NCBI RefSeq assembly: GCF_001949145.1
Contig: NW_019091360.1
Coordinates: forward strand, 554,137 to 617,791
Length of the DNA: 63,655 nt
Reading direction: 5' to 3'
From: Acanthaster planci
Lineage: Eukaryota
In this document: one piece after another, positions 1 through 63,655 of the stretch
How positions within the stretch are numbered: the first letter of the stretch is position 1
How the letters are laid out: the number at the start of each line of letters is the position of its first letter
Translations under genes and position numbers: made by a program
Notes under the pieces: model-generated
What the model was told of the DNA's origin: nothing
The model's database searches: none
The model's input: the letters and a program-made list of their open reading frames with translations, nothing else

Positions 1-159
1 GTAACACGCACCAGTCTGAACAATTAACTGCGGGAAGCTCGATGAGCAATGCTAAACTATAAGGTGATACGGGGCACCAGACAAGTTGCTGACTAAACTA
101 AGGAAGCTTGTAAAAGAAAAAGTGTCATGTAAAAAAAAAATTCAAATCTCCCTTCCACA
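1..159 (-). repeat. 3' LTR of the Gypsy element (partial)
   Basis: Near-identical to 5525-5681; starts with TG on the minus strand directly after the PPT-like tract. Confidence 0.8.
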
Positions 160-251
160 CTCGCCACCACTTAAAATCCTTGTTGTCCTCAACAAGGGAA
201 ACTTAAATACATGAAATGCACCATCTAACCTAAGTTATTACAGTATAATAC

Positions 252-3200
252 TTATTTCCACTCCCCAAAGCGCTGAGGTGGTCTTTGCCTTCGTGGAGGG
301 CGCCGTCTGGAGAGTACCTCCTCAAATGACAAGTCATTGTTCTCAGTGTCTGTACTGGAGCCAGGCTCTTCCAGCTGTAGTGTTACAGGACGTTTTCTTC
401 TAAGGAGTCTGGGTAGAGGTGGGTGCCTTCTGCTGTCATTAGTGTGACCACTTCCTTCCGACTCACTCTGACCTGGCAGTTCAGTTCTTGAGCTGTCACG
501 GGACTGACCATTCTCTGAACTGGCATCTGCAAAGGCTGGCTCTGCTGGCCTCAGCTGAGATTTAGCTTGCGACTCTTCAGAGTTTGAAGTTCCCGGTGCC
601 GATACTATGTCGAATGGGCAAAGCATGAGCATGTTGCGGTGAAGAGCCTATCCGTCGGACCACATAGACTGGGATGCCCTGCTGTTTCCTCACAACGATA
701 TAGGGGTCTGTTTCCCACCTGTCCTTCAGTTTGGCTTTCCCACGCTGAGACTTGTTAGCAACAAGGACCTTGTCACCAGCCTAAGACAGGAGGATGCAGT
801 CACTTGCCCGCTGATCATACGTGGCCTTCTGCTTCACCCTGGCTCTTTCAGCTGTTGTCTGGACTTCCCGGTAAACATCATGCATGTGCTGTCTGAGGCA
901 CTGGACATAGTGGGGGTAATCGGGGTCGGGCCTTTTCTCTGCCTCGTTGTCTTGTGTTGATGGGATGAGGATGTCTACGGGTAACTTGGGCCTCCATATG
1001 AACATCAGATAAAATGGGAAATACCCAGTAGACTCATGTTGGGTGCAGTTGTATGCATGGGTCAGGACGCCCACATGCATAGCCCAGTTGACCTTCTGCT
1101 CCAGATTGAGTGTCCCCAACATTGACATCAGCGTCCGGTTCCAACGTTCCGTCGTTCCATTCCCTAGAGGGGTGATATGGTTTGGTTCGGGGCCTCTTCA
1201 CCCCAAGCAGCTTACACAACTCCTTTATCACATCCGACTCAATGGACTTGCCCTGGTCAGAGTGCAGTCTCTCCAATCCCATAATTGACCACGAATTTCT
1301 CCCACAACACCTTGGCCACAGTCATCGCTTTTTCATCTTTGGTGGGGTATGCCTGGGCGTATCTGGAGTACTGATCGGTTATGACCAGAACATGTTCATT
1401 GCCACTCTTTGAGCTTTCTAGGCTCAAGAAGTCAATGCAGACTAGCTCTAGCGGGCGTGTAGTGCAGATACTTTCCAGTGTTGCCTGTTCTTTGGGTGTC
1501 TGGCGTCTTTCTGAGTGTGCACCGTCTGCACTTTTTGATGTAAGCATGGATGTCAGAATAGAGGCCAGGCCAGAAATACCTCTCCCTAGCTTGGTGTAGT
1601 GTCTTGTTGAGACCAAGATGCCCAATCGAGTCATGAAGGTGTCGTAGCACCTGTGATCGAAGGTCTACTGGTATGACAAGGAGGTACTGCCGGCCAGCTG
1701 CATCACCACCCGGACGATGAACAAGGAGCGTCTTACCTTCAATCGGTCCCAACTCCTCAGCAGCCAACGGACAGCCCTGGTTTCTTGTCCCAGTTGCCTT
1801 TTGCATGGTCTTCTTTCTCGTATACCCTTCAGGTATATAACCTTGGAGATGGCTTCATCTCTCAGCTGTGCTGAGAGGAGGTCAACACCCTGACCAAAGC
1901 TTGTACCTGGGATGAGGTTGTTGTAGGCAGTTGAAACTGATTCATCACCCGAAATACTGGGACCTTCTCCTGGCGACGTTACTTCTTGAGCGTGCACCTT
2001 TGCTGATACCTTCTCTCCCCCATTCTGTTCTTCACTTGCCAACTTATCCTCCGATCTGTCCATCCCCACTTCATTAGTACCAAGATGCAAGATACTTCAT
2101 CCCTGACAATTCGTGAGAGTGCATCTGCATTGCCATTGGTGTGACCAGGCCGGTAGATTATGTCCAACTTAAACTGAGACAAATCGCTAACCCATAGCTG
2201 ACCATGAGCATCCAGCTTGGCCGTCTTGAGAATGTAAGTGAGTGGCTTGTTGTCGGTGACTGCTGTGACATCTTGACCATAGAGGCAATCGTGGAACTTC
2301 ACCGTTATTGCCCAATGGAGAGCTCAGAACTCCAGCTTAAAGGCAGGATACTTGGCCTCTGACGGTGTAGGGGTGTGACTGGCGTATGCTATTGGCCGCT
2401 CTTGTCCATCTTGCACCTGTATAAGAACTGCCCTACACCCATCGGCCGAGGCATCTGTCTGGACAGTGAATGGGAGAGAATAGTTAGCATAGGCAAGGAC
2501 CGGGGTTGGAGTCATTTTCTGCTTCAGTAGTTCGAAAGCTTTCTGACACTCCTGACTCCAGGTGAATGGTGGATCCTTCGTTCCACGCCTGCCTCCTATC
2601 AGGTCAAAGTGGTCCCGCAATCGAGCATAATTGTGAATGAAATGCCGATAGTAGCCAGTGAACCCCAAGAAACTACGGACATCCTTCTTGGTCTTCGGCT
2701 TGGGCCAATCCACAACGGCAGACATCTTTTCAGGGTCGGTGGCAATACCATCTGCAGACACAACATGGCCAAGATAGCGAACTTGTGACTGGAAAAAATG
2801 GCATTTGGATGAGTTTAAGCTTCAAACCATGCTCACGCAGCCTCTCAAAAACCTTTGCAAGCCTCTCCCAGTGTTCATCTACAGTACTGCTGAATATGAT
2901 TATGTCATCAAGGTACAGAAGGAGCGAGTCGAAATTCATGTCCCCAAGGGCAACGGTCATCAGCCTTTGAAATGTTGCTAGGGCGTTTATCAGCCCAAAG
3001 GGCATTCTGGTAAACTCATACAGGCCCATGGGGGACGTGAAGGCCATCTTGGATAGATCCTTTTCAGCCACCTTGACTTGGAGGTACCTGGACGTCAGAT
3101 CCAGGCTCGTGAAGTATTTGGCTTTACCAAGGGCGTCTAAGGCATCTTCGACGCGAGGCAGTGGAAATGCATCCCACACTGTCTTGGCGTTCAGCTGGCG

Positions 3201-4132
3201 ATAATTGACACAGAGCCTGATTTTACCGTCCTTCTTTCATACGATTACAAGGGGGGGGTGTATAAGGGCTCTGACTCGGCTGTATCACTCCCGATATGCC
3301 TTCAGCTTATCTATATGCTGTCGGACTTCTTGGAATTGCCCTGGTGGGACCCTGCGGTATGGCAGCCTGAAGGGAATATTATCAATCGGGGTATTTCATG
3401 TTCTACCGTCTCAGTGTAGCCCAGGTCTTGATCATCTCAGAAAAAACATCCTTGTTTTTGGAGAGTAGCTGGAAAACCTGTTCTGCCTGCTTGTCTGTCA
3501 GGTTCTCATAGTTGACATCAATCTCTGGGACTTGGGGTTCCACCGTCGACTGGTTACATACAGCTGAGTGGGTGTTGCAGTTCGATTGGGTTTCTTTGTC
3601 TGCTTCAACTCTGCCAATTTCCTTGCCTACAGACAGGGTACCCAAGCAGGTATTTGGCCTCAAAATGAATTCACGTGGAGAGAGGTTGCATACTCAAACA
3701 GTGGTCATTCCCTTTTAACCTCCGAAAAAGTTCTACCAACGACCAGATTCTCCTCAAAGGTTGCATTGGCTGGCTCCACAAGTGTGTAGAAAGTCTTTCC
3801 ATGTGTTCATCTTGGGGCTTGTGTTGGCACATCTACCTCCGCACCGGGCTTTATCACCAACCTTCTCTTGCTGGCATACTTAAGTGGGCCAATTTCACCA
3901 TCCCTGTTTGCAAAGTCAGTCCCATCACTGTTGACACACTGGAAGGCATTAATCCAGGGGTCAGAACGTCGTCTGGTCCTGGCCATAAACCACCGGCCAT
4001 ATCTTTGATGCAGTCTATCACGTAAGGCCACGATGACATTGGTTCCCAAAAGAACAGGGGTGGATTGTCGAAAGTCTGTGGTAGGCACCACAAAGGCAGG
4101 CACATCACAGATTGTCTGACCCAAAACAACAA
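252..4132 (-). pseudogene. pol: Gypsy pol polyprotein, multiply frameshifted (protease region, reverse transcriptase, RNase H, integrase)
   Basis: RT: DAFPLPRVEDALD, LDLTS, RMPFGL, LLYLDDIII. RNase H: VQTDAS, PIAYAS, TDNKPL, YRPG..NGNADALSR. Integrase: HDSIGHLG/CRRC zinc motif, LVCIDF, LHSDQG, AYN..HESTGY.PF. These are split over many ORFs in different frames. Confidence 0.92.
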
Positions 4133-5524
4133 ANNNNNNNNNNNNNNNNNNNNNNNNNNNNNNNNNNNNNNNNNNNNNNNNNNNNNNNNNNNNNNNNNNN
4201 NNNNNNNNNNNNNNNNNNNNNNNNNNNNNNNNNNNNNNNNNNNNNNNNNNNNNNNNNNNNNNNNNNNNNNNNNNNNNNNNNNNNNNNNNNNNNNNNNNNN
4301 NNNNNNNNNNNNNNNNNNNNNNNNNNNNNNNNNNNNNNNNNNNNNNNNNNNNNNNNNNNNNNNNNNNNNNNNNNNNNNNNNNNNNNNNNNNNNNNNNNNN
4401 NNNNNNNNNNNNNNNNNNNNNNNNNNNNNNNNNNNNNNNNNNNNNNNNNNNNNNNNNNNNNNNNNNNNNNNNNNNNNNNNNNNNNNNNNNNNNNNNNNNN
4501 NNNNNNNNNNNNNNNNNNNNNNNNNNNNNNNNNNNNNNNNNNNNNNNNNNNNNNNNNNNNNNNNNNNNNNNNNNNNNNNNNNNNNNNNNNNNNNNNNNNN
4601 NNNNNNNNNNNNNNNNNNNNNNNNNNNNNNNNNNNNNNNNNNNNNNNNNNNNNNNNNNNNNNNNNNNNNNNNNNNNNNNNNNNNNNNNNNNNNNNNNNNN
4701 NNNNNNNNNNNNNNNNNNNNNNNNNNNNNNNNNNNNNNNNNNNNNNNNNNNNNNNNNNNNNNNNNNNNNNNNNNNNNNNNNNNNNNTCCTTATTCGGAAA
4801 AGATCTTTAGAAGTGAATGGAATCATCACATTGTCATTTGTCAAAAAACAGCTTTTGCATGTCCTGTGCAACCCATTTGATGGGCGACGCACGACGGGCG
4901 ACGCATGACGGCAGATATGGAATTCCATACTATAAACTACAGTGCAGACTGTGTGAGTCTAATCCTTTGTTCTGCACCACATGGTCTAAAGCTGAATTCC
5001 TTCACAGCTTTTACACATTAGAAATACAGTTAGTTAACTGTAACTGTTAGACCACTCTACATCTTAATTTAGTATCACAGTGCTAGGAATTCTAGTCAAG
5101 GAACACTTGTAAGAGCAGAGATAAATCTATTAATAGTATGGAGGATCATCTAATGGTGGGCTCTGAACATGACTTTCTTTATACAAGATTAAAAGAAAAT
5201 CACATTAGAATTACATTTTAGTCTGAATGACGAAGTAAAACTTCTAATGGTGTTTCCAAGACAAAACAAAGGGTGCGAAATGGAAGAAACTTACAGAAGA
5301 CTATGCCAAACAGCCGTGCTCCGTCACAACCTTCCCCGCATCAGAAACTTCAAAAGAACCTTTGCCAAAATTACAAACTAACTAGTTTGACACTAAAACT
5401 ACTGACTTACAATACAAATAGCAAATTACGGCAAACTCACCCCAGCTGCAACTGGTGACAAGAGCAGAAAAGTGCAAATGTGGGAAGGCTGAAGAGAGCT
5501 GTGAGTGGTAATGCTCACTCTTCA

Positions 5525-5681
5525 GTAACATGCACCAGTCTGAACAATTAACTGCAGGAAGCTCGATGAGCAATGCTAAACTATAAGGTGGTACGGGGTA
5601 CCAGACAAGTTGCTGACTAAACTAAGAAAGCTTGTAAAAGAAAAATTGTCATGTAAAAAACATTCAAATCTCCCTTCCACA
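5525..5681 (-). repeat. 5' LTR of the Gypsy element (part matching the 3' LTR; true LTR likely extends further left)
   Basis: Direct repeat of 1-159, ending ...CCCTTCCACA at 5681. Confidence 0.75.
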
Positions 5682-6135
5682 CACAGATACTGAAAGAGTG
5701 CTTAGCATGGTCTTCTCGTGAGAGAGATTTGTGAGAGATTTGATTAGTATTTACATGGAAGAGAGCTGATCACTGTAAACATCGACTACAAGCCGTTGGT
5801 GCCAATCTTCAAAAATCGATACATAAAGCTCTTAAAAGGCTCAAATGCATGCTTCTGAGGTTACAGAAGTATGACATGAGCGTACAGTACCTGCCGGGAA
5901 GCCAGATGTAAATAGTTGACACGCTGAGCAGAGCTCACCCACAGACCATCCACTAGATACACTTGTCAGAGTACCACATGCTTCAGCAGAAGCAGGAAGA
6001 GCGGCTCATGGCAACGGTTGAAATCATCAGCTATATCTTTGAATAAAGGATAGCACACAGCTGCAGATCTAGAAGTCCACGGAGACTGATCCGGTTCTAC
6101 AAATGTTAAAGTATGTAGTGCTTGAATGATGGCCA
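5682..6135 (+). pseudogene. Fragment of a second Gypsy pol (RNase H C-terminus and linker), interrupted by the first element
   Basis: Reads ...DYKPLVPIF..., MLLRLQKYDMSVQYLPGSQM*IVDTLSRA, the typical Gypsy RNase H end. It starts right at the LTR edge. Confidence 0.7.
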
Positions 6136-7952
6136 AAACAGACAACCTTTAACCTTTACATACAAAAGTTAACATTCAGATCTTTGGTCTTGAGCCACAC
6201 TGCAGATTAACAGGTGTATTCTCGGTAGATTTTCCTGCTGCAAGGTCTTCCTTCCGTAACAAGTTCCTGAACAAGGAACAAAAAGAGCCGATGATGTTGT
6301 ATGATTTAGCCCTGTCAATTTGGATGCTGAATATTTCAGTTTTTGTCTGGCCAATAGCAATGCTTTACCATGAATTACGTTTCAGTGTCAATACTGGGAC
6401 AACTAATTCAAAGTACTCTAGTTTGGAATTTTTTACAATATTTACAATTTATTTACCAAATTTAAGAGTTTTTTCTCCTCTAAAGTCTTTGTCTCAGATT
6501 ACTTCTTCCTAGACAAAAGTCCTTGTCTTACAAAGATGAAAAACTAAATGAATTCACTGTAAAAGAAAAATAAAAATTAAAAGAAAAAAAGATTATAAGG
6601 GCCTTTTCCCGTTCCCTTCTTGCCGTACAGGCTGAGTTCCAGAGTATGGTTGTTTCTTTCTTTAAGTTAAACGTTTTATCTTTGATCTCTGTTCTTTAAA
6701 GTTACATGTGCAAGATACAAAAGTTAACATTCTGATCTTTGGCCTTAAGTCACACTCCAGATTAACTGATGTATTCTCGGTAGATTTTCCTTCTGCAAGG
6801 GCTTCCTCCAGCCATTTGATGACTTGGGCCTACATCTGTGCCAGATGGTTTTCAGCGACTGCAGTCAACAAGTTTTTTCTATCTTTTGGACCTTGCGGAC
6901 ATCTAAATAATGTATAATAAAATTCAAACTTTCCAAAATATCTGTCTTGTGATCAATTTGATTACTAGAGCAACAGATACAGTAGATCATTATACTTTGG
7001 ATATATTCTCAAAATTGGCTCAATTGTTTAAAATCTGCTTGTTAGAGGAATGCATACGTTTGAAGACTTAGTGCATTTCAAACAATCTAAGGCTTGTTTC
7101 TCCTTAGAAATTTTGTACCAGGTAATTAGCTTGGGCTTGTAAACAAATTAAATCTTTTCGAAAAAGTTAAAACTTACGATTTTTCTTCAGGTGTTTCTTT
7201 CAGGTTGAGTCTTCCCTGCCACCAAACTCCCGACGAGTGTTAATGTAGTTTTGCCCAAAAGGTAAAACTTTGGCATGCCTGCCCTGACCACTTATGTCAA
7301 GCTTTTATCAGTTTAATGCATACGGCTCCAACACGAGATAATTGTGGTGTTTCTATCATATAGCCGGCACTTCGCCTGTGACAAAGCATTGCCATTGGCG
7401 AACCAAAAACAATTAAATAACAATTCGCTGTAACAGGAAAAAAAGGTCACGGGGCGTGCGCAAAAAAGCCAATCACAATGCAAAGCCATCAGCCCTTCCC
7501 GCAGCCCCAGCACCTTGGTGGGGGGCGCTGGGCGACGAGCGGAGGGTGCACTGCCTGCATCATTACAGCCTGATAAAATTGTAGCGCCGGCGGGTCCGGC
7601 CGGTGGGGGCGCCAGCTCGGACCCGCATGGAGTTGGCTGGCTGCCACGCTCGTTGCGTTGCGAACGGCCCGCTGTTTTCCCGCCTAGCGTCTGCGCAGTC
7701 CCTGCCGCCAGGCGCCATGTTGAGAGTAGAGCTTGTCGGAAGAGCACATTGCAGTGTACGCAATAGCAATAAAGCAGAGATTTTGTGACCAGAACAGTGA
7801 GTTGCACCTGAGTGTCGTTCTTCACAGCGTCGAACCCTGTTCAGCGGGACACGCTACATAATTTATCCTCGACTCCATGGGCTGCGAGCGCGTTCCTTCA
7901 CGAGCCCTGGCCGTATACGTAGGATTCGAAAATAACGCTGATTGGCTGTTCA

Positions 7953-8097
7953 AGTAGTTGAGAGCGGTACGCACAAGACCCACCCCACCTTCAATCATCG
8001 TCCCCCAGTTTAGCACAAAATACCAAAACTAAACCACGGCAAAATCGAAACCCTCCAAACCCCTGCGACCAACTTTTAAAAATTTTTATAAAGCCAT
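7953..8097 (+). repeat. Left terminal inverted repeat
   Basis: AGTAGTTGAGAGCGGTACGCAC...CCACCTTCAATCATCGTCCCC...AAAGCCAT is the reverse complement of 19170-19310, with scattered mismatches. Confidence 0.93.
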
Positions 8098-8152
8098 TCC
8101 ACCCTCGGTAATCCGAGAATATCTAAAACCATCTCGCTCTTATAAAACCCAC

Positions 8153-8246
8153 GTTTCGATTTTGCCGTGACTTAGTTTCTGATTACCGCGAAAAGGGACG
8201 ATGATTGAAGGTGGGGCGTGTCTATTGCGTAACGCTCTCAACTACT
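8153..8246 (-). repeat. Internal inverted copy of the terminal ~95 bp of the TIR
   Basis: GTTTCGATTTTGCCGTG...GGGACGATGATTGAAGGTGGGG...GCTCTCAACTACT is complementary to 7953-8051 and is a direct repeat of the element's right end. Confidence 0.88.
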
Positions 8247-8332
8247 AAGGTTACAAAAGAGACGATGCTTTTGGTCTGGAATTACCGAGTAAAAATGAGA
8301 CAAATCTATGCCAAAGCCGGAAAAATCAGAAC

Positions 8333-9082
8333 ATGTCAATCCAAGTATACATCGTTTCAGACGACCACGAGCATCTCAATGCCGACAACTGTGACCCCAA
8401 CGTCACCTATGGCCCTTTTGACCCGAGTAAATTAATCATTTCAAAACCCGTGATTAAAGAAGGCACCCATGTGAGTCAATGCAGTTCGCCCATTTTTACC
8501 ATCACAACGGCCAAAATAAATTGATTATGACGATAGAATCCTGTTACGGCATAAACCAGCTTTACAAATATGGCACTCGAGATAAAACGCCAGAAAATTT
8601 AGTGGGTCGGCAAATTTGCTATCAAATACAACAACCTACGACAAACATACTCGATCACATAAATTTGGCCGTTTATAGGTTTATCGAATCTCAAGAGTCT
8701 AATCTCCCGTCTAATATCGTAAACGCCTGCAAAGCCAGTCGTGATATCAATGAATTGAACAAGATCGAATATGAAGTTAAATCACCTTACACGGCTAAAA
8801 ACCAAATGTATGTTAAAAAAGATCCCTATGCCTCTCTATTTGATCACCAAAAAAAGACCCATCGACTCGTCAAATATCGATAAATTTATCAATAAGAGAT
8901 GCGACGCGCAATCATTTATTTGTCCAAAAGACATATACTACGGTACCCACGGTTTGTTGTCTTGCGGCGCCAGCGTTCGGTATAGAGTGACAGCAGCAAT
9001 GTTGAAAATTAGAAACGACGGACTAATTTCAAAGAATTCGGCGTTGCAAGCGTTTAGCATATCTGAATCTTCCGTGGAATAA
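8333..9082 (+). pseudogene. Candidate ssDNA-binding protein of large-DNA-virus type (DUF2738-like), two frameshifts
   Basis: ORFs 8333, 8479 and 8771 join into ~250 aa: FDPSKLIISKP...LIMTIESCYGI...LVGRQICY...IYYGTHG...GASVRYRV. From memory this resembles iridovirus-type DUF2738 proteins; not verified by search. Confidence 0.45.
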
Positions 9083-9142
9083 GAAGTCGATTCAATTACA
9101 AATGAATTGAATTTTAATTTCTTGTGTAATAAAAGTCGACTT

Positions 9143-9180
9143 AACCTCTGTTATTCTTCGGAATAACTGGGGTTGTTTTT
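9143..9180 (+). terminator. Stem-loop with a cTTCGg tetraloop and T-tract downstream of the first viral ORF
   Basis: AACCTCTGTTATTC-TTCG-GAATAACTGGGGTT followed by GTTTTT, in the intergenic gap. Confidence 0.45.
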
Positions 9181-9223
9181 ACGTCAGTCTTTCCTTAAAT
9201 AAATAAACAACATATAAATAACA

Positions 9224-9672
9224 ATGACATACGCAGAGATTTGCCACCTACTCGGTTACCAGAAAAAACGTGCGAACACGACATATTTGAAATAGGCGAA
9301 AGCTATGTATGCCGACATTGCGGTCTAATTTTTGAGTGGGTTCCTTCATACACCCCTGAAGAGATAGGATACAGATATTACTATCATCAAGTTTGGAAAA
9401 AACCCTCCACGAAAATCAGAGAAGATTTTGAGAGAAATAAACATTGAATTGCCCAGTGAACAATCGAGCATAGAATACGTGTTAAATCGAGTTTTAGATG
9501 GTAAGATATCTAGAGGTAGACCGTTGAAGGCTTTAATTGCGGTATGTTATCAAAAGGCAACCGGGGAGGACGATTTAAAAGTAAAGGATTTGTTTCAAGT
9601 TTCGGATAAGTATTGGAAAACGCCCTCGACAAATTAAACCTAGCCAAACAAGATTTTTCAAAACGTATATAA
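9224..9672 (+). pseudogene. TFIIB-like protein (Zn ribbon plus one cyclin-like repeat), frameshifted
   Basis: CEH-x9-VCRHCGL zinc ribbon followed by a helical region with ISRGRPLKALIAVCY (compare the TFIIB RGR...IAAACLY motif). Spread over ORFs 9241 and 9428. Confidence 0.65.
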
Positions 9673-9739
9673 TAGAATAGAGACTCACGCATTTTACTTG
9701 ACCAAAAGCGAGCAGGCGTTTATAAGGCAATAAATAAAT

Positions 9740-10243
9740 AAAAGTCAGAAAAGTAAGCTTTCTCCTCGGTTACTTTAACATTACAAAATCCACCGAAATC
9801 GAATGGCAAAGTCAAATGGAAGGAAGCCCCGCAAAAAGAGCTCCCGATGGAGTTAGACCAGCAATACAGGCTGACTCACTAATATGTTATTAACACGGAT
9901 ATTATAGAAGCACTTGAACTGATAGTACCGTTTTCAGATTTGCAGATGGATACTTTGGTTCTGTTTTACGACGTAATAAGAAACTACATTCGAGCTTACG
10001 AGGCGGGTACTTTAGAAGAATTCCGTGTCTCAATTAGTCAAAATAGGCCTTGAGAATCAAATCAGAACGTTAACAAATAAACGTCCGGGATCAGACAACA
10101 AGACAGAAAACGCGTTAATTTATTTAATACTTTTAACTCGAGGTCAAGTCGATACTTACAAAGAAGCTCGCCACATTGCTTTAGAATTTTTTCAAGAGCG
10201 ATTTTTAGGCGACGAAGGGGTTTTCCAACGTGGATTGGTTTGA
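9740..10243 (+). pseudogene. Unidentified viral ORF remnants
   Basis: Coding-like stretches (IIEALELIVPFSDLQMDTLVLFYDVIRNYIRAY; ORF 10025) between the TFIIB-like and penton-like genes. No motif recognised. Confidence 0.3.
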
Positions 10244-10887
10244 TTTTATCTTAACCGCCATTCCGGGTGTGAGTTTTAAAGTTCACGAAAAGTCAAATTT
10301 GGTAACGATAATGATAACTGATTCAAATCTCAGATTAAAGTTGGGTAAAGAGGTCGGCAAACTTTTAAATCTGCCAAGAGGTAGACTCGTGCCAAACGTG
10401 ATTTATAAGGGGAAGATAGATATAAATCCTTTTGACAAGCTTTGGATACACTGCCGAGAAATAAACGACAATTTTAACGACCTTAGTACGCGTTGTGTAC
10501 CGCGCCAGACTTGAGCAAAAGCGTTAAAGGGTGACTTTGTCTATTACCAACCACAGCCTTAAGTTGCGGCTAAATAAGCAACTGGCTAACTTATTAGATC
10601 TGCCAAAGGTTAAACGTTTACCCCTTGTCATTTATGAAGGCAAGTGTGATTTAAACCCCTAGAAATTTGTGTTTGTACATTGCGCCCAGTTGAATACCGG
10701 TATCAATTTTTATAACGGCAAATCTTCGGATATGTTGAGCGTTTTCGATGCCAATCATAAAGATAAAACGCCCAAAAGTTTAAGTGACAGAAACATCAGT
10801 GAATTGACCTTTTCTTTAAAAGACAAGGGAGGAGAACTAGTAGACAACAAAGGCGCTGAAATTTTAATCGGGCTAGACATTTTTTAA
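10200..10887 (+). pseudogene. Minor capsid protein (penton-like single jelly roll), disrupted
   Basis: FVHCAQL...NFYNGKSSDML...ISELTFSLKDKGGELVDNKGAEILIGLDIF* matches the typical C-terminal strands of Polinton/PLV minor capsid proteins. Confidence 0.65.
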
Positions 10888-10907
10888 AACGCGTATATAA
10901 TAAAAAG

Positions 10908-11562
10908 ATGACTACTAACATTTACCCAGATTTGACTTTAAACTCGGTCGAACAATCAGAAACCAAAGTCTACAGACTCAGAAAAATCGAAGAAATCAAA
11001 TCTCAAATCCAAAGAGAACGCGACGCGCGGGAAACTAGCTACAAGAAGATCAAACGGGTACTCACCGCACTCGGCTACGTGGAGTACGGGGTAGAAGTGC
11101 TGGGCGCGACCTCGGCAGCCGTCGGCGTTTCCGCAATTTTAGGCGTCGTGACCGGGCCTGTCGGACTTGTAATGGAAGGCATCGCTTTCGGTGCGTTTGG
11201 TGCCTACGCAGCGCTAAAGTACGCCACTCGCCGTTTAACTCACAAAACAAAAAAGCACGATCAAATCCGCGTACTTGCCGATGCTAAATTAAACACGATC
11301 GAGGAATACGTATCTCACGCAATTGAAGACGGTGACATATAGCAAGAGGAATTTGTGTTGATCTTATCTGAACTAAAAAAGATTAACGAAATGAAAGAAA
11401 AGATCAGATCGAGTACGTCTACAAAACTGCAAGCGAGCGAAGCGAGCTCGACGAATAAAGAAAAAGAAATTCAAATGTCAAGTAAACGAGAGAGCAGAAG
11501 CGCTAGCCAACGAACATGCGACGGTTTTTAAAAAAGATCTTATGAAAAAACTTGGCGAGTAA
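10908..11562 (+). pseudogene. Coiled-coil protein with a long Gly/Ala-rich hydrophobic hairpin (membrane-active candidate); in-frame stop at 11340
   Basis: YRLRKIEEIKSQIQRERDARE, then a ~55-aa hydrophobic segment (VLGATSAAVGVSAILGVVTGPVGLVMEGIAFGAFGAYAAL), then KKHDQIRVLADAKLNTI. The frame continues past the stop (QEEFVLILSEL). Confidence 0.6.
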
Positions 11563-11674
11563 GTTTAACCAAGTCGGTTAAGTACGAAGTGAGCAAAGCG
11601 AGCGAGCCACCTGCTTATCAAGCAACCCAACCAACGGTACCTCCTTTAAAATAAAATAAAGACGTTTAAAATAA

Positions 11675-12955
11675 ATGGGAGCCAACTTTAGTCATTTATC
11701 AATCGTAGTCGATAAGGACAACTCGCCGAGTTTCCAAATTTAATGCACGCGTATAAATTACCAAAAGTCACCACGGCAAAGCCGTCAACCGCTGGGTTAC
11801 CGATCCAATTTCGATTTAATTTTGCGGTCTATTGCGCGACGACGGCTTGTGGTGTGGGTTTTGATTTGCTGTCTGATCCCAATCCACACGTGTCGGCTTT
11901 ATTCAATTTTCACGTATATTATACCGTACAAAAATGCCCAATTCCGAGCGACAACGTATTTGACGCGTTACACAATTATTACGATCATCGGAAGTTTACA
12001 GACACTTGTCGTCTATTTAACGTCGATTCAAACAAGTTGTTTAAACAAACTCGTGACACTTTGTCAAACGGATTAGGCACTGCTTATTATTACGACAACG
12101 GTTACGTATCTGTCCCTAATAAAAATTATGATGCATACGACTTACACCTCTCCAACGGCAAATACGCGGGATCTACTTACATGGGCTTTGGCTGGGCTAA
12201 ACCACCTAAAGGCTTGGGTCATGCGAGTACTTACACGGTCAATTGGATTTCACAGTCGGACGCGGCCACTTTGGCCTGGTGGGATTTCATCCTAAAAAGA
12301 GTAGCTCGACGGACGTGGGGATCACCAAGGTAAACGAATCCATTAGGGCTTACGGATACGAGTTACACGGTGCACAAGCTCAAACCAAGACCAGCGTTTT
12401 GGACACCGGCACCGGATTAGACGCGCAACGGCAATTTATTACGATCGTGGAATCTTTAATTAATTCAGCCCCCGATCTCGAACAGTCGATATATCAATTT
12501 CAAGATTCGTTGCTATATGCCAAAATGCCTTTAGACTTTGTAGTCGCCCCGGGGTTATATTTGGTGCCCTCGGATATGGACTTACGCATCGGTACGTATG
12601 AAGGTTACAACAGTAATGTACAAATCACGACTGCGGATATGACGACTGGTTACGTACCGAATTTAAATTTAAGGCCAGGGGTTAAGATGATTTTGCGGGT
12701 GAAGCAAGCGAAGCGAGCAAACCAAAGCAACCAGAACTTTCACCCACTCAACCAAAGCAACCAGAACTTTTACCCACTCAACCAAAGCAACCAGAACGTT
12801 TACCCACTCAACCAAAGCAACCAGAACTTTTACCCACTCAACCAAAGCAACCGGTACCAGATAAAAAACCATTAGACATACATAACGAAGAGAAGTTATC
12901 TTTAATTATAGGAGCTATCACCATAGGTGTCCTCCTGTATAAAGTATTAACTTAG
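11675..12955 (+). pseudogene. Predicted myristoylated, C-terminally anchored viral protein with a Pro-rich repeat stalk; frameshifted
   Basis: Starts MGANFS (MGxxxS). Core has NFAVYCATTACGV, FHVYY, INESIR-like, GAQAQT, PSDMDLRIG. After a frameshift it reads (QPKQPELLPT)n and a terminal TM LSLIIGAITIGVLLY before TAG. Confidence 0.6.
12719..12853 (+). repeat. 30-bp coding tandem repeat, ~4.5 copies
   Basis: Unit AACCAAAGCAACCAGAACTTTTACCCACTC; encodes QPKQPELLPT in the frame that runs into the TM tail. Confidence 0.9.
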
Positions 12956-12985
12956 AATAGACGAAAAAGTAAAAGGCATTAAAAA

Positions 12986-13017
12986 AACGCTTGTTCTCCA
13001 CGTGGAAAACAAGCGTT
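12986..13017. terminator. Palindrome at the convergence of the plus- and minus-strand gene blocks
   Basis: AACGCTTGTTCTCCACGTGGAAAACAAGCGTT, one mismatch, lying between stops at 12955 (+) and ~13034 (-). Confidence 0.5.
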
Positions 13018-13033
13018 GAAATTTTTTTGCCTA

Positions 13034-13473
13034 TTATAAAACGGGTTTACGTTTTTCGTATAAAAGGCAAACTACATAACCGACCACTAAAAATAAAGTC
13101 CACAGGTGATCCGCTATCCATCCAACCGCTTTACTCACCACGTTAAATATCCAACTCAAAACGCCACCGATGATTCCAGGCAATTCAAATAAAAAATATT
13201 TGGGTCTTTAATTTCTGTTTCGTAATCAGTTTCGTTGTACCGCTTTTCGATCTCTAAACCACCATATATTTCTTCTTCTTCGTTTGTCCCAACGGTAATA
13301 GGATGTGCAAAATCAGGGTCTTCTAACAACGACGTTTCATTTTGGTCAGTACAGGACGTTTCTGTTTAGGTCGGATTAAGTATTAAGTCTTCCCAAGCCA
13401 ATTTCAAGTCTTGATCGGTTTCTTCTTTGTTCTCTAGTGGTATTTCCCAAAAATCAAATCCTCCTTCGGCCAT
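13034..13473 (-). pseudogene. Viral protein with acidic N-terminus and C-terminal amphipathic/TM helices, disrupted
   Basis: MAEGGFDFWEIPLENKEETD... then LPGIIGGVLSWIFNVVSKAVGWIADHLWTLFLVVGYVVCLL. Confidence 0.55.
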
Positions 13474-13521
13474 TTTACTTTAACTTTAAAATAAACGATT
13501 AAAAAACCAACTTTACGGTTT

Positions 13522-13766
13522 TTAAGTGGTTGGTAGACTCGGGGAAAATATCCCTTGTGACACGAGCCTACCCTGGGTAGCTAACGCACCGCTAGACAGG
13601 GCGGTCAATTGTAACGCGTCTTCGATTGCAAATTTATTGAAATCTGGCGGTTTGATTTGAGCTTACTCGACAACATCGCGTAACCCATACAAAATCCTTA
13701 AAGTACAGCACCGTGATAAACCGTATTGGCGATTCCATTTAGGTCGATTGATTTAGTGTTACTCAT
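13522..13766 (-). pseudogene. Small hydrophobic viral protein, frameshifted
   Basis: MSNTKSIDLNGIANTVYHGAV ... IKPPDFNKFAIEDALQLTALSSGALATQGRLVSQGIF; preceded by TTAAAAATG. Confidence 0.45.
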
Positions 13767-13790
13767 TTTTAATATATAGTATCTTTAAAT

Positions 13791-14164
13791 TTATTCCATA
13801 TCTAAAACTTCAGGTGTTTGTTTTTTTGGTTGAACAGTTTGTAAAGGTGTTGCTTGAACTTTTATAGGCGTCGATTTATTTTTCCACATTAAATATAACG
13901 CGACTGCACCAATCGCTAAACCGCCCAGGATTAAATTTCTATTTTCGGTGACCGTTTCCTAAATTTTATTTCCAGAGCTAGCTTCGCTCACTTTTAATTT
14001 CGCGAGTTGCTGCTTCATCTTTCTGTTATGCTTGGCTAGTTTCTTACCCTGTTCTATGCGTTTTGGATTTTTAACTTTAGTTACTGTTGCACCTGTGTCT
14101 TTACCGGGCTGTTCGTCGGCGTTGATGCTGGGATTGCTTTGCTCGCTTCTTCTGTTGTCGACAT
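13791..14164 (-). pseudogene. Basic coiled-coil protein with one TM helix, one in-frame stop
   Basis: KNPKRIEQGKKLAKHNRKMK followed by LILGGLAIGAVALYLMW. Confidence 0.55.
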
Positions 14165-14199
14165 CTTTTATAATAGAAACGTTTTATTTATCGATAGAT

Positions 14200-14643
14200 G
14201 CTTAGTTGTAATTGGCGTGGCTACCAAGGGCGATAAATAGACCCCGTATTTATAGCAAATCTCGCTTAGGAAATGACTCATTGTTTGACTTATAATCGGA
14301 TCGTTATTTAGATTTTTTGTCAAATCTTCTTCGGAATTCAAATTGATATTAAACCCGAGGAGTTCGACTGGAGTGGCAATGCCTAGTAAACGTGCGTATA
14401 AGCTTAGAATCGCATGGCCAAGTGTATTTACAATTTCTCTGCCGAAGTGTGCTTCATACAGGTTAAAAGCTTTTCTTGATCTTTTGGAGTTAGGGCTTCA
14501 ATTTCTTTTACAGAATATTCTTTACTCAGGCATTTTTTAGATTCCCAAGATGCCACTATTGAGCACAAGCGATCTCTTACATTGGGTTTATTTTCGGTCG
14601 ATTCTGTTTTTGGCTCGTTGAGAATTGATTTAAAATCTTCCAT
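14200..14643 (-). pseudogene. Helical viral protein of unknown function, frameshifted
   Basis: ORF 14428-14643 continues in another frame as YEAHFGREIVNTLGHAILSLY...DLTKNLNNDPII...ICYKYGVYL. Confidence 0.5.
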
Positions 14644-14866
14644 TTAAATATATGGTTTTTAAAATTGTTGAACGTATGTTTACAGTATAAATATTTAAAC
14701 CTGTAATAAGTTAGATTAGCTGCGATAACTAGTTGGATAACTAATTGAACTAATTGTAACATTGCTTCTATTTAATTATAACAAAAATAAATAAAAACAG
14801 CTATAGCCAGACTGTAACAACAAAGCTATAGCAAATGAAACAAATAAATAACTAGTTAACATTAGC

Positions 14867-15520
14867 TTATACGTCTGTTGACTCGGGTATCATATTGCAC
14901 TTACGCATTAGGTTACACCTACAGCAAGCCAACACGCAATTCCATTTCACGTGCCCAAAACCCGTGGGTAATCTTTCGATCGTTGCCTGGTCTTGTCTTG
15001 GCTCGATATATTACAGTTTTACGTTGCAGTCGTTGTAATAACAAAACTCATGAGCGTCAACCATTTCTCGGGGATGAATAAGTTATATTTCTTATCACAT
15101 TGTTTAGAAGTATACAACCAACGATCAAAAACAAATTTTGCTGCGATATCTTTGCTTTTTATGAGGGCAAACGCCTGAACCGTTACACTGAACACAATAA
15201 TATCTTTGCTTACCGTGAATACACATCCCAGCACCATTACACTGAACACAATAATATCTTTGCTTACCGTGAATACATATCCCAAAACCATTACAATCAA
15301 CACAAAAATATCTTTGCTTACCGTGGATACATATCCCAGAACCATTACATTCGACGCGTGCATTTTTTAGTTTACCATGAATGCATTTACGCCGATTATT
15401 AGAAATTTTTGCTGCGGCGTTATAACTGATACATCCAGCGCAGATTTTACCACTGTCTGTAACTTTGAACGAATCCAATCCATTTAATTTATGGCAGCGA
15501 TTACACGTTTTATTCTCCAT
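14867..15520 (-). pseudogene. Cys/His repeat protein fused to an HNH (His-Me finger) endonuclease domain, frameshifted
   Basis: Four to five 18-aa repeats CIHGKQRYYCVQCNGxGI (54-bp tandem at ~15140-15390). After a frameshift: CYYNDCNVKL...ATIERL..GFGHVKWNCVLACCRCNLMRK. Confidence 0.7.
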
Positions 15521-15555
15521 TTAAATTAATATTACATTAATGCATTTTATCATTT

Positions 15556-16185
15556 TTACCGAATGACATAATTCACCGGCGGCTCAGTATAAAAAAAATC
15601 AATTTACTGAACTTCACGTCTCGAAATGCTTTTTAATTTCTTCCCTTTTTTCATCAGGTACGACATCGTTTTCGGTTAAACACTGGTCAAAGCTGTTACG
15701 ATCTTTCCAATGAAACAAAGCGGTCCACGCCGTATTTTCGCGGTAGTCTTTGAGAACCAAATTATATATCTGAGTTAATAGCCAACAACTATGATTATAA
15801 TGACGCCCTAAAAACGCCATCTTACTTAATGCGCATACATTGCTCCCTTTAGATCTTTTAAGATACTTAATAATTTGATCTGAAGCACAGTCGTCGATAA
15901 TAAATAACGTATTTACACCGTCAAATTATTTTTGATAAGGTTCAATCGCTTTGTTTCATTATAGTCGTTCCCGATCTAAATCGCATGGAAAAACGTCGTC
16001 GTCTGTGTAAATCCATAGTCAGTCCAAATAAGTTTTATTTTAGACAACATGGGACAAATAATTACGATAGCTTCAAATGTGAACCTATATTCGGTTTCTA
16101 GAAGATCTAATATCCAATTAGTTTTCCCGCTGCCCGTCTTACCGATGATTAAAGCGCAGTGTGGCTTCTTGTACATCTGGTTCAT
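15556..16185 (-). pseudogene. A32-like (FtsK-HerA superfamily) genome-packaging ATPase, disrupted
   Basis: Walker A LIIGKTGSGKT, Walker B LFIIDD (~15890-15910), arginine-finger motif GRH and LLTQ. Confidence 0.88.
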
Positions 16186-16199
16186 TTAATTTAAACGCT

Positions 16200-17454
16200 T
16201 CTTAATAAACCCGTAGACTTTAAAATTTCCGTCTTCTACAGTCAATTGAGCTAAAAATAAAAATAAAAAAAATACGTACATCATCAACGGACCCGCGGTC
16301 TCTGCTTCGCGTTCCATCTGTATCAAAATACCTCCTCCGCCCCGAGCGGCCTACCCGAGCCATGAGCAGATTTATCGTCAGAGCTCCTGAAATCGAGCCA
16401 CAGACCATACTTATCTTTTAGACATTCGGCCATATCAACCCCCGTTAAATTTAGATCTTTTGCAACTGCGCGAGCCGATTTGGTGTCCGAGTCGCCGAGG
16501 TATTTGTTGACTTCGTTCCAGTGTTGGTATTCAAATAGCCCTTGTGAGTAGAGCTGGATGGGTTTGCCTTCGACCGTGACGACCGTTTTAGTTATATTTC
16601 GTTGCAGATTTTTGACCGCGGGATCTTTGAACAAAATCAAAACGCCTTTCAAACTCTTGATCGTTTGGTCGATGCTGATGTTCCATAACGTGTCTGACTT
16701 ATTAACCGCCTGTTTTTTCCAAGAATGAATTCTGTTAAATAAGTAATAGACGGGGCCTCTATGTTTGGCCTGCAGGGCCTGCGCCAAATCTCGATTGGTG
16801 ACGACTTCATATTCTAAAGTCAAATCCGAAATTGAGTACTCCGCAGCCTTGTCTGACGAGTTAACCATTTGATTGTGCCCGTTAAACGTTAACTGGTACG
16901 TCAGAGGCTCTTTAAAATCCGACGGATCGAAAGGCCCATTATCCGTATCTAAAGGAATCGCATATCGATTTTTAAAAGTGTCGGCGATCGCCTTATCTTT
17001 ACCGTTGTTCGCGGCTTCGTTTTTATCGCCCGCGTTCAAACGTAACTTAGTGACGTTTTCTCTTTCTTAACTAAAATAAGCCATATTTTTCGTCTACGAC
17101 AGAGGTAGCCAATTGCCCTTAAAGTTATGAAACACGTCCGCGTCTCGGTAACTGACAATTTTATTGCCTTGTAAGCTTACATTGATTTCTGAAAGCAGGT
17201 TTCGCGCTACGTTGTTATACACGGTACGGTTATCGTCGGATGCACCGTCTAGATCGAGTTGAAAGCCAGTTTCGCGGTACCCGGCATGATGACGTCATCC
17301 ATGCCTAAAGCGGGGAATTTTATGTTTAACGTGTGACCCACAGCTATGGTGCTCGGTTATGGGTGACAGTTACTTCGCGTCTTTTGCCCTTAATCACGCG
17401 AGGTACTTTGAGCCTGCGACTCAGGTTTATTTTTTTCGTGTATTGTTGCGACAA
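16200..17454 (-). pseudogene. Major capsid protein (double jelly roll, Polinton-like virus type), disrupted
   Basis: ~410 codons adjacent to the ATPase. Beta-rich motifs: VTVTHNP.TI, IKFP.L..DDVIMPGTAKLAF, RYAIPLD, YSISDLTLEYE, SLKGVLILF, VTVEGKP.QLYSQG, YGLWLDFRS...HGSGR. Fold assignment rests on size, context and recalled similarity. Confidence 0.75.
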
Positions 17455-17483
17455 ATTTCTTAATATGTACGATTTATGTTTTA

Positions 17484-17633
17484 CGTAAAAATTTTAAAGA
17501 GAAAAGAAAACGCAATAAAGGGTATGCTGGCTGCGAAAAATAGATCTTCATTATTTTGCTATCTAAACGTTTCACTCTGGTGAACGTGACCGGCTTGAAT
17601 TTCTACCAGTTGATTTTTAATTTCGGTATTCAT
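17484..17633 (-). pseudogene. Tiny ORF remnant with a C-terminal hydrophobic segment
   Basis: MNTEIKNQLVEIQ...LFFAASIPFIAFSFLF; divergent from the ORF at 17658 across a 24-bp pure A/T spacer. Confidence 0.3.
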
Positions 17634-17657
17634 ATTTTTAAATTATATATTTTAAAA

Positions 17658-18084
17658 ATGGCTAGTATTGCAATGATGGTTGGAGGAGCTAAAGTAAACG
17701 CCCTGGCATTTACGGGCTAGATTTTTTTATTTGGCAGTTTATCAAAAAGTAAAGTCGACGAAGAATGAAAGCGTCAAGATCCTGGCGATAGAGCAATTGG
17801 TGCAGGCAAAACAAGAGTGGGAGCAAAACCGCGTTCATATGTTAGATTTTTTAAACGAGCAAATGCGACAAGAACGCACGAGTCAGCAAACATTTGTAAA
17901 CGTGGACGAAGCGTTACGAGCTTAGAGCGAATTAACCGGTAAAAAAAAATAATGCCGCTGCCGCCAGAGCCTAAAATACTCGATTTTTACGCACCTTCGA
18001 TCCGAGGATCAAAAAATTCGCAAATTTATATGGATTATATCCGGGACGGCTTTAGTCGGTTTCTTATCTTATCGATTTGCGTAA
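17658..18084 (+). pseudogene. Viral protein with N-terminal hydrophobic helix, coiled coil and C-terminal TM; disrupted
   Basis: MASIAMMVGGAKVNALAFTG ... LAIEQLVQAKQEWEQNR ... PPEPKILDFY ... IWIISGTALVGFLSYRFA*. Confidence 0.55.
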
Positions 18085-18096
18085 CTTTATTTTAAA

Positions 18097-19110
18097 ATGG
18101 AGCGAGAATTTTCAAAATTATTTTACAGCTCACAGGGTTATTGGCGGGGTGAAAGTTCGGTCGATCATCTACACGTAAAGACGGGTGCAGGCAAATCAGT
18201 TATTAGAAACTGGCTAAAAAAGCAAGCCGTTTGGCAAATATATTTACCCGCACCTGCGTACGTACCGCGACCAATGACTTTGCAATCGGAATCGGTCGAA
18301 CCTAATTATGCGCATCAAATAGATATATTATATTTACCCTGGGATTATGTTGAAAGAAAAACGTTTAAACACGCTTAGACCGTGGTAGACGTAGGTTCGC
18401 GATATAAAGAGGCAGAACCGTTGACCAGCAAAACCGCCGAGCAAATGTCTGAAGCCGTGAAACAGATTTATAAAAGATTGCCCTTCACTTGGCGCAAAAT
18501 TATAATGGTAGACTCTTGATCTTTATTTAAAGGTGAGTTTAAAAAATTAATGACGAAAAATATAGAGTAGAAATTCAAGTGGGTGAGCCGGGCGTTCATA
18601 GGTCGTAGGGAATCGTGGAAAGGTTTAACCGTACTTTGGCTGAAAGGTTATTCGGTCATTAATACGCTCAAGAAATGTTAAATGTGGATGAGCGAAACGT
18701 AGAATGGGTAGAACGTTTGCCTCAAGTTGTAAAATCGTTAAACGACGAAAAAACGCGTTCAATCGACAAAGAGCCCGCAAAAGCTATCAAATTAGACCGA
18801 GTGAAGCAAACACCTAGTGCACCTCCCAGAGTTGGCAAGCGAGAATTACCGCCAAGCGTGGTCGTTCGGTACCTCTGTTACGTACCCGGGTGAGCAAGAG
18901 GGTGGAACCGTCAGAAGAGTGACCGATCCAATTTGGTCCGTGGACGTTTATCAAATTGAAAAACGCACGAAGCAATTTAAACGAGTAAATGGCAGGCGGA
19001 TAAAAACGGGTCCTACTTTATATTATTTATTAAACGGGCCAAATAGAAGTTTCGTCAAAGAGGAACTTCAAGTCGAACCCGAGGATACAGAATTACCGCC
19101 CGAGTCTTAA
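18097..19110 (+). pseudogene. Retroviral-like (rve, DDE) integrase of Polinton type, with stops and frameshifts
   Basis: HQIDILYL (D), TVVDVGSRY, IMVDS..FKGEF (D), GIVERFNRTL (E), W...LP.VV..LN, and C-terminal PIWSVDVY / YYL / RSFVKEELQ. Confidence 0.92.
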
Positions 19111-19169
19111 CTGCGCAAAAACCGAATTGAGGACTTTTTCTTTGTCTTAAAAAATTGAGTTGTTCACCC

Positions 19170-19310
19170 ATGGCTTTAAAAAATTTTTAAAAGTGGGTCG
19201 CAGGGGTTTGGAGTGTTTCGATTTTCCGGTTTAGTTTTGGTATTTTGTGCTAAACTTGGGGACGATGATTGAAGGTGGGGTGGGTCTAGTGCGTACCGCT
19301 CTGAACTACT
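19170..19310 (-). repeat. Right terminal inverted repeat
   Basis: Reverse complement of 7953-8097; ends GAACTACT and is followed by GTTCA. Confidence 0.93.
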
Positions 19311-21584
19311 GTTCAGGGGGCGTTTTCGAAACCCCAGTCTCCCGGGACTCACGAACAGTGTTCTTGGGTCGTTGATTACGAATGCTTAAGTGCAAATGGG
19401 GTGCAGCTGCGTTGAAAGTCAAGATAGCAGTCGCCATTTTAACACTAAATGAAAAGATGGCATGACATTTACCATCCCACATTAAATAAAATTCCTAAAT
19501 GTCCATATTAATGGTCAGGGTAAATTTTCTCCGACAGCCATGAGTATTTGCCTTGGGTTCAAGTTTATTTTTCTTTGTGAGTGTTTCCTATTTTATCTAA
19601 CAAAACCACCATTAACTTACGGTATGTGCCTATATCCACCATCTTTGTTCTTGATGTTCTTCATCCACTCCCCAGAAAGTGGGGAGTGAGAATCAAAGAT
19701 CTCATAGCGCTGTACAATCTTTGGTGAGAATCTTGTTCAGGAACAATGTTCGCGTGTTGATCCCCTTTTGAAACCCCGTTCTTGTGTTCGTCAAACACAA
19801 GAATGGCGTAAATCTGCGTCGCTCGAGCTCGTTAAAACGCTGACTAAAGTCCTTATTTATTATCCACCCCGAGCTGAAGTGCACCCCCAATCGGCGAAAG
19901 TAGGACAGGTGGTTATAAGCGGGTTCTTGCACGCGTTCTGCACGTACGCAGAGACCATACATGCCGAAATAAATTAGTTACGCGTACTCATCGTGCTCCG
20001 CATCAAACTCGCATATACTTCCGCGCCTGATGTCGCGCCTTACCAAAATCACGCCCTCTTTTGTTCCCCTCGGAGCAGGTGCAATATGGGGGGGGGGTGC
20101 GTTCCATCAAATGGTTGTATTGCTGCGCGCGAGCTCCTAATATTTTTTGATCCCACGGTGTTTTACAATAAGACATGCCATAACCAGGAGGCATCATAGA
20201 AATATTTCTATGAATCACGAATTTTGGACTGACAGATTCCAGTTGGAGGTATTTCTTTCGCCAAAAGCCCCAAATAGCAGGCCTATTTTGGATAGAGGCG
20301 GGCGGCTACATTTAGAAATGAGCGCTTAGTTTTATGCTGTTTGGGGTATCTTCCTTGAAAGGCGAATAAAAAAGATTTTCGTGGCTAAGCCCAATAAAAT
20401 TGAAACGAAGAGTGATCTTCTGGCCATAATCTTGAATTTCCAGTAAAAAAAAAACGGAGGCAAATTTCTTCACGAGAGTCACCAAGCGACGCTATTTTGG
20501 TCCGATTTGGCACTGGCGCGTATTTGGTTTAATGCACCTGGGCCGTTTTCCAATACTCAATCCGTCTCAGTCGCAGGCTTCGTTCCCAAAACCAATTCCC
20601 CATTGTGGGCCTGAAGCGTTTAAATTACATTGAATTGCTGTAATTTTTGGCTCTCTTTCATCTTAGTTGATGCTTTGTGGCACTATTAGACTAATAACTG
20701 AGCTTACAGCTTTAAAGTCATCTAGTAAAAAACAGTTGAAGCCGGAGCCGAAAGTGAATATTGGAAGACGACCCTGGGGTTAATCGCGCAAGGCATGGTA
20801 GGAACAAACATGGCGTGCCGAGATCATTCCCATGGAAACGAGGTTGGGCTAGGGTTTTTTTTACCGTGGGGACGAGGTTTTTCAAGGATACCATTGATTT
20901 CCCTATTAAAATATATGGGCTTGTTTCTGCACACCAGTTAAATCAGTGATACTGACTTGTACCCAGAGACAATCTGCCGTCAATGGGCCGTCTCTTACGC
21001 GCGTGTGAACAGCAAGTACAAACTCTGGGAACGCGTACGATCAATACATGGATGTTTCACACATGCAAAGTACATGTACATGTAGTACAATAGTCCTGGG
21101 CAAGTTACTAGGCCAGGAGTAAAGTGACCCCGTGACGTTTTGCGAATCATCGCGGCACGAAAGTGGTGAACTACCATGTAGACCGACGTTACCGACATGT
21201 GTCCTTAAAGTGTTGTAACTTTCTTCAACAAGGCTATTCAAAATCAAGTGTAAGAAATGCTGATTAATCATACCTAGTTTTGATGGAGGCAAAATGAAAC
21301 TTTGGCCATGAGTTTGTTGGTTGTATTCTTAAGGCTTTAGTTTACGCTACCATATCCATGGTATGTGGGCCGGCTTTTTAACTAACGTAGTACTGGCATG
21401 ACTGGGTCATGCTAATCATGCTAATCGTCAACGAGCGTAAACAAAGCGTTAACAAATTATTCAAGCATTTGTGTGAAGAAATGTGGTATTTTTTAATATG
21501 ATGAGGCTCCTGAATATCCTATTCAATATATCACATTTATCTCAAGTAATGTTTGAATGTGGAAAGTAAGCCGACAAAGTAGGT

Positions 21585-21690
21585 CTTGCGCGTCACGCTC
21601 GTGCAGCAGAACTGGCCGCCATCTTGTTTTTGAGTGGACACACAGCAAAGTGGAGTAAGAAAGATGGCGGCTCCCACATCGCAGAAAGGA
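21585..21690 (+). promoter_or_regulatory. Probable SETD2 promoter / 5' end with two YY1-type motifs
   Basis: GCCGCCATCTT (~21615) and AAGATGGCGGC (~21661) in opposite orientation, with CpG-rich GCGCGTCACG upstream. CpG becomes visibly scarce downstream. Confidence 0.5.
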
Positions 21691-21904
21691 AAGATTTTGC
21701 TTTAATTACCCCTATCAGAATTTGTCATGAACACCTAAATCTTTGCAAGTAATTTTCCAGTTGTGTTCAGAATTATAAAAATGTCTGCATAATCTGAACT
21801 TTTCCAGGTTTATTTCAGTAAAACTGGTAAAAAATTGGGGAGAAATTAGGCATGTTAAAATTGTTATTCATGTTATTGATTGGCTTACCTTAAAGTAAAC
21901 ACTT

Positions 21905-22438
21905 CGGCGTCAATTACCATTAGCACCCTGTTCCTAAAATAAGGAAAATGGAGTCCAATTTTTCAAATTAACTAACATTCAGACCTTTAGGATCCATTCC
22001 TTAATCCTAGTCATGCTAGTACTGAGTAGTAGCTCTAGTTTTGGTAAATTTTGACAATATTTAATTATGGCCTAAGCAAGAAAACCAGAATTTATTACCC
22101 GAGTCTGGCGAAAGACGATGGCATCATGCTATTTTGTTTCACGTCTTGTTACCTGACCCAGCCATTGTGGATACATTGAATTTCATAAAAAAAACTTTTG
22201 TAGTTCTAGGTCTAGGAACCAGACTACATGCACTGATTCACCTTCGTTCACAGCTCCTCGTTGCATCATATATGCTGATTGTTATACCCCATCATGTCCC
22301 TCAAAAACAAAGCCCTTCCTTCTTGTCTTTCTTATATGAAAGAGGACATCACCGTCAACTTATTTAAGTGAGTTGTTTCCTGAAGTTAGACTTTGTCTCC
22401 TTATTATAGGAAAAGGGTGCTAATGGTAATGAATGCCG
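21905..22438. mobile_element. Non-autonomous DNA element (MITE) with 6-bp TSD
   Basis: TIRs CGGCGTCAATTACCATTAGCACCCT / AGGGTGCTAATGGTAATGAATGCCG, flanked on both sides by ACACTT. Confidence 0.7.
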
Positions 22439-23433
22439 ACACTTTGACTTTGGCTAGAACATCTAACAAAGAAAAATGGAAATTTCTTCGCCTGTATTGC
22501 CGGAAGATTTCCAGATGAAAGTATCGGGAAGAGTTCCATAAACAGACACCAGTCATTATTCCCTAGAGTGATCTATTGGCCATCAGAAAGCAATAACATG
22601 TCCAGTAAGTTCAGTTTAGGAGGGAAAATACCCAGTTGTTTACTTAAAAAAACCTAAAATTTTTCAAACCATTCTCATAGGGCTTTTGCACAGGGTGTCT
22701 AGTGGTGTCCGTATATGGAACTCTTTCCAAAGTATCAAAATTGAAGGTTGTGTTAGGCCTCATCACTTACACATATATGCATTGAATTCTAAACACAACT
22801 GGATCGACCCCTGCAGTTAGGTGTTTTGAAGATTTTTCTATTCCTAACTGCAGTTCAGCAGAATAATATCATTGTCATCTACTAAAGGGGATCTGAAAGC
22901 ATAAATCTAATAATTCTTCCTTCTACATAGGACAGGGGTCCTGAAATTTACAATCACTTTGACACTTTGCCCAGAGATTGTATGATTCATCCTGTTCATG
23001 GCATGGTTACTCATAATAGGTCAGTCTACATGTTCGACTGATTGCATGGTTTCTGTGCAGTCGTGGCATGACCTATTGATGTTTCTGCCATCAGTTGATA
23101 AGCTTTTCTTTCTAATTTGCAGCTGTGGAAGAATGCTTTAAAAAGAGGAAGTACATGTAGGTTACAGACATGACCTTAATGACAGATTTTCTACACCATA
23201 TATAGTCAAACCTGATTAATGTTAATGCTATTTTTTCTTACTTTGCAGGTAACCTTGGTATAGTAGGAACCTTGTTCTGTTGGCATGATTTGGGAATGAA
23301 AACAATGAAGAACAAAGGATTGGGACCTAAAATTTCTTGATATACGTAGAATGTTGTAACAGTATAACTGGAAATGTCCAGCGCCCTTGGCCCATAATGT
23401 GGAAATTAACACTGAGGGCAGGAAAAGCTTAAC

Positions 23434-23697
23434 ACCAGGTCAATGGAGCAAACATTCATTCACATTCAAACATTCAAATGATCCACTTAAGTTGTAAATA
23501 TAATTCATCTGACATGCGTGAACCAGGATAAAAGAGGCATCTTCTAGGCATCTTGTCAGCTTGTGGCATTTATAGCCATGAAATATCACCTTTCAAGTTC
23601 CTTCCACGATGACCGTTTTATGGCTTAATGTGAAGTCCTGTGTGATGTCAATATTGAGCATTCCATATCATATGAATGTTTGCTCCATGGACCTGGT
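23434..23697. mobile_element. Short MITE-like element
   Basis: TIRs ACCAGGTCAATGGAGCAAACATTCAT / ATGAATGTTTGCTCCATGGACCTGGT; no clear TSD. Confidence 0.6.
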
Positions 23698-25725
23698 AAG
23701 TGATAACTTGATACCTTGAAAGGGAGGGAACATAATCAGTGATACTATCCTGACAAAAATATCTGAAAAGACAAAAAATCTTTTTGAGAGAGAAGTTTTT
23801 CCAGCTCTATAGTATAGCAAATCTCATTTCATTAGCCTATAGCAGTGGATATTTCCAGCTAGGGATGTAGTATTAAGGCACAATTGCAGAATATTCTGCC
23901 ACTCGCATAGGGCCCATCCCACAGAGTCACAGTTAATAGCCTACATGTACCTACAGTAAATATGTCGTTCGCCATGCTCTTCCACTTAGCCAGCTACAGG
24001 ATAGTCTATTTAGACTGAATATTTTCCTGCAGCAACTCCTATTCATTGTAAATGTCTTTGTTCTCAAAAGCATCTGACTCTTGACATGCCATGTCCATAG
24101 CCATGTACATGTATGGTACATGTAGCATAACCCCATTGCTGTACGTACATAGTACGTGTTCTTTATGCCATCTTGTAGCCAGTGTTTCTAGGGGCATAAC
24201 AGGTGTTGGCAGGTGTTTGATATAGCCAGCCATTGCCTGGTCTTGGTTTCAAGACCTTCGCATTCTTCCTTTTAGCTAAAATGGATCAATTCAAACTACA
24301 GAGGTTACTATATTTATTTTGGACCACTTATGACTTCGGGCAAAAGACTTGGACATTTTGTTCAGCAATGATCACATTTTCCATTGTTTTTCTCCTGACT
24401 TTCTAGGGGTGCCACTCGACAGCTTCATTTCAAATTTTGTCCACTAATGTGAGGCTCAAACTGTGAAGTATTTGGTTTGGTTGAGCCAGACAGTTAACAG
24501 AATTTACTAGTACAAAATAATGATTCAGGATTAAAGATTAAGCCAAGGCAAAAGATGAAACTGAGCATTGAAAGATGACCCTGATCATTCTAACAATTCA
24601 GTCATCTTTTTATTCATGTACATGGTATGCTGAAGCAATCTGAGTGACATTATGATAGTACAGCATTACATCCCTTCTTGTACATTGGCATAATGGTGCT
24701 GTAATTACATGTACATGTACATCTTGAAATGCACCTACAGAAGAACATATATACATGTATATATATTGTAATATGTAACATACATGTATCTGTATATTGT
24801 TATGCCATGTGATCATTATCTTTGGGTTTGCAGGAACCGTGAAATGCTTTCAAGGCCGTCACTTCATGATGCTGCTATGCTAAGCACAGTTTTTCTGGTA
24901 ACACTGGAAAATTTCTGCTCAGCTGATGCCAGCAAAACGAAGTTAATGTACAAAAGAAAATAACTAGAACAAGTAAACGCTGCAGTTACCTCAAAGGACC
25001 AGCCAACATTACGAGGCGGAATTCACGCCAGTGAGAAACATTTGAAAGAGAAATTCCCTAGAGAAATACAATTTGACTTAAAGTCAAATATTAACTGGAT
25101 TTTGTGTAACTTGGGTTAACCTTGTTTGTTTTAGTCAAACTTGTTCATCACTGCAGTGACTCTTCTACAGTGTGCTGCTTTTAAAAGTCTGCCTTCTTTA
25201 CACCTTAGGAGGCGATACAGTGCACCTTTGATTTTTCTACATTGTTTTGTTGTGTTTTGCTTAATTATCCCATTCACTAATTCCTCATCACAAAATTTAA
25301 TCTTGACCACTTGCATAAAGAATCTACTTCATTGTATGTATGCACAGTTGTGCTATTGACAGATGTGCATTCGAACCTCAACTTGCCAACCCCAAGTACA
25401 TGTATGTCAGTAAGGCTCCAAAGTTTATTATCCACATTAAGTGTGCTAAAAAGTAGGATGTAAAATTTTTTCAACTAAATCATACTTTATTAATCTGTGT
25501 TCTACAGGTTTCTTTGTCATGCCTTTCACGTTTGGTTATTGTGGTTTTTAATCGAAAGTTATTTCTGTTTGTGTTCATGTTTAGGCCTGTCACATCATCC
25601 CACATGGCTTTTGTCAGAAGGATGCCCTGACTGTGAAAGGGATCATTGAGGCTGACCCAAAAATGTGATTCGGAAAGGTTTCAAATGAAAATGTGGAAAA
25701 AGTAGTCTATCCTCTATTTTGGAAA

Positions 25726-28700
25726 ATGGCTGATGAGTACGATCCAGCATTTCCAACCGAGTGAGTACTTTATTTCTAATTGTACATGTACATTTGATGT
25801 TCCATGATCAATATTTGAAAAAAATTGGTAGTGAATGTATATGGCTTGGAGTTTATTTCAACAAAACATTCTGAATGTGTGTTTTATTTTACTTTGCACA
25901 GGACTTCTGATATCAGATTTATATCTTATCTCTTTAAAATCCTCCCTGTTCTCGGTCACCACTAATCTAAAAAATGGTTTGCGTTAATGTTAATTGGTCA
26001 TTTGCCTCAAAAGGTCATGTATTTTGAAGTACATTCATTTTAATTTATCTATACATTATCAAACTCATTTTAGCACAGCCATGATGTTATCTTGCCACCA
26101 AAAAAATACTTAAACAGTCACGAAACTGGTTATTAGCCCATCACCTAATTTTCATGCTTTGTAGAAGGGTTCAGAGCTTCCAAATAAACCCCAAATCAAC
26201 AGGGAGATACATGTATTTTCTCTGAAGTTACAGCTGCTCAGTTTTTATCCCTTAACCCTGACTGCTTAAAACCTGCCATACTCCAACAGCAGGTTTTGGC
26301 AGGTTTGGTACCGTACCTGAGGAACCTGCTGTTGAATATTGTGAGACTTGGGATGAATGGCCCAGGGAGATGGTGTTGGATTCTGTGCGAGTTGGGACAC
26401 ACATGGGTCACTGTGTGCAGTGTCTGGCTTGCTGTACCAATTGTTGGACTATGCTTGATTTTGTCAGGTTTGGTACTGTTCAATGCAAGTCATCCTATAC
26501 TGTGTAGACCCATCCATACCATATCACTCAAACTCCAACGGGCTCATTCTGTTGGAGTTTATCAGGTTTGGTGCAGTAACCTGCATGTACAAGTACATAG
26601 ACAAGTACGTGAACCTGTTGGATTTTGTGAGGTTCAGTATGCTTTCTAGTGCAGGAGCCTGGGGTTAGGTTTAAGATACCTGTAACTTTTTACAAGTGAT
26701 GGACCAAATATATGTAATGAGAAAAATGTAGAGACAAACCAAATCTCTGTTTAAGCTTAAATATGTGAGAGGTTTTGAAGGAAATGTTCTATGCACCTAC
26801 TGTTAGAAGATGTTGAAGATGTGAATGTACTTCCTTCATTTGTTCCCCTTTCACTGCTAAGAAAAAGGCATGTATTCAATAGAATGAAATAATTAAATTA
26901 ACCCTAACCCCCTAGGCTCCTGCACTAGAAAGCATACTGAACCTCACAAAATCCAACAGGTTCATGTACTTGTCTATGTACTTGTACATGCAGGTTACTG
27001 TACCAAATTTGATAAACTCCAACAGAATGAGCCCGTTGGAGTTTGAGTGATATGGTATGGATGGGTCTATGTAGTATAGGACGACTTGCACTAAACATTA
27101 CCAAACCTGACAAAATCAAACATAGTCCAACAATTGGTACAGCAAGCCAAACACTGCACACAGTGACCCATGTGTGTCCCAACTCACACAGAATCCAACA
27201 CCATCTCCCTGGGCCTTTCATCCCAAGTCTCACAAAATTCAACAAGAAGTTCCTCAGGTGCGGTACCAAACCTGTCAAAACCTCACAAAACCTGCTGTTG
27301 GAGTATGGCAGGTTTTGGGTGGTTAGGGTTAATGAGTTTCCAGTTTACTAATTTCTATATGCATGTAGGTTCACAACAACACACAGAGAACTAACCTTGT
27401 GTGCATTCAGATAGAAAGTCTGCTTATGACAAGATGCTTCACCTTTAGCCTGCAGATAAAATTTAGTGCCAATTTATTTTGAATATCTGCACAGATGGAT
27501 TTAGTGTTGGAGACGCTTAAAGCCGATTGTCTTGAAACAAGGTCTGTTTAAAGACAGGCATACATGTTGAAGTCGAAGTGGCAAAGTAAACTGAATTTAG
27601 GTGGGTTGATTTGGATCATAAACTATTGTGTTGGCTGTCTTAAAGCGGAGAGATGAAAGTGAGATATGTGTACATGGAATCGAGCTGGTCGACGATTCAA
27701 AAGGTGAGTGAAGGTCAAAAAGACACATTGTGGTGTTGGGTGGTTTTGGGTGGTTGACGGAGGCACACAGTGAATTGCGTTTTTATGGGGATAGTCACCG
27801 ACATGAAACTGTATTTACTGGTGACAAGAACAAATTGGAAAGGTTTGGAGGCAGGTGGGTTGCCATTGCATTTGAAACGTAAGACATAACATTCATTGCA
27901 CTGTTTGATGTTGCGTGTAGCGCAGGCCTACACCTACTTGGCATCCATTTCATTTTCGCATGATGGATACTCGGTGAAATGTCTAGTGTGGGATCAAGAT
28001 CTACATGCAAGTTAGACTTCTTTCTTTTGACTTTTTTATACCCAGTAATTTAGGAGAAGCTACAAATAATTGGTAAGTTTTTGAAGAACGAAGGTTTGGG
28101 ATCACTGGTCAAACGGAACGTTTCTCTCAAAATGTTGACGCATTTTGATTTCAAGATAGTGGCGTGGGGTCACAATGGAGGTTGCGTGATGTGATGGGCA
28201 TGCATAGTGCGGACTACACATATCACCTGGCAAATACACTCAATTGTGTTGCTTGCAAGTATTCGCGGTGTGTAGGCGTACATGTTCGTACATGTACATG
28301 GACATCATGTACGACGGGGGACTTCATTGAGCTGAGGTTCGTCGTTCGGTAGTGTTGCAGTGGACCTTGGACATGGAATTGTAGTCTAATGAATGGTGTG
28401 TACAGTGTACTTGGTGCCTGAATCAGAATCAGTTGTGGTGAGTACGCATTGTTATTCGTGGTTTCCTACCTCCATGATAATGGCATGGCTAGGACTTAAC
28501 TGCATGTTATCGGTGGTCACACGGTAGAAAATGGGAGAAATCACCTCCTTCAAAATGGGGACTGCCTCTGCAATTCATGACATTGGAGCCTGATTTTTTA
28601 ATTAGGATCATTTTTTCTGCAAAAGTTTGGTTTGATTTTACATGGAAATTAGAATGATGCTTAGGTCAGTACAACCTCTTATATCCATAAAGGCATATTC

Positions 28701-31700
28701 CTTTGTACTGATGCACTTTCTTTGCATTCAAAAATGAAATGTAAGATGGCCATTGTTTTGATGACATTATTAATTTGACCAGTGGGGAATTTTGTTTCGC
28801 CATGGTTTCGCATACTACGTATCATATAGGCCCCTAACTCTTATCATTTCTATTTCACTATTGTCATGATTGTGAAAGTCTTACCGACAGCAGCAGTAAT
28901 GGTAGTACAGTGTATGTGCCAATCTTCCAGTAATTTACAGTAAGCAAATAGCAAACATGTTTAGATTTTTCAATCAAGGCATGATGATGTGATACATTTC
29001 TAAAAAGTTCTGCAAAGTCGGGTACACTGTACCATGTAGCTGCATGCTTGCAACACCCTGCAGGATCTTATGCACTATTCTCTATCAAAAATGAATCACT
29101 TCACTTGTTCCCACTGTTTTATTAATTAGTAAGCCTATACGGTACTTGAAACAACCATTTCACTTGATGGCACAAGACCATGAACGGTGCATGTCTGAAT
29201 AATGTCATTGTAAAACATCAAGTAAATAATGCTGAAAATAATAAAAAGTATTGACATTTTAAATGAACCATACATGTATCTCGGCTTACATGTACTGTAC
29301 ATGTATGTACATGCATACATGTACATGCATTTTAAGTATTTATTTCAGATGGGATTTCAAGCTATTCGTGGTGACAGACAACTAAGATGGAAAGCTTGCG
29401 GTAAACACCATGCAATATCTCTTTTTTGAGTCTGTGTGGTTCTGATAAGAACCGGAGAGGTTCAACGTTTCGAACAGTGTGCTCTGTCCGTCGTCAGGAG
29501 TCTCCATGGTGTTTACCGCAAGCTTTCCATCTTATTTATTTCAGGTACCCATAGGAAGTATCTGAAGGAGTCCAGCCAATTGTAATTTTTCATTACCATT
29601 CTATTGTGTGGCTGGTCAGCCTGGCAGCCCATGCACACCGATACCAGCTACAATAAATTTTTCTTGGACGCAGTTCTTTTTCAACTTTGTATTCATCTTC
29701 AATGAATGAAAATTCTTTTGCATTTCTGTTTCGTTAAATACATTGAAAAGTGCACTTTTTAAACAATTGAAATTATCCATGCTTTTTTCTGTTAAAATTG
29801 TGAACCCAAATGTACTCCCTGAAAACATTTGTGAGAGAGATTCATGCTACATGTAGCTTATTGCTGTGCACTCACAACAATGAATCAGCAACTACATGTT
29901 AGTGAAAACTGAGTCCAGTAAAATCTACAAAATTGGAGGACTTTTGTGTACAATGTTATGTATAGGCTTCTTCCTAAGATGACATCACAGTTTTGTGGGA
30001 ATTCATGGGAATATGGAAAAACCATTAGCATAAAATCCCAAAAGTAAATTACCCTCTGACATAGTGAAACAAAAGTTGAAAATAAGGTTAACTTGGACAC
30101 AAAGAATCATTTCGAAGGTTTGTATCAAAACAAACTAATTGCTGCTACCATTTAAGGATTCAGGGAAGTGCGCCACGTACATTGGGCGTGTTGGGTGCTT
30201 TTGGCCTTTACAGGCGGCAGTGTGAAAGGCTGAATTTCTTATTTTTTTAGCATTGTATGCCTTAAATACACTTCTTTGAATGAATACAGATTCTCTAAAT
30301 TATATTATGGGCTGCTCACTTGTAGAACAAATGTTTTGCATCATTCTGTAAACTCTTACTTGGTTTGTTATTTTCAAGACAAACATAAATGGAAATATTC
30401 TTTGAAACAAATGAAAATCTAGCACAACTGGTACATGAGCTCAGGCGAAGCACAACCGACAATGAATTACTTGTTCAGAAGTTTCATATCACTAAAAACA
30501 CTACTTAATTCCTATAAAAAGTAGAAATATAAGCACATGTTGTTGGGTAATGTTGGTGACTACTTTGAGCAATGCATGATTACTGAGACTTAGGCAAGAT
30601 ATGGACTGAAGGTGGTTTGCTTTTGTCCTTCCCGTGTACATACGTGTACAACAATCTACATGGTCCACAGGTACGGTATTTGTACCTGTACCTTTGTGAA
30701 GGGATTTTGGGTGCCTTGTCCCCAACTTGCGAATCATCGACCATTCAATTACTAATTTGATGGATTTTTCAGTTTTGTACGAAACATACACATATGATAC
30801 ATATTGAGAAGAATTCCCTTTGAACTAATGGATGAATCATCTCATTTGTATAGTTTTGTGCCATTTGATCTAATACCACAGAAAGTATTACCCACATGTA
30901 TATATTGCACTGTGCGCATACTGAGTATGTGAATAACGGTGTGAGAAGGTATTTGTGGAGTTAGATAAGTCAAACTCATCCAGTTACATACAGCTTCACA
31001 AATAGATTTCAATCATAATTTGAAGACAGAACTCTACTATTTAACTACTTGTTATCTTGACTGTCACTGCAGAGATATCACACTCACACATGGATAACAT
31101 ACATGTACATGTACAGGTGATACATTCCTCTTGGATCAGTATGGTGATGTGACTTGCCAAAGTGCATGTATGCTTCAGATGAAGGACATATGCTTGAGTG
31201 GCTTGCCAATGGCATCTTCTGGGATCAGTCAATAAGCCAACAGTTGTGTGTGTGTTTTACCAGTTGGTAGAACTCTTTTTAATGTCCACCCCCATACTGA
31301 TGCTAAAGACTGGGTCGCAGGGGAGGGGGTGGGGGTGTGCATTCTTAAAAAATATGCAGCCTTTCCCTGTGCATGTAAACTTACAATTTGTAACTAGTTT
31401 TTATTTTTGATATTTCTTTCATGTACTGTGTCCTGCCATACATAATCTACAGGGAAACTGACATGCTGCAGGTAAGCTTTAATAAGCTTATGTAGAAATG
31501 GTTACTCATATATGGGTCATACTATAAATTAGTGGTTCAGTTTTTTCCATGTTCCTGTTAAATCTAACGTGATTTTGTTGTTCAAAGCACATTCCCTAAT
31601 TTCCAAGAGTGATGAATTAATGCAAATAACCTGTCAAACAGTTTCAGAGATGTTTCCATGTAAAATGACACAGGTCAGGTGTAACGGGGACACACCCACA

Positions 31701-34700
31701 CTTTCCTTACATACCTACTGTGGACATTCCTTTCTTTTCATGCAGTTAAGAAAACTCAGTTAAAATGCCGGTACTCATTTTTCTTGAACTGGAAACATGA
31801 TTTTCAGCTGGCTTTTTGTACAAGGTTTCCTTGACTATTCCTCTTCCTTTTATGACAGATGACCCCCAACCCCAAAATGCCTCTAAACTTCTTTTTCAGA
31901 GAAGGGGAAACATCCTGTGGACGTGTGTAAGTCCACAGAACGTCTTCCTTTTCTGCATCGTGTGGACATCTTTTGTTCACAAGTCCACACTAGGTATGTA
32001 AGGTTAGTGCAAAAATGTCACACATTTAGACCCCAGATGTATAGAATTAATCATATACATGTGTAGGTTGTGACAAATTGTAAAATTTTTTTTTTTAAAA
32101 GACAAGTTTAGATAATTAATCAGAATGACATGTAGATCTTCAATGATTAACACGGATATTTTCACGTTTTCAGGTGGATATTTACATTCCAGCAATTTCT
32201 ATTTTTAGTTGTAGGTTAGGTATGTTCATGCACCCTTATGGCCCAGTGGTTCCTTGTGGTTTTCTATTCATGGGTCATTCCATTGGGTTGGGAAGCAGTG
32301 TGATTAAAGGGCAAGATCACCTTTGAAACTGCCTTTTGAAATTATCGGCGAGCATCTGCTTAATCAACTGCAGCATACATGTATCTCAAAGAGGCAAACC
32401 TAAGCTTTGAAGCAAGACCAAGCTTGACTGCATTGAATAAAATTTCCTTACAAAATGTTTGACATGATTTACAATCAAACTAAGAGGTTTTTGTCTCATA
32501 AAAATGAAGCTTCACAGTTAGTTTCTTCCTGCAGCTTATGTTCCAAAAGGGCCCAAACTTATTCCTAGAAAACAACTTTTGAAATTCTAAATTTTTCTTT
32601 AAATACACCACCTGTGATCCGAAAACATTGACTATGACGTAACTTTGGTGTCAGTAAATTTTGCGGAATGTTACATCAAAATAAGAGGGTGGCGTAAAGA
32701 GACTGATACATTTAATGTAATTTATTGTATGCAATGTTTTCAGTGTGATTGTTAAAAAAAAAGGAAAATAGTTACAAAACTCATCGGCATTTGTACAAAA
32801 AATCAGTGATGGTGTCAGTCAAAATTTTGTTACATCGAGGCACGTTTTGTAAAGTAACAGCGGTATTCACCCCTTTAAAAAATTGAACCGTCTGTCTTCA
32901 ACTGGGGGGTACCCCCAATACAATCAGGCAACCACACGAGGCATCATTTTACAAAGGTACATGTACCTTGTTGTTAGTTGCTGATACACTCAACCTGCAG
33001 AGCAAGGCCTCGCCAAGAAAAGCTGTCGTTCTGAAGAGGCAGTCAACCACCAAGAAGATTCATGAAAATGTTTCTGGGTTGCAGATGCGGCTTGCTGAAC
33101 TGAGAACAAAGCAAAGTGCAAGAGACTGAGCAGTAAAGACTTTCAAGTACAGAAATCTACAAGCTGTCCAAACGAACACAAAACATGAACCTGGTGAAAT
33201 ACAATGTTACTGTAAGATGCCCTTAGTAGAACTAGCAGACCAAAAGGGCGTAAGCAAAAAGACATTGCAGAAGACACAACTTTTGAATAGTGATGCAAGT
33301 AGGTGCCAAGGTTCGGGTTCGGTTCGGACACGGTTCAGAATTTTTTCGGACATGTTCGGACATGTACGCACATGCACAATATGAACATGTACTTGCACAA
33401 TGCACATCAAGACATTGAAGAGCTCGCTACAAACGTGCTGTATACAGTGTATAGTACTTCCCAGTATAAAATACAGGTTGGTAAATACAAGCAATGAATC
33501 TCCTCTCTATCGCCATCCATGTGCAACTTCGATTTGAAGTTTGAACTGCTTCCCTTATGTTTGTTTAAGTAGTTAAATTTCCATAGAAAGTTATTGTCGG
33601 AGGTGTGACAGTTTGCGACTGCAGTGTTTTACTGACTAAGAGCAGTTGTATTTGGACCACGCTTGACTCGACAAAATGATCGTAGGATATGTGAAAACAA
33701 AAACAGCATGCTCTTGTATCCTGTACAGGATACGTGTACGTGTACATGTAGCACCTGGCTAACTTGGTATTGGCAACTTCCCTCACTTGAAGGTCCAGCA
33801 TGTAAAGAGGAGCTTCCTGTGCCATACTCGGGGACCAAGATGCTGACCCAATATCGACTAGACTCTTCAGATCATTCAAACTTTGTTTAAAGCGTGTTCT
33901 GAAGGAACTCTTCCTACTTCGAGATTTTGTTTGAAGCCGCTGTAAAGATCGAAGCCTGGAGTGTGCTGCCTCCTTGACTGCCTCAAAAAACGTATCAGAG
34001 TTGACCTCATAATCTTTAAACTCCAATACAGAGCCCTCATAATCACAGGCAGAACTATGTGGGCCCACCCCCACCTGACGAACTGAATCCTGGGAGGAGA
34101 TTTCTTCTTGCGTTGATCAGGAATGAGTCGCCACTATCACCATCACGGGTGAAATCTTGAATATTATTGCCATGGTTGCCTCCACGTGGCAACCCAGTAA
34201 CTCACAATGTATTAGAGCCAATGGAGCCCTCCACAGGAGCTGATTGCTTGTTGTGAATAGTACTACGAACCCCCACCAGGGCAGCCTACTCAGAGGAAGG
34301 GCACCTTCCCCCAAGCAGAACCTCGGAAAGAGGTTATTTCCCATGCCAAACCTTTCATCATACTTTGCATCATGTGCCGCATAAGTCTTTCAAAGTCAGA
34401 GAAACTGTGCTGGAATTCAGCCATGTCAACATACTGAGTGAGTGCAAGAAGGGCTATGCTGAAACGTGTGCAATGAACAAGATGCAGCTTTATCAGCTAA
34501 CCTCTGTGTGGCCTTCTCCTTGGCCTTATGGGCAAAGGAGGCCCACAGATCCGAAGACATGCTACCCATTTCCTGACGTTCATTGTAAATCCCAGTGATG
34601 CCCATCAGGGCTGAAACAGCACTTAAAGCACAATACATGAGGGTCATCTACACCCAGAATTCTGTGGCATGACCTGCAAGAACAAGGTTGAGTCATGCTA

Positions 34701-37700
34701 ACTGGTGGGATGTCGGCCAAGTTGGCATACTCGGACGACTCGGCCAGCGTCATTATAAGAGCTCTCCTCAAGAGATCAGTAGGCGGGTTGAACTCACAAA
34801 ATTATTGTTATTTACTGTCTCCTGCAGTGGCACAGCAAATCAAATGTGAATCTACAAACAACCAAGATACATGTACATGTAAGGTGTACTTATTTCCTAC
34901 TGACGGGCACTTTTATGCATAAAATCTACCAGCTTCGTAGTTTTTTACAAGAGCATATTGACAACACAACTGATTGGGAAGATGCTAAAAGAAACATGAG
35001 TGCGCATGCGAGGAGTGGGTGCTCTGAGGATGGGAGGTGATCATGTGACAGGGTTGTTTTGTTCTTTAAGCACAACTCAGTGGGGGTAAAAGGAAGCATC
35101 CTTTAAGTGTGTTGAGGCAGAAGGCCATTTCAAGAGCTTTAAAATAATGTCAAAAGTTTGTTAACCTGTTTCTCAAGAAGTAATTGACTGCTTGACATAA
35201 AGTTTTAGTTCAGGGGGTTTCTCAAGGAAGCAGCACACCAAATTTTGTTTTTAATCCATGATGGTCAGTTCCAATAGCATGTTGAATTTACCTTTTTCTA
35301 TTAAACTTCACGTACTGTTTACCTACATGTACATGGTTATGTGTTCTGTAAATGACATGATGTGTATAGCCCAAATTTTTCAATTTATGCCGGATGATGT
35401 AGGTAAGCGATGCTCAATTTAGTCATGTACATGTTGCACTGAACAGATATAACTTGGCGGTGACCAAGGTGTTGGGCGAATCTGACCTACTTCATTCACA
35501 ATGGTCTAGCCCGTGCACTGTGTATAGGCCTAGTTGTGCATGCCTTCTGCTTGTGTTGTGTTAATACTAATAGTCACAATGTGTACAGGTACATGCCTCG
35601 AGACCTGTCTGCAACCCAACTCTTTGATGGGTTTGTCCCAAGGCAAGCTCGGTGGTCGAGTGGTTAAGACATCTGCACTAGTAANNNNNNNNNNNNNNNN
35701 NNNNNNNNNNNNNNNNNNNNNNNNNNNNNNNNNNNNNNNNNNNNNNNNNNNNNNNNNNNNNNNNNNNNNNNNNNNNNNNNNNNNNNNNNNNNNNNNNNNN
35801 NNNATATATAATTAGCAGTGAAAGTCATTATGGTTATGACAATACAACCCACAATGACATCCCCTTTCCACTTGTCAGTTTGCCACATTGATCATGTTTA
35901 ATAAACACCAGTAGTAGTACCATCCGTGAAGGAACGCTGCAGTAGTGGACCGTTGCACCATTGGTGAAAGTTTTTATCTCTCAGTTTGTCCTGTTAAATG
36001 ATGGGCTTCCACAATTTATTCATGATTCGGTCCTCGTCGCCCACAAAATTTGAATGAAGCACCAGTAAACACAATAAATTTCAAGAAAGCTACAATCATT
36101 CGCTGTCTCAATCGTTTTGTATTTGGATGTTGCTAAGATGTTGCTGTAAGATGTACACTTTGTCAGGTGTTATTTAAGGGCACATGATACATTTAGATCC
36201 ACTAAAATGAATCATTCATATTCTTGGAAAGCTTGCTGTTTGTGATTGGCTCCAGATACACGTACATGTAAGTTGTTGATATTCGTAGTAGTACCCAGCA
36301 TACCCGTATGTCCTACGGCCCCAGAAATTATCCAAAATGGGATGAAAAAATAAAGACAGACATTAAACCCAGATGTTACTGATCCAACAAGGCAGTCTTT
36401 CAACTCGATGGACCATCCATGACATGTAGATGTACATGTGTATGTATGTGAATGCGTTGCACTACTGCACTGTACTGTACATTTATGTCCAGTCTGTCCA
36501 CATACATTGTAGCTTACGTGAAGCCCTATAAAGTGCAAAAACTGCCTTGGACAAGGCTAAGTCTCTCTTAAAATGCAATAATGGGAATCTGCTGTATTCT
36601 AAGCCATATTTTGAAGCAAGTATCAGTAGAGCAAGTTTAACTATGCTGTACGTTGGAATCTTTTTACTTTGTGTAAATTATATTTGTTCGCTCTCCCGTG
36701 TAAAGATGCATTCATGACAGAGTTGTCCTATCGGTCAAAATCAGTCAAATGGCTCCTATGTGTGTGTGTCTGTGTGCTGTGGCAAATCAAGTGGAAGGAA
36801 CTTTTGACTATCTCTCTGTTGTAACGTAAGGATGGCTAATTTTAATGTCAGTAAATATTTCATTCTCTTTTGGTACTCTGTTTCCACCCAACAGGATCCT
36901 CAAGGGATTGCCACATCTCCAGGGAGAGCTGGTAGCAGTTTATTTCCAACTATGGCACAAAAGAGTCCCCCAAAGTCAGACACGGTGTCTTCCACTGATT
37001 CAGTGTTTCCATTGAGGCCACACGACATGACAAGATCGGAAGCTGCACAAGAGAGCAGTTTATCTTCTGAGAGTAATCGGTTTCTGCCAGATATTGGGGG
37101 AAAATTTCCGAACTTGGGGTCTGTTGCCTATGCACATTCTAAACCTATGTTGGAAAAGGAAATGGAAGAGTTTGAAAAGCTCATGCACCTGGAGGTTGTC
37201 CCTGATAAAGCATCAGATGAGCCATGTCTTGATGGTTCCTCTCTCTCTGATGATAAGCAGCCACATGTAAATATTGGGGATCAGTGTATACATGCTCTTA
37301 ATGATCCTTTTGTCTCTGAATCAAATCCTAAAAAAGACTCGGCTGAAGTAAAAACAATTATTGATTCAAAGACAGCTGAAGAAAAACTACCTATATCAGA
37401 GAATGAACATGAAAACGAGCGATCAGAAAGAACCAGACAGGAACAGTCAGTAACAAAACTTAGCACATCACCAACTGAAGTCACAGAGACCGAAAAAAAG
37501 CCAGCATCCATCCTAAATAGAAATATGAAATCCAAGATACCAGAGAATATGATGTTGCCCAGATCTTTAAAAGTAAATAGTTCTCCTGTAGACAAACTGG
37601 CAAAGGACACTAAACAACTTTATACAGTTGCAACAAGACGATTTGGTGTTGACAAGGAATCTTCATTGGCCAAGAGGTCATCCAAGCATAAAAGCAACCT

Positions 37701-40700
37701 AGGGAACTCAAATGGAATTGTGCAAGATCCCCCATCCTGTAAACTTCAGCCTAACAGGGAAGGAATTCAGCTTTCTGCCGAATCGGTCTCTTCCACAAAA
37801 AAGCCAGTAGTAGAGTGGATGATGGGATTTGTCAGAAAGGATACCATGAACACAACCCATTCAGGAAATGATCTATGGGACTTGGATGTGGATATGATAC
37901 GTTTTACTGAAATTCCACCAGTAATGCTTCCTCCAAAAAATTATTTGCTGCAGTGTAATTACACACCAGGTGCAGATGATAGCAAGCAGCCCCATGATCT
38001 GGCTCCAGCAGCTTCCTGTTCAAAGCCACTGCCTGAAACTTCACATCAAGATGCAAGCTTACTATCTGATTCCACACCAGCTGCTGAGTTGGATGCTGAA
38101 ACGTCAGAAGTTGCATCAGTTAGAGCCAAGGATTACTCAAAATCAGATATCCAAGGTAATGCCTCACCATTTGCTTCAGAATATGAGACATCCCAAGAAA
38201 CAAGGGAAATAACAGGGCAGGTCAGTCTCCAGGTGGCTCAAATGAAAAACACTTGGTCCAGTGAACCTTCAGAACATGAAATCAGAGAAATTAAACTGCA
38301 GAGCGATTCAAACCAACACTCAACGTCTACGACATCTGTCAGTACTGAAGGCACAAATTCCAAAGTACCACCATTAGATAAGCAGTCTTTAAATGAGGAG
38401 TCTCATCAACAAGATTCATTGAAGAGGGATGGGAATAATTGGTCAAGTGACATTTCACCATTCCCGACCAACAAAACACAAACTGAAGTACATGTAATGT
38501 CACAGAAATTGTATTCAGGAGATTCCGTTGGTGATTGTGAAAGGGAGGTAGACAAGGTTTTGCAGAGAGAATCAGTTTCGTTTGAGGTTAAAGAGTCCAA
38601 ACTACACTTACCAACAGGAATGTCTTTGGCATGCCAATCAAGCATATCAGATTCTTTCAATGAAGGATTGTTCAAGACTGTTCAAACTTATGAGGAAGAC
38701 ACTAGTTCCCTACAAGATGCTCCTGAAGACAGAGAATCTCAGAGTGTGGCCCAAAAGAGTGAAACTTCTAAGCAGAAAAAGAAGTCATTGCGAGGCAGCA
38801 AGGGAAGATGTGGAACAGATGAATCAAATGTTGAAGTTGTGCCCACTCGTAGGAGCATACGCCTTCGTTCAATAGAAAAAAGAAAACTTACTGAATCACC
38901 CAAAGAATTTACAGAAACATCAGTGGTGTCAAGTAGAAAACGCCAATGGTCTTCACATAATTCAGATGGATCTCCACTAGATGATACGTCAGAGTCCTTC
39001 GTTGCCAAAAAGTGTGCCAGTTGTGACCCAGTCAAAGAATCAAAAGAGGGTCCTTCATCTGGTGAAAAAATGATAACTACATATACAGAATTGGACAAAG
39101 AGGATAGGAATGCAAAATGTGAAGCTGTCAGGGATGAAGTCCAAAAGAAGACAATTGCTGAAACTGTTCAAGATGACTCTGTTACTCAAATATTGTCAAA
39201 TGATACCAAATCTCCGAACATGCCCTTGTCAGCTGTATCACCAGATACCCAGGGGCTTTCAACAGTTACTCAGGAAACCCCTTTTGCAGACACTGGTAAT
39301 GATGTGGCTCCTGTTAATGGAACTGACAAAGATGTCAGTTCTTGTGATGTGACTTCAGAGCTCATTCTTTGTCATGCTGATGAAGTTAAAGATATTTGTA
39401 CGTTTGAGGCATTAACCTCTGATGTGAATTTGGCAAGTCAAGCCATTCCTTCAGTAGATGTATCCAAAACAAGTCTTACATCTGAGTTTGTGATCTATGC
39501 GGATATGTCATCACCATCAAGTCCTGAAGTAACAACTGCAGCAATCAATAACCCTGTAACTACTGGGCCAACAATCTTGTCAGCTTTCATTCCATGCACA
39601 AGTAAAGACACAACCGAAAATGGCCACTGCAGTGCAGAAGTAGATATGCTGCATAGTCCCCCAACATTGTGTACAACATTGGCAACAGATGACAGCATTG
39701 AACCAAATCAGAATGCCGAACCAGAAAGTGTGGAAATAAGTCAAAAGACCAACATGGAAGTTCATGGTATCTTGGACAAAGACAAACAAAGCAGTCCATT
39801 GGAAGCTTCTGAAGATAAAGTTTGGAAACTATCGGTCAACAAAAATAATGATGAGTCTAAAGGACAGGATGGGAAACACATACATGCCCTGAGCAAAGAT
39901 GATGGGAAAGAGGAACTGACATTGGAAAAACACTTAAATATGCCAAATATAGTCAACAAGAATCGAGTGTTGGATTCAATTCAGCCTACAGCAGTGGATA
40001 TTGGTCATGTGCAGGCAAGCGGTGTGACCCCACGAACTCAGCAACAGGAGTGTCTTGGATATGTTGATTTTGTAGCTAAGAACCCGTTTTTTAGCCACTC
40101 AGATGAATTCACTTGTGATGTATGGGAAGAGAATTTTGCAGATCCTGATGATGTTACTGTGAAACCACGACCATGCAGAAAGGAAAAAGTGGAACTTCAT
40201 CAGTCTGAGGCTCCATTACAGCTTCATGAAAGTGCTGCTGACAGTGAGACAAAGCAGTCATCCGATGCTACTACCACTTCTACTCAAGATGTGGATGTGA
40301 GTTTGAAGGCAGTCCTAGAGGAAAAAGTGATTGAAAGCCCATCTGAAGAAACCAAAGAACATGCAAGCAGCAGCCAATCCTGGGGCATTATCACAGGAGA
40401 TGAGATCCCTGCATATGAAAATATTCCAGAAAATTGTTACGTGTCAGAGAGGTGAGGGCCACTTTGCTTGTTACACTTCTATAGTGGTTTTTCCAAATAT
40501 AGTATTTGGATGCTTTGACTTAGTGCAAACCACGTTTTGTAAACTGAGTGAAACTTTACTCTCAGGAAGATTTTTCAGTTACGTGCATTTGGATACTCAA
40601 AATTTATAACTTTCTTTGTTCTAGTTCAGTTTGCTTTTGGCAAGACAGTAAGTTGAGAGTGTGTTCTGTTTCAGTAGTTTGGCATAAAATATTTTTGAGT

Positions 40701-43700
40701 TTTTAGATGCATACATGTCCTTAGAATTACCGTATATGCTACCAGAGTTCCACAGTGTGAGAATCTTTGGATGTGCACTACAAAATATACATTACCACAT
40801 ACGACCGTATGAAAACGACTGTATGAATGCTCCAATTTTAATATGATTTTGCACTCACCCTAGGGAGTTAAGGTTAAGATCTTGTAAGGATTGTGTATCT
40901 TTTACTTTCTGTGGTCTTGTAGGGTGCTCTGTGGAATAAACATTTAAAACCAGAAATTTGTGTAACTGGTTAACATTCTTGACTGCAGAAAAAAATCTAA
41001 AGCAGGGAAAGAAGCTCGTCGGATGATATGTGACTGCACAACGTCAAAGTCTGAACGTGCCCGTGGTATTCCTGCATGCGGAGACGATTGCTTGAACCGA
41101 CTGCTGTTGATAGAGTGGTTAGTGCCGGTCAGCCTCTAGAGTACACATACATTTAGCCATTGAAACAAACCTTCCAACATCAGCCAAATATTTAGGTTGT
41201 CTAGATTGTCAAACTCTTTTCTAAATGGTATAAATTGTAGTTTGAATCAGACTCTTTATTTTACTTTTAAATTAAGTTCTGCTGATCAAGAGCACATGTG
41301 AAATAACTAAATTATACGATTAGGGAATCCTAATTTTGTGGTTTTTACTCCTGTGTGTGTTTTTTGCCAAGAGAAACCTCAATTGCCTCAATGTGCACCT
41401 AGAATAATTAGCTTTGGTCATCTGGATGCTACTGCATTGTCTTCCTGGGTTTTTGAGCTGCAGATTTGCCCATCTTTAGAAGCAGTAAAAACATAAATGG
41501 CCTTCATGCCATCTCAACCGAAGCACATGATCAGGGCTGTATTTCAGGTCTATGAATCAGTCTAGGACAATTTAAACTTATTTCTGTCAGTCAAGGTAGA
41601 GGCAGTTTGGTTCTATACATGGAATTCACTGTTTGATCTGTTGATACTGCTTTAAATGCGTGATTTTGCTAAGTGGGTATTATCAAGGGTATTATTTTAA
41701 CTTATGTACTTGGTTTCCAGTACCTCAAGATGTCCATGTGGTGACTACTGTACTAATAAAAGGTTTTCAAAGGTAGGTTTTCAGTATGCTTGTGTTGAAG
41801 TTTGTAATGAGAAAATAATAGCTTAGGGAGACTTTTGTTGCATGTAAACTTTTATATTCACACACCCTGGGGAATTCAAAAATTATGCAGGGAGGGATCA
41901 ACATAGTTTGACACAAGGGAGGCATTTGTTTACTATAAAGATTTGCACTTACGTATATAAATATACACTTAAGGCCCTATTTTGCAGTATCTGGTAAAAT
42001 TATGTCGATTGCTCTTGAACTCTTGTCTTTTTTTTTTATTTGAAAAAGTCACAGAGGAGGGCTTATCACGTTTCTTTCATTTGGCCACACAAGCATCAAC
42101 CATAGTATTTGATTATTTCTACAGCGTCAATATGCAGATGTTGGTGTGTTTTATGCTGAAAACAAAGGACATGGTCTAAAGACGAAAGTAGATTTGAAAT
42201 CGTAAGTTGACTCATTTTATTAAACCCTCTGAAGGATTAATTCATTTGTGCTTTCCAAGACCTATTATTTTATAACTTCTTGTAGTGAATCAAATTTTTG
42301 TTAAGTTTTCACGTCTCTTTCATCACCATCTGACTGTGGACTTCAGTTTTTCTGATTATAGTCAATTTTTGTTTTTTACAGACATGAGTTTGTGATGGAA
42401 TACTGTGGGGAAGTGCTCAACTACACCGAGTTTAAGTCACGTGTAAAGCGATACAACAAAGATAACCAACGGCATTTCTATTTTATGGCCCTGCGAGCTG
42501 ATGAGGTAAGATTGTGTTGATAGCACAAATGTACTGTGCAGGGATGAGATTTGTCTGGATTGGTATGGTTTTCTGGACTTCTGGAAAAATGTATTCGGAC
42601 TTGTGGATTTGTCTACATGGCATAGTATTGTAGGAACTAAAAGAAGTATTTTCCAAATATGCATAAAAGTGAACGCAGGACTTGTGTAAGTTGAGTTTTA
42701 TTAGCCCACACACTCATGTTGTTAGTTCAGTTGGAATGCAATAGAATACTATTGAAGAGTGGGGGGTTTAGGTATTGAACTGTAATGGTCTTGCGACAAA
42801 TTCTAACTGTACATGTGCCATGCATTGGACTACTCGCTGCGTTTACCAAAACCTCAGGCACCATCGTATGGTTGTTATGTGTGGTTCTTTAATTGTAGCT
42901 CTGATTGATCAAAATGGCTCTTTTTTCCCTTAAAGTCATCAATTTGAGTGATCTGATTTTTCTCGTGCATACATTTATCAGATTATTGATGCCACCATTA
43001 AGGGCAACATGTCTCGATTCATCAACCACAGCTGTGATCCCAACTGTGAAACTCAGAAGGTCAGTTATTTCCCTGCTCTCTTCGTGTGACTAGCTGTGAC
43101 TCTTATTCACCAGTGTACAGAATAGGTCAGAATTTTAGCCGACACACTATCAGTGAACCTGACACACTGTTCAATACACGCTTTGTAGGTTTTACCATAC
43201 ATTGCTGGTCCAATGCACGATAAGCCTGACCCCGGACCTCATTACCTCTGCAAGGCTTGTGACCGCAGACTGCAAAGGTGACTGGCAACATGTAGTGAAC
43301 TACTTCACTTGCAGGGCCGTCACTCCAGCTTTGTGTGTGCATGTACACTGCACATACGTGTACTATACACTGTACATGTACTTTACATGTACATGAACAC
43401 TGTATGGAAGTGCACAGAGTAAGTGAAATCACGGCAAGATGACCGTCTTAAGTATCGAAATGTGTATGATACAGCCGTTTTCTTTTAGTTTTGGAGTGTG
43501 AAAGTTATTCAGTCTTATTACATCTGGAAAATGTTAAATTTCATTAAAACTGGCTAAAAGTCCACCGTGTGTGTTTAGATATTACAAAACTTTTTCCCAA
43601 ATGTAAGCTTTGAATTTTAAACTCATGGGATCGACTGGAGTGATGACGACGCTTTTCTTACGCGAGAACTTTTTCACAAATAAACAGTAACCACGAAAGA

Positions 43701-46700
43701 AATGCATTCCTCAGCCAGAACTATTACAACGAGCTGATTTTACAAAGAAGTTGAGTGTTGTATTTCTTAATTTCTGAAAATTTAGTTCATGTATCAGAAT
43801 TCCAGTAAATAGAAGAAAAACACTCTTGACTTGTTCATTTGCTGCCACACACCATCAGACGTGCCGGGACCATGCCGTGACCATGCCGTGACCAAGCAAT
43901 CACAAAACTACAACCACCCCAGCGCTTTCATCCCAACCACCAATCATAAATCAAAACGAGTGTATTGCATACTCATTTCGATACAGCGCCAACAATGCAA
44001 AGCTACAGCCCGTTTATGTCACACTACATTCATATTTATGAAGTTCACATCGGTGCTACTTTGTCCCTTGAGTGAGTGCAGCCGGTGCATGCACGTCTTA
44101 CGATCTTTGCCGTTTAGTTTGGTCACAATTTTGTCACAATCAGAGCATTTTTTTGGTAGATTTTCCAGCTTCAAGATTGAAAACTGATGGAAAAAATCCC
44201 CACCTCACATCAAATTTATATTCACACGATTTTGAACACACTAAGTGCGAGTACAGCAACCTATCTGTGTATGCTAGGATCGCTGCCGTGGGGCTGTCTT
44301 GAATAAAAATGGGCTAGCAGACTGGCGAAGTCAAACACTGTTTATATTTTGTGGATTTCTTACAAAATAGTTTTCTCTGATTTAGGAAATGCTTTGTCAT
44401 AAAAACTGCTAGTTACAGTTGTCTCGTTAAAAAAATAATTTCACACTCGAACATTTTCTGTGCCTGATTCAGTTGTTTTTGAAGCAATTCAGACATTAAC
44501 CACTTAGGGCTGGTTGACCCCATTAGGCCCATATTCTTCTGACCCACACAGCTGGGTGGCCTCATGTGGGGCCCACCGACTGCTGTGAGTCACCATAGGC
44601 TGTGTTCCTCCTATTGTGAAGTACAATGGCATGAAGTACCACAGTGCTCTAGGCCAGCCTGCCCGACAGAACGTGTTGCCCAGTCTGCCCATTTTTTGTC
44701 CTTCCTGGCAGGGCTGTGGGTGAACAAAGAAGCTGTTATGTAACACCACAATAAACATAACAATAGCATTTTTTGAAAGCGCCCTGGCCATGCTTCCTTG
44801 TCTTCTGACTCTCATTACATGACATGCATTTCTTGGGTGATTTTTTTCCTTTAAAAGTATGGTGAATAATGGTCAAAATTAAAATCATTAAACATCGCCC
44901 ACTGCAGGGAATATTTTACCCATTGTTAAGTGGTTAACCAAAAATGTTTGCCTGCGTGGCAAATTTTGATGCCGGCTACATATAAAGTAAACAACATGTG
45001 CTGACCACATTTCCCTGGAATTTGAAGATGACTTGAGCTGCAGTCAAACTAAATACTTTTCGTTTGGGAAACAAGGAAAATGACTGTTCCGGTCAACAAA
45101 GGCCTGGCTGTTCTGGGCTTTGCGTGTAGCATTTGCATGTTTATACTTGGCAGATCGGATAGCGGTGGTGGCGTTCTCTGTTATGCAGGGATTAGCATGT
45201 TTCATGTTTGCAGTTAACTCCTTTCGTGTCTGCTTGACTCGATACATGCTGACATGCTAAGCGTGTTTACTTGTCGGCTAAAATTCTGACCTTTACTGTA
45301 TAATATTTCAGTCAGATGATTCTGTTTGTATAAAGTAGCCTCTTTAACCACTTCCTGCCGGGGACAGTTATCAATGTTGATGATGATGCTGGTCCGGGAT
45401 AATTATAATTTTTTTCTGTTTTCGAAATTCTTTAAATATTCAAATTCCTTTTTTCATTTACTGGACACTTACAAACATGTGAAGGACTGTCTGGTGTCCA
45501 CTCTTGCCTGACAGGCAAAATCTATTGATGCCTGATTATTTCAGTTAGGCCTGCAACCTTGTGAAAAAAGCCCAGATTGTGCGGTGTTATATAACTTTCT
45601 TTTGTTCACAAACCTGGCTCAGTGCGCTACTGACCTCTTTTTAATAGGGGCCAGATTAGCATGCAGCGGTGCTGTGTGGCTCATCGCAGCGGAGGTGGAG
45701 CGCTTTTGTCCCGGGTGGTAATCAGCTCACTCTAAATGCCCCATACTGTGGTATACTGTTTCAAAACAAGGCTGGATTATCTCCACATTTGAGAGTGAAA
45801 AATGTCAGAAATGCCCAGGAGCCTGGTCTTTTGTACCGAGTACGGTCTTTTGTTTGAAGGCTCTGTCCCGTTTGTCCGGCCACGCATATTAAAGCATACG
45901 GATCTGGAATCCCCGGCAGGTAGTGGTTAATGGAGCAAGGTGTATATCAGAGGTTACACTGGGAATTACACCAGCTCATATTTTGGAAATACAGAAATAA
46001 TATTAGTTAGTCCTGTTTACCCTGAGCTAATTGTAGCCTCATTAGCAAGGGAGAGACAGGCTACTGGGATGTTTTTCAACTGGGCTGATGCAAGCGCTTG
46101 ATGCAAGTGTGTAGGCTGTTATTCCATATCCTGTTCCAAACACTTTTAACCACTTCCTGCTCCGGAATCGGAGACGTATGGTTTATATGCATGGCCGGGG
46201 TCTCCGAACTCGGACAAAGGAAACAGGGCCCTGTAACAAAAGACCATACTCCTAACAAAAGACCAGGCTGCTGGGCATTACTGACATTTTTCACTCTCAA
46301 AAGTGGTAATAATCCAGCCTGGTTTTGAAACCATGTAGCAGGGTTTGGGGGATTTAGAGCAAGCGGATTACCACTGGGGACAAAAGCGCTCCACCACTGC
46401 AGCAATGAGCCACACAGCACCGCTGCATGCTAATCTGGCCCCTATTAAAAAGAGGTCGGCAGTGCACTGAGCCAGGTTCGTGAACAAAAGAAAGTTATGT
46501 AACACCGCACAATCTGGGCTCTATTTACAAGGCTGCAGGCCTGGCTGAAATACTGGGGCGTCAATGAAGGTCACCTGTCAACTTAGAGTAGTGCTTAAAG
46601 ATTACTACGTTCGGCTATAAATGCCTGTTAAATGAAATGATGAATTTTTGAAGGATTTTGAAAACGGAAAAAATAAGTCATGCTGGCTCAGCATCATCAA

Positions 46701-49700
46701 CATTGAAAAATGCCCCGGCATGAAGTGGTTAAACCTGTGTGTACGTGTATGCACATGGTAGTTCCCAGCAAAGGACTGTGTTACCATGTGAAAGCATGCC
46801 CTCTATTGTACCCGCTCAGAGCATGTGAGGGAATATAGGTCTATGTATGCTCTTTCTTTAAGAACAGCCTGTCCTTGCAGTGACAATATAGAGTATGATG
46901 CCACCTTACATCTACAGTTGAAAGTAAAAGGAAGTAGATGCATCGCGACTGTGGACACATTGTAACATTTGAGTTTTGCACAATAAGTTTTACATACACT
47001 ACCCAAAACATAAAGTGCTAGGGAATGGAAATTAAATTGAGATAACTGCACAATTAGAATTAACTGTGATAAATTTTGATCGGATACTGCCTTACATTGA
47101 TCGCATTATTAACACGCAAAGTGGCAATGTAAAAAGTTTATTACATAGTCACTGTTGATTAGCTAAACGTGGCGCTAATGTGTTGCACAGTCTTCCAAAC
47201 AATGCAGCTATCAAGGGCACCATTGGTTTCTTATAACCAAAAAATTTATCTGGCAACATCTTACAATTTTACAAACACTCTTGCACCTGCCCATTTCTAA
47301 AGGTACAAACTACAGCAGAAAAGAGTGCAAGTAATGTAAACCATACCAAACAAGGGGTAGATATAAGAAAAATTTCTTGAAAAAGGCTGCTTACTTGCAT
47401 TATGCTGCTTGTACTCCAACTGAACGAAAAAATAAATCAGTATTCCTTGTACTATAAACAAATTCATGTTTTTGGAAGCACAGAGGCAACATAGATGTCG
47501 GGAATAGTTTGTACAGTAAAATGAACCAAAGACGTACTTTGTGCTGAAATTAAAGAATAAACTCTGACAGTGCAAATACAGTTAATCTTGGTAAGTTAAA
47601 TTTCACAGGAGATAAAGATAAATTTAAGTAATTCCAAATTTGAGTGGCATTACTGTTGCAGGCTCTTTCACAATCAGGTCCTGCGAGTACAGCAATGGTT
47701 TAAGTGTGGGTCATTGATTCTTATTGCTTCATTTTATTGACATACTGTTTGAGAACACACATGAAATGCACACAAAGGACTCATAGTTACATATGATTCC
47801 AAACTAAGTCACTTCAATATTTTTGATATCGCAGTGATTTCACTCTACTGGCGTCTGCAGAGATGCATTCTTGGTTGGCTTCATGTAAAGATATTGTCAA
47901 AGTCTTACACTCCTGTCATTAGGTTTCCTGTGTTGTTTTTTCCCCCAGTTAACCTGTTTGTTTTTGCAGAACCATTTTCATATACAGGACAATCAAAGCT
48001 GAATTAGGAAACAATTGTTTTTCTTACAGTGGACTGTAAATGGTCAAATTCGTGTTGGCTTTTTCACGAAGAAGTTTATTGCTGCTGGAACAGAGTTAAC
48101 ATTTGACTACCAGTTTGAGCAGTACGGGTAAGCACAAAATGTATTCCTGCAATCACAGTCAGTCTTACTTTTAGCAAACGCTTATTTTCAATTTTTTGAT
48201 TATTGTTAATATTGGTGTAAAGGGTTGAAGGACTTTTGTACATGTCTAAGGACATTTCATGATTGTGCACTATTTTGTTACAGAGTACTGGGATTTTAAG
48301 ATGTTTCTATTAAATATTCATTGGGAAGTGATCGGTGTATTTATTTAGCATAATTGTATTATTAAAGTAGCCTACAAATTTTCTGAGTTCAACTGAGTCA
48401 GATTTCACCTTTGAGAAGATGGAAACACCTGACAACATTTGATAAGCATGTGCCAACCACAATGTTGATAGCCCTGTTTATGTACAGATAATGCATATTT
48501 TTGCAGACTAATGATTTCTTTGAGGGAGATTGATGGGTGTTTGTTTCTGTAAACAGCAATGGGCAGTCTGAAATAATAATAGTTTAAATCACTCACTTCC
48601 ACTTGAACATTGTTGAATCTTTTTTGAAGGAACATATGAAAACTTCAGACCCCAAGTTAATAATTTTTCTGTTAGTAGTAATGATATTGACAAGCCTAAT
48701 AGTATTTAAGATTTTGAGTTTTTGTCTTTTGACCAAAGTGGTCTAAAGAGGGTACTTTTTGAAATGACTGCTGTTTGTTCCACCTTTGTATATAGTGAGC
48801 ATGCACAGAAGTGTCTGTGTGGTTCGACAAATTGCCGTGGCTTTATTGGAAAGCAGAAAAGAACATCAAAAGCAACGGGCAAGGATGCAACACCTAAGAG
48901 AAAAGAAAATTTGGATCGCAGACGCAAGGAGAGCTTTGAAGATGCTTCTGTAAGTTGCTTGTGTCTCTGTAGATTTTGACTATTCAAAGAAATTTTGTAA
49001 ATATCTCGAGTATCCGTGTAGAGATGGCCATGTGTTGAAGAAGTGAACTTAGAGTCATGCATGGATGTATGCACTTGAGACCTTGACTGCCGGCTGAGAG
49101 TATACTCGTAATCACAGCTGTACCGGATTCTGCAACTATGAGTATACTTGTAGGAAATGAAAGGCTACTGAAATGTAAATTGAATACACTGGCATGGAGG
49201 AAGAACACAACAAATACACTGGTGGAAGTGTGGATGTTGCACATCTGTAATATGCTCATGTTCAAATACACACTTGAAAGGCACTTGTTAAATATACGCA
49301 CATGCCTACAACGCTCGGCAAATGGGAACACCCCTTTTTACAGTACATTGCGATTGAAAGTTAACACCAAAATGGGAAAATCTTTTCACACTTTTTGTCT
49401 TCCAAGGGAATGTACAATTTAAGCAGTTGAATTTATTTGTCGGTAGAAAGAAACCTTTCGGTTACAAAATACTACATGTAGTATCTCAGTATTTATTATT
49501 TTTTGCATGCCAAACTACACCACAAGAATAAATAAAAAGTGGGCAAGTAACCCATGTCGCCACAGCAGAGCAAGTTAAGTTTGTTGTAATACACATATTT
49601 CATGTACTTCGTGACTTCATGCCTCCGGGATTCCCGTTTAATTACTCAAATCCAGACAACTTTTTAAAAATGTATTCTCCGACATTGAAAAGTGTTTATT

Positions 49701-52700
49701 GATGGTAATCCAAGAAAACAACTGTGCCACAATGTCCATTTTATGATATTTTCCTTGTACAAGTTGTCCAAAAGAATCTCCTCATATTGACTAGGTGCAC
49801 GCGTGGTGAGGCGCGTGCACACAGACTCTTGACCAATCAGAATCAATTAAACTGTCCTGTATCCAGGTGCCAGGGTGTGATTTATGCAGCAGTCATTATC
49901 ACTTCTCAGCGGGCATTATCAAATTTGAATACACAGTCAGGTTGCACGTTGTTGAATAGAGAGACTGTCTTAGGTATTTATGAATTGTGCTTCGTCCTTA
50001 AACAGTTGGCAAGATGCTGATACTTGCATGAATTTAGTGGTTTTCTTGTATTACTTGGTTTGCTTTTGTTTTAGGCCAAGATGTTTTAAAGTCAGCATTT
50101 CCATTTACATGTTTTCTGGAATTTCTGTTTTCCATTTCCTCATTGATAAAGCTCTTCAGAATAGCCATATCACCATATCCACATGGACAGTATGTTGTAG
50201 ATGATGACTCTGTTTTTTTTCCCTTCCTTGAGATGAAACTCTGCTTGAAGTATGCAAGGTATTTTGCTTTAGCTAAAACCTGTTTGCTGTGTCTATTGTA
50301 GCTGGATGATGAGATTGAGCAGCTTTGTTCTGAGCTTGATGGAGGAGGCTTGAGGACCAACGATCAAACATTAACACTTGCTCGACACATGGTGCTGGCT
50401 GAAACAACACCACTTAGACTACAACTTCTTAAGATCTTAGAGGTGATGTCATTTGGTCTCACTGGCACTTGTTAGACCTAACTTTACAGATGCAATGTTT
50501 TAGTAATGACTTGCATTATATTTCTCAGTGTACAAAATTGGCTGCTTCCAGCATATTTGAACTGGGGTAATGCTATGCTATTAAAATTTTGTATCACCAT
50601 TATCATTTCATATTTCTGGCAATGAAACCACAGATTCCTCAAAAGATCTATAGGTATTGTAGCTCACAAGTCTGAAGAAACCTGTAGAGAGGTAACAGTG
50701 AGAAGCAGTTTCAGTTTTAGAGGTGGGAGGAAAACCCCAGAGGAATATTCTGGGTACAATTCATGGAATCAGACAGGAACTGAAAACCCAATCCAAGTGT
50801 TGACCAAGCTGGAAAGCAAACTTGGGCTGCAGAGGTGGAAGGCGAGGGAAAAAAAACCACTACGTCAACCCAACCTGACATGTAGCTTACATTTCAGAGA
50901 GGTTAACATGCTCTAGGTTACTTAATGTCCAGATTTCTAGAGACCAAACTTATAGAAAGTGATGCTAGTAAGACCTTACTTCCTCCTGTGTTTCTCCAGG
51001 CTGCAGGCACTTCATTTGAAAATGGCGAAACTCACAGAGCATTATTATTTTCATGTAGGACACGACAGATGAGACATGCTTGAAACATTTCCTGACCCAT
51101 CATGGATTGAAGCTTTTATGGAGTTGGATGGTAGACATCGGTGATAAACCTGAGCCCGAGTTGAAAATGGAGGTATTGTGATTGTTATTGTATTGTATAG
51201 TAATTTTTACCAGTGATCACATGCACGCACATTTGAGTGATTCGGTGTGGAACACAAGTCATCCGATTTTCAATGTTCCCTCTGAAAGTTTTTTTAGAAT
51301 GGTAAAAGAGTGGCTATTTGTTGTTTGAATAAGCTTACACTTGTTGGGACTTGATGGAATAAACTATAGCTAAAGTAAGTTCATGGTATATCCATGCTTG
51401 TGAAATGTGTGAAATTTTTTTTTAAATATAAAAAAAGGTTTTGCAGATTTATAATCTTTGTCCTTAAATTGTGTGCCAATATCACATGAACATTTCCCAT
51501 TTCAATAAAATTAGGTACATAATCAATCAGTCATGTTTTACAGTGGGGTTTAAAGACTCTGGAGAATTCAATAAGCATGTAATGAACAACCCTAAACATA
51601 TAACCTGTGGTCGGCATCTTCTATAAGTCATTGGAATCCATTCCGAGTAGAATCATTGTTCCAGGATAGACTTGGAATTGATTTTGAAAATACAGGATTC
51701 GTCCAACACTAATGACCATAGTTTGGTCATAACAGATTAGGACATTGTGAATATTTTTTTTGTGTAAAATTCAGAAACCTTTCCTTGTCAATTGTCAGTC
51801 ATGTTCTAAACATTCGTGAACCTCCTTTTTTCCGTCTGGCTTAAATGGCATGCAATTCATGCAGTTTGTCACTTCACAAATGTAAATCTGTACTTTCTGT
51901 TGTGTGCTTGATTGATTTTGTGTTGTTTTGTTTTTGAAACACCGTTTGGTTTTGTGTTATTTTGTTTTGAAACTCTGTTTGGTTTTGTGTTGTTTTGTTT
52001 CTGAAACACTGTTTGGTTTTGTGTTGTTTTCTTTTGAAACACCGTTTGGTTTTGTGTTGTTTTTGTCTCTGAAACTCCATTTGGTTTTGTGTTGTTTTGT
52101 TTCTGAAACACCGTTTGGTTTTGTGTTGTTTTGATTCTGAAACCATGTTTGGTTTTTGTGTTGTTTCGTTTCTGAAAAACCGTTTGGTTTTGTGTTATTT
52201 TGTTTCTGAAACACCATTTGGTTTTGTGTTGTTTTGATTCTGAAACCCTGTTTGGTTTTTGTGTTGTTTTGTTTCTGAAATACCGTTTGGTTTTGTGTTA
52301 TTTTGTTTCTGAAACATTGTTTGGTTTTGTGTTGTTTTGTTTCTGAAACACCGTTTTGTGTTGTTTTGTTTTGAAACACTGTTTGGTTTTGTGTTTTATT
52401 TCTGAAACTTTGTTTGGTTTTGTTTCTGAAATACCGTTTGGTTTTGTGTTGTTTTGTTTCTGAAACACCGTTTTGTGTTGTTTTGTTTCTGAAACACCGT
52501 TTAGTTTTGTGTTGTTTTTGTCTCTGAAACACCATTTAGTTTTGTTTTGTTTCGTTTGAAACACCATTTGGTTTTGTGTTGTTTTGTTTTGAAATACCGT
52601 TTGGTTTTGTGTTGTTTTTGTCTCTGAAACACCGTTTAGTTTTGTGTTGTTTTGTTTGAAACACCATTTGGTTTTGTGTTGTTTTGTTTCTGAAGCACCG

Positions 52701-55700
52701 TAACTTTAATATTTCCTATATTTAACAGTTACCAAATAAGTATAGTTTGTATTCTATTGATCATATTTTGTGTATATTCGTCAGATTCTCCACACCCTCA
52801 TGAAGTTACCCATACCTCACAAGAATGCATTAGAGGATAGCAAGATCTTCTCCATGGTTGAAAGGTGGTCAAAAGCTAGACATGCCTCTAAAGCAGAAAC
52901 TGAGGTAGAAGATTCAAGTGCAAGTGAAACTCTCTCTCGTTGTGCTACACCTGTCTCCCTCACAATTGCCAGTCGCAACACACCCACTGACATGGTGAAA
53001 CTAACAGACAGTCTGAATTCAGAGAGTGACGGTGATTTGGACAAAGCTCCTTTGAAACAGCCAGTCATGGTTGAGATGCCCGAGAATGCTTCGGCATTTC
53101 CCATACAGTGTGAGAAGATTGAAACAGTAGCTTATGAGATTGATCAGAAAACTGAAGTTGATAGCAGTACTTCTATTGTTGAGGGAATGGATTCATCACA
53201 AAGTGTCCTTAAATCACCAGTGTGTTCGGAGTCTTCTAGTGTGACACAGTCTGAAATTGTGAGCCAGTCAGTTGAGTCTGTTAAGATAAAAGCAACAGTT
53301 GAGGTTGAAGCCATGAAGCACTGTAGTGTTACAACAGATGAGTCTCAAATGCCAGCAACCATGACCTCAGAAACACAATCAGACTCACTTGTCACCTCAG
53401 TATCTAACCCTGAATCTGATACAGTCACCAATACCAAGAGCTCTTCCCCAGAAGGCAGCAGTGCATCACAGATTGTTGGTGACTGTGGAACATTGACTGA
53501 AACAAAAAATACCTCATTAGAACCACCAACCGAGCCAACTAATCTAGAAGAAGGAGAGCTGCCTTGTGAACAGACTGAGCTGAAATCAGAAGATAAGGAC
53601 AAGAGACAAGCCAGCTGCAAGCAGGATATTGGATCTGATTCTGATTTAGCTGATGCTGGAACAAAAGTTGATAAAACAGCAGGAATTGCTTCAGTAGCTG
53701 GAAAATTGTTGGAAGCATGGAGGTCTTTAAAGGTTTGTTATTTTCAGTTTAAAATATGCACATGCCATGGATAATGAATGTAACCACATGCCATCGTTTG
53801 TTCCACTTTACCATCCTTTATGTTGGGTTGTGGGTATGGTTTGCTTGATGCGGTGCAAAGTTCATCAAGCAGGGTGGTTTAAATGTCAATATTTGTAACA
53901 CATGCTAACTTGCCGCAACTAAAACTTTCAAAAGATACAGTGCTTTGTTATCTCCATATGCTGCAAGACACATGTACAATGATTTGCTTTACACGTGGTG
54001 TGGGGCACTGTCCTCATATTCGCAGCATCCTTCAAAATAGATGTATGCTTAAATCCTGTCTGAAGAACTGACTTCAGTTTGTTTCCCACACAACGTCACC
54101 AGTCAAAGTAGGAAACCAGCGTCAAAATGGTTTCATAAGCGTGCACATGTAGCATATATCCAAGATGTCATCTAGGAATAATAAACAGACCTTAAGTGCA
54201 GCAGTGTCTCAATGTGTTCAAGCCTTACATGTACTTGTGATCTGATCATCGGCTGTGTTTTGGACTTCCAGTAGGCCAAAGTTCGTTTTGTTGTCCATGT
54301 ATTTGTAGTAGTTGGTCGTTGATATGACGTTTAGTTTCACATTTTTGTCAGTCCTCTCAACTGTATTGTGATAGAGACCTATAGTATATCTGGATGTCAG
54401 TTGCTTCTTGCTACTAAGTGGTGCACCTTGCTGGTTTCACCCAATACCTGTCTTTTGGAGATCAAGGCAGACATTTGGGAATGAATTAAGTTGTCAAAAA
54501 GTGTATTGGGCTCAATTTGTCATTTGCTTTTGATCGGTAACACTGAATAACAGCAATGTAAGAAAACTAGTGACCATTCTGAAGTTTCATTTGATGAACA
54601 ACGGTGCTTTGGAAATGATCCATCACCCCATTTGGAGTCAAAGCTTTATAATATCACTGACTGCACAGATCAGTACTGATTAGATTATTCGGTTATTGCC
54701 CTCTTTAAATGCAACATTTTGGGTTGAGGAAAAAGCTGATAAAAATAATCAGAGGTTCAGGAATCATGATGCATGTAACATCAGCAATGCACCAATGCAG
54801 TAGTTGCCATGAACAAAAAGGCCCATGCACCACTGCATCATGTGTGCACATGATGGATGATTTGTGTTGCTACATAGAGGTGAATTTTGGGTGAGCTTTG
54901 TTTGGAGTTGGAAATTATTTTAACTTCATATCAATATAAATTTGCTTTTAAGAATTTGACTATTCAGATTTTGAAATATGCAGTTGCTCCCAACACTCAT
55001 GAACATGCTCAAAATAAATTGTAAAGCTTTTCTTTTTACTTTGTTTTTTGTTCTGTGATTGGTTAGTAGGTCATTCGGTCAGTGTTTGGTTTGTTGTTTT
55101 ATTTACATGTTTGTTATTTAAAAAATATTTGAGCTGGCAAAATTGAAATATGAAAAACTTCAAAAAACAATAGTGGGTTGTCAGTAAAGTGGCTTTAAGA
55201 TCGTGCTGACCATCGAAAAGTTGATGAGTATTTAAATTTTATATTGCCAGGAAATCTACAGGATACCTAAAAACAGAGATCGTGAGCGGGATCGAGATTA
55301 CACCGAGAGAGATCGGGATAGAGACCGTGATAGAGGGCATGATAGAGACAGGCGATATGGCCGGGATAGGGAGTATGATAGAGATTATGATAGAGACAGA
55401 GACAGGGACAGAGACAGACATCGTGATAGAGAGAGCAGAAGGGCACGTAGTCGGGAACGTGACAGGTACCATGATAGGGATAGAAAGCGAAGCTGGGACA
55501 GGAGAGAAGACAGGAAGAGGCGTAGTCGATCAGCCAGCAAAGACAGAGAAGACAAGCAGCCTGCCCAAACTACAGAGAAAAAGGATGCAGACACATCAAA
55601 AGGAACACTTCCAAAGCTGAGAAAGCCCTGGAAGATTGAAGCAGCAACCAAAACTGAAGGATCACAAGGGAAACAGGCCAAGACTGACAGGCCTGGGCTT

Positions 55701-58700
55701 TCTAAAGAGGAAAGGAGGCAACGCTTTGCGAAACAGGTGGAGCAAGCAGATATGGAGGAAGAATTGCGCAAACGACAGGAAGAGGAATTTTTGAGGCAGC
55801 ATCCACATTTTATAGATGAAGATGGACAAATTCATTTTGTGGATGCAAATGGCTTTCCAATTGCACCTCCATTTGATGGAGAATCAAATCATCCCATGAT
55901 GCATATGATGCACCTTAACCAGGGAGTTCCCATGGAACATACTACTGTACCTCCAGATGGGGTTTTCCCACACCAAATGAACCAAAATCATCCTGGTTAT
56001 CATGACATGATTCCACACCCTCAAGAGATGGTACCAGTAGATGAGAATGGAATGCCCATACCAGTGCATGGACAACCAGCATTTGAGAACTCACAACCTG
56101 ATATGGGACTACCACAGGATGCACTCATGCATCACCCACATGGATTGGAGGGGCCACCACACGTTGTACCTGCTGAGGGAATGCATGTTATAGCAGACCA
56201 AGACCTTCAGGTAGTAAACTCAACTATGTTTTAAACTAAGGAATCGGCACGTTTTTAAAATTCCTTTTTATAATTTCATAATTCTGTGAAAGTTAATTAC
56301 CAATTGTCGTACCACAAGGTGAAAATCGGACTTTTTTCAACTAATACAGGACATTATTTTGACTCGTATAAACTGGCTGTAGTTAACATTTACCCAGCAT
56401 TATAAAAGAATATAAAAATATATTAAACATCCATATGTGCGCCTTTTATTACATCACAAAAGCCAGAGCAGCAGACTTTAAGTTTGATGGATTTTTTTAG
56501 CAGGGTTGGGAGCCTACCCCACCTCAAGGCCATCACCCTCAGACAGTACTACCACAGTCTCAGTTCAGGGTACCTGCTCCACCAGGCCCCAATCCAAACC
56601 ATATACCTGTAGTTTCTGGCGTACCTCATCCTAATTACACGGTACCTCAGCAACCCCAGTCCCAACTGCATCAGGTACAGTCAGCAGCACTTCCAGCACA
56701 GCCACATGTTATTCAGCAACAGGTAGTACAGCCACAGGTGGGTTTTGCTGCAGTGCATACTTGTTACAGCATTCCTGTTGGGACCAAACTGAATTGAGCA
56801 TAACCACACAGTGTACATGTACAGGTATCAAGTCCTGTAAAAAGTGGAAAGGTTACACCTGCCTCAGTCCCATTAAATTCTCCCAAGCCGCCTGGTAAAT
56901 TTGGAGGGAATCTAGGAGAACTAGGAGTACTCTCTACTGTACTACAAGAGAATGCATTTTTATGGACAAAATCAGATTAGGTTCATTGTTAACTTGTATT
57001 CAGTGATCTTTTTGTATACAGAGCCGTCATTAATTGCCGTCACACAGGTTGAAGCAAAACCTTTGCTCCCTGAAGTATTGTAAATGAGAATGCTGTCATC
57101 AGATGCATTGTTGAATTCTTTTACTAAATTCAAGTACATTGTTATGTTAGGTAAAAATTACGAATAATCTACACATTTGTATTCATGTAATACAATTTTA
57201 ATCACATATACTGCCACCTGGTGATATCTGCGTGAAGAATTGGTTGTGTTTGCTTAAACTTTGTTACAGCCTAAGCCCACTGCTCCAGCACAGACAGTGA
57301 CCTTTGTGACCCCTGATGGAATGCTCGTCACACAGACCATTATGCCACTTAACACGGAAAGCAATGTCCAGACAAATATCCATCAGGTTTGTAGTTTGAC
57401 TTTAAAACAAGGACGCAAAATGTTGAATGTTTTTGTAGCAGTGATAACGGCTTTTATGATAGCCATTTTTCTACAGTTCTGTTATGGTCACAAGCAGTAG
57501 TTGAGTTAGGTCAGTGCTTCACATTGCAGTGGCAGCTCTCAAAAACCATTCAAATCATCAATTTGGTAGATTGTATTCATTCTGTGGCATTGTTGAACAG
57601 AAAAAACACACAAATGTTCTCGGGAGGAACCTGTCAATGTAAGTTCTTGTATCTAGACCCACTTGTTCGGAAACAGTGCAACAATGTAAACTTCTTCATC
57701 GTAGTAATGTATTTTTCACAATCTGAATCTCCTCACGATGTTGACCTGAATATTACTTTGTGGTAGGAAAATGCTTCTTTAGATATACTGCATATCAGAC
57801 TAACATAGAAACCCAAAAGATGAAATGTTTGGGTTTCAACAATGTTATCGAGAGTTATGGGTAATAATATTTTTTTTCTTAATCCATAGGCACAGCAAAT
57901 TCAGCAGCAGTTGAACCAAGGCATTCCATCACCACCCTCCAAGCCAAAGACACAGCAGCTGCCCCCTAATTGGAGAACGGCTAGAGACCAAGAAGGCAAG
58001 ATCTACTACTATCATGCTATCACAAGGTGTGTTTACCTGACGCTTCTGTACATTGATTCCTATGATGTTGCTTGTGAGCTTTATGATTTGATAGAGTACA
58101 ACTGAAATCCCAGTCATCTGATTGATGGATTGTTGAAAACATTTCATTAAATACTGTGATTTTCAGAATATAGGCTAGGCAGAGTATAAAGCTGCAACAT
58201 GCCAAAATTTGCAAATTAAGATGTAAAGTCGTCATGTTAGCCACACCGGCACAGAAGCCGCTCTGGGACACTGACAATTTCTAGCCACGTAAGGCACCTT
58301 TGCAAAAAGCAGGAACAGTGGTTTGACCGTGTTGGCTGCTATTTTTCCAAGCCTTGGCAACCAGCCCTCGGCTATAAACAAAAGGCCTTATTATGGAAAT
58401 TATGGAGAACGCAATGGTCACAGTGAGTGTGTGGTGAAAGCTTTCGGCTCAACACAGGAAATAACTTACGTTATTGCCGCAGTAATGCAGCATTTACATT
58501 CCAGAGATGTGTTATTTTTGAGAAGGCTACTATGTCAGCCGAAATGCTGGCTTTTTTTGTGCACAAAATTTTCCCCCATTGGTTTGTCATTTTGGTCTTG
58601 TCTTATTGCATAAAATGAAATATTCATTTAGTTTTCACTGAACATACATTTTAGTTATTGATGTGTTAGACCTTTGGTGAAATTATTTTAATGCCACATA

Positions 58701-61700
58701 CCTGTAATTAAAATTCATCAATAAAAAAAAATATTTGATGTGGTTTATAAACATGACTGAGAAATCACTGCTTTTCAGTGATCTCAATAAGAGTGGGAAA
58801 TACCAAAACTGTGGAGTGATCAATGGCAGGGTATTAAAAGTGGTACCTAGGCCATAGGTGTATCGGTACATGTACGGGCCCACTGCTATGATACTTGCAG
58901 AGCGGACTGACAACAGTCACCAAGGTCCATAGCATTGGCATGGGTTAACGGCTCCAATACTAATACTAATTTCTATGTAATTTTTAGAAAGCTTTTATGT
59001 AGGATATTTTTTAGAATACTGAAAACGCATCCAGGCCTGAGCAGTACAAGAATACATGTACATGCAGAGGCATGAAAAATGCTTGATGCTGTATGAGATC
59101 AACATTCAATGATCCAATGGCAACATTTGTTAAGTGCTACATGTCGCCATTTAGCCAATAAGAAAAGTTATGTACTATATCATTGGATTGTATGTTGAGA
59201 TATGTTGACAAAGTGCATCGATTTCTGCTGAGCTCATTAGCATGAAAAGTTTTTTTTTTTTAAAAATAACATATTATTTGGCAGAAAAATGGTGGGGTTG
59301 TGTAGATGCAGACATATTAACTCCCTGGTTTCAAAAGCATTCATCTGAGAGTAGGCTGATAAAATTATGATCTGAAATATGGTCCTAAATGCTTGAGGAA
59401 GCAGAGGGATGTCATTTGAACAATGGCTATGAGTAAGGTTTGTGTGAATAACTAAAAATGTGATCGGCTACCCTACCAAAAATTAACCAAGAATGGAAAA
59501 ACGAAGGACAAGACAAAAATTTCGATTTTGTTCTAGAAACTTCAGTAATGTTGGCTTACATCTTACTGAACCCAGAATTTTGTTGATTTGACGTTGTTTT
59601 GGGGCTTGAATTAGTGCACTGCACCCATAAATTACACCTGCACAATCACTGCTCTAACACTGGTTCACCTTGCCAAAATACACCTGCACAATCACTGCTC
59701 TAACACTGGTTCACCTTGCCAAAATACACCTGCACAATCACTGCTCTAACACTGGTTCACCTTGCCAAAATACACCTGCACAATCACTGCTCTAACACTG
59801 GTTCACCCTGCCAAANNNNNNNNNNNNNNNNNNNNNNNNNNNNNNNNNNNNNNNNNNNNNNNNNNNNNNNNNNNNNNNNNNNNNNNNNNNNNNNNNNNNN
59901 NNNNNNNNNNNNNNNNNNNNNNNNNNNNNNNNNNNNNNNNNNNNNNNNNNNNNNNNNNNNNNNNNNNNNNNNNNNNNNNNNNNNNNNNNNNNNNNNNNNN
60001 NNNNNNNNNNNNNNNNNNNNNNNNNNNNNNNNNNNNNNNNNNNNNNNNNNNNNNNNNNNNNNNTTTCCAACAACGTTGAACAAGGAGCCTACATTCAGAC
60101 AGTGGCAACACGGAATCGACAGTAATGCGATATCGAAGCGTGCAGCTAGCTGTGGAAGTGTACAGCACTGTACATGTACATTATGGCCACCGCAAGCTAG
60201 CACGACGGCCACTACATGTACAGTATACATGAACTATGCGTAAATAAGACCCAGCCCGATGTGATCTTGTGCAAATTTTCTTTTTCTTACTGTTCATAAA
60301 TATTTTCTTGTTGAAATAAAGTGGTCATTTGCCATAGAGTTACACACACCCAGAAGTGAACAGAAATTTCATGATGTCATTTGTCAACGCGCTGATCAGA
60401 CAGATACTAATGAATGTGTAATGCCTCACCATATTTGGATTACTCTGTTCCTGTGTGTGGTAGAATCGACTGCGCAGCAATTCATCGTGTGCGTGCACAT
60501 GTTTATGTTGCCATGTGCTGATCTGTTATATAAACAACGTTGGTCACCTTGAGCTCAATAACATTGAACTTTGACCATTACATCGAAGGCTAGAAAACAG
60601 TCATACAAGAGGAATACACGGAAAAGTGGCTGCATATTGTGCCGTCTAAAAAGGCTACTCATACTGTGAAGTTTGAAATTTGTGGTTGCGATTTCAGCAT
60701 TGCTCATGGAGGGTTAAAAGATATACAACTGCACATCGGCAGGATCAAGCATCGTCATGCTGCTTCTACCCATGAAGGCAGACTAGTATTGCCATGATGA
60801 TTAAACAGCAGGCAGATTTATCAGTCATAAGAGCAGAGACTTTGATGACTAACTTTTGCACAGATGCAAACAGGCTGCTTCAACATACAACAAAAATAAA
60901 CACTGAATCAGCAAGTGACCATTTGCTGTGGACAGTGATGTGAAATTTGATAGTGTTATGCCTCAATAGAAAATGACTGAAAGAAATAAACTTCCATTGA
61001 AATTTCATGAGACTGATGAGAACATTTATTATTACTACAAAACATTTTCTGTGGAGTGATCTGATTTCATTATTAATCAAATCCTAAATAGTTGATAAAA
61101 AATCTTGTCACATATTGCAATTCGTTTGATTTTTTTAAATAGGGCGCAACACTTGTTTTTCGTGTAATTGATTTTATAATGTCAGCTAACAGGAATGTGG
61201 CTTATATTTCCATGAGTGTAATGCAAGTCTATACTGTAATTTTTCTCACTTCTGGCTTCAATCAAATTCTGATTAGCCCAAAATTTGCCAGCAATTTAGG
61301 TTGTACCATTTTTTCACTGCATTTAAACACCCTTTTTGCATCACAAGAATTATTACTGATGCTTCAAAATTTTCTCTTTATATGAAAGAAACATTTTTAC
61401 TGGACTGGCGCCAAGAGGCAAGTGGTACTATCAAGTTTTTTGAAAATCTGATTTTTCTCTCCAAAATCTGAATTCTATAGGATATTCAGTCTGTTTTTTG
61501 GTGTCAAGAGGTTAGCATCTCTGTGTATAAGCCACCCAAAGTATAACCCACAGGGACATTTTTCAGCATGAGAAATAACGTATAAGTCTCGACCTACATT
61601 CTGAAAATCACTGTAACTCATTCTTTCAATCAATGACCACTTGTCATTTATCATTTTGCACATGGTAGAAATGGTTACTTCTCTTCATACAATGTCAGAA

Positions 61701-63400
61701 TAGTGGGCAATGCCAAAAAGTAGAAAACAGTGTTCTGTCTTGTTTGTCTTCTAACTGATGAAGAATTTTCTGAATGCTTAAGTTATACTTACAAGAAAGA
61801 AACAAATTTCATTGTCAAATATGAGAGCATTTTGCAAGACATGAGAATGTCCTTCAAAGCATTGACTAATTCAGAACATGGGAACTTCATGTTGTGACTT
61901 TAGACTGAGAAACCATATACAGTGTCTTGTTCACACAGAGGAGATATTCAGGTATGGTGGGAAATAATGAATTTCTCACATGTGCTAGGAAAACAAATAC
62001 ACTGTAGTTTTCATCTGATTGGATGGTCAATTCCACTCCGCCTCTTGGAATAGAACATTCAGTCTGTCACGTCATTGACATACTTATAAATAGCTATCTC
62101 TCCAGTAAATTTTAATTGCAGTAAGCAGGTTTTAAGTTGCTTGTGCTCATTAACCATTTTTTTATAGTTTTGCGAAGAGTGGGTCTGTAAATTAAACGTC
62201 TTTAAATGGGGTTTTTGCGGTTAATCAGTTGTAGGTGTCACTTCAAAAATACCATTTTCCTTAACTATATAGTTTCCAGTGAACTAAATGTTTTGTAATT
62301 TTTAAATTATACTTATACCTATCAGGGTTGTAACTATTTGTGCATTCCAAATCATCCTCTTGCACATTGGATGATGAAGCTCACCAGCTAACCACACATT
62401 TTGCTGCACGTTATGGTGATTTGGAAGTTACCGGTATGACAAAGCAAAAAAAGCTAAAACCTCTGAAATATGACATTGTCTTACATTCTTCTTTTTTATT
62501 ATGTAAGACATGCATACTTGCCAAGTGCCAAGCATTCCTACATACTTTGCATTGTCCCAAGTTTTCAGACTGCATAATATCTGAATGTTCCTATTTCAAT
62601 AGAAAAGGGAAGTATTAAAAACATCTCGGCAAAAAGGCCTGCTATTTGCAGAAAAAGAGGCTGCTGTTTTCAGAAAAAGAGGCCACTGTTTGGAGAGAAG
62701 TGGCAACTATTTGCAGAAAAAGAGGGCAGTGTTTGCAAAACAAAAGGTGGACAGTATTTGCAACATCAAAATGGCAATGTTTCACATGTACATGTAAATT
62801 GCTTCTCTTACGTGGCTGCTAATTTGACTGTGGACTCGTAAAATGTATTTTGATTTCTGACTCTTCAGTGTTGGCAGGTACATGTACCGGTATGAGACAT
62901 GTCGAAATGTATGTAGATGTACTCAGTGGGCCCACCCATCATTCCTACAGCTTCTGTCCCACATGCTCAGTCATTCGGCATGAAAACAGCCATCACTAAA
63001 TTGTTTTAGCTACAACCTTGTCAGACATATAGTAGAATTTGAATAGTTAATGTTATCATGGAAAAATGGTCTGAATAGATGAATACAGGTTATGGTCAGA
63101 GGACCTCTTGAAATTGGTGAAGAAAAATATCCAGAAAACGGCAAAATTATTTGAATGGTCTGGAGTCTGAATTGTGTTCCTGTTTGTCAGTGTGATTTAC
63201 TACCTTCATTTGTTTGTAGACAAACCCAGTGGGATATGCCTAGCTGGGATGGAAATGCCCCAGTTCTTGGAGGGCCTGAGACAGATATGGACCTTGGCAC
63301 ACCTACCTATGATGAGAAATCCAAGAAGCGGACAACTACAGCTGCTGCAGATACATCCAGTGAATTGGCAAAACGATGCAAACTGCAGTTCAGATCTAAA
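25726..63400 (+). CDS. SETD2: Histone-lysine N-methyltransferase SETD2 (H3K36me3), spliced, 3' end beyond the window
   Basis: Phase-consistent GT-AG exons: 25726-25760, 31453-31471, 36895-40451, 40989-41117, 41721-41772, 42125-42201, 42382-42505, 42982-43059, 48030-48127, 48796-48949, 50302-50442, 51059-51172, 52785-53732, 55251-56210, 56501-56737, 57270-57386, 57890-58026, 63220-63400. Domains: AWS ([14 protein letters not shown]), SET ([43 protein letters not shown]), post-SET ([10 protein letters not shown]), WW and SRI start. The first two exons are inferred from splice signals and phase only. Confidence 0.95.
26252..26674 (+). mobile_element. TTAA-flanked MITE (piggyBac-like ends), copy A
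   Basis: TTAACCCT...GGTTAGGTTTAA; reverse complement of 26898-27332. Confidence 0.75.
26898..27332 (-). mobile_element. TTAA-flanked MITE (piggyBac-like ends), copy B, inverted relative to copy A
   Basis: TTAA|CCCTAACC...GGTTAGGG|TTAA; the same spurious 117-aa ORF appears on opposite strands in the two copies. Confidence 0.78.
29383..29533 (-). other. Penelope-like terminal-repeat relic with a minimal hammerhead ribozyme motif inside an inverted repeat
   Basis: Minus strand 29497-29463: CTGACGA-CGGACAG-agcaca-CTGTTCG-AAACGTTG. Flanked by a 29-bp perfect inverted repeat (AAGATGGAAAGCTTGCGGTAAACACCATG). Confidence 0.55.
32304..32878. mobile_element. Possible Kolobok/T2-type MITE
   Basis: TTAA-AGGG...CCCT-TTAA ends with weak further TIR similarity. 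Confidence 0.35.
32900..34780 (-). mobile_element. Highly decayed coding relic, possibly a DIRS-type (tyrosine recombinase) retroelement
   Basis: [20 protein letters not shown]...H resembles the N-terminal zinc finger of DIRS gag; higher GC than the flanking intron; weak recombinase-like remnant near 33150-33260. Confidence 0.35.
35647..35683 (+). mobile_element. tRNA-like SINE head running into a gap
   Basis: GCTCGGTGGTCGAGTGGTTAAG A-box-like sequence; the remainder is lost in Ns. Confidence 0.35.
36895..40451 (+). CDS. SETD2: SETD2 giant N-terminal exon (low complexity, S/T/E/K-rich)
   Basis: 3557-bp open exon ending [13 protein letters not shown], directly before the AWS exon. Confidence 0.9.
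40989..48949 (+). CDS. SETD2: SETD2 AWS-SET-postSET exons (7 exons)
   Basis: The spliced translation follows the SETD2 catalytic region motif by motif (RMICDC...[10 protein letters not shown]...KGHGL...YFMAL...NHSC...DYQF..YG..AQKC.CG). Confidence 0.95.
43118..45298. mobile_element. Non-autonomous Tc1/mariner-pogo-type element with nested insertions
   Basis: TA|CAGAATAGGTCAGAATTTTAGCCGACA ... TGTCGGCTAAAATTCTGACCTTTACTG|TA (27-bp TIR, TA TSD). Confidence 0.7.
44496..44937. mobile_element. TTAA-flanked MITE nested in the pogo-like element
   Basis: TTAA|CCACTTA ... TAAGTGG|TTAA. Confidence 0.6.
45344..45930 (+). mobile_element. TTAA-flanked MITE, copy A
   Basis: TTAA|CCACTTCCTGCCGGGG ... CCCCGGCAGGTAGTGG|TTAA; interior is the reverse complement of 46146-46732. 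Confidence 0.8.
46146..46732 (-). mobile_element. TTAA-flanked MITE, copy B, inverted relative to copy A
   Basis: TTAA|CCACTTCCTGC ... GGCATGAAGTGG|TTAA; shared interior such as CACAGCACCGCTGCATGCTAATCTGGCCCCTATTAAAAAGAGGTC. Confidence 0.8.
50708..50872 (-). mobile_element. tRNA-derived SINE relic
   Basis: Minus strand GGTTGACGTAGTGG (A-box-like), a degenerate B-box, and a GGTTTTCCTCCCAC body motif. Confidence 0.5.
51915..52700. repeat. T-rich minisatellite, ~32-bp unit, more than 20 copies
   Basis: Unit ~GTTTTGTGTTGTTTTGTTTCTGAAACACCGTTTG with variants. Confidence 0.92.
52785..53732 (+). CDS. SETD2: SETD2 exon ([21 protein letters not shown]...[10 protein letters not shown])
   Basis: Both ends match conserved SETD2 motifs (LPIP.KN.L..SK; LL..W..LK); AG/GT boundaries are in phase. 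Confidence 0.88.
55251..56210 (+). CDS. SETD2: SETD2 exon (EIYRIPK, RD/RE repeat, [10 protein letters not shown], His/Pro/Met-rich)
   Basis: 960-bp open exon, phase 0-0, with conserved E.YRIPK and LS.EERR..F..QV motifs. Confidence 0.88.
57890..58026 (+). CDS. SETD2: SETD2 WW-domain exon
   Basis: [23 protein letters not shown], completed by QTQWD.P in the next exon. Confidence 0.93.
59633..59815. repeat. 46-bp tandem repeat, 4 visible copies, running into the gap
   Basis: Unit TACACCTGCACAATCACTGCTCTAACACTGGTTCACCTTGCCAAAA. Confidence 0.92.
60064..61523 (+). mobile_element. hAT-like transposon relic (deleted); left end not visible
   Basis: ~60610-60760 translates EYTEKWLHI...[26 protein letters not shown], a zinc-finger motif of hAT-type transposases. 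Right end GTTAGCATCTCTG is a CAGAGATGC.AAC-type TIR. Confidence 0.55.
62625..62765. repeat. Degenerate ~22-bp tandem repeat
   Basis: Repeated CTATTTGCAGAAAAAGAGG-like units. Confidence 0.5.
63220..63400 (+). CDS. SETD2: SETD2 exon (end of WW, start of SRI domain)
   Basis: QTQWDMPSW...[11 protein letters not shown]...ADTSSELAK...FR; donor GTGAGT. Confidence 0.92.
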
Positions 63401-63655
63401 GTGAGTATTTAATTGTGACACAAGGCATCGCTTATAAGTCAGCATTTCAGGCTATGGTTATTAAGCCATATACTGGGAGGATCTAGTTGACTGGTCTTGC
63501 TCCATAATTCACAACACATTTGGTGGTTATTGAAACACTCTTGGATTGGTCTGCTGGGTTCATGGTTATACTGATTGAATGGCATGTTAATGTCTCCTGC
63601 CCCTCCACCATTAACAGTTTTGAGCACTTGAAGGCTTAATCATATCTGCGTACAC

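What the first reader, a model, noticed from the sequence alone, without database searches (positions are those of the whole stretch)
7953..19310. Complete integrated Polinton-like virus with capsid, packaging and integrase genes but no DNA polymerase or protease
Seen: both TIRs and the TSD are present, so the boundaries are intact. About 15 tightly packed intronless genes fill the 11.4 kb, including MCP-, penton-, A32 ATPase- and rve integrase-like genes. No gap could hold a ~1000-aa pPolB, and I find no pPolB, helicase or adenain motifs. Known: canonical Polintons/Mavericks are defined by pPolB plus integrase and usually carry a cysteine protease. Inference: this is a distinct, replication-dependent class of animal endogenous DNA virus that can package and integrate itself but borrows replication from the host or a helper virus, like a provirophage.
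Basis: partly seen in the sequence, partly recalled or inferred. Interest (0 to 1): 0.93.

Follow-up and report, generated by a model that had tools for sequence, protein, structure and literature searches.

The report
Decayed polymerase-less Nematostella-type Polinton copy
This is a broken, inherited copy of a virus-like jumping element, likely of a kind already known from sea anemones, that still shows its capsid, packaging and integrase genes and has no DNA polymerase, most likely because that gene was deleted rather than because it is a new class of helper-dependent virus.

Summary
The boundaries are real: 142-bp inverted repeats with AGTAGT ends and a 5-bp target duplication. Capsid (family folds as a double jelly roll), A32 ATPase and rve integrase remnants are confirmed, and no polymerase, helicase or adenain trace was found. 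But the element is not complete: every core gene compared with a homologue is broken, one gene lacks about 300 codons, and the penton-like region is scrambled. Capsid and ATPase motifs match the Polinton-3_NV/Polinton-N1_NV clade, already published as protease-less, so the missing protease is a family trait. In 9 of 9 related loci that extend past a whole integrase, a ~1,200-aa replicase (pPolB or SF1-helicase type) sits tail to tail with it; here the terminal repeat begins 59 bp after the integrase stop. Best reading: a fossil deletion derivative (0.6). Not excluded: the element's own subclade, for which no full-length copy could be obtained, may lack a replicase. It carries extras absent from the fetched relatives: a DUF2738/DUF5871-family gene (likely giant-virus-type ssDNA-binding protein) and a 294-nt terminal hairpin.

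The parts
7948..7952 (.). Left target-site duplication GTTCA
7953..8097 (+). Left terminal inverted repeat, starts AGTAGT
7953..8246 (.). 294-nt terminal palindrome: inner arm 8153-8246 is an 80% identical inverted copy of 7953-8051; predicted DNA hairpin, z -16.5
   Evidence: several diverged contigs span 7972-8224
8331..9082 (+). Broken gene (3 frame segments) homologous to P0122, a DUF2738/DUF5871-family protein; likely NCLDV-type ssDNA-binding protein (function of the family recalled)
9220..9730 (+). Broken gene with an N-terminal Cys/His zinc-ribbon-like motif; TFIIB/VLTF3-like by eye only, no library hit
9726..10887 (+). Scrambled penton-like region: profile positions 25-54 at 9726-9815 (weak), 64-157 at 10212-10478, 83-226 at 10495-10881; about 400 bp unassigned between
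10908..11550 (+). Conserved gene with a hydrophobic hairpin and coiled coils (resembles the recalled 'GasderminX' type; not tested); one stop in the aligned part
11716..12955 (+). Conserved family 'X' gene (about 430 aa in relatives, invariant Cys/His), in 3 frame segments, with a 30-bp tandem repeat near the end; function not found
13040..13480 (-). Family 'Y' gene remnant: acidic start and conserved hydrophobic end kept, about 300 codons of the middle absent compared with relatives
13525..14771 (-). Three small conserved genes (c, b, a) that follow the ATPase in relatives; broken
14870..15520 (-). Zinc-finger-repeat plus HNH endonuclease gene remnant inserted behind the ATPase; not a helicase remnant
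15610..16185 (-). A32-type packaging ATPase pseudogene
16207..17454 (-). [quoted passage not shown]
17658..18086 (+). Conserved small gene 'd' that precedes the integrase in relatives; broken
18097..19110 (+). rve integrase pseudogene
19111..19169 (.). 59-bp spacer at the place where relatives carry a 3.5-kb replicase gene; inferred deletion junction
19170..19310 (-). Right terminal inverted repeat; matches the left end only up to the centre of the left palindrome
19311..19315 (.). Right target-site duplication GTTCA

Best explanation
This is a dead, inherited copy of an integrating virus-like element, likely of the Polinton-3_NV/N1_NV kind, whose genes are broken and whose replicase gene was likely removed by an internal deletion. 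The parent would have been a linear element of about 15 kb that copied itself from its ends with a pPolB or pPolB-SF1-helicase protein, coated the displaced strand with its predicted ssDNA-binding protein, built a protease-free capsid from MCP, penton and A32 ATPase, and inserted with its rve integrase (5-bp duplication, shown). Deletions then likely removed the replicase, most simply between the integrase stop (19110) and the right repeat, which ends at the tip of the terminal hairpin, and two thirds of gene Y; point mutations broke the rest (shown). Whether the loss came before or after this insertion is not known.
For: All core genes compared are broken. 17 of 82 fetched loci hit the integrase profile; 7 end inside it, 1 ends 48 bp after it, and 9 of the remaining 9 have a replicase tail to tail with it (5 pPolB, 4 SF1-type; two pairs are near-identical, so about 7 independent); Pfam confirms pPolB in L001, L004, L030 and SF1-type AAA domains in L010, L033. 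2 of the 8 longest loci tested have terminal repeats and both carry pPolB. The d-integrase pair has the same order here, and 11.4 kb plus 3.6 kb gives about 15 kb, near L001 (14.5 kb) and the 14.4-16.6 kb of the Nematostella elements. Gene Y has lost about 300 codons and the penton region is scrambled, so deletions have hit this copy. Sister copies in four runs show 494 joints, 15 listed, all skips. The hairpin-to-first-gene junction is at about 1-2 copy depth while the gene behind it is far deeper, and one contig has 1,159 other letters upstream of 8328. 96% of vertebrate Maverick loci are such fossils (PMC8097293).
Against: No full-length sister copy was seen. The replicase-bearing loci are only 28-43% identical in MCP (L071 and L082 not measured) and lie outside the element's own clade (10 rows, 100/100), none of which has usable context; gene order also differs, so the slot argument is indirect. 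Both gene-to-terminus junctions are tidy. A second, diverged contig also spans the hairpin-to-gene junction, so the left-end layout is not unique to this copy. Polinton-N1_NV appears in the published MCP and ATPase alignments but not the polymerase ones, so a replicase-less family of this clade may exist. The 19110-19170 junction was not among the rows shown.
Confidence: 0.6

Rival explanations
1. A non-autonomous subfamily: the replicase was lost once, and the shortened element, still making capsid and integrase, was then copied in trans by autonomous sister elements in the same genome before it decayed.
For: Target duplication intact; termini occur with different flanks (4 contigs with unlike sequence before 7953 in two of four runs); a second diverged contig shares the left junction; Polinton-N1_NV elements have MCP, penton and ATPase, no protease and are absent from the published polymerase alignment; 'N' for non-autonomous is a recalled Repbase convention.
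Against: The left junction is at only about 1-2 copy depth; no second copy of the right junction was shown; N1_NV elements are 14-15 kb, the size of loci here that carry an SF1-type replicase (L010), so they may not lack one.
Confidence: 0.2
2. A natural replicase-less lineage that depended on a giant virus or the host for DNA synthesis (provirophage-like); its giant-virus-type accessory genes would serve replication in a helper's factory.
For: DUF2738/DUF5871-family gene whose Atlas neighbours are Nucleocytoviricota proteins, absent from all 82 loci; zinc-ribbon and zinc-finger-HNH genes; terminal hairpin; a precedent in VC40, 15-20 kb genomes without detectable replication genes (10.64898/2026.06.19.733378); the PgVV-group relative Gezel-14T needs a giant virus (PMC10120064).
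Against: All informative relatives have a replicase; an ssDNA-binding protein fits strand-displacement synthesis by the element's own polymerase at least as well (established for adenoviruses and tectiviruses, recalled); no intact copy, no particles, no helper known; nothing found in IMG/VR in 6 scans.
Confidence: 0.13
3. A chimera of two related elements: a deletion between nested or tandem copies joined the left arm (hairpin, DUF2738-like, zinc-ribbon, part of one penton) of one to the capsid-integrase arm of another, dropping the replicase between them.
For: Two overlapping, non-identical penton segments in tandem (profile 64-157 then 83-226) with no DNA similarity to each other; the left-arm genes have no hit in any of 82 loci; such accretion and deletion is proposed for anemone elements (10.64898/2026.10.13.758929).
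Against: The two TIRs are 96% identical over aligned bases, as expected for one element; two penton genes occur naturally in some PLVs.
Confidence: 0.07

Closest known systems
Polinton-3_NV and Polinton-N1/N1A/N1B_NV of Nematostella vectensis (PMC4028283 passages and supplements 1 and 4; PMC4642659 passages and supplement 3 search; PMC11296320 one passage)
   Same: Capsid and ATPase motifs, PLV-type (non-Mavpol) MCP, no adenain, animal host, TIRs; Polinton-3_NV pairs this capsid with pDNAP and RVE as L001 and L004 do; N1_NV is absent from the published polymerase alignment.
   Different: This copy is 11.4 kb against 14.4-16.6 kb, is pseudogenised, and has a DUF2738-like gene, an HNH gene and a terminal hairpin; the gene content of N1_NV beyond MCP, penton, ATPase and protease could not be seen.
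Canonical Polintons/Mavericks/adintoviruses (Polintoviricetes; PMC8502044 parts 1-3 of 6, PMC8097293 passages, 10.64898/2026.06.19.733378 sections 5-7)
   Same: TIRs, target duplication, rve integrase, DJR capsid, A32 ATPase, animal germline fossils.
   Different: No pPolB, no adenain, 5-bp not 6-bp duplication, MCP only about 10% identical to adintovirus/MELD entries in the structure search.
Polinton-like viruses (Aquintoviricetes) and Tlr1 (PMC4642659, PMC11071308, PMC5499653; passages)
   Same: Minimal morphogenetic module without protease; relatives swap pPolB for an SF1-helicase fusion with a C-terminal HNH domain; Tlr1 also has RVE.
   Different: PLVs and Tlr1 keep some replicase; this copy has none. 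Most PLVs are protist viruses.
Provirophages (mavirus) and VC40 Zephyrviruses (PMC11071308 passages; 10.64898/2026.06.19.733378 section 6)
   Same: Integration by rve (mavirus); absence of detectable replication genes (VC40).
   Different: Mavirus has its own pPolB and protease; VC40 are metagenomic, with no endogenous examples and no integrase listed; no helper is known here.

Membership tests
Polinton/Maverick (canonical) | [quoted passage not shown] | tested here: not met
   No hit of a 6-sequence pPolB profile in six frames, no motifs, no room
Polinton/Maverick (canonical) | rve integrase | tested here: met
   Pseudogene
Polinton/Maverick (canonical) | TIRs and target-site duplication (6 bp in vertebrate Mavericks) | tested here: met
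   142-bp TIRs; duplication is 5 bp
Polinton/Maverick (canonical) | Adenain-type protease | tested here: not met
   No Pfam hit in the element or in 12 ORFs of TIR-bounded L001; recalled motif scan blank, without a positive control; family X has invariant Cys/His and no assigned function
Polinton/Maverick (canonical) | MCP of the Mavpol1/Mavpol2 clusters | tested here: inconclusive
   About 10% identity to adintovirus/MELD entries in BFVD; three family motifs absent from the stored, cut supplement of PMC8502044; no reference sequences for a tree
Polinton-3_NV / N1_NV clade | MCP of the P3_NV type | tested here: met
   Seven short motifs read off the published P3_NV row occur in 36-66 of 71 homologues; 5 of 7 in the window's main frame. 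Motifs were chosen by eye with both sets in view; no score, no joint tree
Polinton-3_NV / N1_NV clade | ATPase of the 3_NV/N1_NV type | tested here: met
   4 of 4 short motifs present; same caveat
Polinton-3_NV / N1_NV clade | No protease | tested here: met
   Table S1
Polinton-like viruses (Aquintoviricetes) | DJR MCP, penton and A32 ATPase without protease | tested here: met
   MCP fold shown on homologue P0001; penton not fold-tested
Polinton-like viruses (Aquintoviricetes) | A replicase (pPolB, pPolB-SF1, PolA-SF3 or AEP-SF3) | tested here: not met
   PolA/AEP/SF3 tested by Pfam only
Provirophage | Reactivation by, and dependence on, a giant virus | not testable with these tools
   No intact copy or helper identified
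Non-autonomous Polinton subfamily | Several independent insertions with the same replicase-less structure | tested here: inconclusive
   Short-read contigs only; no genome held

The most novel reading that the evidence does not exclude
The element's own capsid subclade is a lineage of animal Polinton-like viruses that never needed its own replicase: it keeps capsid, packaging ATPase and integrase, carries giant-virus-type ssDNA-binding and transcription-factor-like genes and a hairpin end, and was copied by a helper (a giant virus of the animal, or an autonomous sister element), which would make it the fossil of an animal provirophage or satellite.
Probability: 0.2. Interest if true: 0.75.

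Novelty: new member of a known kind. Interest (0 to 1): 0.3.

Why it matters
As a deletion derivative it is ordinary: most animal Polinton loci are fossils. What it adds is modest: the Nematostella-type, protease-less clade is widespread (142 capsid homologues, 82 loci), swaps pPolB for an SF1-helicase fusion in one genomic slot, and has a subclade with a DUF2738/DUF5871-family gene. I found no paper with both 'DUF2738' and 'SSB', none on this among the 15 of 91 listed, and 'SSB' does not occur in two recent overviews. If the subclade proved replicase-less, it would be a first candidate for a virophage-like or satellite life style in an animal germline.

Tried and rejected
No host genome is held, so sister copies could be seen only as short-read contigs. 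Six IMG/VR scans (MCP piece, MCP alignment, TIR pattern, P0122, integrase alignment, family X alignment) found nothing. Weak hits of SF1 replicases to 14888-15028 looked like a helicase remnant; they come from the C-terminal HNH domain and map to a separate zinc-finger-HNH gene: rejected. The left 294 bp as a separately inserted mini-element: it has no duplication of its own and diverged copies share the inner arm: not favoured. 8530-9082 as a polymerase fragment: rejected, it is DUF2738/DUF5871-like. Single-sequence fold of P0122 failed (pLDDT 32) and was not searched. Word-based search with the 117-aa piece, Atlas search with it and PDB searches with the MCP, penton and X profiles, P0122 and the zinc-ribbon pieces gave nothing useful. 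TFIIB/VLTF3 identity of 9220-9730 is unconfirmed. tblastx hits outside the element are short sum-statistic noise. Depth figures from contigs are not copy numbers and were used only as rough contrasts. Two papers were not held, so 'DUF2738 is an SSB family' and the Repbase meaning of 'N' are recalled. The supplement of PMC8502044 is cut in storage and bioRxiv supplements are closed; they may hold closer references. Earlier-finding look-ups by place and sequence were blank.
Full report
Boundaries. The element runs from 7953 to 19310. Its terminal inverted repeats align over 145 columns with 136 identities, 5 mismatches and 3 gaps, start with AGTAGT, and are flanked by a 5-bp duplication, GTTCA. 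The right repeat matches the left end only to 8097, the centre of that palindrome. Contigs of other runs reproduce parts of this locus with 0-1 differences (for example 8022-8371 and 14387-15048), so those parts are not assembly errors and the insertion is inherited. The host DNA holds an intron-rich gene with AWS and SET exons, consistent with an animal; the taxon was not determined.

Genes. A capsid search returned 142 homologues, 120 listed. The nearest full-length one, P0001 (57% identical), folded with 71 aligned homologues at pLDDT 89.8 and matched iridovirus, PBCV-1 and virophage double-jelly-roll capsids (E to 4e-17). The ATPase hits Pox_A32 and the integrase hits rve. Against intact homologues every core gene tested is broken: MCP in 4 frame segments with 2-3 stops, integrase in 3 segments with at least 5 stops, ATPase in 2 segments with 5 stops, and breaks in X, d, a, b and the gene at 10908. 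Gene Y is about 146 codons against 441-468 aa in the 6 relatives printed, keeping only its two ends. The penton-like profile hits three places, two of them overlapping in the profile. So the copy cannot make a capsid or an integrase; 'complete' is wrong.

No replicase. A profile of 6 related pPolBs gave no hit in six frames; a profile of 4 SF1-type replicases hit only its terminal HNH domain (iE 0.019); the integrase profile, as control, hit at iE 3.5e-53. The HNH hit belongs to a separate zinc-finger-repeat HNH gene at 14870-15520. The largest unassigned stretch is 478 bp. No adenain was found by Pfam or by a recalled motif that had no positive control; family X, with invariant Cys and His residues, has no assigned function. 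The left arm holds a gene homologous over most of its length to P0122 (E 6e-20), whose Atlas neighbours by features and structure are DUF2738/DUF5871 proteins of Nucleocytoviricota. That this family is the T7 gp2.5-like ssDNA-binding protein of giant viruses is recalled; PMC11253617 (passages) confirms only that such SSBs exist in four NCLDV families. No locus of the 82 has this gene.

Relatives. 82 loci were fetched with the capsid alignment: the best 80 of 134 from metagenomes and 2 from genome bins. They share the capsid, ATPase, X, Y, a, b, c, d and integrase families. 17 hit the integrase profile; 7 end inside the gene, 1 ends 48 bp after it, and all 9 others carry a replicase on the opposite strand abutting the integrase stop: pPolB in L001, L004, L012, L026, L044 and SF1-type in L010, L032, L033, L052 (L032/L033 and L004/L044 are near-identical pairs). 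Six more loci have a replicase without an integrase hit. Of the 8 longest loci tested, 2 have terminal repeats and both have pPolB. In the window the same d-integrase pair is followed after 59 bp by the terminal repeat. The limit of this argument: in a tree of 38 capsid rows (the window, 14 of the fetched proteins, 23 loci) the window lies in a clade of 10 rows (100/100) that contains no locus long enough to show a replicase, and the capsid block is inverted relative to L001.

Sister copies. 18 of 24 listed runs hold 57-69% of the sampled words. Laying four runs on the whole element placed 5,379-6,344 contigs each, most 85-95% alike, with 494 joints of which the 15 shown are all skips: a large decayed family with many internal deletions. 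On the left end, diverged contigs span the palindrome, 4 contigs in two runs have other flanks before 7953, the stretch 8233-8286 is at about one to two times single-locus depth while 8340-8460 is about a hundred times deeper, one contig carries 1,159 other letters upstream of 8328, and one diverged contig also spans the hairpin-to-gene junction. These short contigs cannot show whether any copy has a replicase, and depth is no copy number.

What is known. Krupovic 2014 (PMC4028283; passages, supplements 1 and 4) prints the Polinton-3_NV capsid and lists Polinton-3_NV and N1/N1A/N1B_NV as protease-negative, 14.4-16.6 kb. Short motifs read off that row occur in 36-66 of 71 homologues and 5 of 7 in the window's main frame; 4 of 4 ATPase motifs from Yutin 2015 occur in the window (PMC4642659; passages and supplement search). 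The motifs were chosen by eye, so this is a strong resemblance and not a scored placement. Yutin 2015 calls these anemone elements possible chimeras of a PLV-type capsid with pDNAP and RVE and notes that PLVs lack the protease; in its supplement Polinton-3_NV is in the capsid, ATPase and polymerase alignments and N1_NV only in the first two. PMC11296320 (one passage) and PMC10120064 (passages, section 9) place the cnidarian capsids outside the Maverick-Polinton cluster. 10.64898/2026.06.19.733378 (sections 5-7) reports frequent replicase swaps, animal PLVs in octocorals, hydrozoans and bivalves, and VC40 without replication genes. 10.64898/2026.10.13.758929 (sections 10 part 1 and 13) proposes deletion between tandem elements. 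PMC8097293 (passages) finds 96% of vertebrate loci degraded. Also read: PMC8502044 (parts 1-3 of 6), PMC11131425 (sections 6, 8, passages), PMC11071308, PMC10328495, PMC5499653, PMC11414722, PMC3014272 (passages).

How it likely worked. Shown: integration with a 5-bp duplication; the gene remnants; the decay. Inferred: a parent of about 15 kb with a replicase next to the integrase, strand-displacement synthesis from the ends helped by the ssDNA-binding protein, a protease-free capsid, and later deletions, one of which may have started at the tip of the terminal hairpin and taken the inner arm and the replicase from the right end. I give this 0.6; an amplified non-autonomous subfamily 0.2; a natural helper-dependent lineage 0.13; a chimera of two elements 0.07. 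Three earlier AI notes on other genomes describe similar polymerase-less derivatives; they are unchecked and were not counted as evidence.

Verdict. The missing protease is a known trait of the clade, the missing polymerase is most simply a deletion in a fossil, and a polymerase-less relative may already be catalogued. Interest 0.3; the open, more novel case (replicase-less subclade with giant-virus-type accessory genes) has probability about 0.2 and would merit 0.75.

Noticed in passing
L030:1-13235: TIR-bounded relative with pPolB and a full capsid module but no integrase hit: the opposite loss to this window.
   Followed up: partly
L010, L032, L033, L052 against L001, L004, L012, L026, L044: Near-syntenic elements swap pPolB for an SF1-helicase-type replicase ending in an HNH domain, in the same slot tail to tail with the integrase.
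   Followed up: partly
window 7953-19310: CpG observed/expected is 1.41 in the element and 0.42 in the host DNA to its right.
   Followed up: no
window 7400-7952 and 19311-19900: Both flanks are high-depth repeats; 56 contigs begin near 7867 and 65-71 near 19861, so the element seems to sit inside or among other repeats.
   Followed up: partly
window 36808-56234: Intron-rich SETD2-like host gene with AWS and SET exons; SETD2 label from recalled motifs.
   Followed up: partly
window 1-5660: Decayed LTR retrotransposon: reverse-transcriptase-like ORFs at 2324-3236 and a 136-bp direct repeat at 1-136 and 5525-5660.
   Followed up: no
window 26252-27332 and 45500-46589: Two MITE-like elements of about 1.1 kb with inverted arms of about 375 bp.
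   Followed up: no
L022:1-206: Terminal region of a relative made of tandem and inverted 35-bp units; L001 and L030 also have palindromes inside their termini.
   Followed up: no
P0057, P0081, P0086; L081, L082: Capsid genes of this animal virus family are filed in bacterial or archaeal genome bins, likely as host contamination.
   Followed up: no

Follow-up and report, generated by a model that had tools for sequence, protein, structure and literature searches.

Organisation of the element

The window, by which we mean the whole stretch of DNA analysed (63,655 nt from Acanthaster planci), holds an inserted element of 11,358 bp (11.36 kb) at positions 7953-19310. Its ends are terminal inverted repeats (TIRs), and it is flanked by a 5-bp target duplication, GTTCA, which becomes 6 bp only when the last T of the element is counted in. 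The features that matter for the following are, with coordinates, strand and basis:

7948-7952, no strand: target-site duplication GTTCA, left copy (same pentamer at 19311-19315)
7953-8097, plus strand: left TIR, 145 bp (blastn against 19310-19170, 93.1% over 145 columns)
8052-8152, no strand: loop of the fold-back, 101 nt, of which 8052-8097 is still TIR
8153-8246, minus strand: inner inverted copy of the terminal 99 bp, ending in AACTACT at 8246 (repeat search, blastn)
8247-8332, plus strand: junction and non-coding leader, low-copy and lineage-specific (depth profile, contigs over 8160-8280)
8405-9025, plus strand: first gene beside the left end, broken into three frame segments (tblastn of a 236-aa homologue, P0027)
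15629-16164, minus strand: A32-type DNA-packaging ATPase gene, split over two frames (Pfam PF04665, tblastn)
16222-17451, minus strand: putative gene for the major capsid protein, in four frame segments and interrupted by an in-frame stop (homologues and tblastn)
18097-19071, plus strand: rve-type integrase gene, three frame segments with stops (tblastn of homologues)
19170-19310, minus strand: right TIR, without an inner copy (blastn and local-alignment scan)
19311-19315, no strand: target-site duplication GTTCA, right copy (sequence)

The two TIRs differ at 10 of 145 positions and were presumably identical at insertion; over the successive blocks of the fold-back described below their identity is 50/52, 22/23 and 20/27. 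The right boundary is crossed by a contig of a public sequencing run (X2, 19102-19365) with no differing letters and one gap. Each of two terminal motifs is present exactly three times in the 63.7-kb window, where 0.01 and 0.00 occurrences would be expected, and no second copy of the element family was found elsewhere in the 63,655 nt. The terminus begins with a doubled AGT. The 22-nt core of the TIR has no exact match in IMG/VR, and a JGI metagenome contig (L001) with one match to a 19-nt TIR core was set aside as a chance hit, being GC-rich and giving no blastn match to the window.

The capsid-like frame has 25 homologues, mostly of 434-460 aa and about 40% identical (E down to 7e-49), which sit mostly on large contigs of other assemblies. 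Two homologues fused to an ATPase give a weak Capsid_N match that falls below the cut-off (E = 0.0025-0.0041), and in the Atlas one capsid homologue is placed near viral clusters, some with double jelly-roll capsid domains, which serves as a lead only. The AlphaFold model of a homologue is too poor to judge the fold (pLDDT 44.8). No relative of the protein was found in IMG/VR, and neither the capsid profile nor any of four other frames returned anything meaningful in PDB sequence searches. Judged from its relatives, 16222-17451 is a probable capsid gene. The frame lies upstream of the ATPase gene and adjoins it; for the ATPase, the Pfam match to PF04665 at 15976-16185 on the minus strand is above the cut-off (E = 3.5e-05) and homologues score E = 4.7e-10.

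The integrase is recognised through eight homologues (E down to 1.1e-29), five of which contain PF00665, while its own read-through translation matches Pfam rve below the cut-off, at E = 0.0049, the gene being broken. Integrases about 30% identical to it occur on four IMG/VR contigs (L002-L005); self-comparison of the available part of each contig found no terminal fold-backs, which carries little weight given the remote relation. The first gene is an orphan with two relatives only in 1.84 billion representative proteins, none of them among longer proteins, and it belongs to no Pfam family. Two further genes without an assigned function lie at 9199-10887 and 11716-12875.

No polymerase, primase, helicase or protease was recognised in read-through translations of all six relevant frames with Pfam and PHROGs, and the element contains no open frame long enough for a polymerase. 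Pfam gave no Rep or HUH nickase in the read-through frames, and penton and protease genes were not identified. From this gene content we classify the element as a decayed Polinton-like endogenous virus with an integrase and a morphogenetic module and without a recognisable replicase; with no pPolB among its recognised genes, it falls outside the Polintons as strictly defined. The first gene, the capsid-like gene, the ATPase gene and the integrase gene are all frame-broken, and the copy at 7953-19310 is dead and inactive now.

Some further properties of the interior and of the surroundings may be recorded here. At a likeness of at least 90%, positions 14104-15879 have near single-copy depth, and neighbouring stretches run to thousands. 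A cysteine-rich frame at 15125-15520 (minus strand) consists of 54-bp tandem repeats encoding an 18-residue Cys/His-rich unit; it has no Pfam family and its best PDB sequence match is at E = 0.43. Five tandem 30-bp repeats lie at 12690-12869, and one of their frames encodes a proline/glutamine-rich 10-residue unit followed by a hydrophobic segment. The element sits in repeat-rich DNA: the flanks at 7444-7887 and 19876-20300 are very high-copy repeats with a summed depth of up to ~100,000 in run X1, and contigs join 7901 to 20053. The minus strand at 2324-3236 encodes reverse transcriptase and RNase H domains of an LTR-type retrotransposon (RVT_1, E = 6e-25; RT_RNaseH_2, E = 1.6e-23). The window includes ~1,020 N, and its GC content is 0.155 at 4001-5000. 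A 1,215-aa open frame at 36808-40455 (plus strand) has no Pfam family; in the Atlas it lies closest to clusters of long disordered exons from animal proteins, with scores of at most 0.86, a weak pointer to an animal host.

An inverted copy of the terminus inside the left end

The first-pass annotation had described a third, inverted terminus inside the left TIR, and blastn bears this out: 7953-8051, the first 99 bp of the left TIR and the outer arm of the fold-back, aligns with 8246-8153 at 79.8% identity over 99 columns. The inner copy ends in the exact terminal AACTACT at 8246 and is followed by AAGG instead of the target duplication, both as previously read from the sequence. The right end has no equivalent, as had also been claimed, since scanning the element from end to end with the 145-bp TIR by local alignment gave three copies only; the next-best score was 32, compared to a maximum of 29 for shuffled sequence. 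By this arrangement the genes are, as annotated, bracketed by two direct copies of the right end, 8195-8246 and 19259-19310, which are 90% identical.

The same annotation had proposed an imperfect stem of ~95 bp with a loop of ~100 nt. A strong fold is indeed predicted: as single-stranded DNA, 7953-8246 reaches -78.7 kcal/mol compared to -24.4 +/- 3.3 for 200 shuffles (z = -16.5). However, the stem is not evenly imperfect but made of two helices around a bubble. The outer helix pairs 7953-8004 with 8195-8246 (52 nt, 90% complementarity) and the inner helix pairs 8026-8051 with 8153-8178 (26 nt, 92% complementarity), and between them lies an unpaired internal bubble of 23 x 18 nt. The 14 terminal bases are identical on both arms and paired in the predicted fold. 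Within the loop lie a palindrome rich in AT (8071-8091) and a small hairpin (8104-8118).

The inner copy is a mosaic, with an identity to the outer arm of 47/52, then 8/23 and then 22/24. A 16-nt patch (8179-8194) has been replaced, with conserved blocks on either side. Differences specific to the inner copy crowd into the middle 23 columns, which hold 15 of them, compared to 4 in the 52 columns before and 2 in the 24 after, a clustering that even decay would not produce. In the two conserved blocks the arms differ at 7 of 76 positions, similar to the divergence of the left and right TIRs (10/145). Positions 8255-8270 of the leader form a further partial copy of the TIR core motif (88% identical to 8191-8206), so that three core copies lie at the left end and one at the right end; by a rough estimate, the chance of such a 16-mer within 400 bp is ~0.02.

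Two simpler descriptions of the sequence were rejected. The whole 294 bp is not a decayed perfect palindrome, because identity within the loop is close to the random level and its small hairpin does not sit in the middle, and selection for G-T wobble pairs does not fit an outer helix in which one of five mismatches is a transition. Searches for Rfam families and, with ARAGORN, for tRNAs found none, and a bacterial-type promoter and terminator scan of 7900-8400 gave nothing.

The fold-back in independent runs and its parallel change

Sequence of 7700-8700 is present in 18 public runs from six studies, and 7880-8420 was compared with contigs of four runs from four studies (X1, X5, X13 and X15), one of which may be the source of the assembly. 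All run data are short-read contigs, from which rare forms are dropped. In X1, X5 and X15, zero-mismatch contigs cover 7880-8005, 8022-8210 or 8076-8210, and 8188-8332 or 8188-8371; in X13, one such contig (8074-8372) leads from the loop through the inner arm into the junction. A run of a fifth study (X11) has a contig over 8022-8210 with one difference. The gap at 8006-8021 is bridged by no zero-mismatch contig among the matches listed; stretches lacking contig cover were counted neither for nor against any reading.

Outer arm, loop and inner arm are joined in one piece by diverged contigs with 18-30 differences (X13, 7983-8216 and 7976-8174; X5, 7972-8216 and 8029-8224; X1, 8029-8189; X15, 7953-8174 and 8022-8179). 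Two variant haplotypes with 11-16 differences span the inner terminus and the junction (~8160-8280); one is present in all four runs, the other in X1, X13 and X15 with zero depth at 8227-8249 in X5, where a sister copy polymorphic for insertion or a break in the contigs of that run may account for its absence. In each run 3-5 contigs stop exactly at 7953 with unlike flanks, and the X15 contig 7953-8174 has 308 nt of different flank before 7953. Other copies thus retain the inner terminus, as the first-pass annotation had wished to see checked: at least two other loci share terminus and junction. Tiling in four studies, together with diverged contigs from elsewhere, speaks against a feature private to this locus or produced by misassembly. 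On this contig evidence, we regard the fold-back of the left end as genuine and as inherited within a small lineage.

The architecture is not invariant. A joint from 8174 to 8262 in the X15 contig with the 308-nt different flank represents one paralogue without 8175-8261, most of the inner arm, and a joint from 8051 to 8159, seen once per run, a copy with both arms and a different loop or none. The number of loci that demonstrably have loop and junction is ~3-5, and the left end is much rarer than the interior genes in the run contigs. Summed depth in 8241-8297 and in the loop is few-fold that of single-copy contigs, whereas from 8336 onward it is hundreds of times higher. The fold-back may thus be limited to a single small lineage of dead copies. 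In each of the four runs, depth is higher on the outer-arm core than on the inner arm, by a factor of 1.7-2.0; this is a weak hint of the ratio expected from two TIRs and one inner arm per element, as summed depths are not copy numbers. As a separate observation, 8336-8411 at the start of the first gene has a summed depth of ~28,000 in X1 compared to ~80 just upstream, and may be a separate short gene-derived repeat or the best-conserved stretch of a family with very many members.

The variant copies allow the two arms to be compared between lineages. In one variant haplotype 8 of the 20 terminal positions differ from the inner terminus studied here. The corresponding outer terminus is seen as loose ends before 7976 and is carried by the X13 contig 7976-8174 through the loop into the inner arm; its sequence is the majority of 2-3 contigs, and its link to the variant inner terminus rests on overlapping contigs instead of a single one. 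By manual count, variant inner and variant outer terminus agree at 18/20 positions, and each of them agrees with the outer terminus studied here at 13/20, while the two arms of the studied element agree at 19/20. Six of the 20 terminal positions thus differ between the lineages identically on both arms. The sequence past the inner terminus is homologous in both lineages, which points to a single origin of the fold-back architecture. Neutral drift is disfavoured, because a neutral inner copy should keep the ancestral state in at least one lineage. The parallel change suggests, as far as these alignments go, that the inner copy was of consequence to the element. The likeness of the arms could also stem from gene conversion between the closely spaced inverted repeats.

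The inner helix behaves differently. Most contigs over the inner arm have other letters at 8156 and 8158, and matching changes at the pairing partners 8048 and 8046 were not found among the matches listed, so that pairing of the inner helix does not look strictly kept across the family.

Possible roles of the inner terminus

We propose, tentatively and with somewhat less than even confidence, that the left end carries an inherited cis-acting terminal palindrome, likely a fold-back whose arms paired for priming or end maintenance. We infer that descent alone does not explain the lasting likeness of inner and outer copy, that a function maintained it, and that this function was intrastrand pairing; the fold-back likely once helped to copy or to recognise the left end. 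If the left end became single-stranded, the 3' end of the bottom strand would pair with the inner arm and would prime synthesis from 8247 to the right, through the genome, in the manner of a parvovirus 3' hairpin. Alternatively, the inner arm would be the template for restoring a damaged tip. The stem base at 8246/8247 has genome-end sequence and might, purely conjecturally, be nicked by an end-recognising enzyme, and the copying enzyme could be that of the host, of a helper virus or of a sister element. A primer works only with its tip base-paired, so the terminal nucleotides would be under the strongest selection; such a requirement would explain both the 14 identical terminal bases and the parallel change in the terminal 20-mer. 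The absence of a recognisable replicase fits hairpin priming, and the parallel changes on both arms in the sister lineage appear to lend some support to a hairpin origin, one of the readings offered by the first-pass annotation.

However, several features count against pairing. Only one end folds, and its stem has the unpaired patch of 23 x 18 nt. Most family copies seem to be unpaired at 8156 and 8158 of the inner helix. Only ~3-5 loci share loop and junction, and one paralogue has lost 8175-8261.

A model for such priming is found in the parvoviruses, whose imperfect terminal palindrome lets the 3' end fold to a paired primer; their two ends may differ (heterotelomeric), the hairpins are resolved by a nick at the stem base, and bubbles in the stem are tolerated. 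The element resembles them in its imperfect terminal palindrome and in a predicted fold with a paired 3' end, at one end only. Unlike a parvovirus, it has no recognised Rep or HUH nickase, no flip-flop forms were seen in the contigs, and it is a capsid-ATPase-integrase element of the Polinton-like kind whose right end is a plain TIR. The lack of a recognised Rep sets it apart from parvovirus-type replicons. That a Polinton-like virus without protein priming replicated from a single parvovirus-like hairpin, with the inner arm setting the tip and an end enzyme nicking the inner terminus, is in our estimate unlikely; if true, it would place a rolling-hairpin replicon inside Preplasmiviricota.

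In adenovirus, a panhandle or embedded inverted terminus lets the displaced strand pair with itself and restore an end, a system that needs a protein-primed polymerase and a terminal protein. The element shares the internal inverted terminus and the doubled terminal triplet, but encodes no recognised protein-primed polymerase or terminal protein. A doubled terminal triplet is typical of protein-primed ends such as those of adenovirus; by analogy, the doubled AGT may point to replication in trans by the polymerase of a sister element, for which a hairpin would not be needed.

Endogenous virophages of Halocafeteria seosinensis and one subtype of Polinton-like viruses (PLVs) carry palindromes inside their TIRs beside the target duplications, preferentially, according to a 2026 preprint, in elements without pPolB and with particular RVE integrases; hairpin priming was proposed for them by the authors as a model only (10.64898/2026.07.28.741278). 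As described there, these are likewise integrated small DNA viruses with TIRs, target duplications, RVE integrases and a palindrome at the terminus, and the combination of an RVE integrase with no pPolB is matched by the element studied here. Their palindromes are short (52 nt in a figure legend), lie within the TIR and occur at both ends, whereas the fold-back described here measures 294 bp, has a 101-nt loop and a bubble, reaches beyond the TIR and is found at the left end only. The host differs and we found no sequence relation. The idea that a terminal palindrome helps to copy or recognise the end has so far been raised only for some protist viruses, and a one-sided inner copy of the terminus in such elements was not found described in the papers searched.

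The element resembles Polintons/Mavericks and PLVs in its TIRs of at least 100 bp, an rve integrase, an A32 ATPase adjoining a probable capsid gene and the ability to reach many copies per genome. PLVs combine the ATPase with a double jelly-roll major capsid protein. The duplication of Polintons is 6 bp, compared to the 5 bp read here; for rve-bearing PLVs, target duplications of 5-6 bp are reported (PMC12220804). It differs in the lack of a recognised pPolB, protease or replicase, in its size of 11.4 kb and in the extra inverted terminus of its left end. PLV replication genes are reported to tend to sit beside the repeats (PMC11296320); the gene beside the fold-back here is an orphan.

Against a terminal palindrome kept for pairing, the inner copy might be a functionless relic of an old rearrangement, such as the solo right end of a nested sister element or a snap-back copying error, which was carried along by transposition while gene conversion kept the arms alike. 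This seems doubtful to us. In its favour, only a handful of loci demonstrably share loop and junction, the studied copy is dead, one paralogue deleted most of the inner arm (8174 to 8262), and the low-copy leader at 8247-8332 looks like lineage-specific filler. A relic would not readily account for the parallel change of 6/20 terminal positions between lineages with the same junction, nor for differences that are gathered in one patch instead of scattered. Conversion tracts between repeats of 50-100 bp are, moreover, expected to be rare and would tend to erase the mismatched patch.

Rather unlikely, in our view, is a role of the inner copy as second recognition site for the integrase or an end-binding protein, which would build an asymmetric complex at the left end with no pairing of DNA. 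The two conserved blocks (47/52 and 22/24) around a replaced spacer resemble two protein sites, and the extra partial TIR core at 8255-8270 could be a further one, although it is a single 16-mer with the rough chance expectation of ~0.02 within 400 bp. The parallel change of the 20-mer would be explained equally well by co-evolution with a protein and by pairing, and unpaired 8156 and 8158 in most copies would be harmless. Sub-terminal sites build asymmetric end complexes in many DNA transposons, and the P element, Ac/Ds, En/Spm, Tn7 and Mu have asymmetric ends with several copies of end motifs, some of them inverted. However, such sub-terminal sites usually lack the cleaved terminal nucleotides, whereas here the whole terminus is repeated: the inner copy has the exact terminal heptamer and is a whole end, not just an internal binding core. 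Retroviral-type integrases, in addition, are not known to bind beyond the terminal ~20 bp of a DNA end, which counts against a second site.

The first-pass annotation had also considered an alternative end that gives rise to a 294-bp MITE, an invertible loop and circle junctions. As a left end followed by an inverted right-type end, 7953-8246 has complete inverted termini and, like MITEs and foldback elements, could form a mini-element, so that its geometry would permit the inner terminus to act as alternative right end of a 294-bp unit moved or excised by the integrase; recombination between the 90% direct repeats 8195-8246 and 19259-19310 could leave the same unit. We consider this improbable. 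GTTCA precedes the segment and AAGGT follows it, which leaves it without a target duplication of its own. No loose end at 8246 was seen among the 24 of 188 matches listed, which is weak evidence from short-read contigs, and 56-82% of the summed depth on the inner terminus continues across 8246/8247 into the shared junction, so that free 294-bp units are few at best. Joints from 8246 or 7953 to 19310, or from 8246 to 19311, did not appear among the 15 of 218 listed for 7000-20300, and neither did empty-site joints, an absence of little if any weight, and none of the three joints on 7880-8420 changes strand as a flip-flop of the loop would, equally weak evidence from germline short-read contigs. 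If the integrase acts on linear DNA ends, as we assume, an internal site would be no substrate. A MITE that had inserted beside the element was rejected as well, as there is no duplication around 7953-8246 and the paralogues share the junction.

An assembly artefact or one-off local rearrangement is hardly credible: the absence of a zero-mismatch contig over 8006-8021 among the matches listed would suit it, but zero-mismatch contigs of four runs from four studies tile the rest, with X13 reading from loop to junction (8074-8372), and diverged contigs from other loci hold outer arm, loop and inner arm in one piece.

The terminal palindrome is our preferred reading. The fold-back is known from few dead copies, and we infer its function from what looks like a sign of constraint in the sequence. 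If the reading is true, it would provide a concrete cis element: 294 bp, two delimited arms and, at 8246/8247, a candidate site for a nick. The one-sided architecture differs from the short palindromes published for both ends, and the parallel change of the arms adds a first item of comparative evidence. If the reading fails, the case still shows that a complete extra end can persist inside such elements over many integration rounds, which would inform what the integrase accepts as substrate. The finding bears on how polymerase-less Polinton-like viruses copy their linear genomes and how integrated copies yield new ones.

Follow-up and report, generated by a model that had tools for sequence, protein, structure and literature searches.

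TFIIB brings RNA polymerase to promoters. In the canonical protein roughly 65–70 residues, which form the reader and the linker, lie between the zinc ribbon and the repeat, and G-R...A-A-C-L-Y is a recognizable motif. Polintons, a group of virus-like transposons also called Mavericks, typically duplicate 6 bp of their target. As far as the parts of the publications covered here go, TFIIB-type factors are a marker of giant viruses carrying their own RNA polymerase. The literature searched on Polintons, Mavericks, virophages and Polinton-like viruses yielded no description of a TFIIB. The preliminary description of the locus studied here had likewise set TFIIB down as typical of giant viruses and foreign to Polintons, and the portions of the literature that we covered agree with it.

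We analyzed a stretch of 63,655 bp, further referred to as the window, in which a TFIIB-like gene lies inside a Polinton-like element. The DNA of the window looks eukaryotic and is interrupted by three masked N runs. Outside the element it contains fragments of a retrotransposon pol gene on the minus strand at 1665–3179 (RVT_1, E 2.3e-21; RT_RNaseH_2, E 1.2e-23). It also has an open frame of 1207 codons on the plus strand at 36832–40455, which is rich in S, T and E, has no Pfam family at E ≤ 0.001 and probably represents a large exon for a disordered protein of the host.

The carrier element

The element occupies positions 7953–19310 and is an 11.36-kb insertion with terminal inverted repeats of approximately 135 bp (92–96% complementary) and a 5-bp target-site duplication. 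The duplicated pentamer GTTCA can be read directly at 7948–7952, and the same five bases are found at 19311–19315. The left terminal repeat (7953–8087) starts with AG; 83 nt of it at 96% and 52 nt at 92% are complementary to the right one (19179–19310). The left end has an additional peculiarity. Within 7953–8246 the terminal repeat is followed, some 100–190 bases on, by an inverted copy of itself, with positions 7953–8004 pairing with 8195–8246 at 90% and 8026–8051 with 8153–8178 at 92%; this end resembles a mini-element of about 294 bp or a hairpin made of two terminal repeats.

One gene of the kind known from Polintons and two further probable ones were recognized. An A32/FtsK-type packaging ATPase is encoded on the minus strand at 15617–16185 and is split by a frameshift: its N-terminal piece (15979–16185) matches PF04665 (Pox_A32) with E 3.5e-5 and 23.8 bits, above the cut-off of 22.8, and a Walker-B-like piece was found by eye at 15617–15925. 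The gene at 16323–17294 (minus strand), interrupted by two in-frame stops, encodes a probable double-jelly-roll major capsid protein. This 247-residue ORF has no sequence match in Pfam or PDB; the assignment comes from ESM Atlas features (score 0.96, 197 of 256 shared), which link it to a cluster with PF04451 (Capsid_NCLDV) on 66% of its members. On the plus strand at 18097–19107 lies the gene of a probable rve-type integrase, which contains in-frame stops and changes of frame; its read-through with X (P0031) gave a sub-threshold match to PF00665 (rve; E 2.8e-3, 18.3 bits, cut-off 32.6).

A Pfam scan of 19 ORF pieces retrieved no protein-primed family B DNA polymerase, no TBP-like neighbor of the studied gene and no adenain-like cysteine protease, though a diverged or broken protease gene could escape such a scan. 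No ORF of the element is longer than 250 codons, and no RNA polymerase gene was found in it. The preliminary description had assigned the locus to a small Polinton-like element, and the terminal repeats, the A32 ATPase, the Capsid_NCLDV features and the sub-threshold rve match bear this out.

The element was covered at 90–99% likeness by contigs from sequencing runs of three organisms. The summed depths of these contigs exceed that of the least-covered stretches of the element tens to hundreds of times, and therefore the element family is a genomic repeat. The copy in the window is decayed as a whole, since its ATPase gene is frameshifted and its capsid and integrase genes carry in-frame stops; the breaks in the TFIIB-like gene described below belong to that decay.

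Several further features of the element were recorded. The gene immediately upstream of the TFIIB-like one (8249–9082, plus strand) would encode approximately 270 residues in three frame pieces and has no sequence match in Pfam or PDB, its piece 8458–8883 having none in PDB when searched by itself. A Cys-rich ORF of 131 residues on the minus strand (15125–15520), without a Pfam family at E ≤ 0.01, contains 3.2 copies of a 54-base repeat (15177–15349) that encodes C-I-H-G-K-Q-R-Y-x-C-V-x-C-N-G-x-G units. At 12720–12852, the C-terminal end of the gene at 11743–12875, there are 4.4 copies (97%) of a 30-base tandem repeat encoding N-Q-S-N-Q-N-F-Y-P-L units.

The motif T[TA]AAATG is found at the ATGs in positions 16185(−), 15520(−), 14643(−), 18097(+) and 9692(−), the genes concerned including those for the ATPase, the Cys-rich protein and the integrase and one without an assignment. 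Of the nine ATGs in such a context, five open ORFs of at least 60 codons, compared with 29 of all 257 ATGs (p 0.0012, the test having been chosen post hoc). The motif recalls the poxvirus late motif TAAATG.

Structure of the mini-TFIIB gene

Positions 9224–9672 of the plus strand form one gene in four frame pieces separated by three frameshifts. Piece 1 (9224–9268) comprises the start codon, ATG at 9224, and the first 13–15 residues or so; its frame closes at 9293, and 8 of 14 residues are identical to the N-terminus of the relative P0002 (pairwise E 1e-4). TATAAAT at 9213–9219, in an A+T-rich stretch 5–11 bases upstream of the ATG, may be a promoter element. Piece 2 (9259–9402) belongs to a second frame, open from 9199 to 9447, and covers the zinc ribbon and the conserved stretch as far as W-K-K, as seen in alignments with relatives. 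The four ribbon ligands are C at 9271, H at 9277 (in C-E-H) and C at 9310 and 9319 (in C-R-H-C-G, 9310–9324), the complete C-x-H...C-x-x-C-G motif spanning 9271–9324. The frame of the start codon reopens at 9368–9637 and provides piece 3 (9404–9612) with the basic linker and cyclin-box helices 1–4, including SRGRPLKALIAVCY at 9509–9550; the alignment with the relative P0003 spans the break between pieces 2 and 3. Then the second frame reopens at 9610 and runs to the stop codon at 9670–9672, the end of the gene. The two long pieces cannot be separate genes, since there is no ATG in either of their frames (9199–9447 and 9368–9637).

The gene is more than a chance pattern. A profile built from 11 database relatives, the window protein being excluded, was compared with 2730 six-frame segments of the window. 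It matched exactly pieces 3 (E 4.9e-19, profile positions 49–124) and 2 (E 1.9e-12, positions 2–53), the runner-up having E 3.9. Piece 4 (9613–9672) has no significant match by itself in its 20 residues (9613–9669). We infer that it is the last stretch of the gene, with the final cyclin-box helix and the stop codon, because the relatives have another 15–20 residues after the part aligned with piece 3, the second frame stays open to the stop at 9672, and contigs of other element copies differ in length from the window copy at 9614.

The breaks are located at approximately 9257–9270, at approximately 9397–9406 and somewhere within 9610–9637, the first two of them within or adjoining runs of A. 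The preliminary description had correctly joined the C-x-H...C-x-x-C-G ribbon and SRGRPLKALIAVCY into one gene; in place of the two frameshifts that it put near 9245 and 9435, the three listed here were found. In contigs from public runs that represent other copies of the element, the length differs from that of the window copy at 9258, as seen in a contig of run X1, and at 9614, as seen in high-depth contigs. Assembly error was considered as an explanation and would fit the first two breaks, which lie at runs of A, but this copy also has in-frame stops in its integrase and capsid genes, and these show real decay. Hence the window copy of the mini-TFIIB is a pseudogene: it is dead and does nothing here. 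One RNA run placed 76 reads on the element, 74 of them partial and mostly at 90–95% likeness, with zero depth over 9052–9435; such cover is not usable as evidence on expression.

Intact relatives

Pieces 2 and 3 read through with X at the break (P0001) were used as a query for an exhaustive phmmer search against 1.84 billion representative proteins of any length. Four proteins were retrieved at E ≤ 0.001: P0002 (115 aa, E 1.5e-17), P0003 (145 aa, E 1.1e-12), P0004 (137 aa, E 2.2e-11) and P0005 (109 aa, E 1.9e-4). The alignment of P0003 covers query residues 9–125 and thus crosses the break. All four matches are 109–145 aa long, although no length limit was set. A profile search added five relatives (P0006–P0010), and cluster look-ups added near-identical members, including P0011, which is labelled 'TFIIIB Brf1 subunit/TFIIB' by its database source. 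The intact relatives form a small family of proteins of 137–150 aa.

Among the ribbon-bearing relatives, the first knuckle reads C-x-H in P0002, P0003 and P0004, and C-x-x-C is found in P0003, P0007, P0008 and P0011; in P0009 the first knuckle is degenerate. A Y...K-K-P-K-P-P-K-type stretch is conserved between the ribbon and the repeat: the relatives are only 33–38% identical, yet this linker motif is retained. The family also possesses a G-(K/R)...A-V-C-Y motif. One branch (P0007, P0013 and P0025) has some 80–90 additional N-terminal residues before the ribbon, giving forms of 204–231 aa; the extension may represent a genuine domain or result from reading through an upstream ORF.

As for the genomic context of the relatives, viral contigs contained no match to the 12-member family alignment A3, to P0008, to P0004 or to the capsid piece of the element, and metagenome contigs contained none to the A3 profile. 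The sole metagenome locus found with P0011 (L001) was rejected as a false match, the contig being G+C-rich and bacterial-looking.

Similarity to TFIIB in sequence and fold

Nine relatives were scanned against Pfam. The TFIIB zinc ribbon family PF08271 ranks first for P0008 (E 1.5e-4, 21.7 bits), P0003 (E 9.7e-4, 19.1 bits) and P0007 (E 2.4e-3), and the TFIIB repeat family PF00382 is the sole Pfam family for P0004 (E 2.5e-3, 18.2 bits), with residues 63–131 aligned to positions 19–88 of the 92-position profile. At E ≤ 0.05, PF08271 is found in three and PF00382 in one of the 12 members of A3. The gathering scores are 29 bits for PF08271 and 23.6 bits for PF00382, and the best scores, those of P0008 and P0004, stay below them. 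P0002 matches only other ribbon families (E 0.05–0.1), and P0005, P0006, P0009 and P0010 have no Pfam match. The window's own pieces and their X read-through gave nothing in Pfam, NCBIfam or PHROGs, and the family profiles A1 and A3 retrieved no TFIIB from PDB sequences at E ≤ 10. Searches with single pieces were negative as well: the C-terminal piece had no match in a word-index protein search, in either its 'longer' or its 'near' mode, and no lead in the ESM Atlas (best 0.79), and no phage record matched the ribbon piece in tblastn. Matches of the window pieces to C2H2-finger and PII sequences in PDB were dismissed as chance. Judged by the letters of the proteins, the TFIIB signal is weak but consistent.

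The fold was predicted with AlphaFold2 for P0003, the closest full-length relative, from the shallow alignment of 12 sequences. The mean pLDDT of this model is 75.1, and that of the helical domain, 73–89; the read-through of the window gene alone gave 51.7, too poor for a fold search. The predicted structure has a three-stranded ribbon (strands 11–14, 19–22 and 28–31) and helices at 37–47, 57–64, 71–88, 96–109, 115–122 and 126–140. Thus its layout is a ribbon, a short basic linker and a single five-helix cyclin box (57–140), and approximately 25 residues, including helix 37–47, separate the last ribbon strand from the first core helix.

When the model was compared with PDB by Foldseek, rows 1–29 contained nothing but chains from initiation complexes of Pol II or Pol III and TFIIB/Brf2 entries (probability 0.54–1.00), aligned over 139–197 columns, and the first unrelated match was in row 30; no match reached E ≤ 1e-3, the best having 4.2e-3. 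TFIIB or Brf2 is named in the titles of 4bbr, 4bbs, 3k1f and 4roc, and the remaining initiation-complex chains in these rows are presumably TFIIB or Brf. In BFVD, the collection of predicted viral structures, four matches at E ≤ 1e-3 were obtained, with Marseillevirus TFIIB as the best (E 2.7e-5, 21% identity), and proteins named TFIIB from marseille-, mimi-, irido-, asco-, pitho- and phycodnaviruses occur throughout the top 25. In VIA-align, run against 48,161 chains, the top rank went to a chain of a Pol III initiation complex (Z 9.1, with 130 aligned residues in the range 5–144 of the model). Human TFIIB follows with Z 8.8 and rmsd 3.0, residues 56–144 of the model being superposed on residues 119–206, that is, on the first repeat, and archaeal TFB has Z 8.3. 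Scores on a par with these, Z 8.0–8.7, were obtained for cyclins A, B, D3 and F and for Rb. Of the 13 rows with Z ≥ 8.0, six are TFIIB-family chains and seven are cyclins or Rb. With only the cyclin box to go by, TFIIB is not distinguished from cyclins and Rb. The helices of the predicted structure form a cyclin box, and it is the arrangement of ribbon plus cyclin box that singles out TFIIB/Brf; at the level of the modeled fold the TFIIB signal is clear.

Both the ribbon and the cyclin box have their best matches, by sequence and by fold, in TFIIB/Brf, and calling the family TFIIB-like is supported for both parts. Membership in the canonical TFIIB family is not supported, since there is one repeat, a short linker and only sub-threshold Pfam scores. 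The four-ligand N-terminal ribbon is present in the window itself, and the cyclin core of the P0003 model superposes on TFIIB, TFB and the Pol III initiation-complex chain with Z 8.3–9.1. A second cyclin repeat is absent: five helices follow the linker, the relatives end at 137–150 aa, the window gene has its stop at 9670–9672, and the ORF pieces downstream of it have no PF00382 match. A full-length B-reader/B-linker is absent as well, given the approximately 25 residues of the model, and one repeat with so short a linker may be too little for TFIIB-like activity. These results agree with the initial reading of the letters as a TFIIB-like protein truncated to a single cyclin repeat, which is backed by the Pfam leads, the P0003 model, Foldseek and VIA-align. 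As to the TFIIB or cyclin-fold match anticipated for the repaired protein, Pfam gave none for the read-through, and Foldseek gave one for the model of P0003. The suggestion that the element acts through this TFIIB fails for the window copy, a pseudogene; what is supported for the family is the TFIIB likeness.

Proposed function and alternative explanations

The reading that we favor, with roughly even confidence for and against, is that 9224–9672 is a frameshift-broken gene for a ribbon, basic linker and one-cyclin-box protein of 137–150 residues in an 11.4-kb Polinton-like element, and that intact members of the family are likely nuclear, element-encoded transcription initiation factors. The cyclin box would be placed on A+T-rich promoter DNA bound by TBP, immediately before the element genes, and host RNA polymerase II would be docked by the zinc ribbon. 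A nuclear import signal may be provided by the conserved, lysine-rich K-K-P-K-P-P-K-type stretch. Because only about 25 residues link the ribbon to the cyclin box, the polymerase would probably be recruited without the start-site (scanning) and DNA-opening functions of the TFIIB reader and linker. The intact protein would most likely work on the host machinery, since the element, which is without a polymerase gene, has inserted itself into a nuclear genome and reached many copies in it; intact relatives would likely let the elements steer the host transcription machinery to their own genes.

The same architecture could serve an opposite end. A mini-TFIIB that keeps the polymerase-docking ribbon and the TBP-facing repeat and has neither reader/linker nor second repeat could form dead-end complexes and so act as a decoy or brake that dampens transcription of the host or of the element, for instance keeping the element latent or shutting off the host. 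The single repeat and the modeled spacing of approximately 25 residues between ribbon and cyclin box suit such a role, and truncated TFB paralogues reportedly act as modulators in archaea (TFB3 of Sulfolobus). However, nothing sets it apart from recruitment, and the conservation of the linker motif across relatives that are 33–38% identical fits an active role equally; we consider a decoy unlikely. A protein that is not a transcription factor, in which a zinc ribbon is joined to a cyclin box of the generic kind, with a cyclin-dependent kinase or some other molecule as its partner, as in viral cyclins, or which is a small DNA-binding regulator, would be consistent with the tie of cyclins A, B, D3 and F and Rb with TFIIB for the helical domain (Z 8.0–8.7) and with every sequence match being sub-threshold. 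Yet the whole-length match of ribbon plus cyclin box is seen only in TFIIB/Brf chains (139–197 columns in Foldseek, rank 1 in VIA-align), and both independent Pfam leads are TFIIB families in the right order, which makes this explanation improbable.

Improbable as well, in our judgment, is a virophage-like mode of life, one of the options in the preliminary description, where the mini-TFIIB would engage the RNA polymerase of a co-infecting giant virus. It draws on the best fold matches being TFIIBs of giant viruses (2.7e-5 in BFVD against 4.2e-3 in PDB) and on the start codons of several element genes lying in T[TA]AAATG (post hoc p 0.0012). But a ranking of folds is no demonstration of descent, the motif does not occur more densely within the element (0.40 per kb) than outside it (0.36 per kb), the linker is conserved, lysine-rich and resembles an import signal, and the element is a genomic repeat of high copy number that is integrated and flanked by a target duplication, as expected for a nuclear transposon. 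That the locus consists of chance ORFs in junk DNA and never was a gene might be suspected from the three frame breaks, from the long pieces without an ATG and from an RNA run without usable cover. This is practically out of the question: it is refuted by the window-free family profile, with E 4.9e-19 and 1.9e-12 at consecutive profile positions, and by the existence of intact relatives.

Should the intact members indeed be initiation factors, a broader and more tentative proposal can be made, namely that a lineage of polymerase-less, half-size Polinton-like elements, present in many copies in eukaryotic genomes, uses a stripped one-repeat TFIIB as its own initiation factor, which would be enough to bring the host polymerase to A+T-rich promoters abutting the start codons. 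It would be the smallest working factor of the TFIIB type, and through it the transcription kit known from giant viruses would be tied to the Polinton-like elements related to them; we regard this as possible but rather doubtful. If true, virus-like transposons too manipulate the first step of host transcription, and a natural minimal TFIIB of ribbon, short linker and one repeat would be available for asking which parts suffice for polymerase recruitment. The finding also bears on whether giant-virus transcription genes already existed in small Polinton-like relatives.

Comparison with known systems

In the window, the TFIIB-like family with its single repeat is represented only by a pseudogene, carried by a Polinton-like element that has no polymerase gene. 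The element is similar to Polintons/Mavericks and Polinton-like viruses in having terminal inverted repeats that start with AG, a short target duplication and an A32-type ATPase, and may also share with them a double-jelly-roll capsid gene and an rve integrase, both of which are probable here. It differs from them in its length of 11.4 kb, about half the usual size, in a target duplication of 5 bp instead of the typical 6 bp, in that the searches retrieved neither a protein-primed DNA polymerase nor an adenain-like protease, and in the TFIIB-like gene, which has no description for such elements in the literature searched.

Among TFIIB-like factors, those of Nucleocytoviricota (marseillevirus, iridovirus, ascovirus and mimivirid proteins and the homologue of ASFV C315R) are the best fold matches, with E from 2.7e-5 to 1e-2 and probability 1.00. 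In the matches listed they are 230–430 aa long, compared with 137–150 aa here, and their carriers own an RNA polymerase, whereas the 11.4-kb element is without any polymerase gene. Cellular TFIIB, Brf1, Brf2 and archaeal TFB have about 300–350 aa and combine a PF08271 ribbon with two PF00382 repeats, in contrast to the one repeat in proteins of less than half that length here, and the G-(K/R)...A-V-C-Y of the family stands where TFIIB has its own G-R-type motif. The likeness to them lies in the N-terminal zinc ribbon, where C-x-H or C-x-x-C precedes C-x-x-C-G, and in the predicted cyclin box, which superposes on the first TFIIB repeat.
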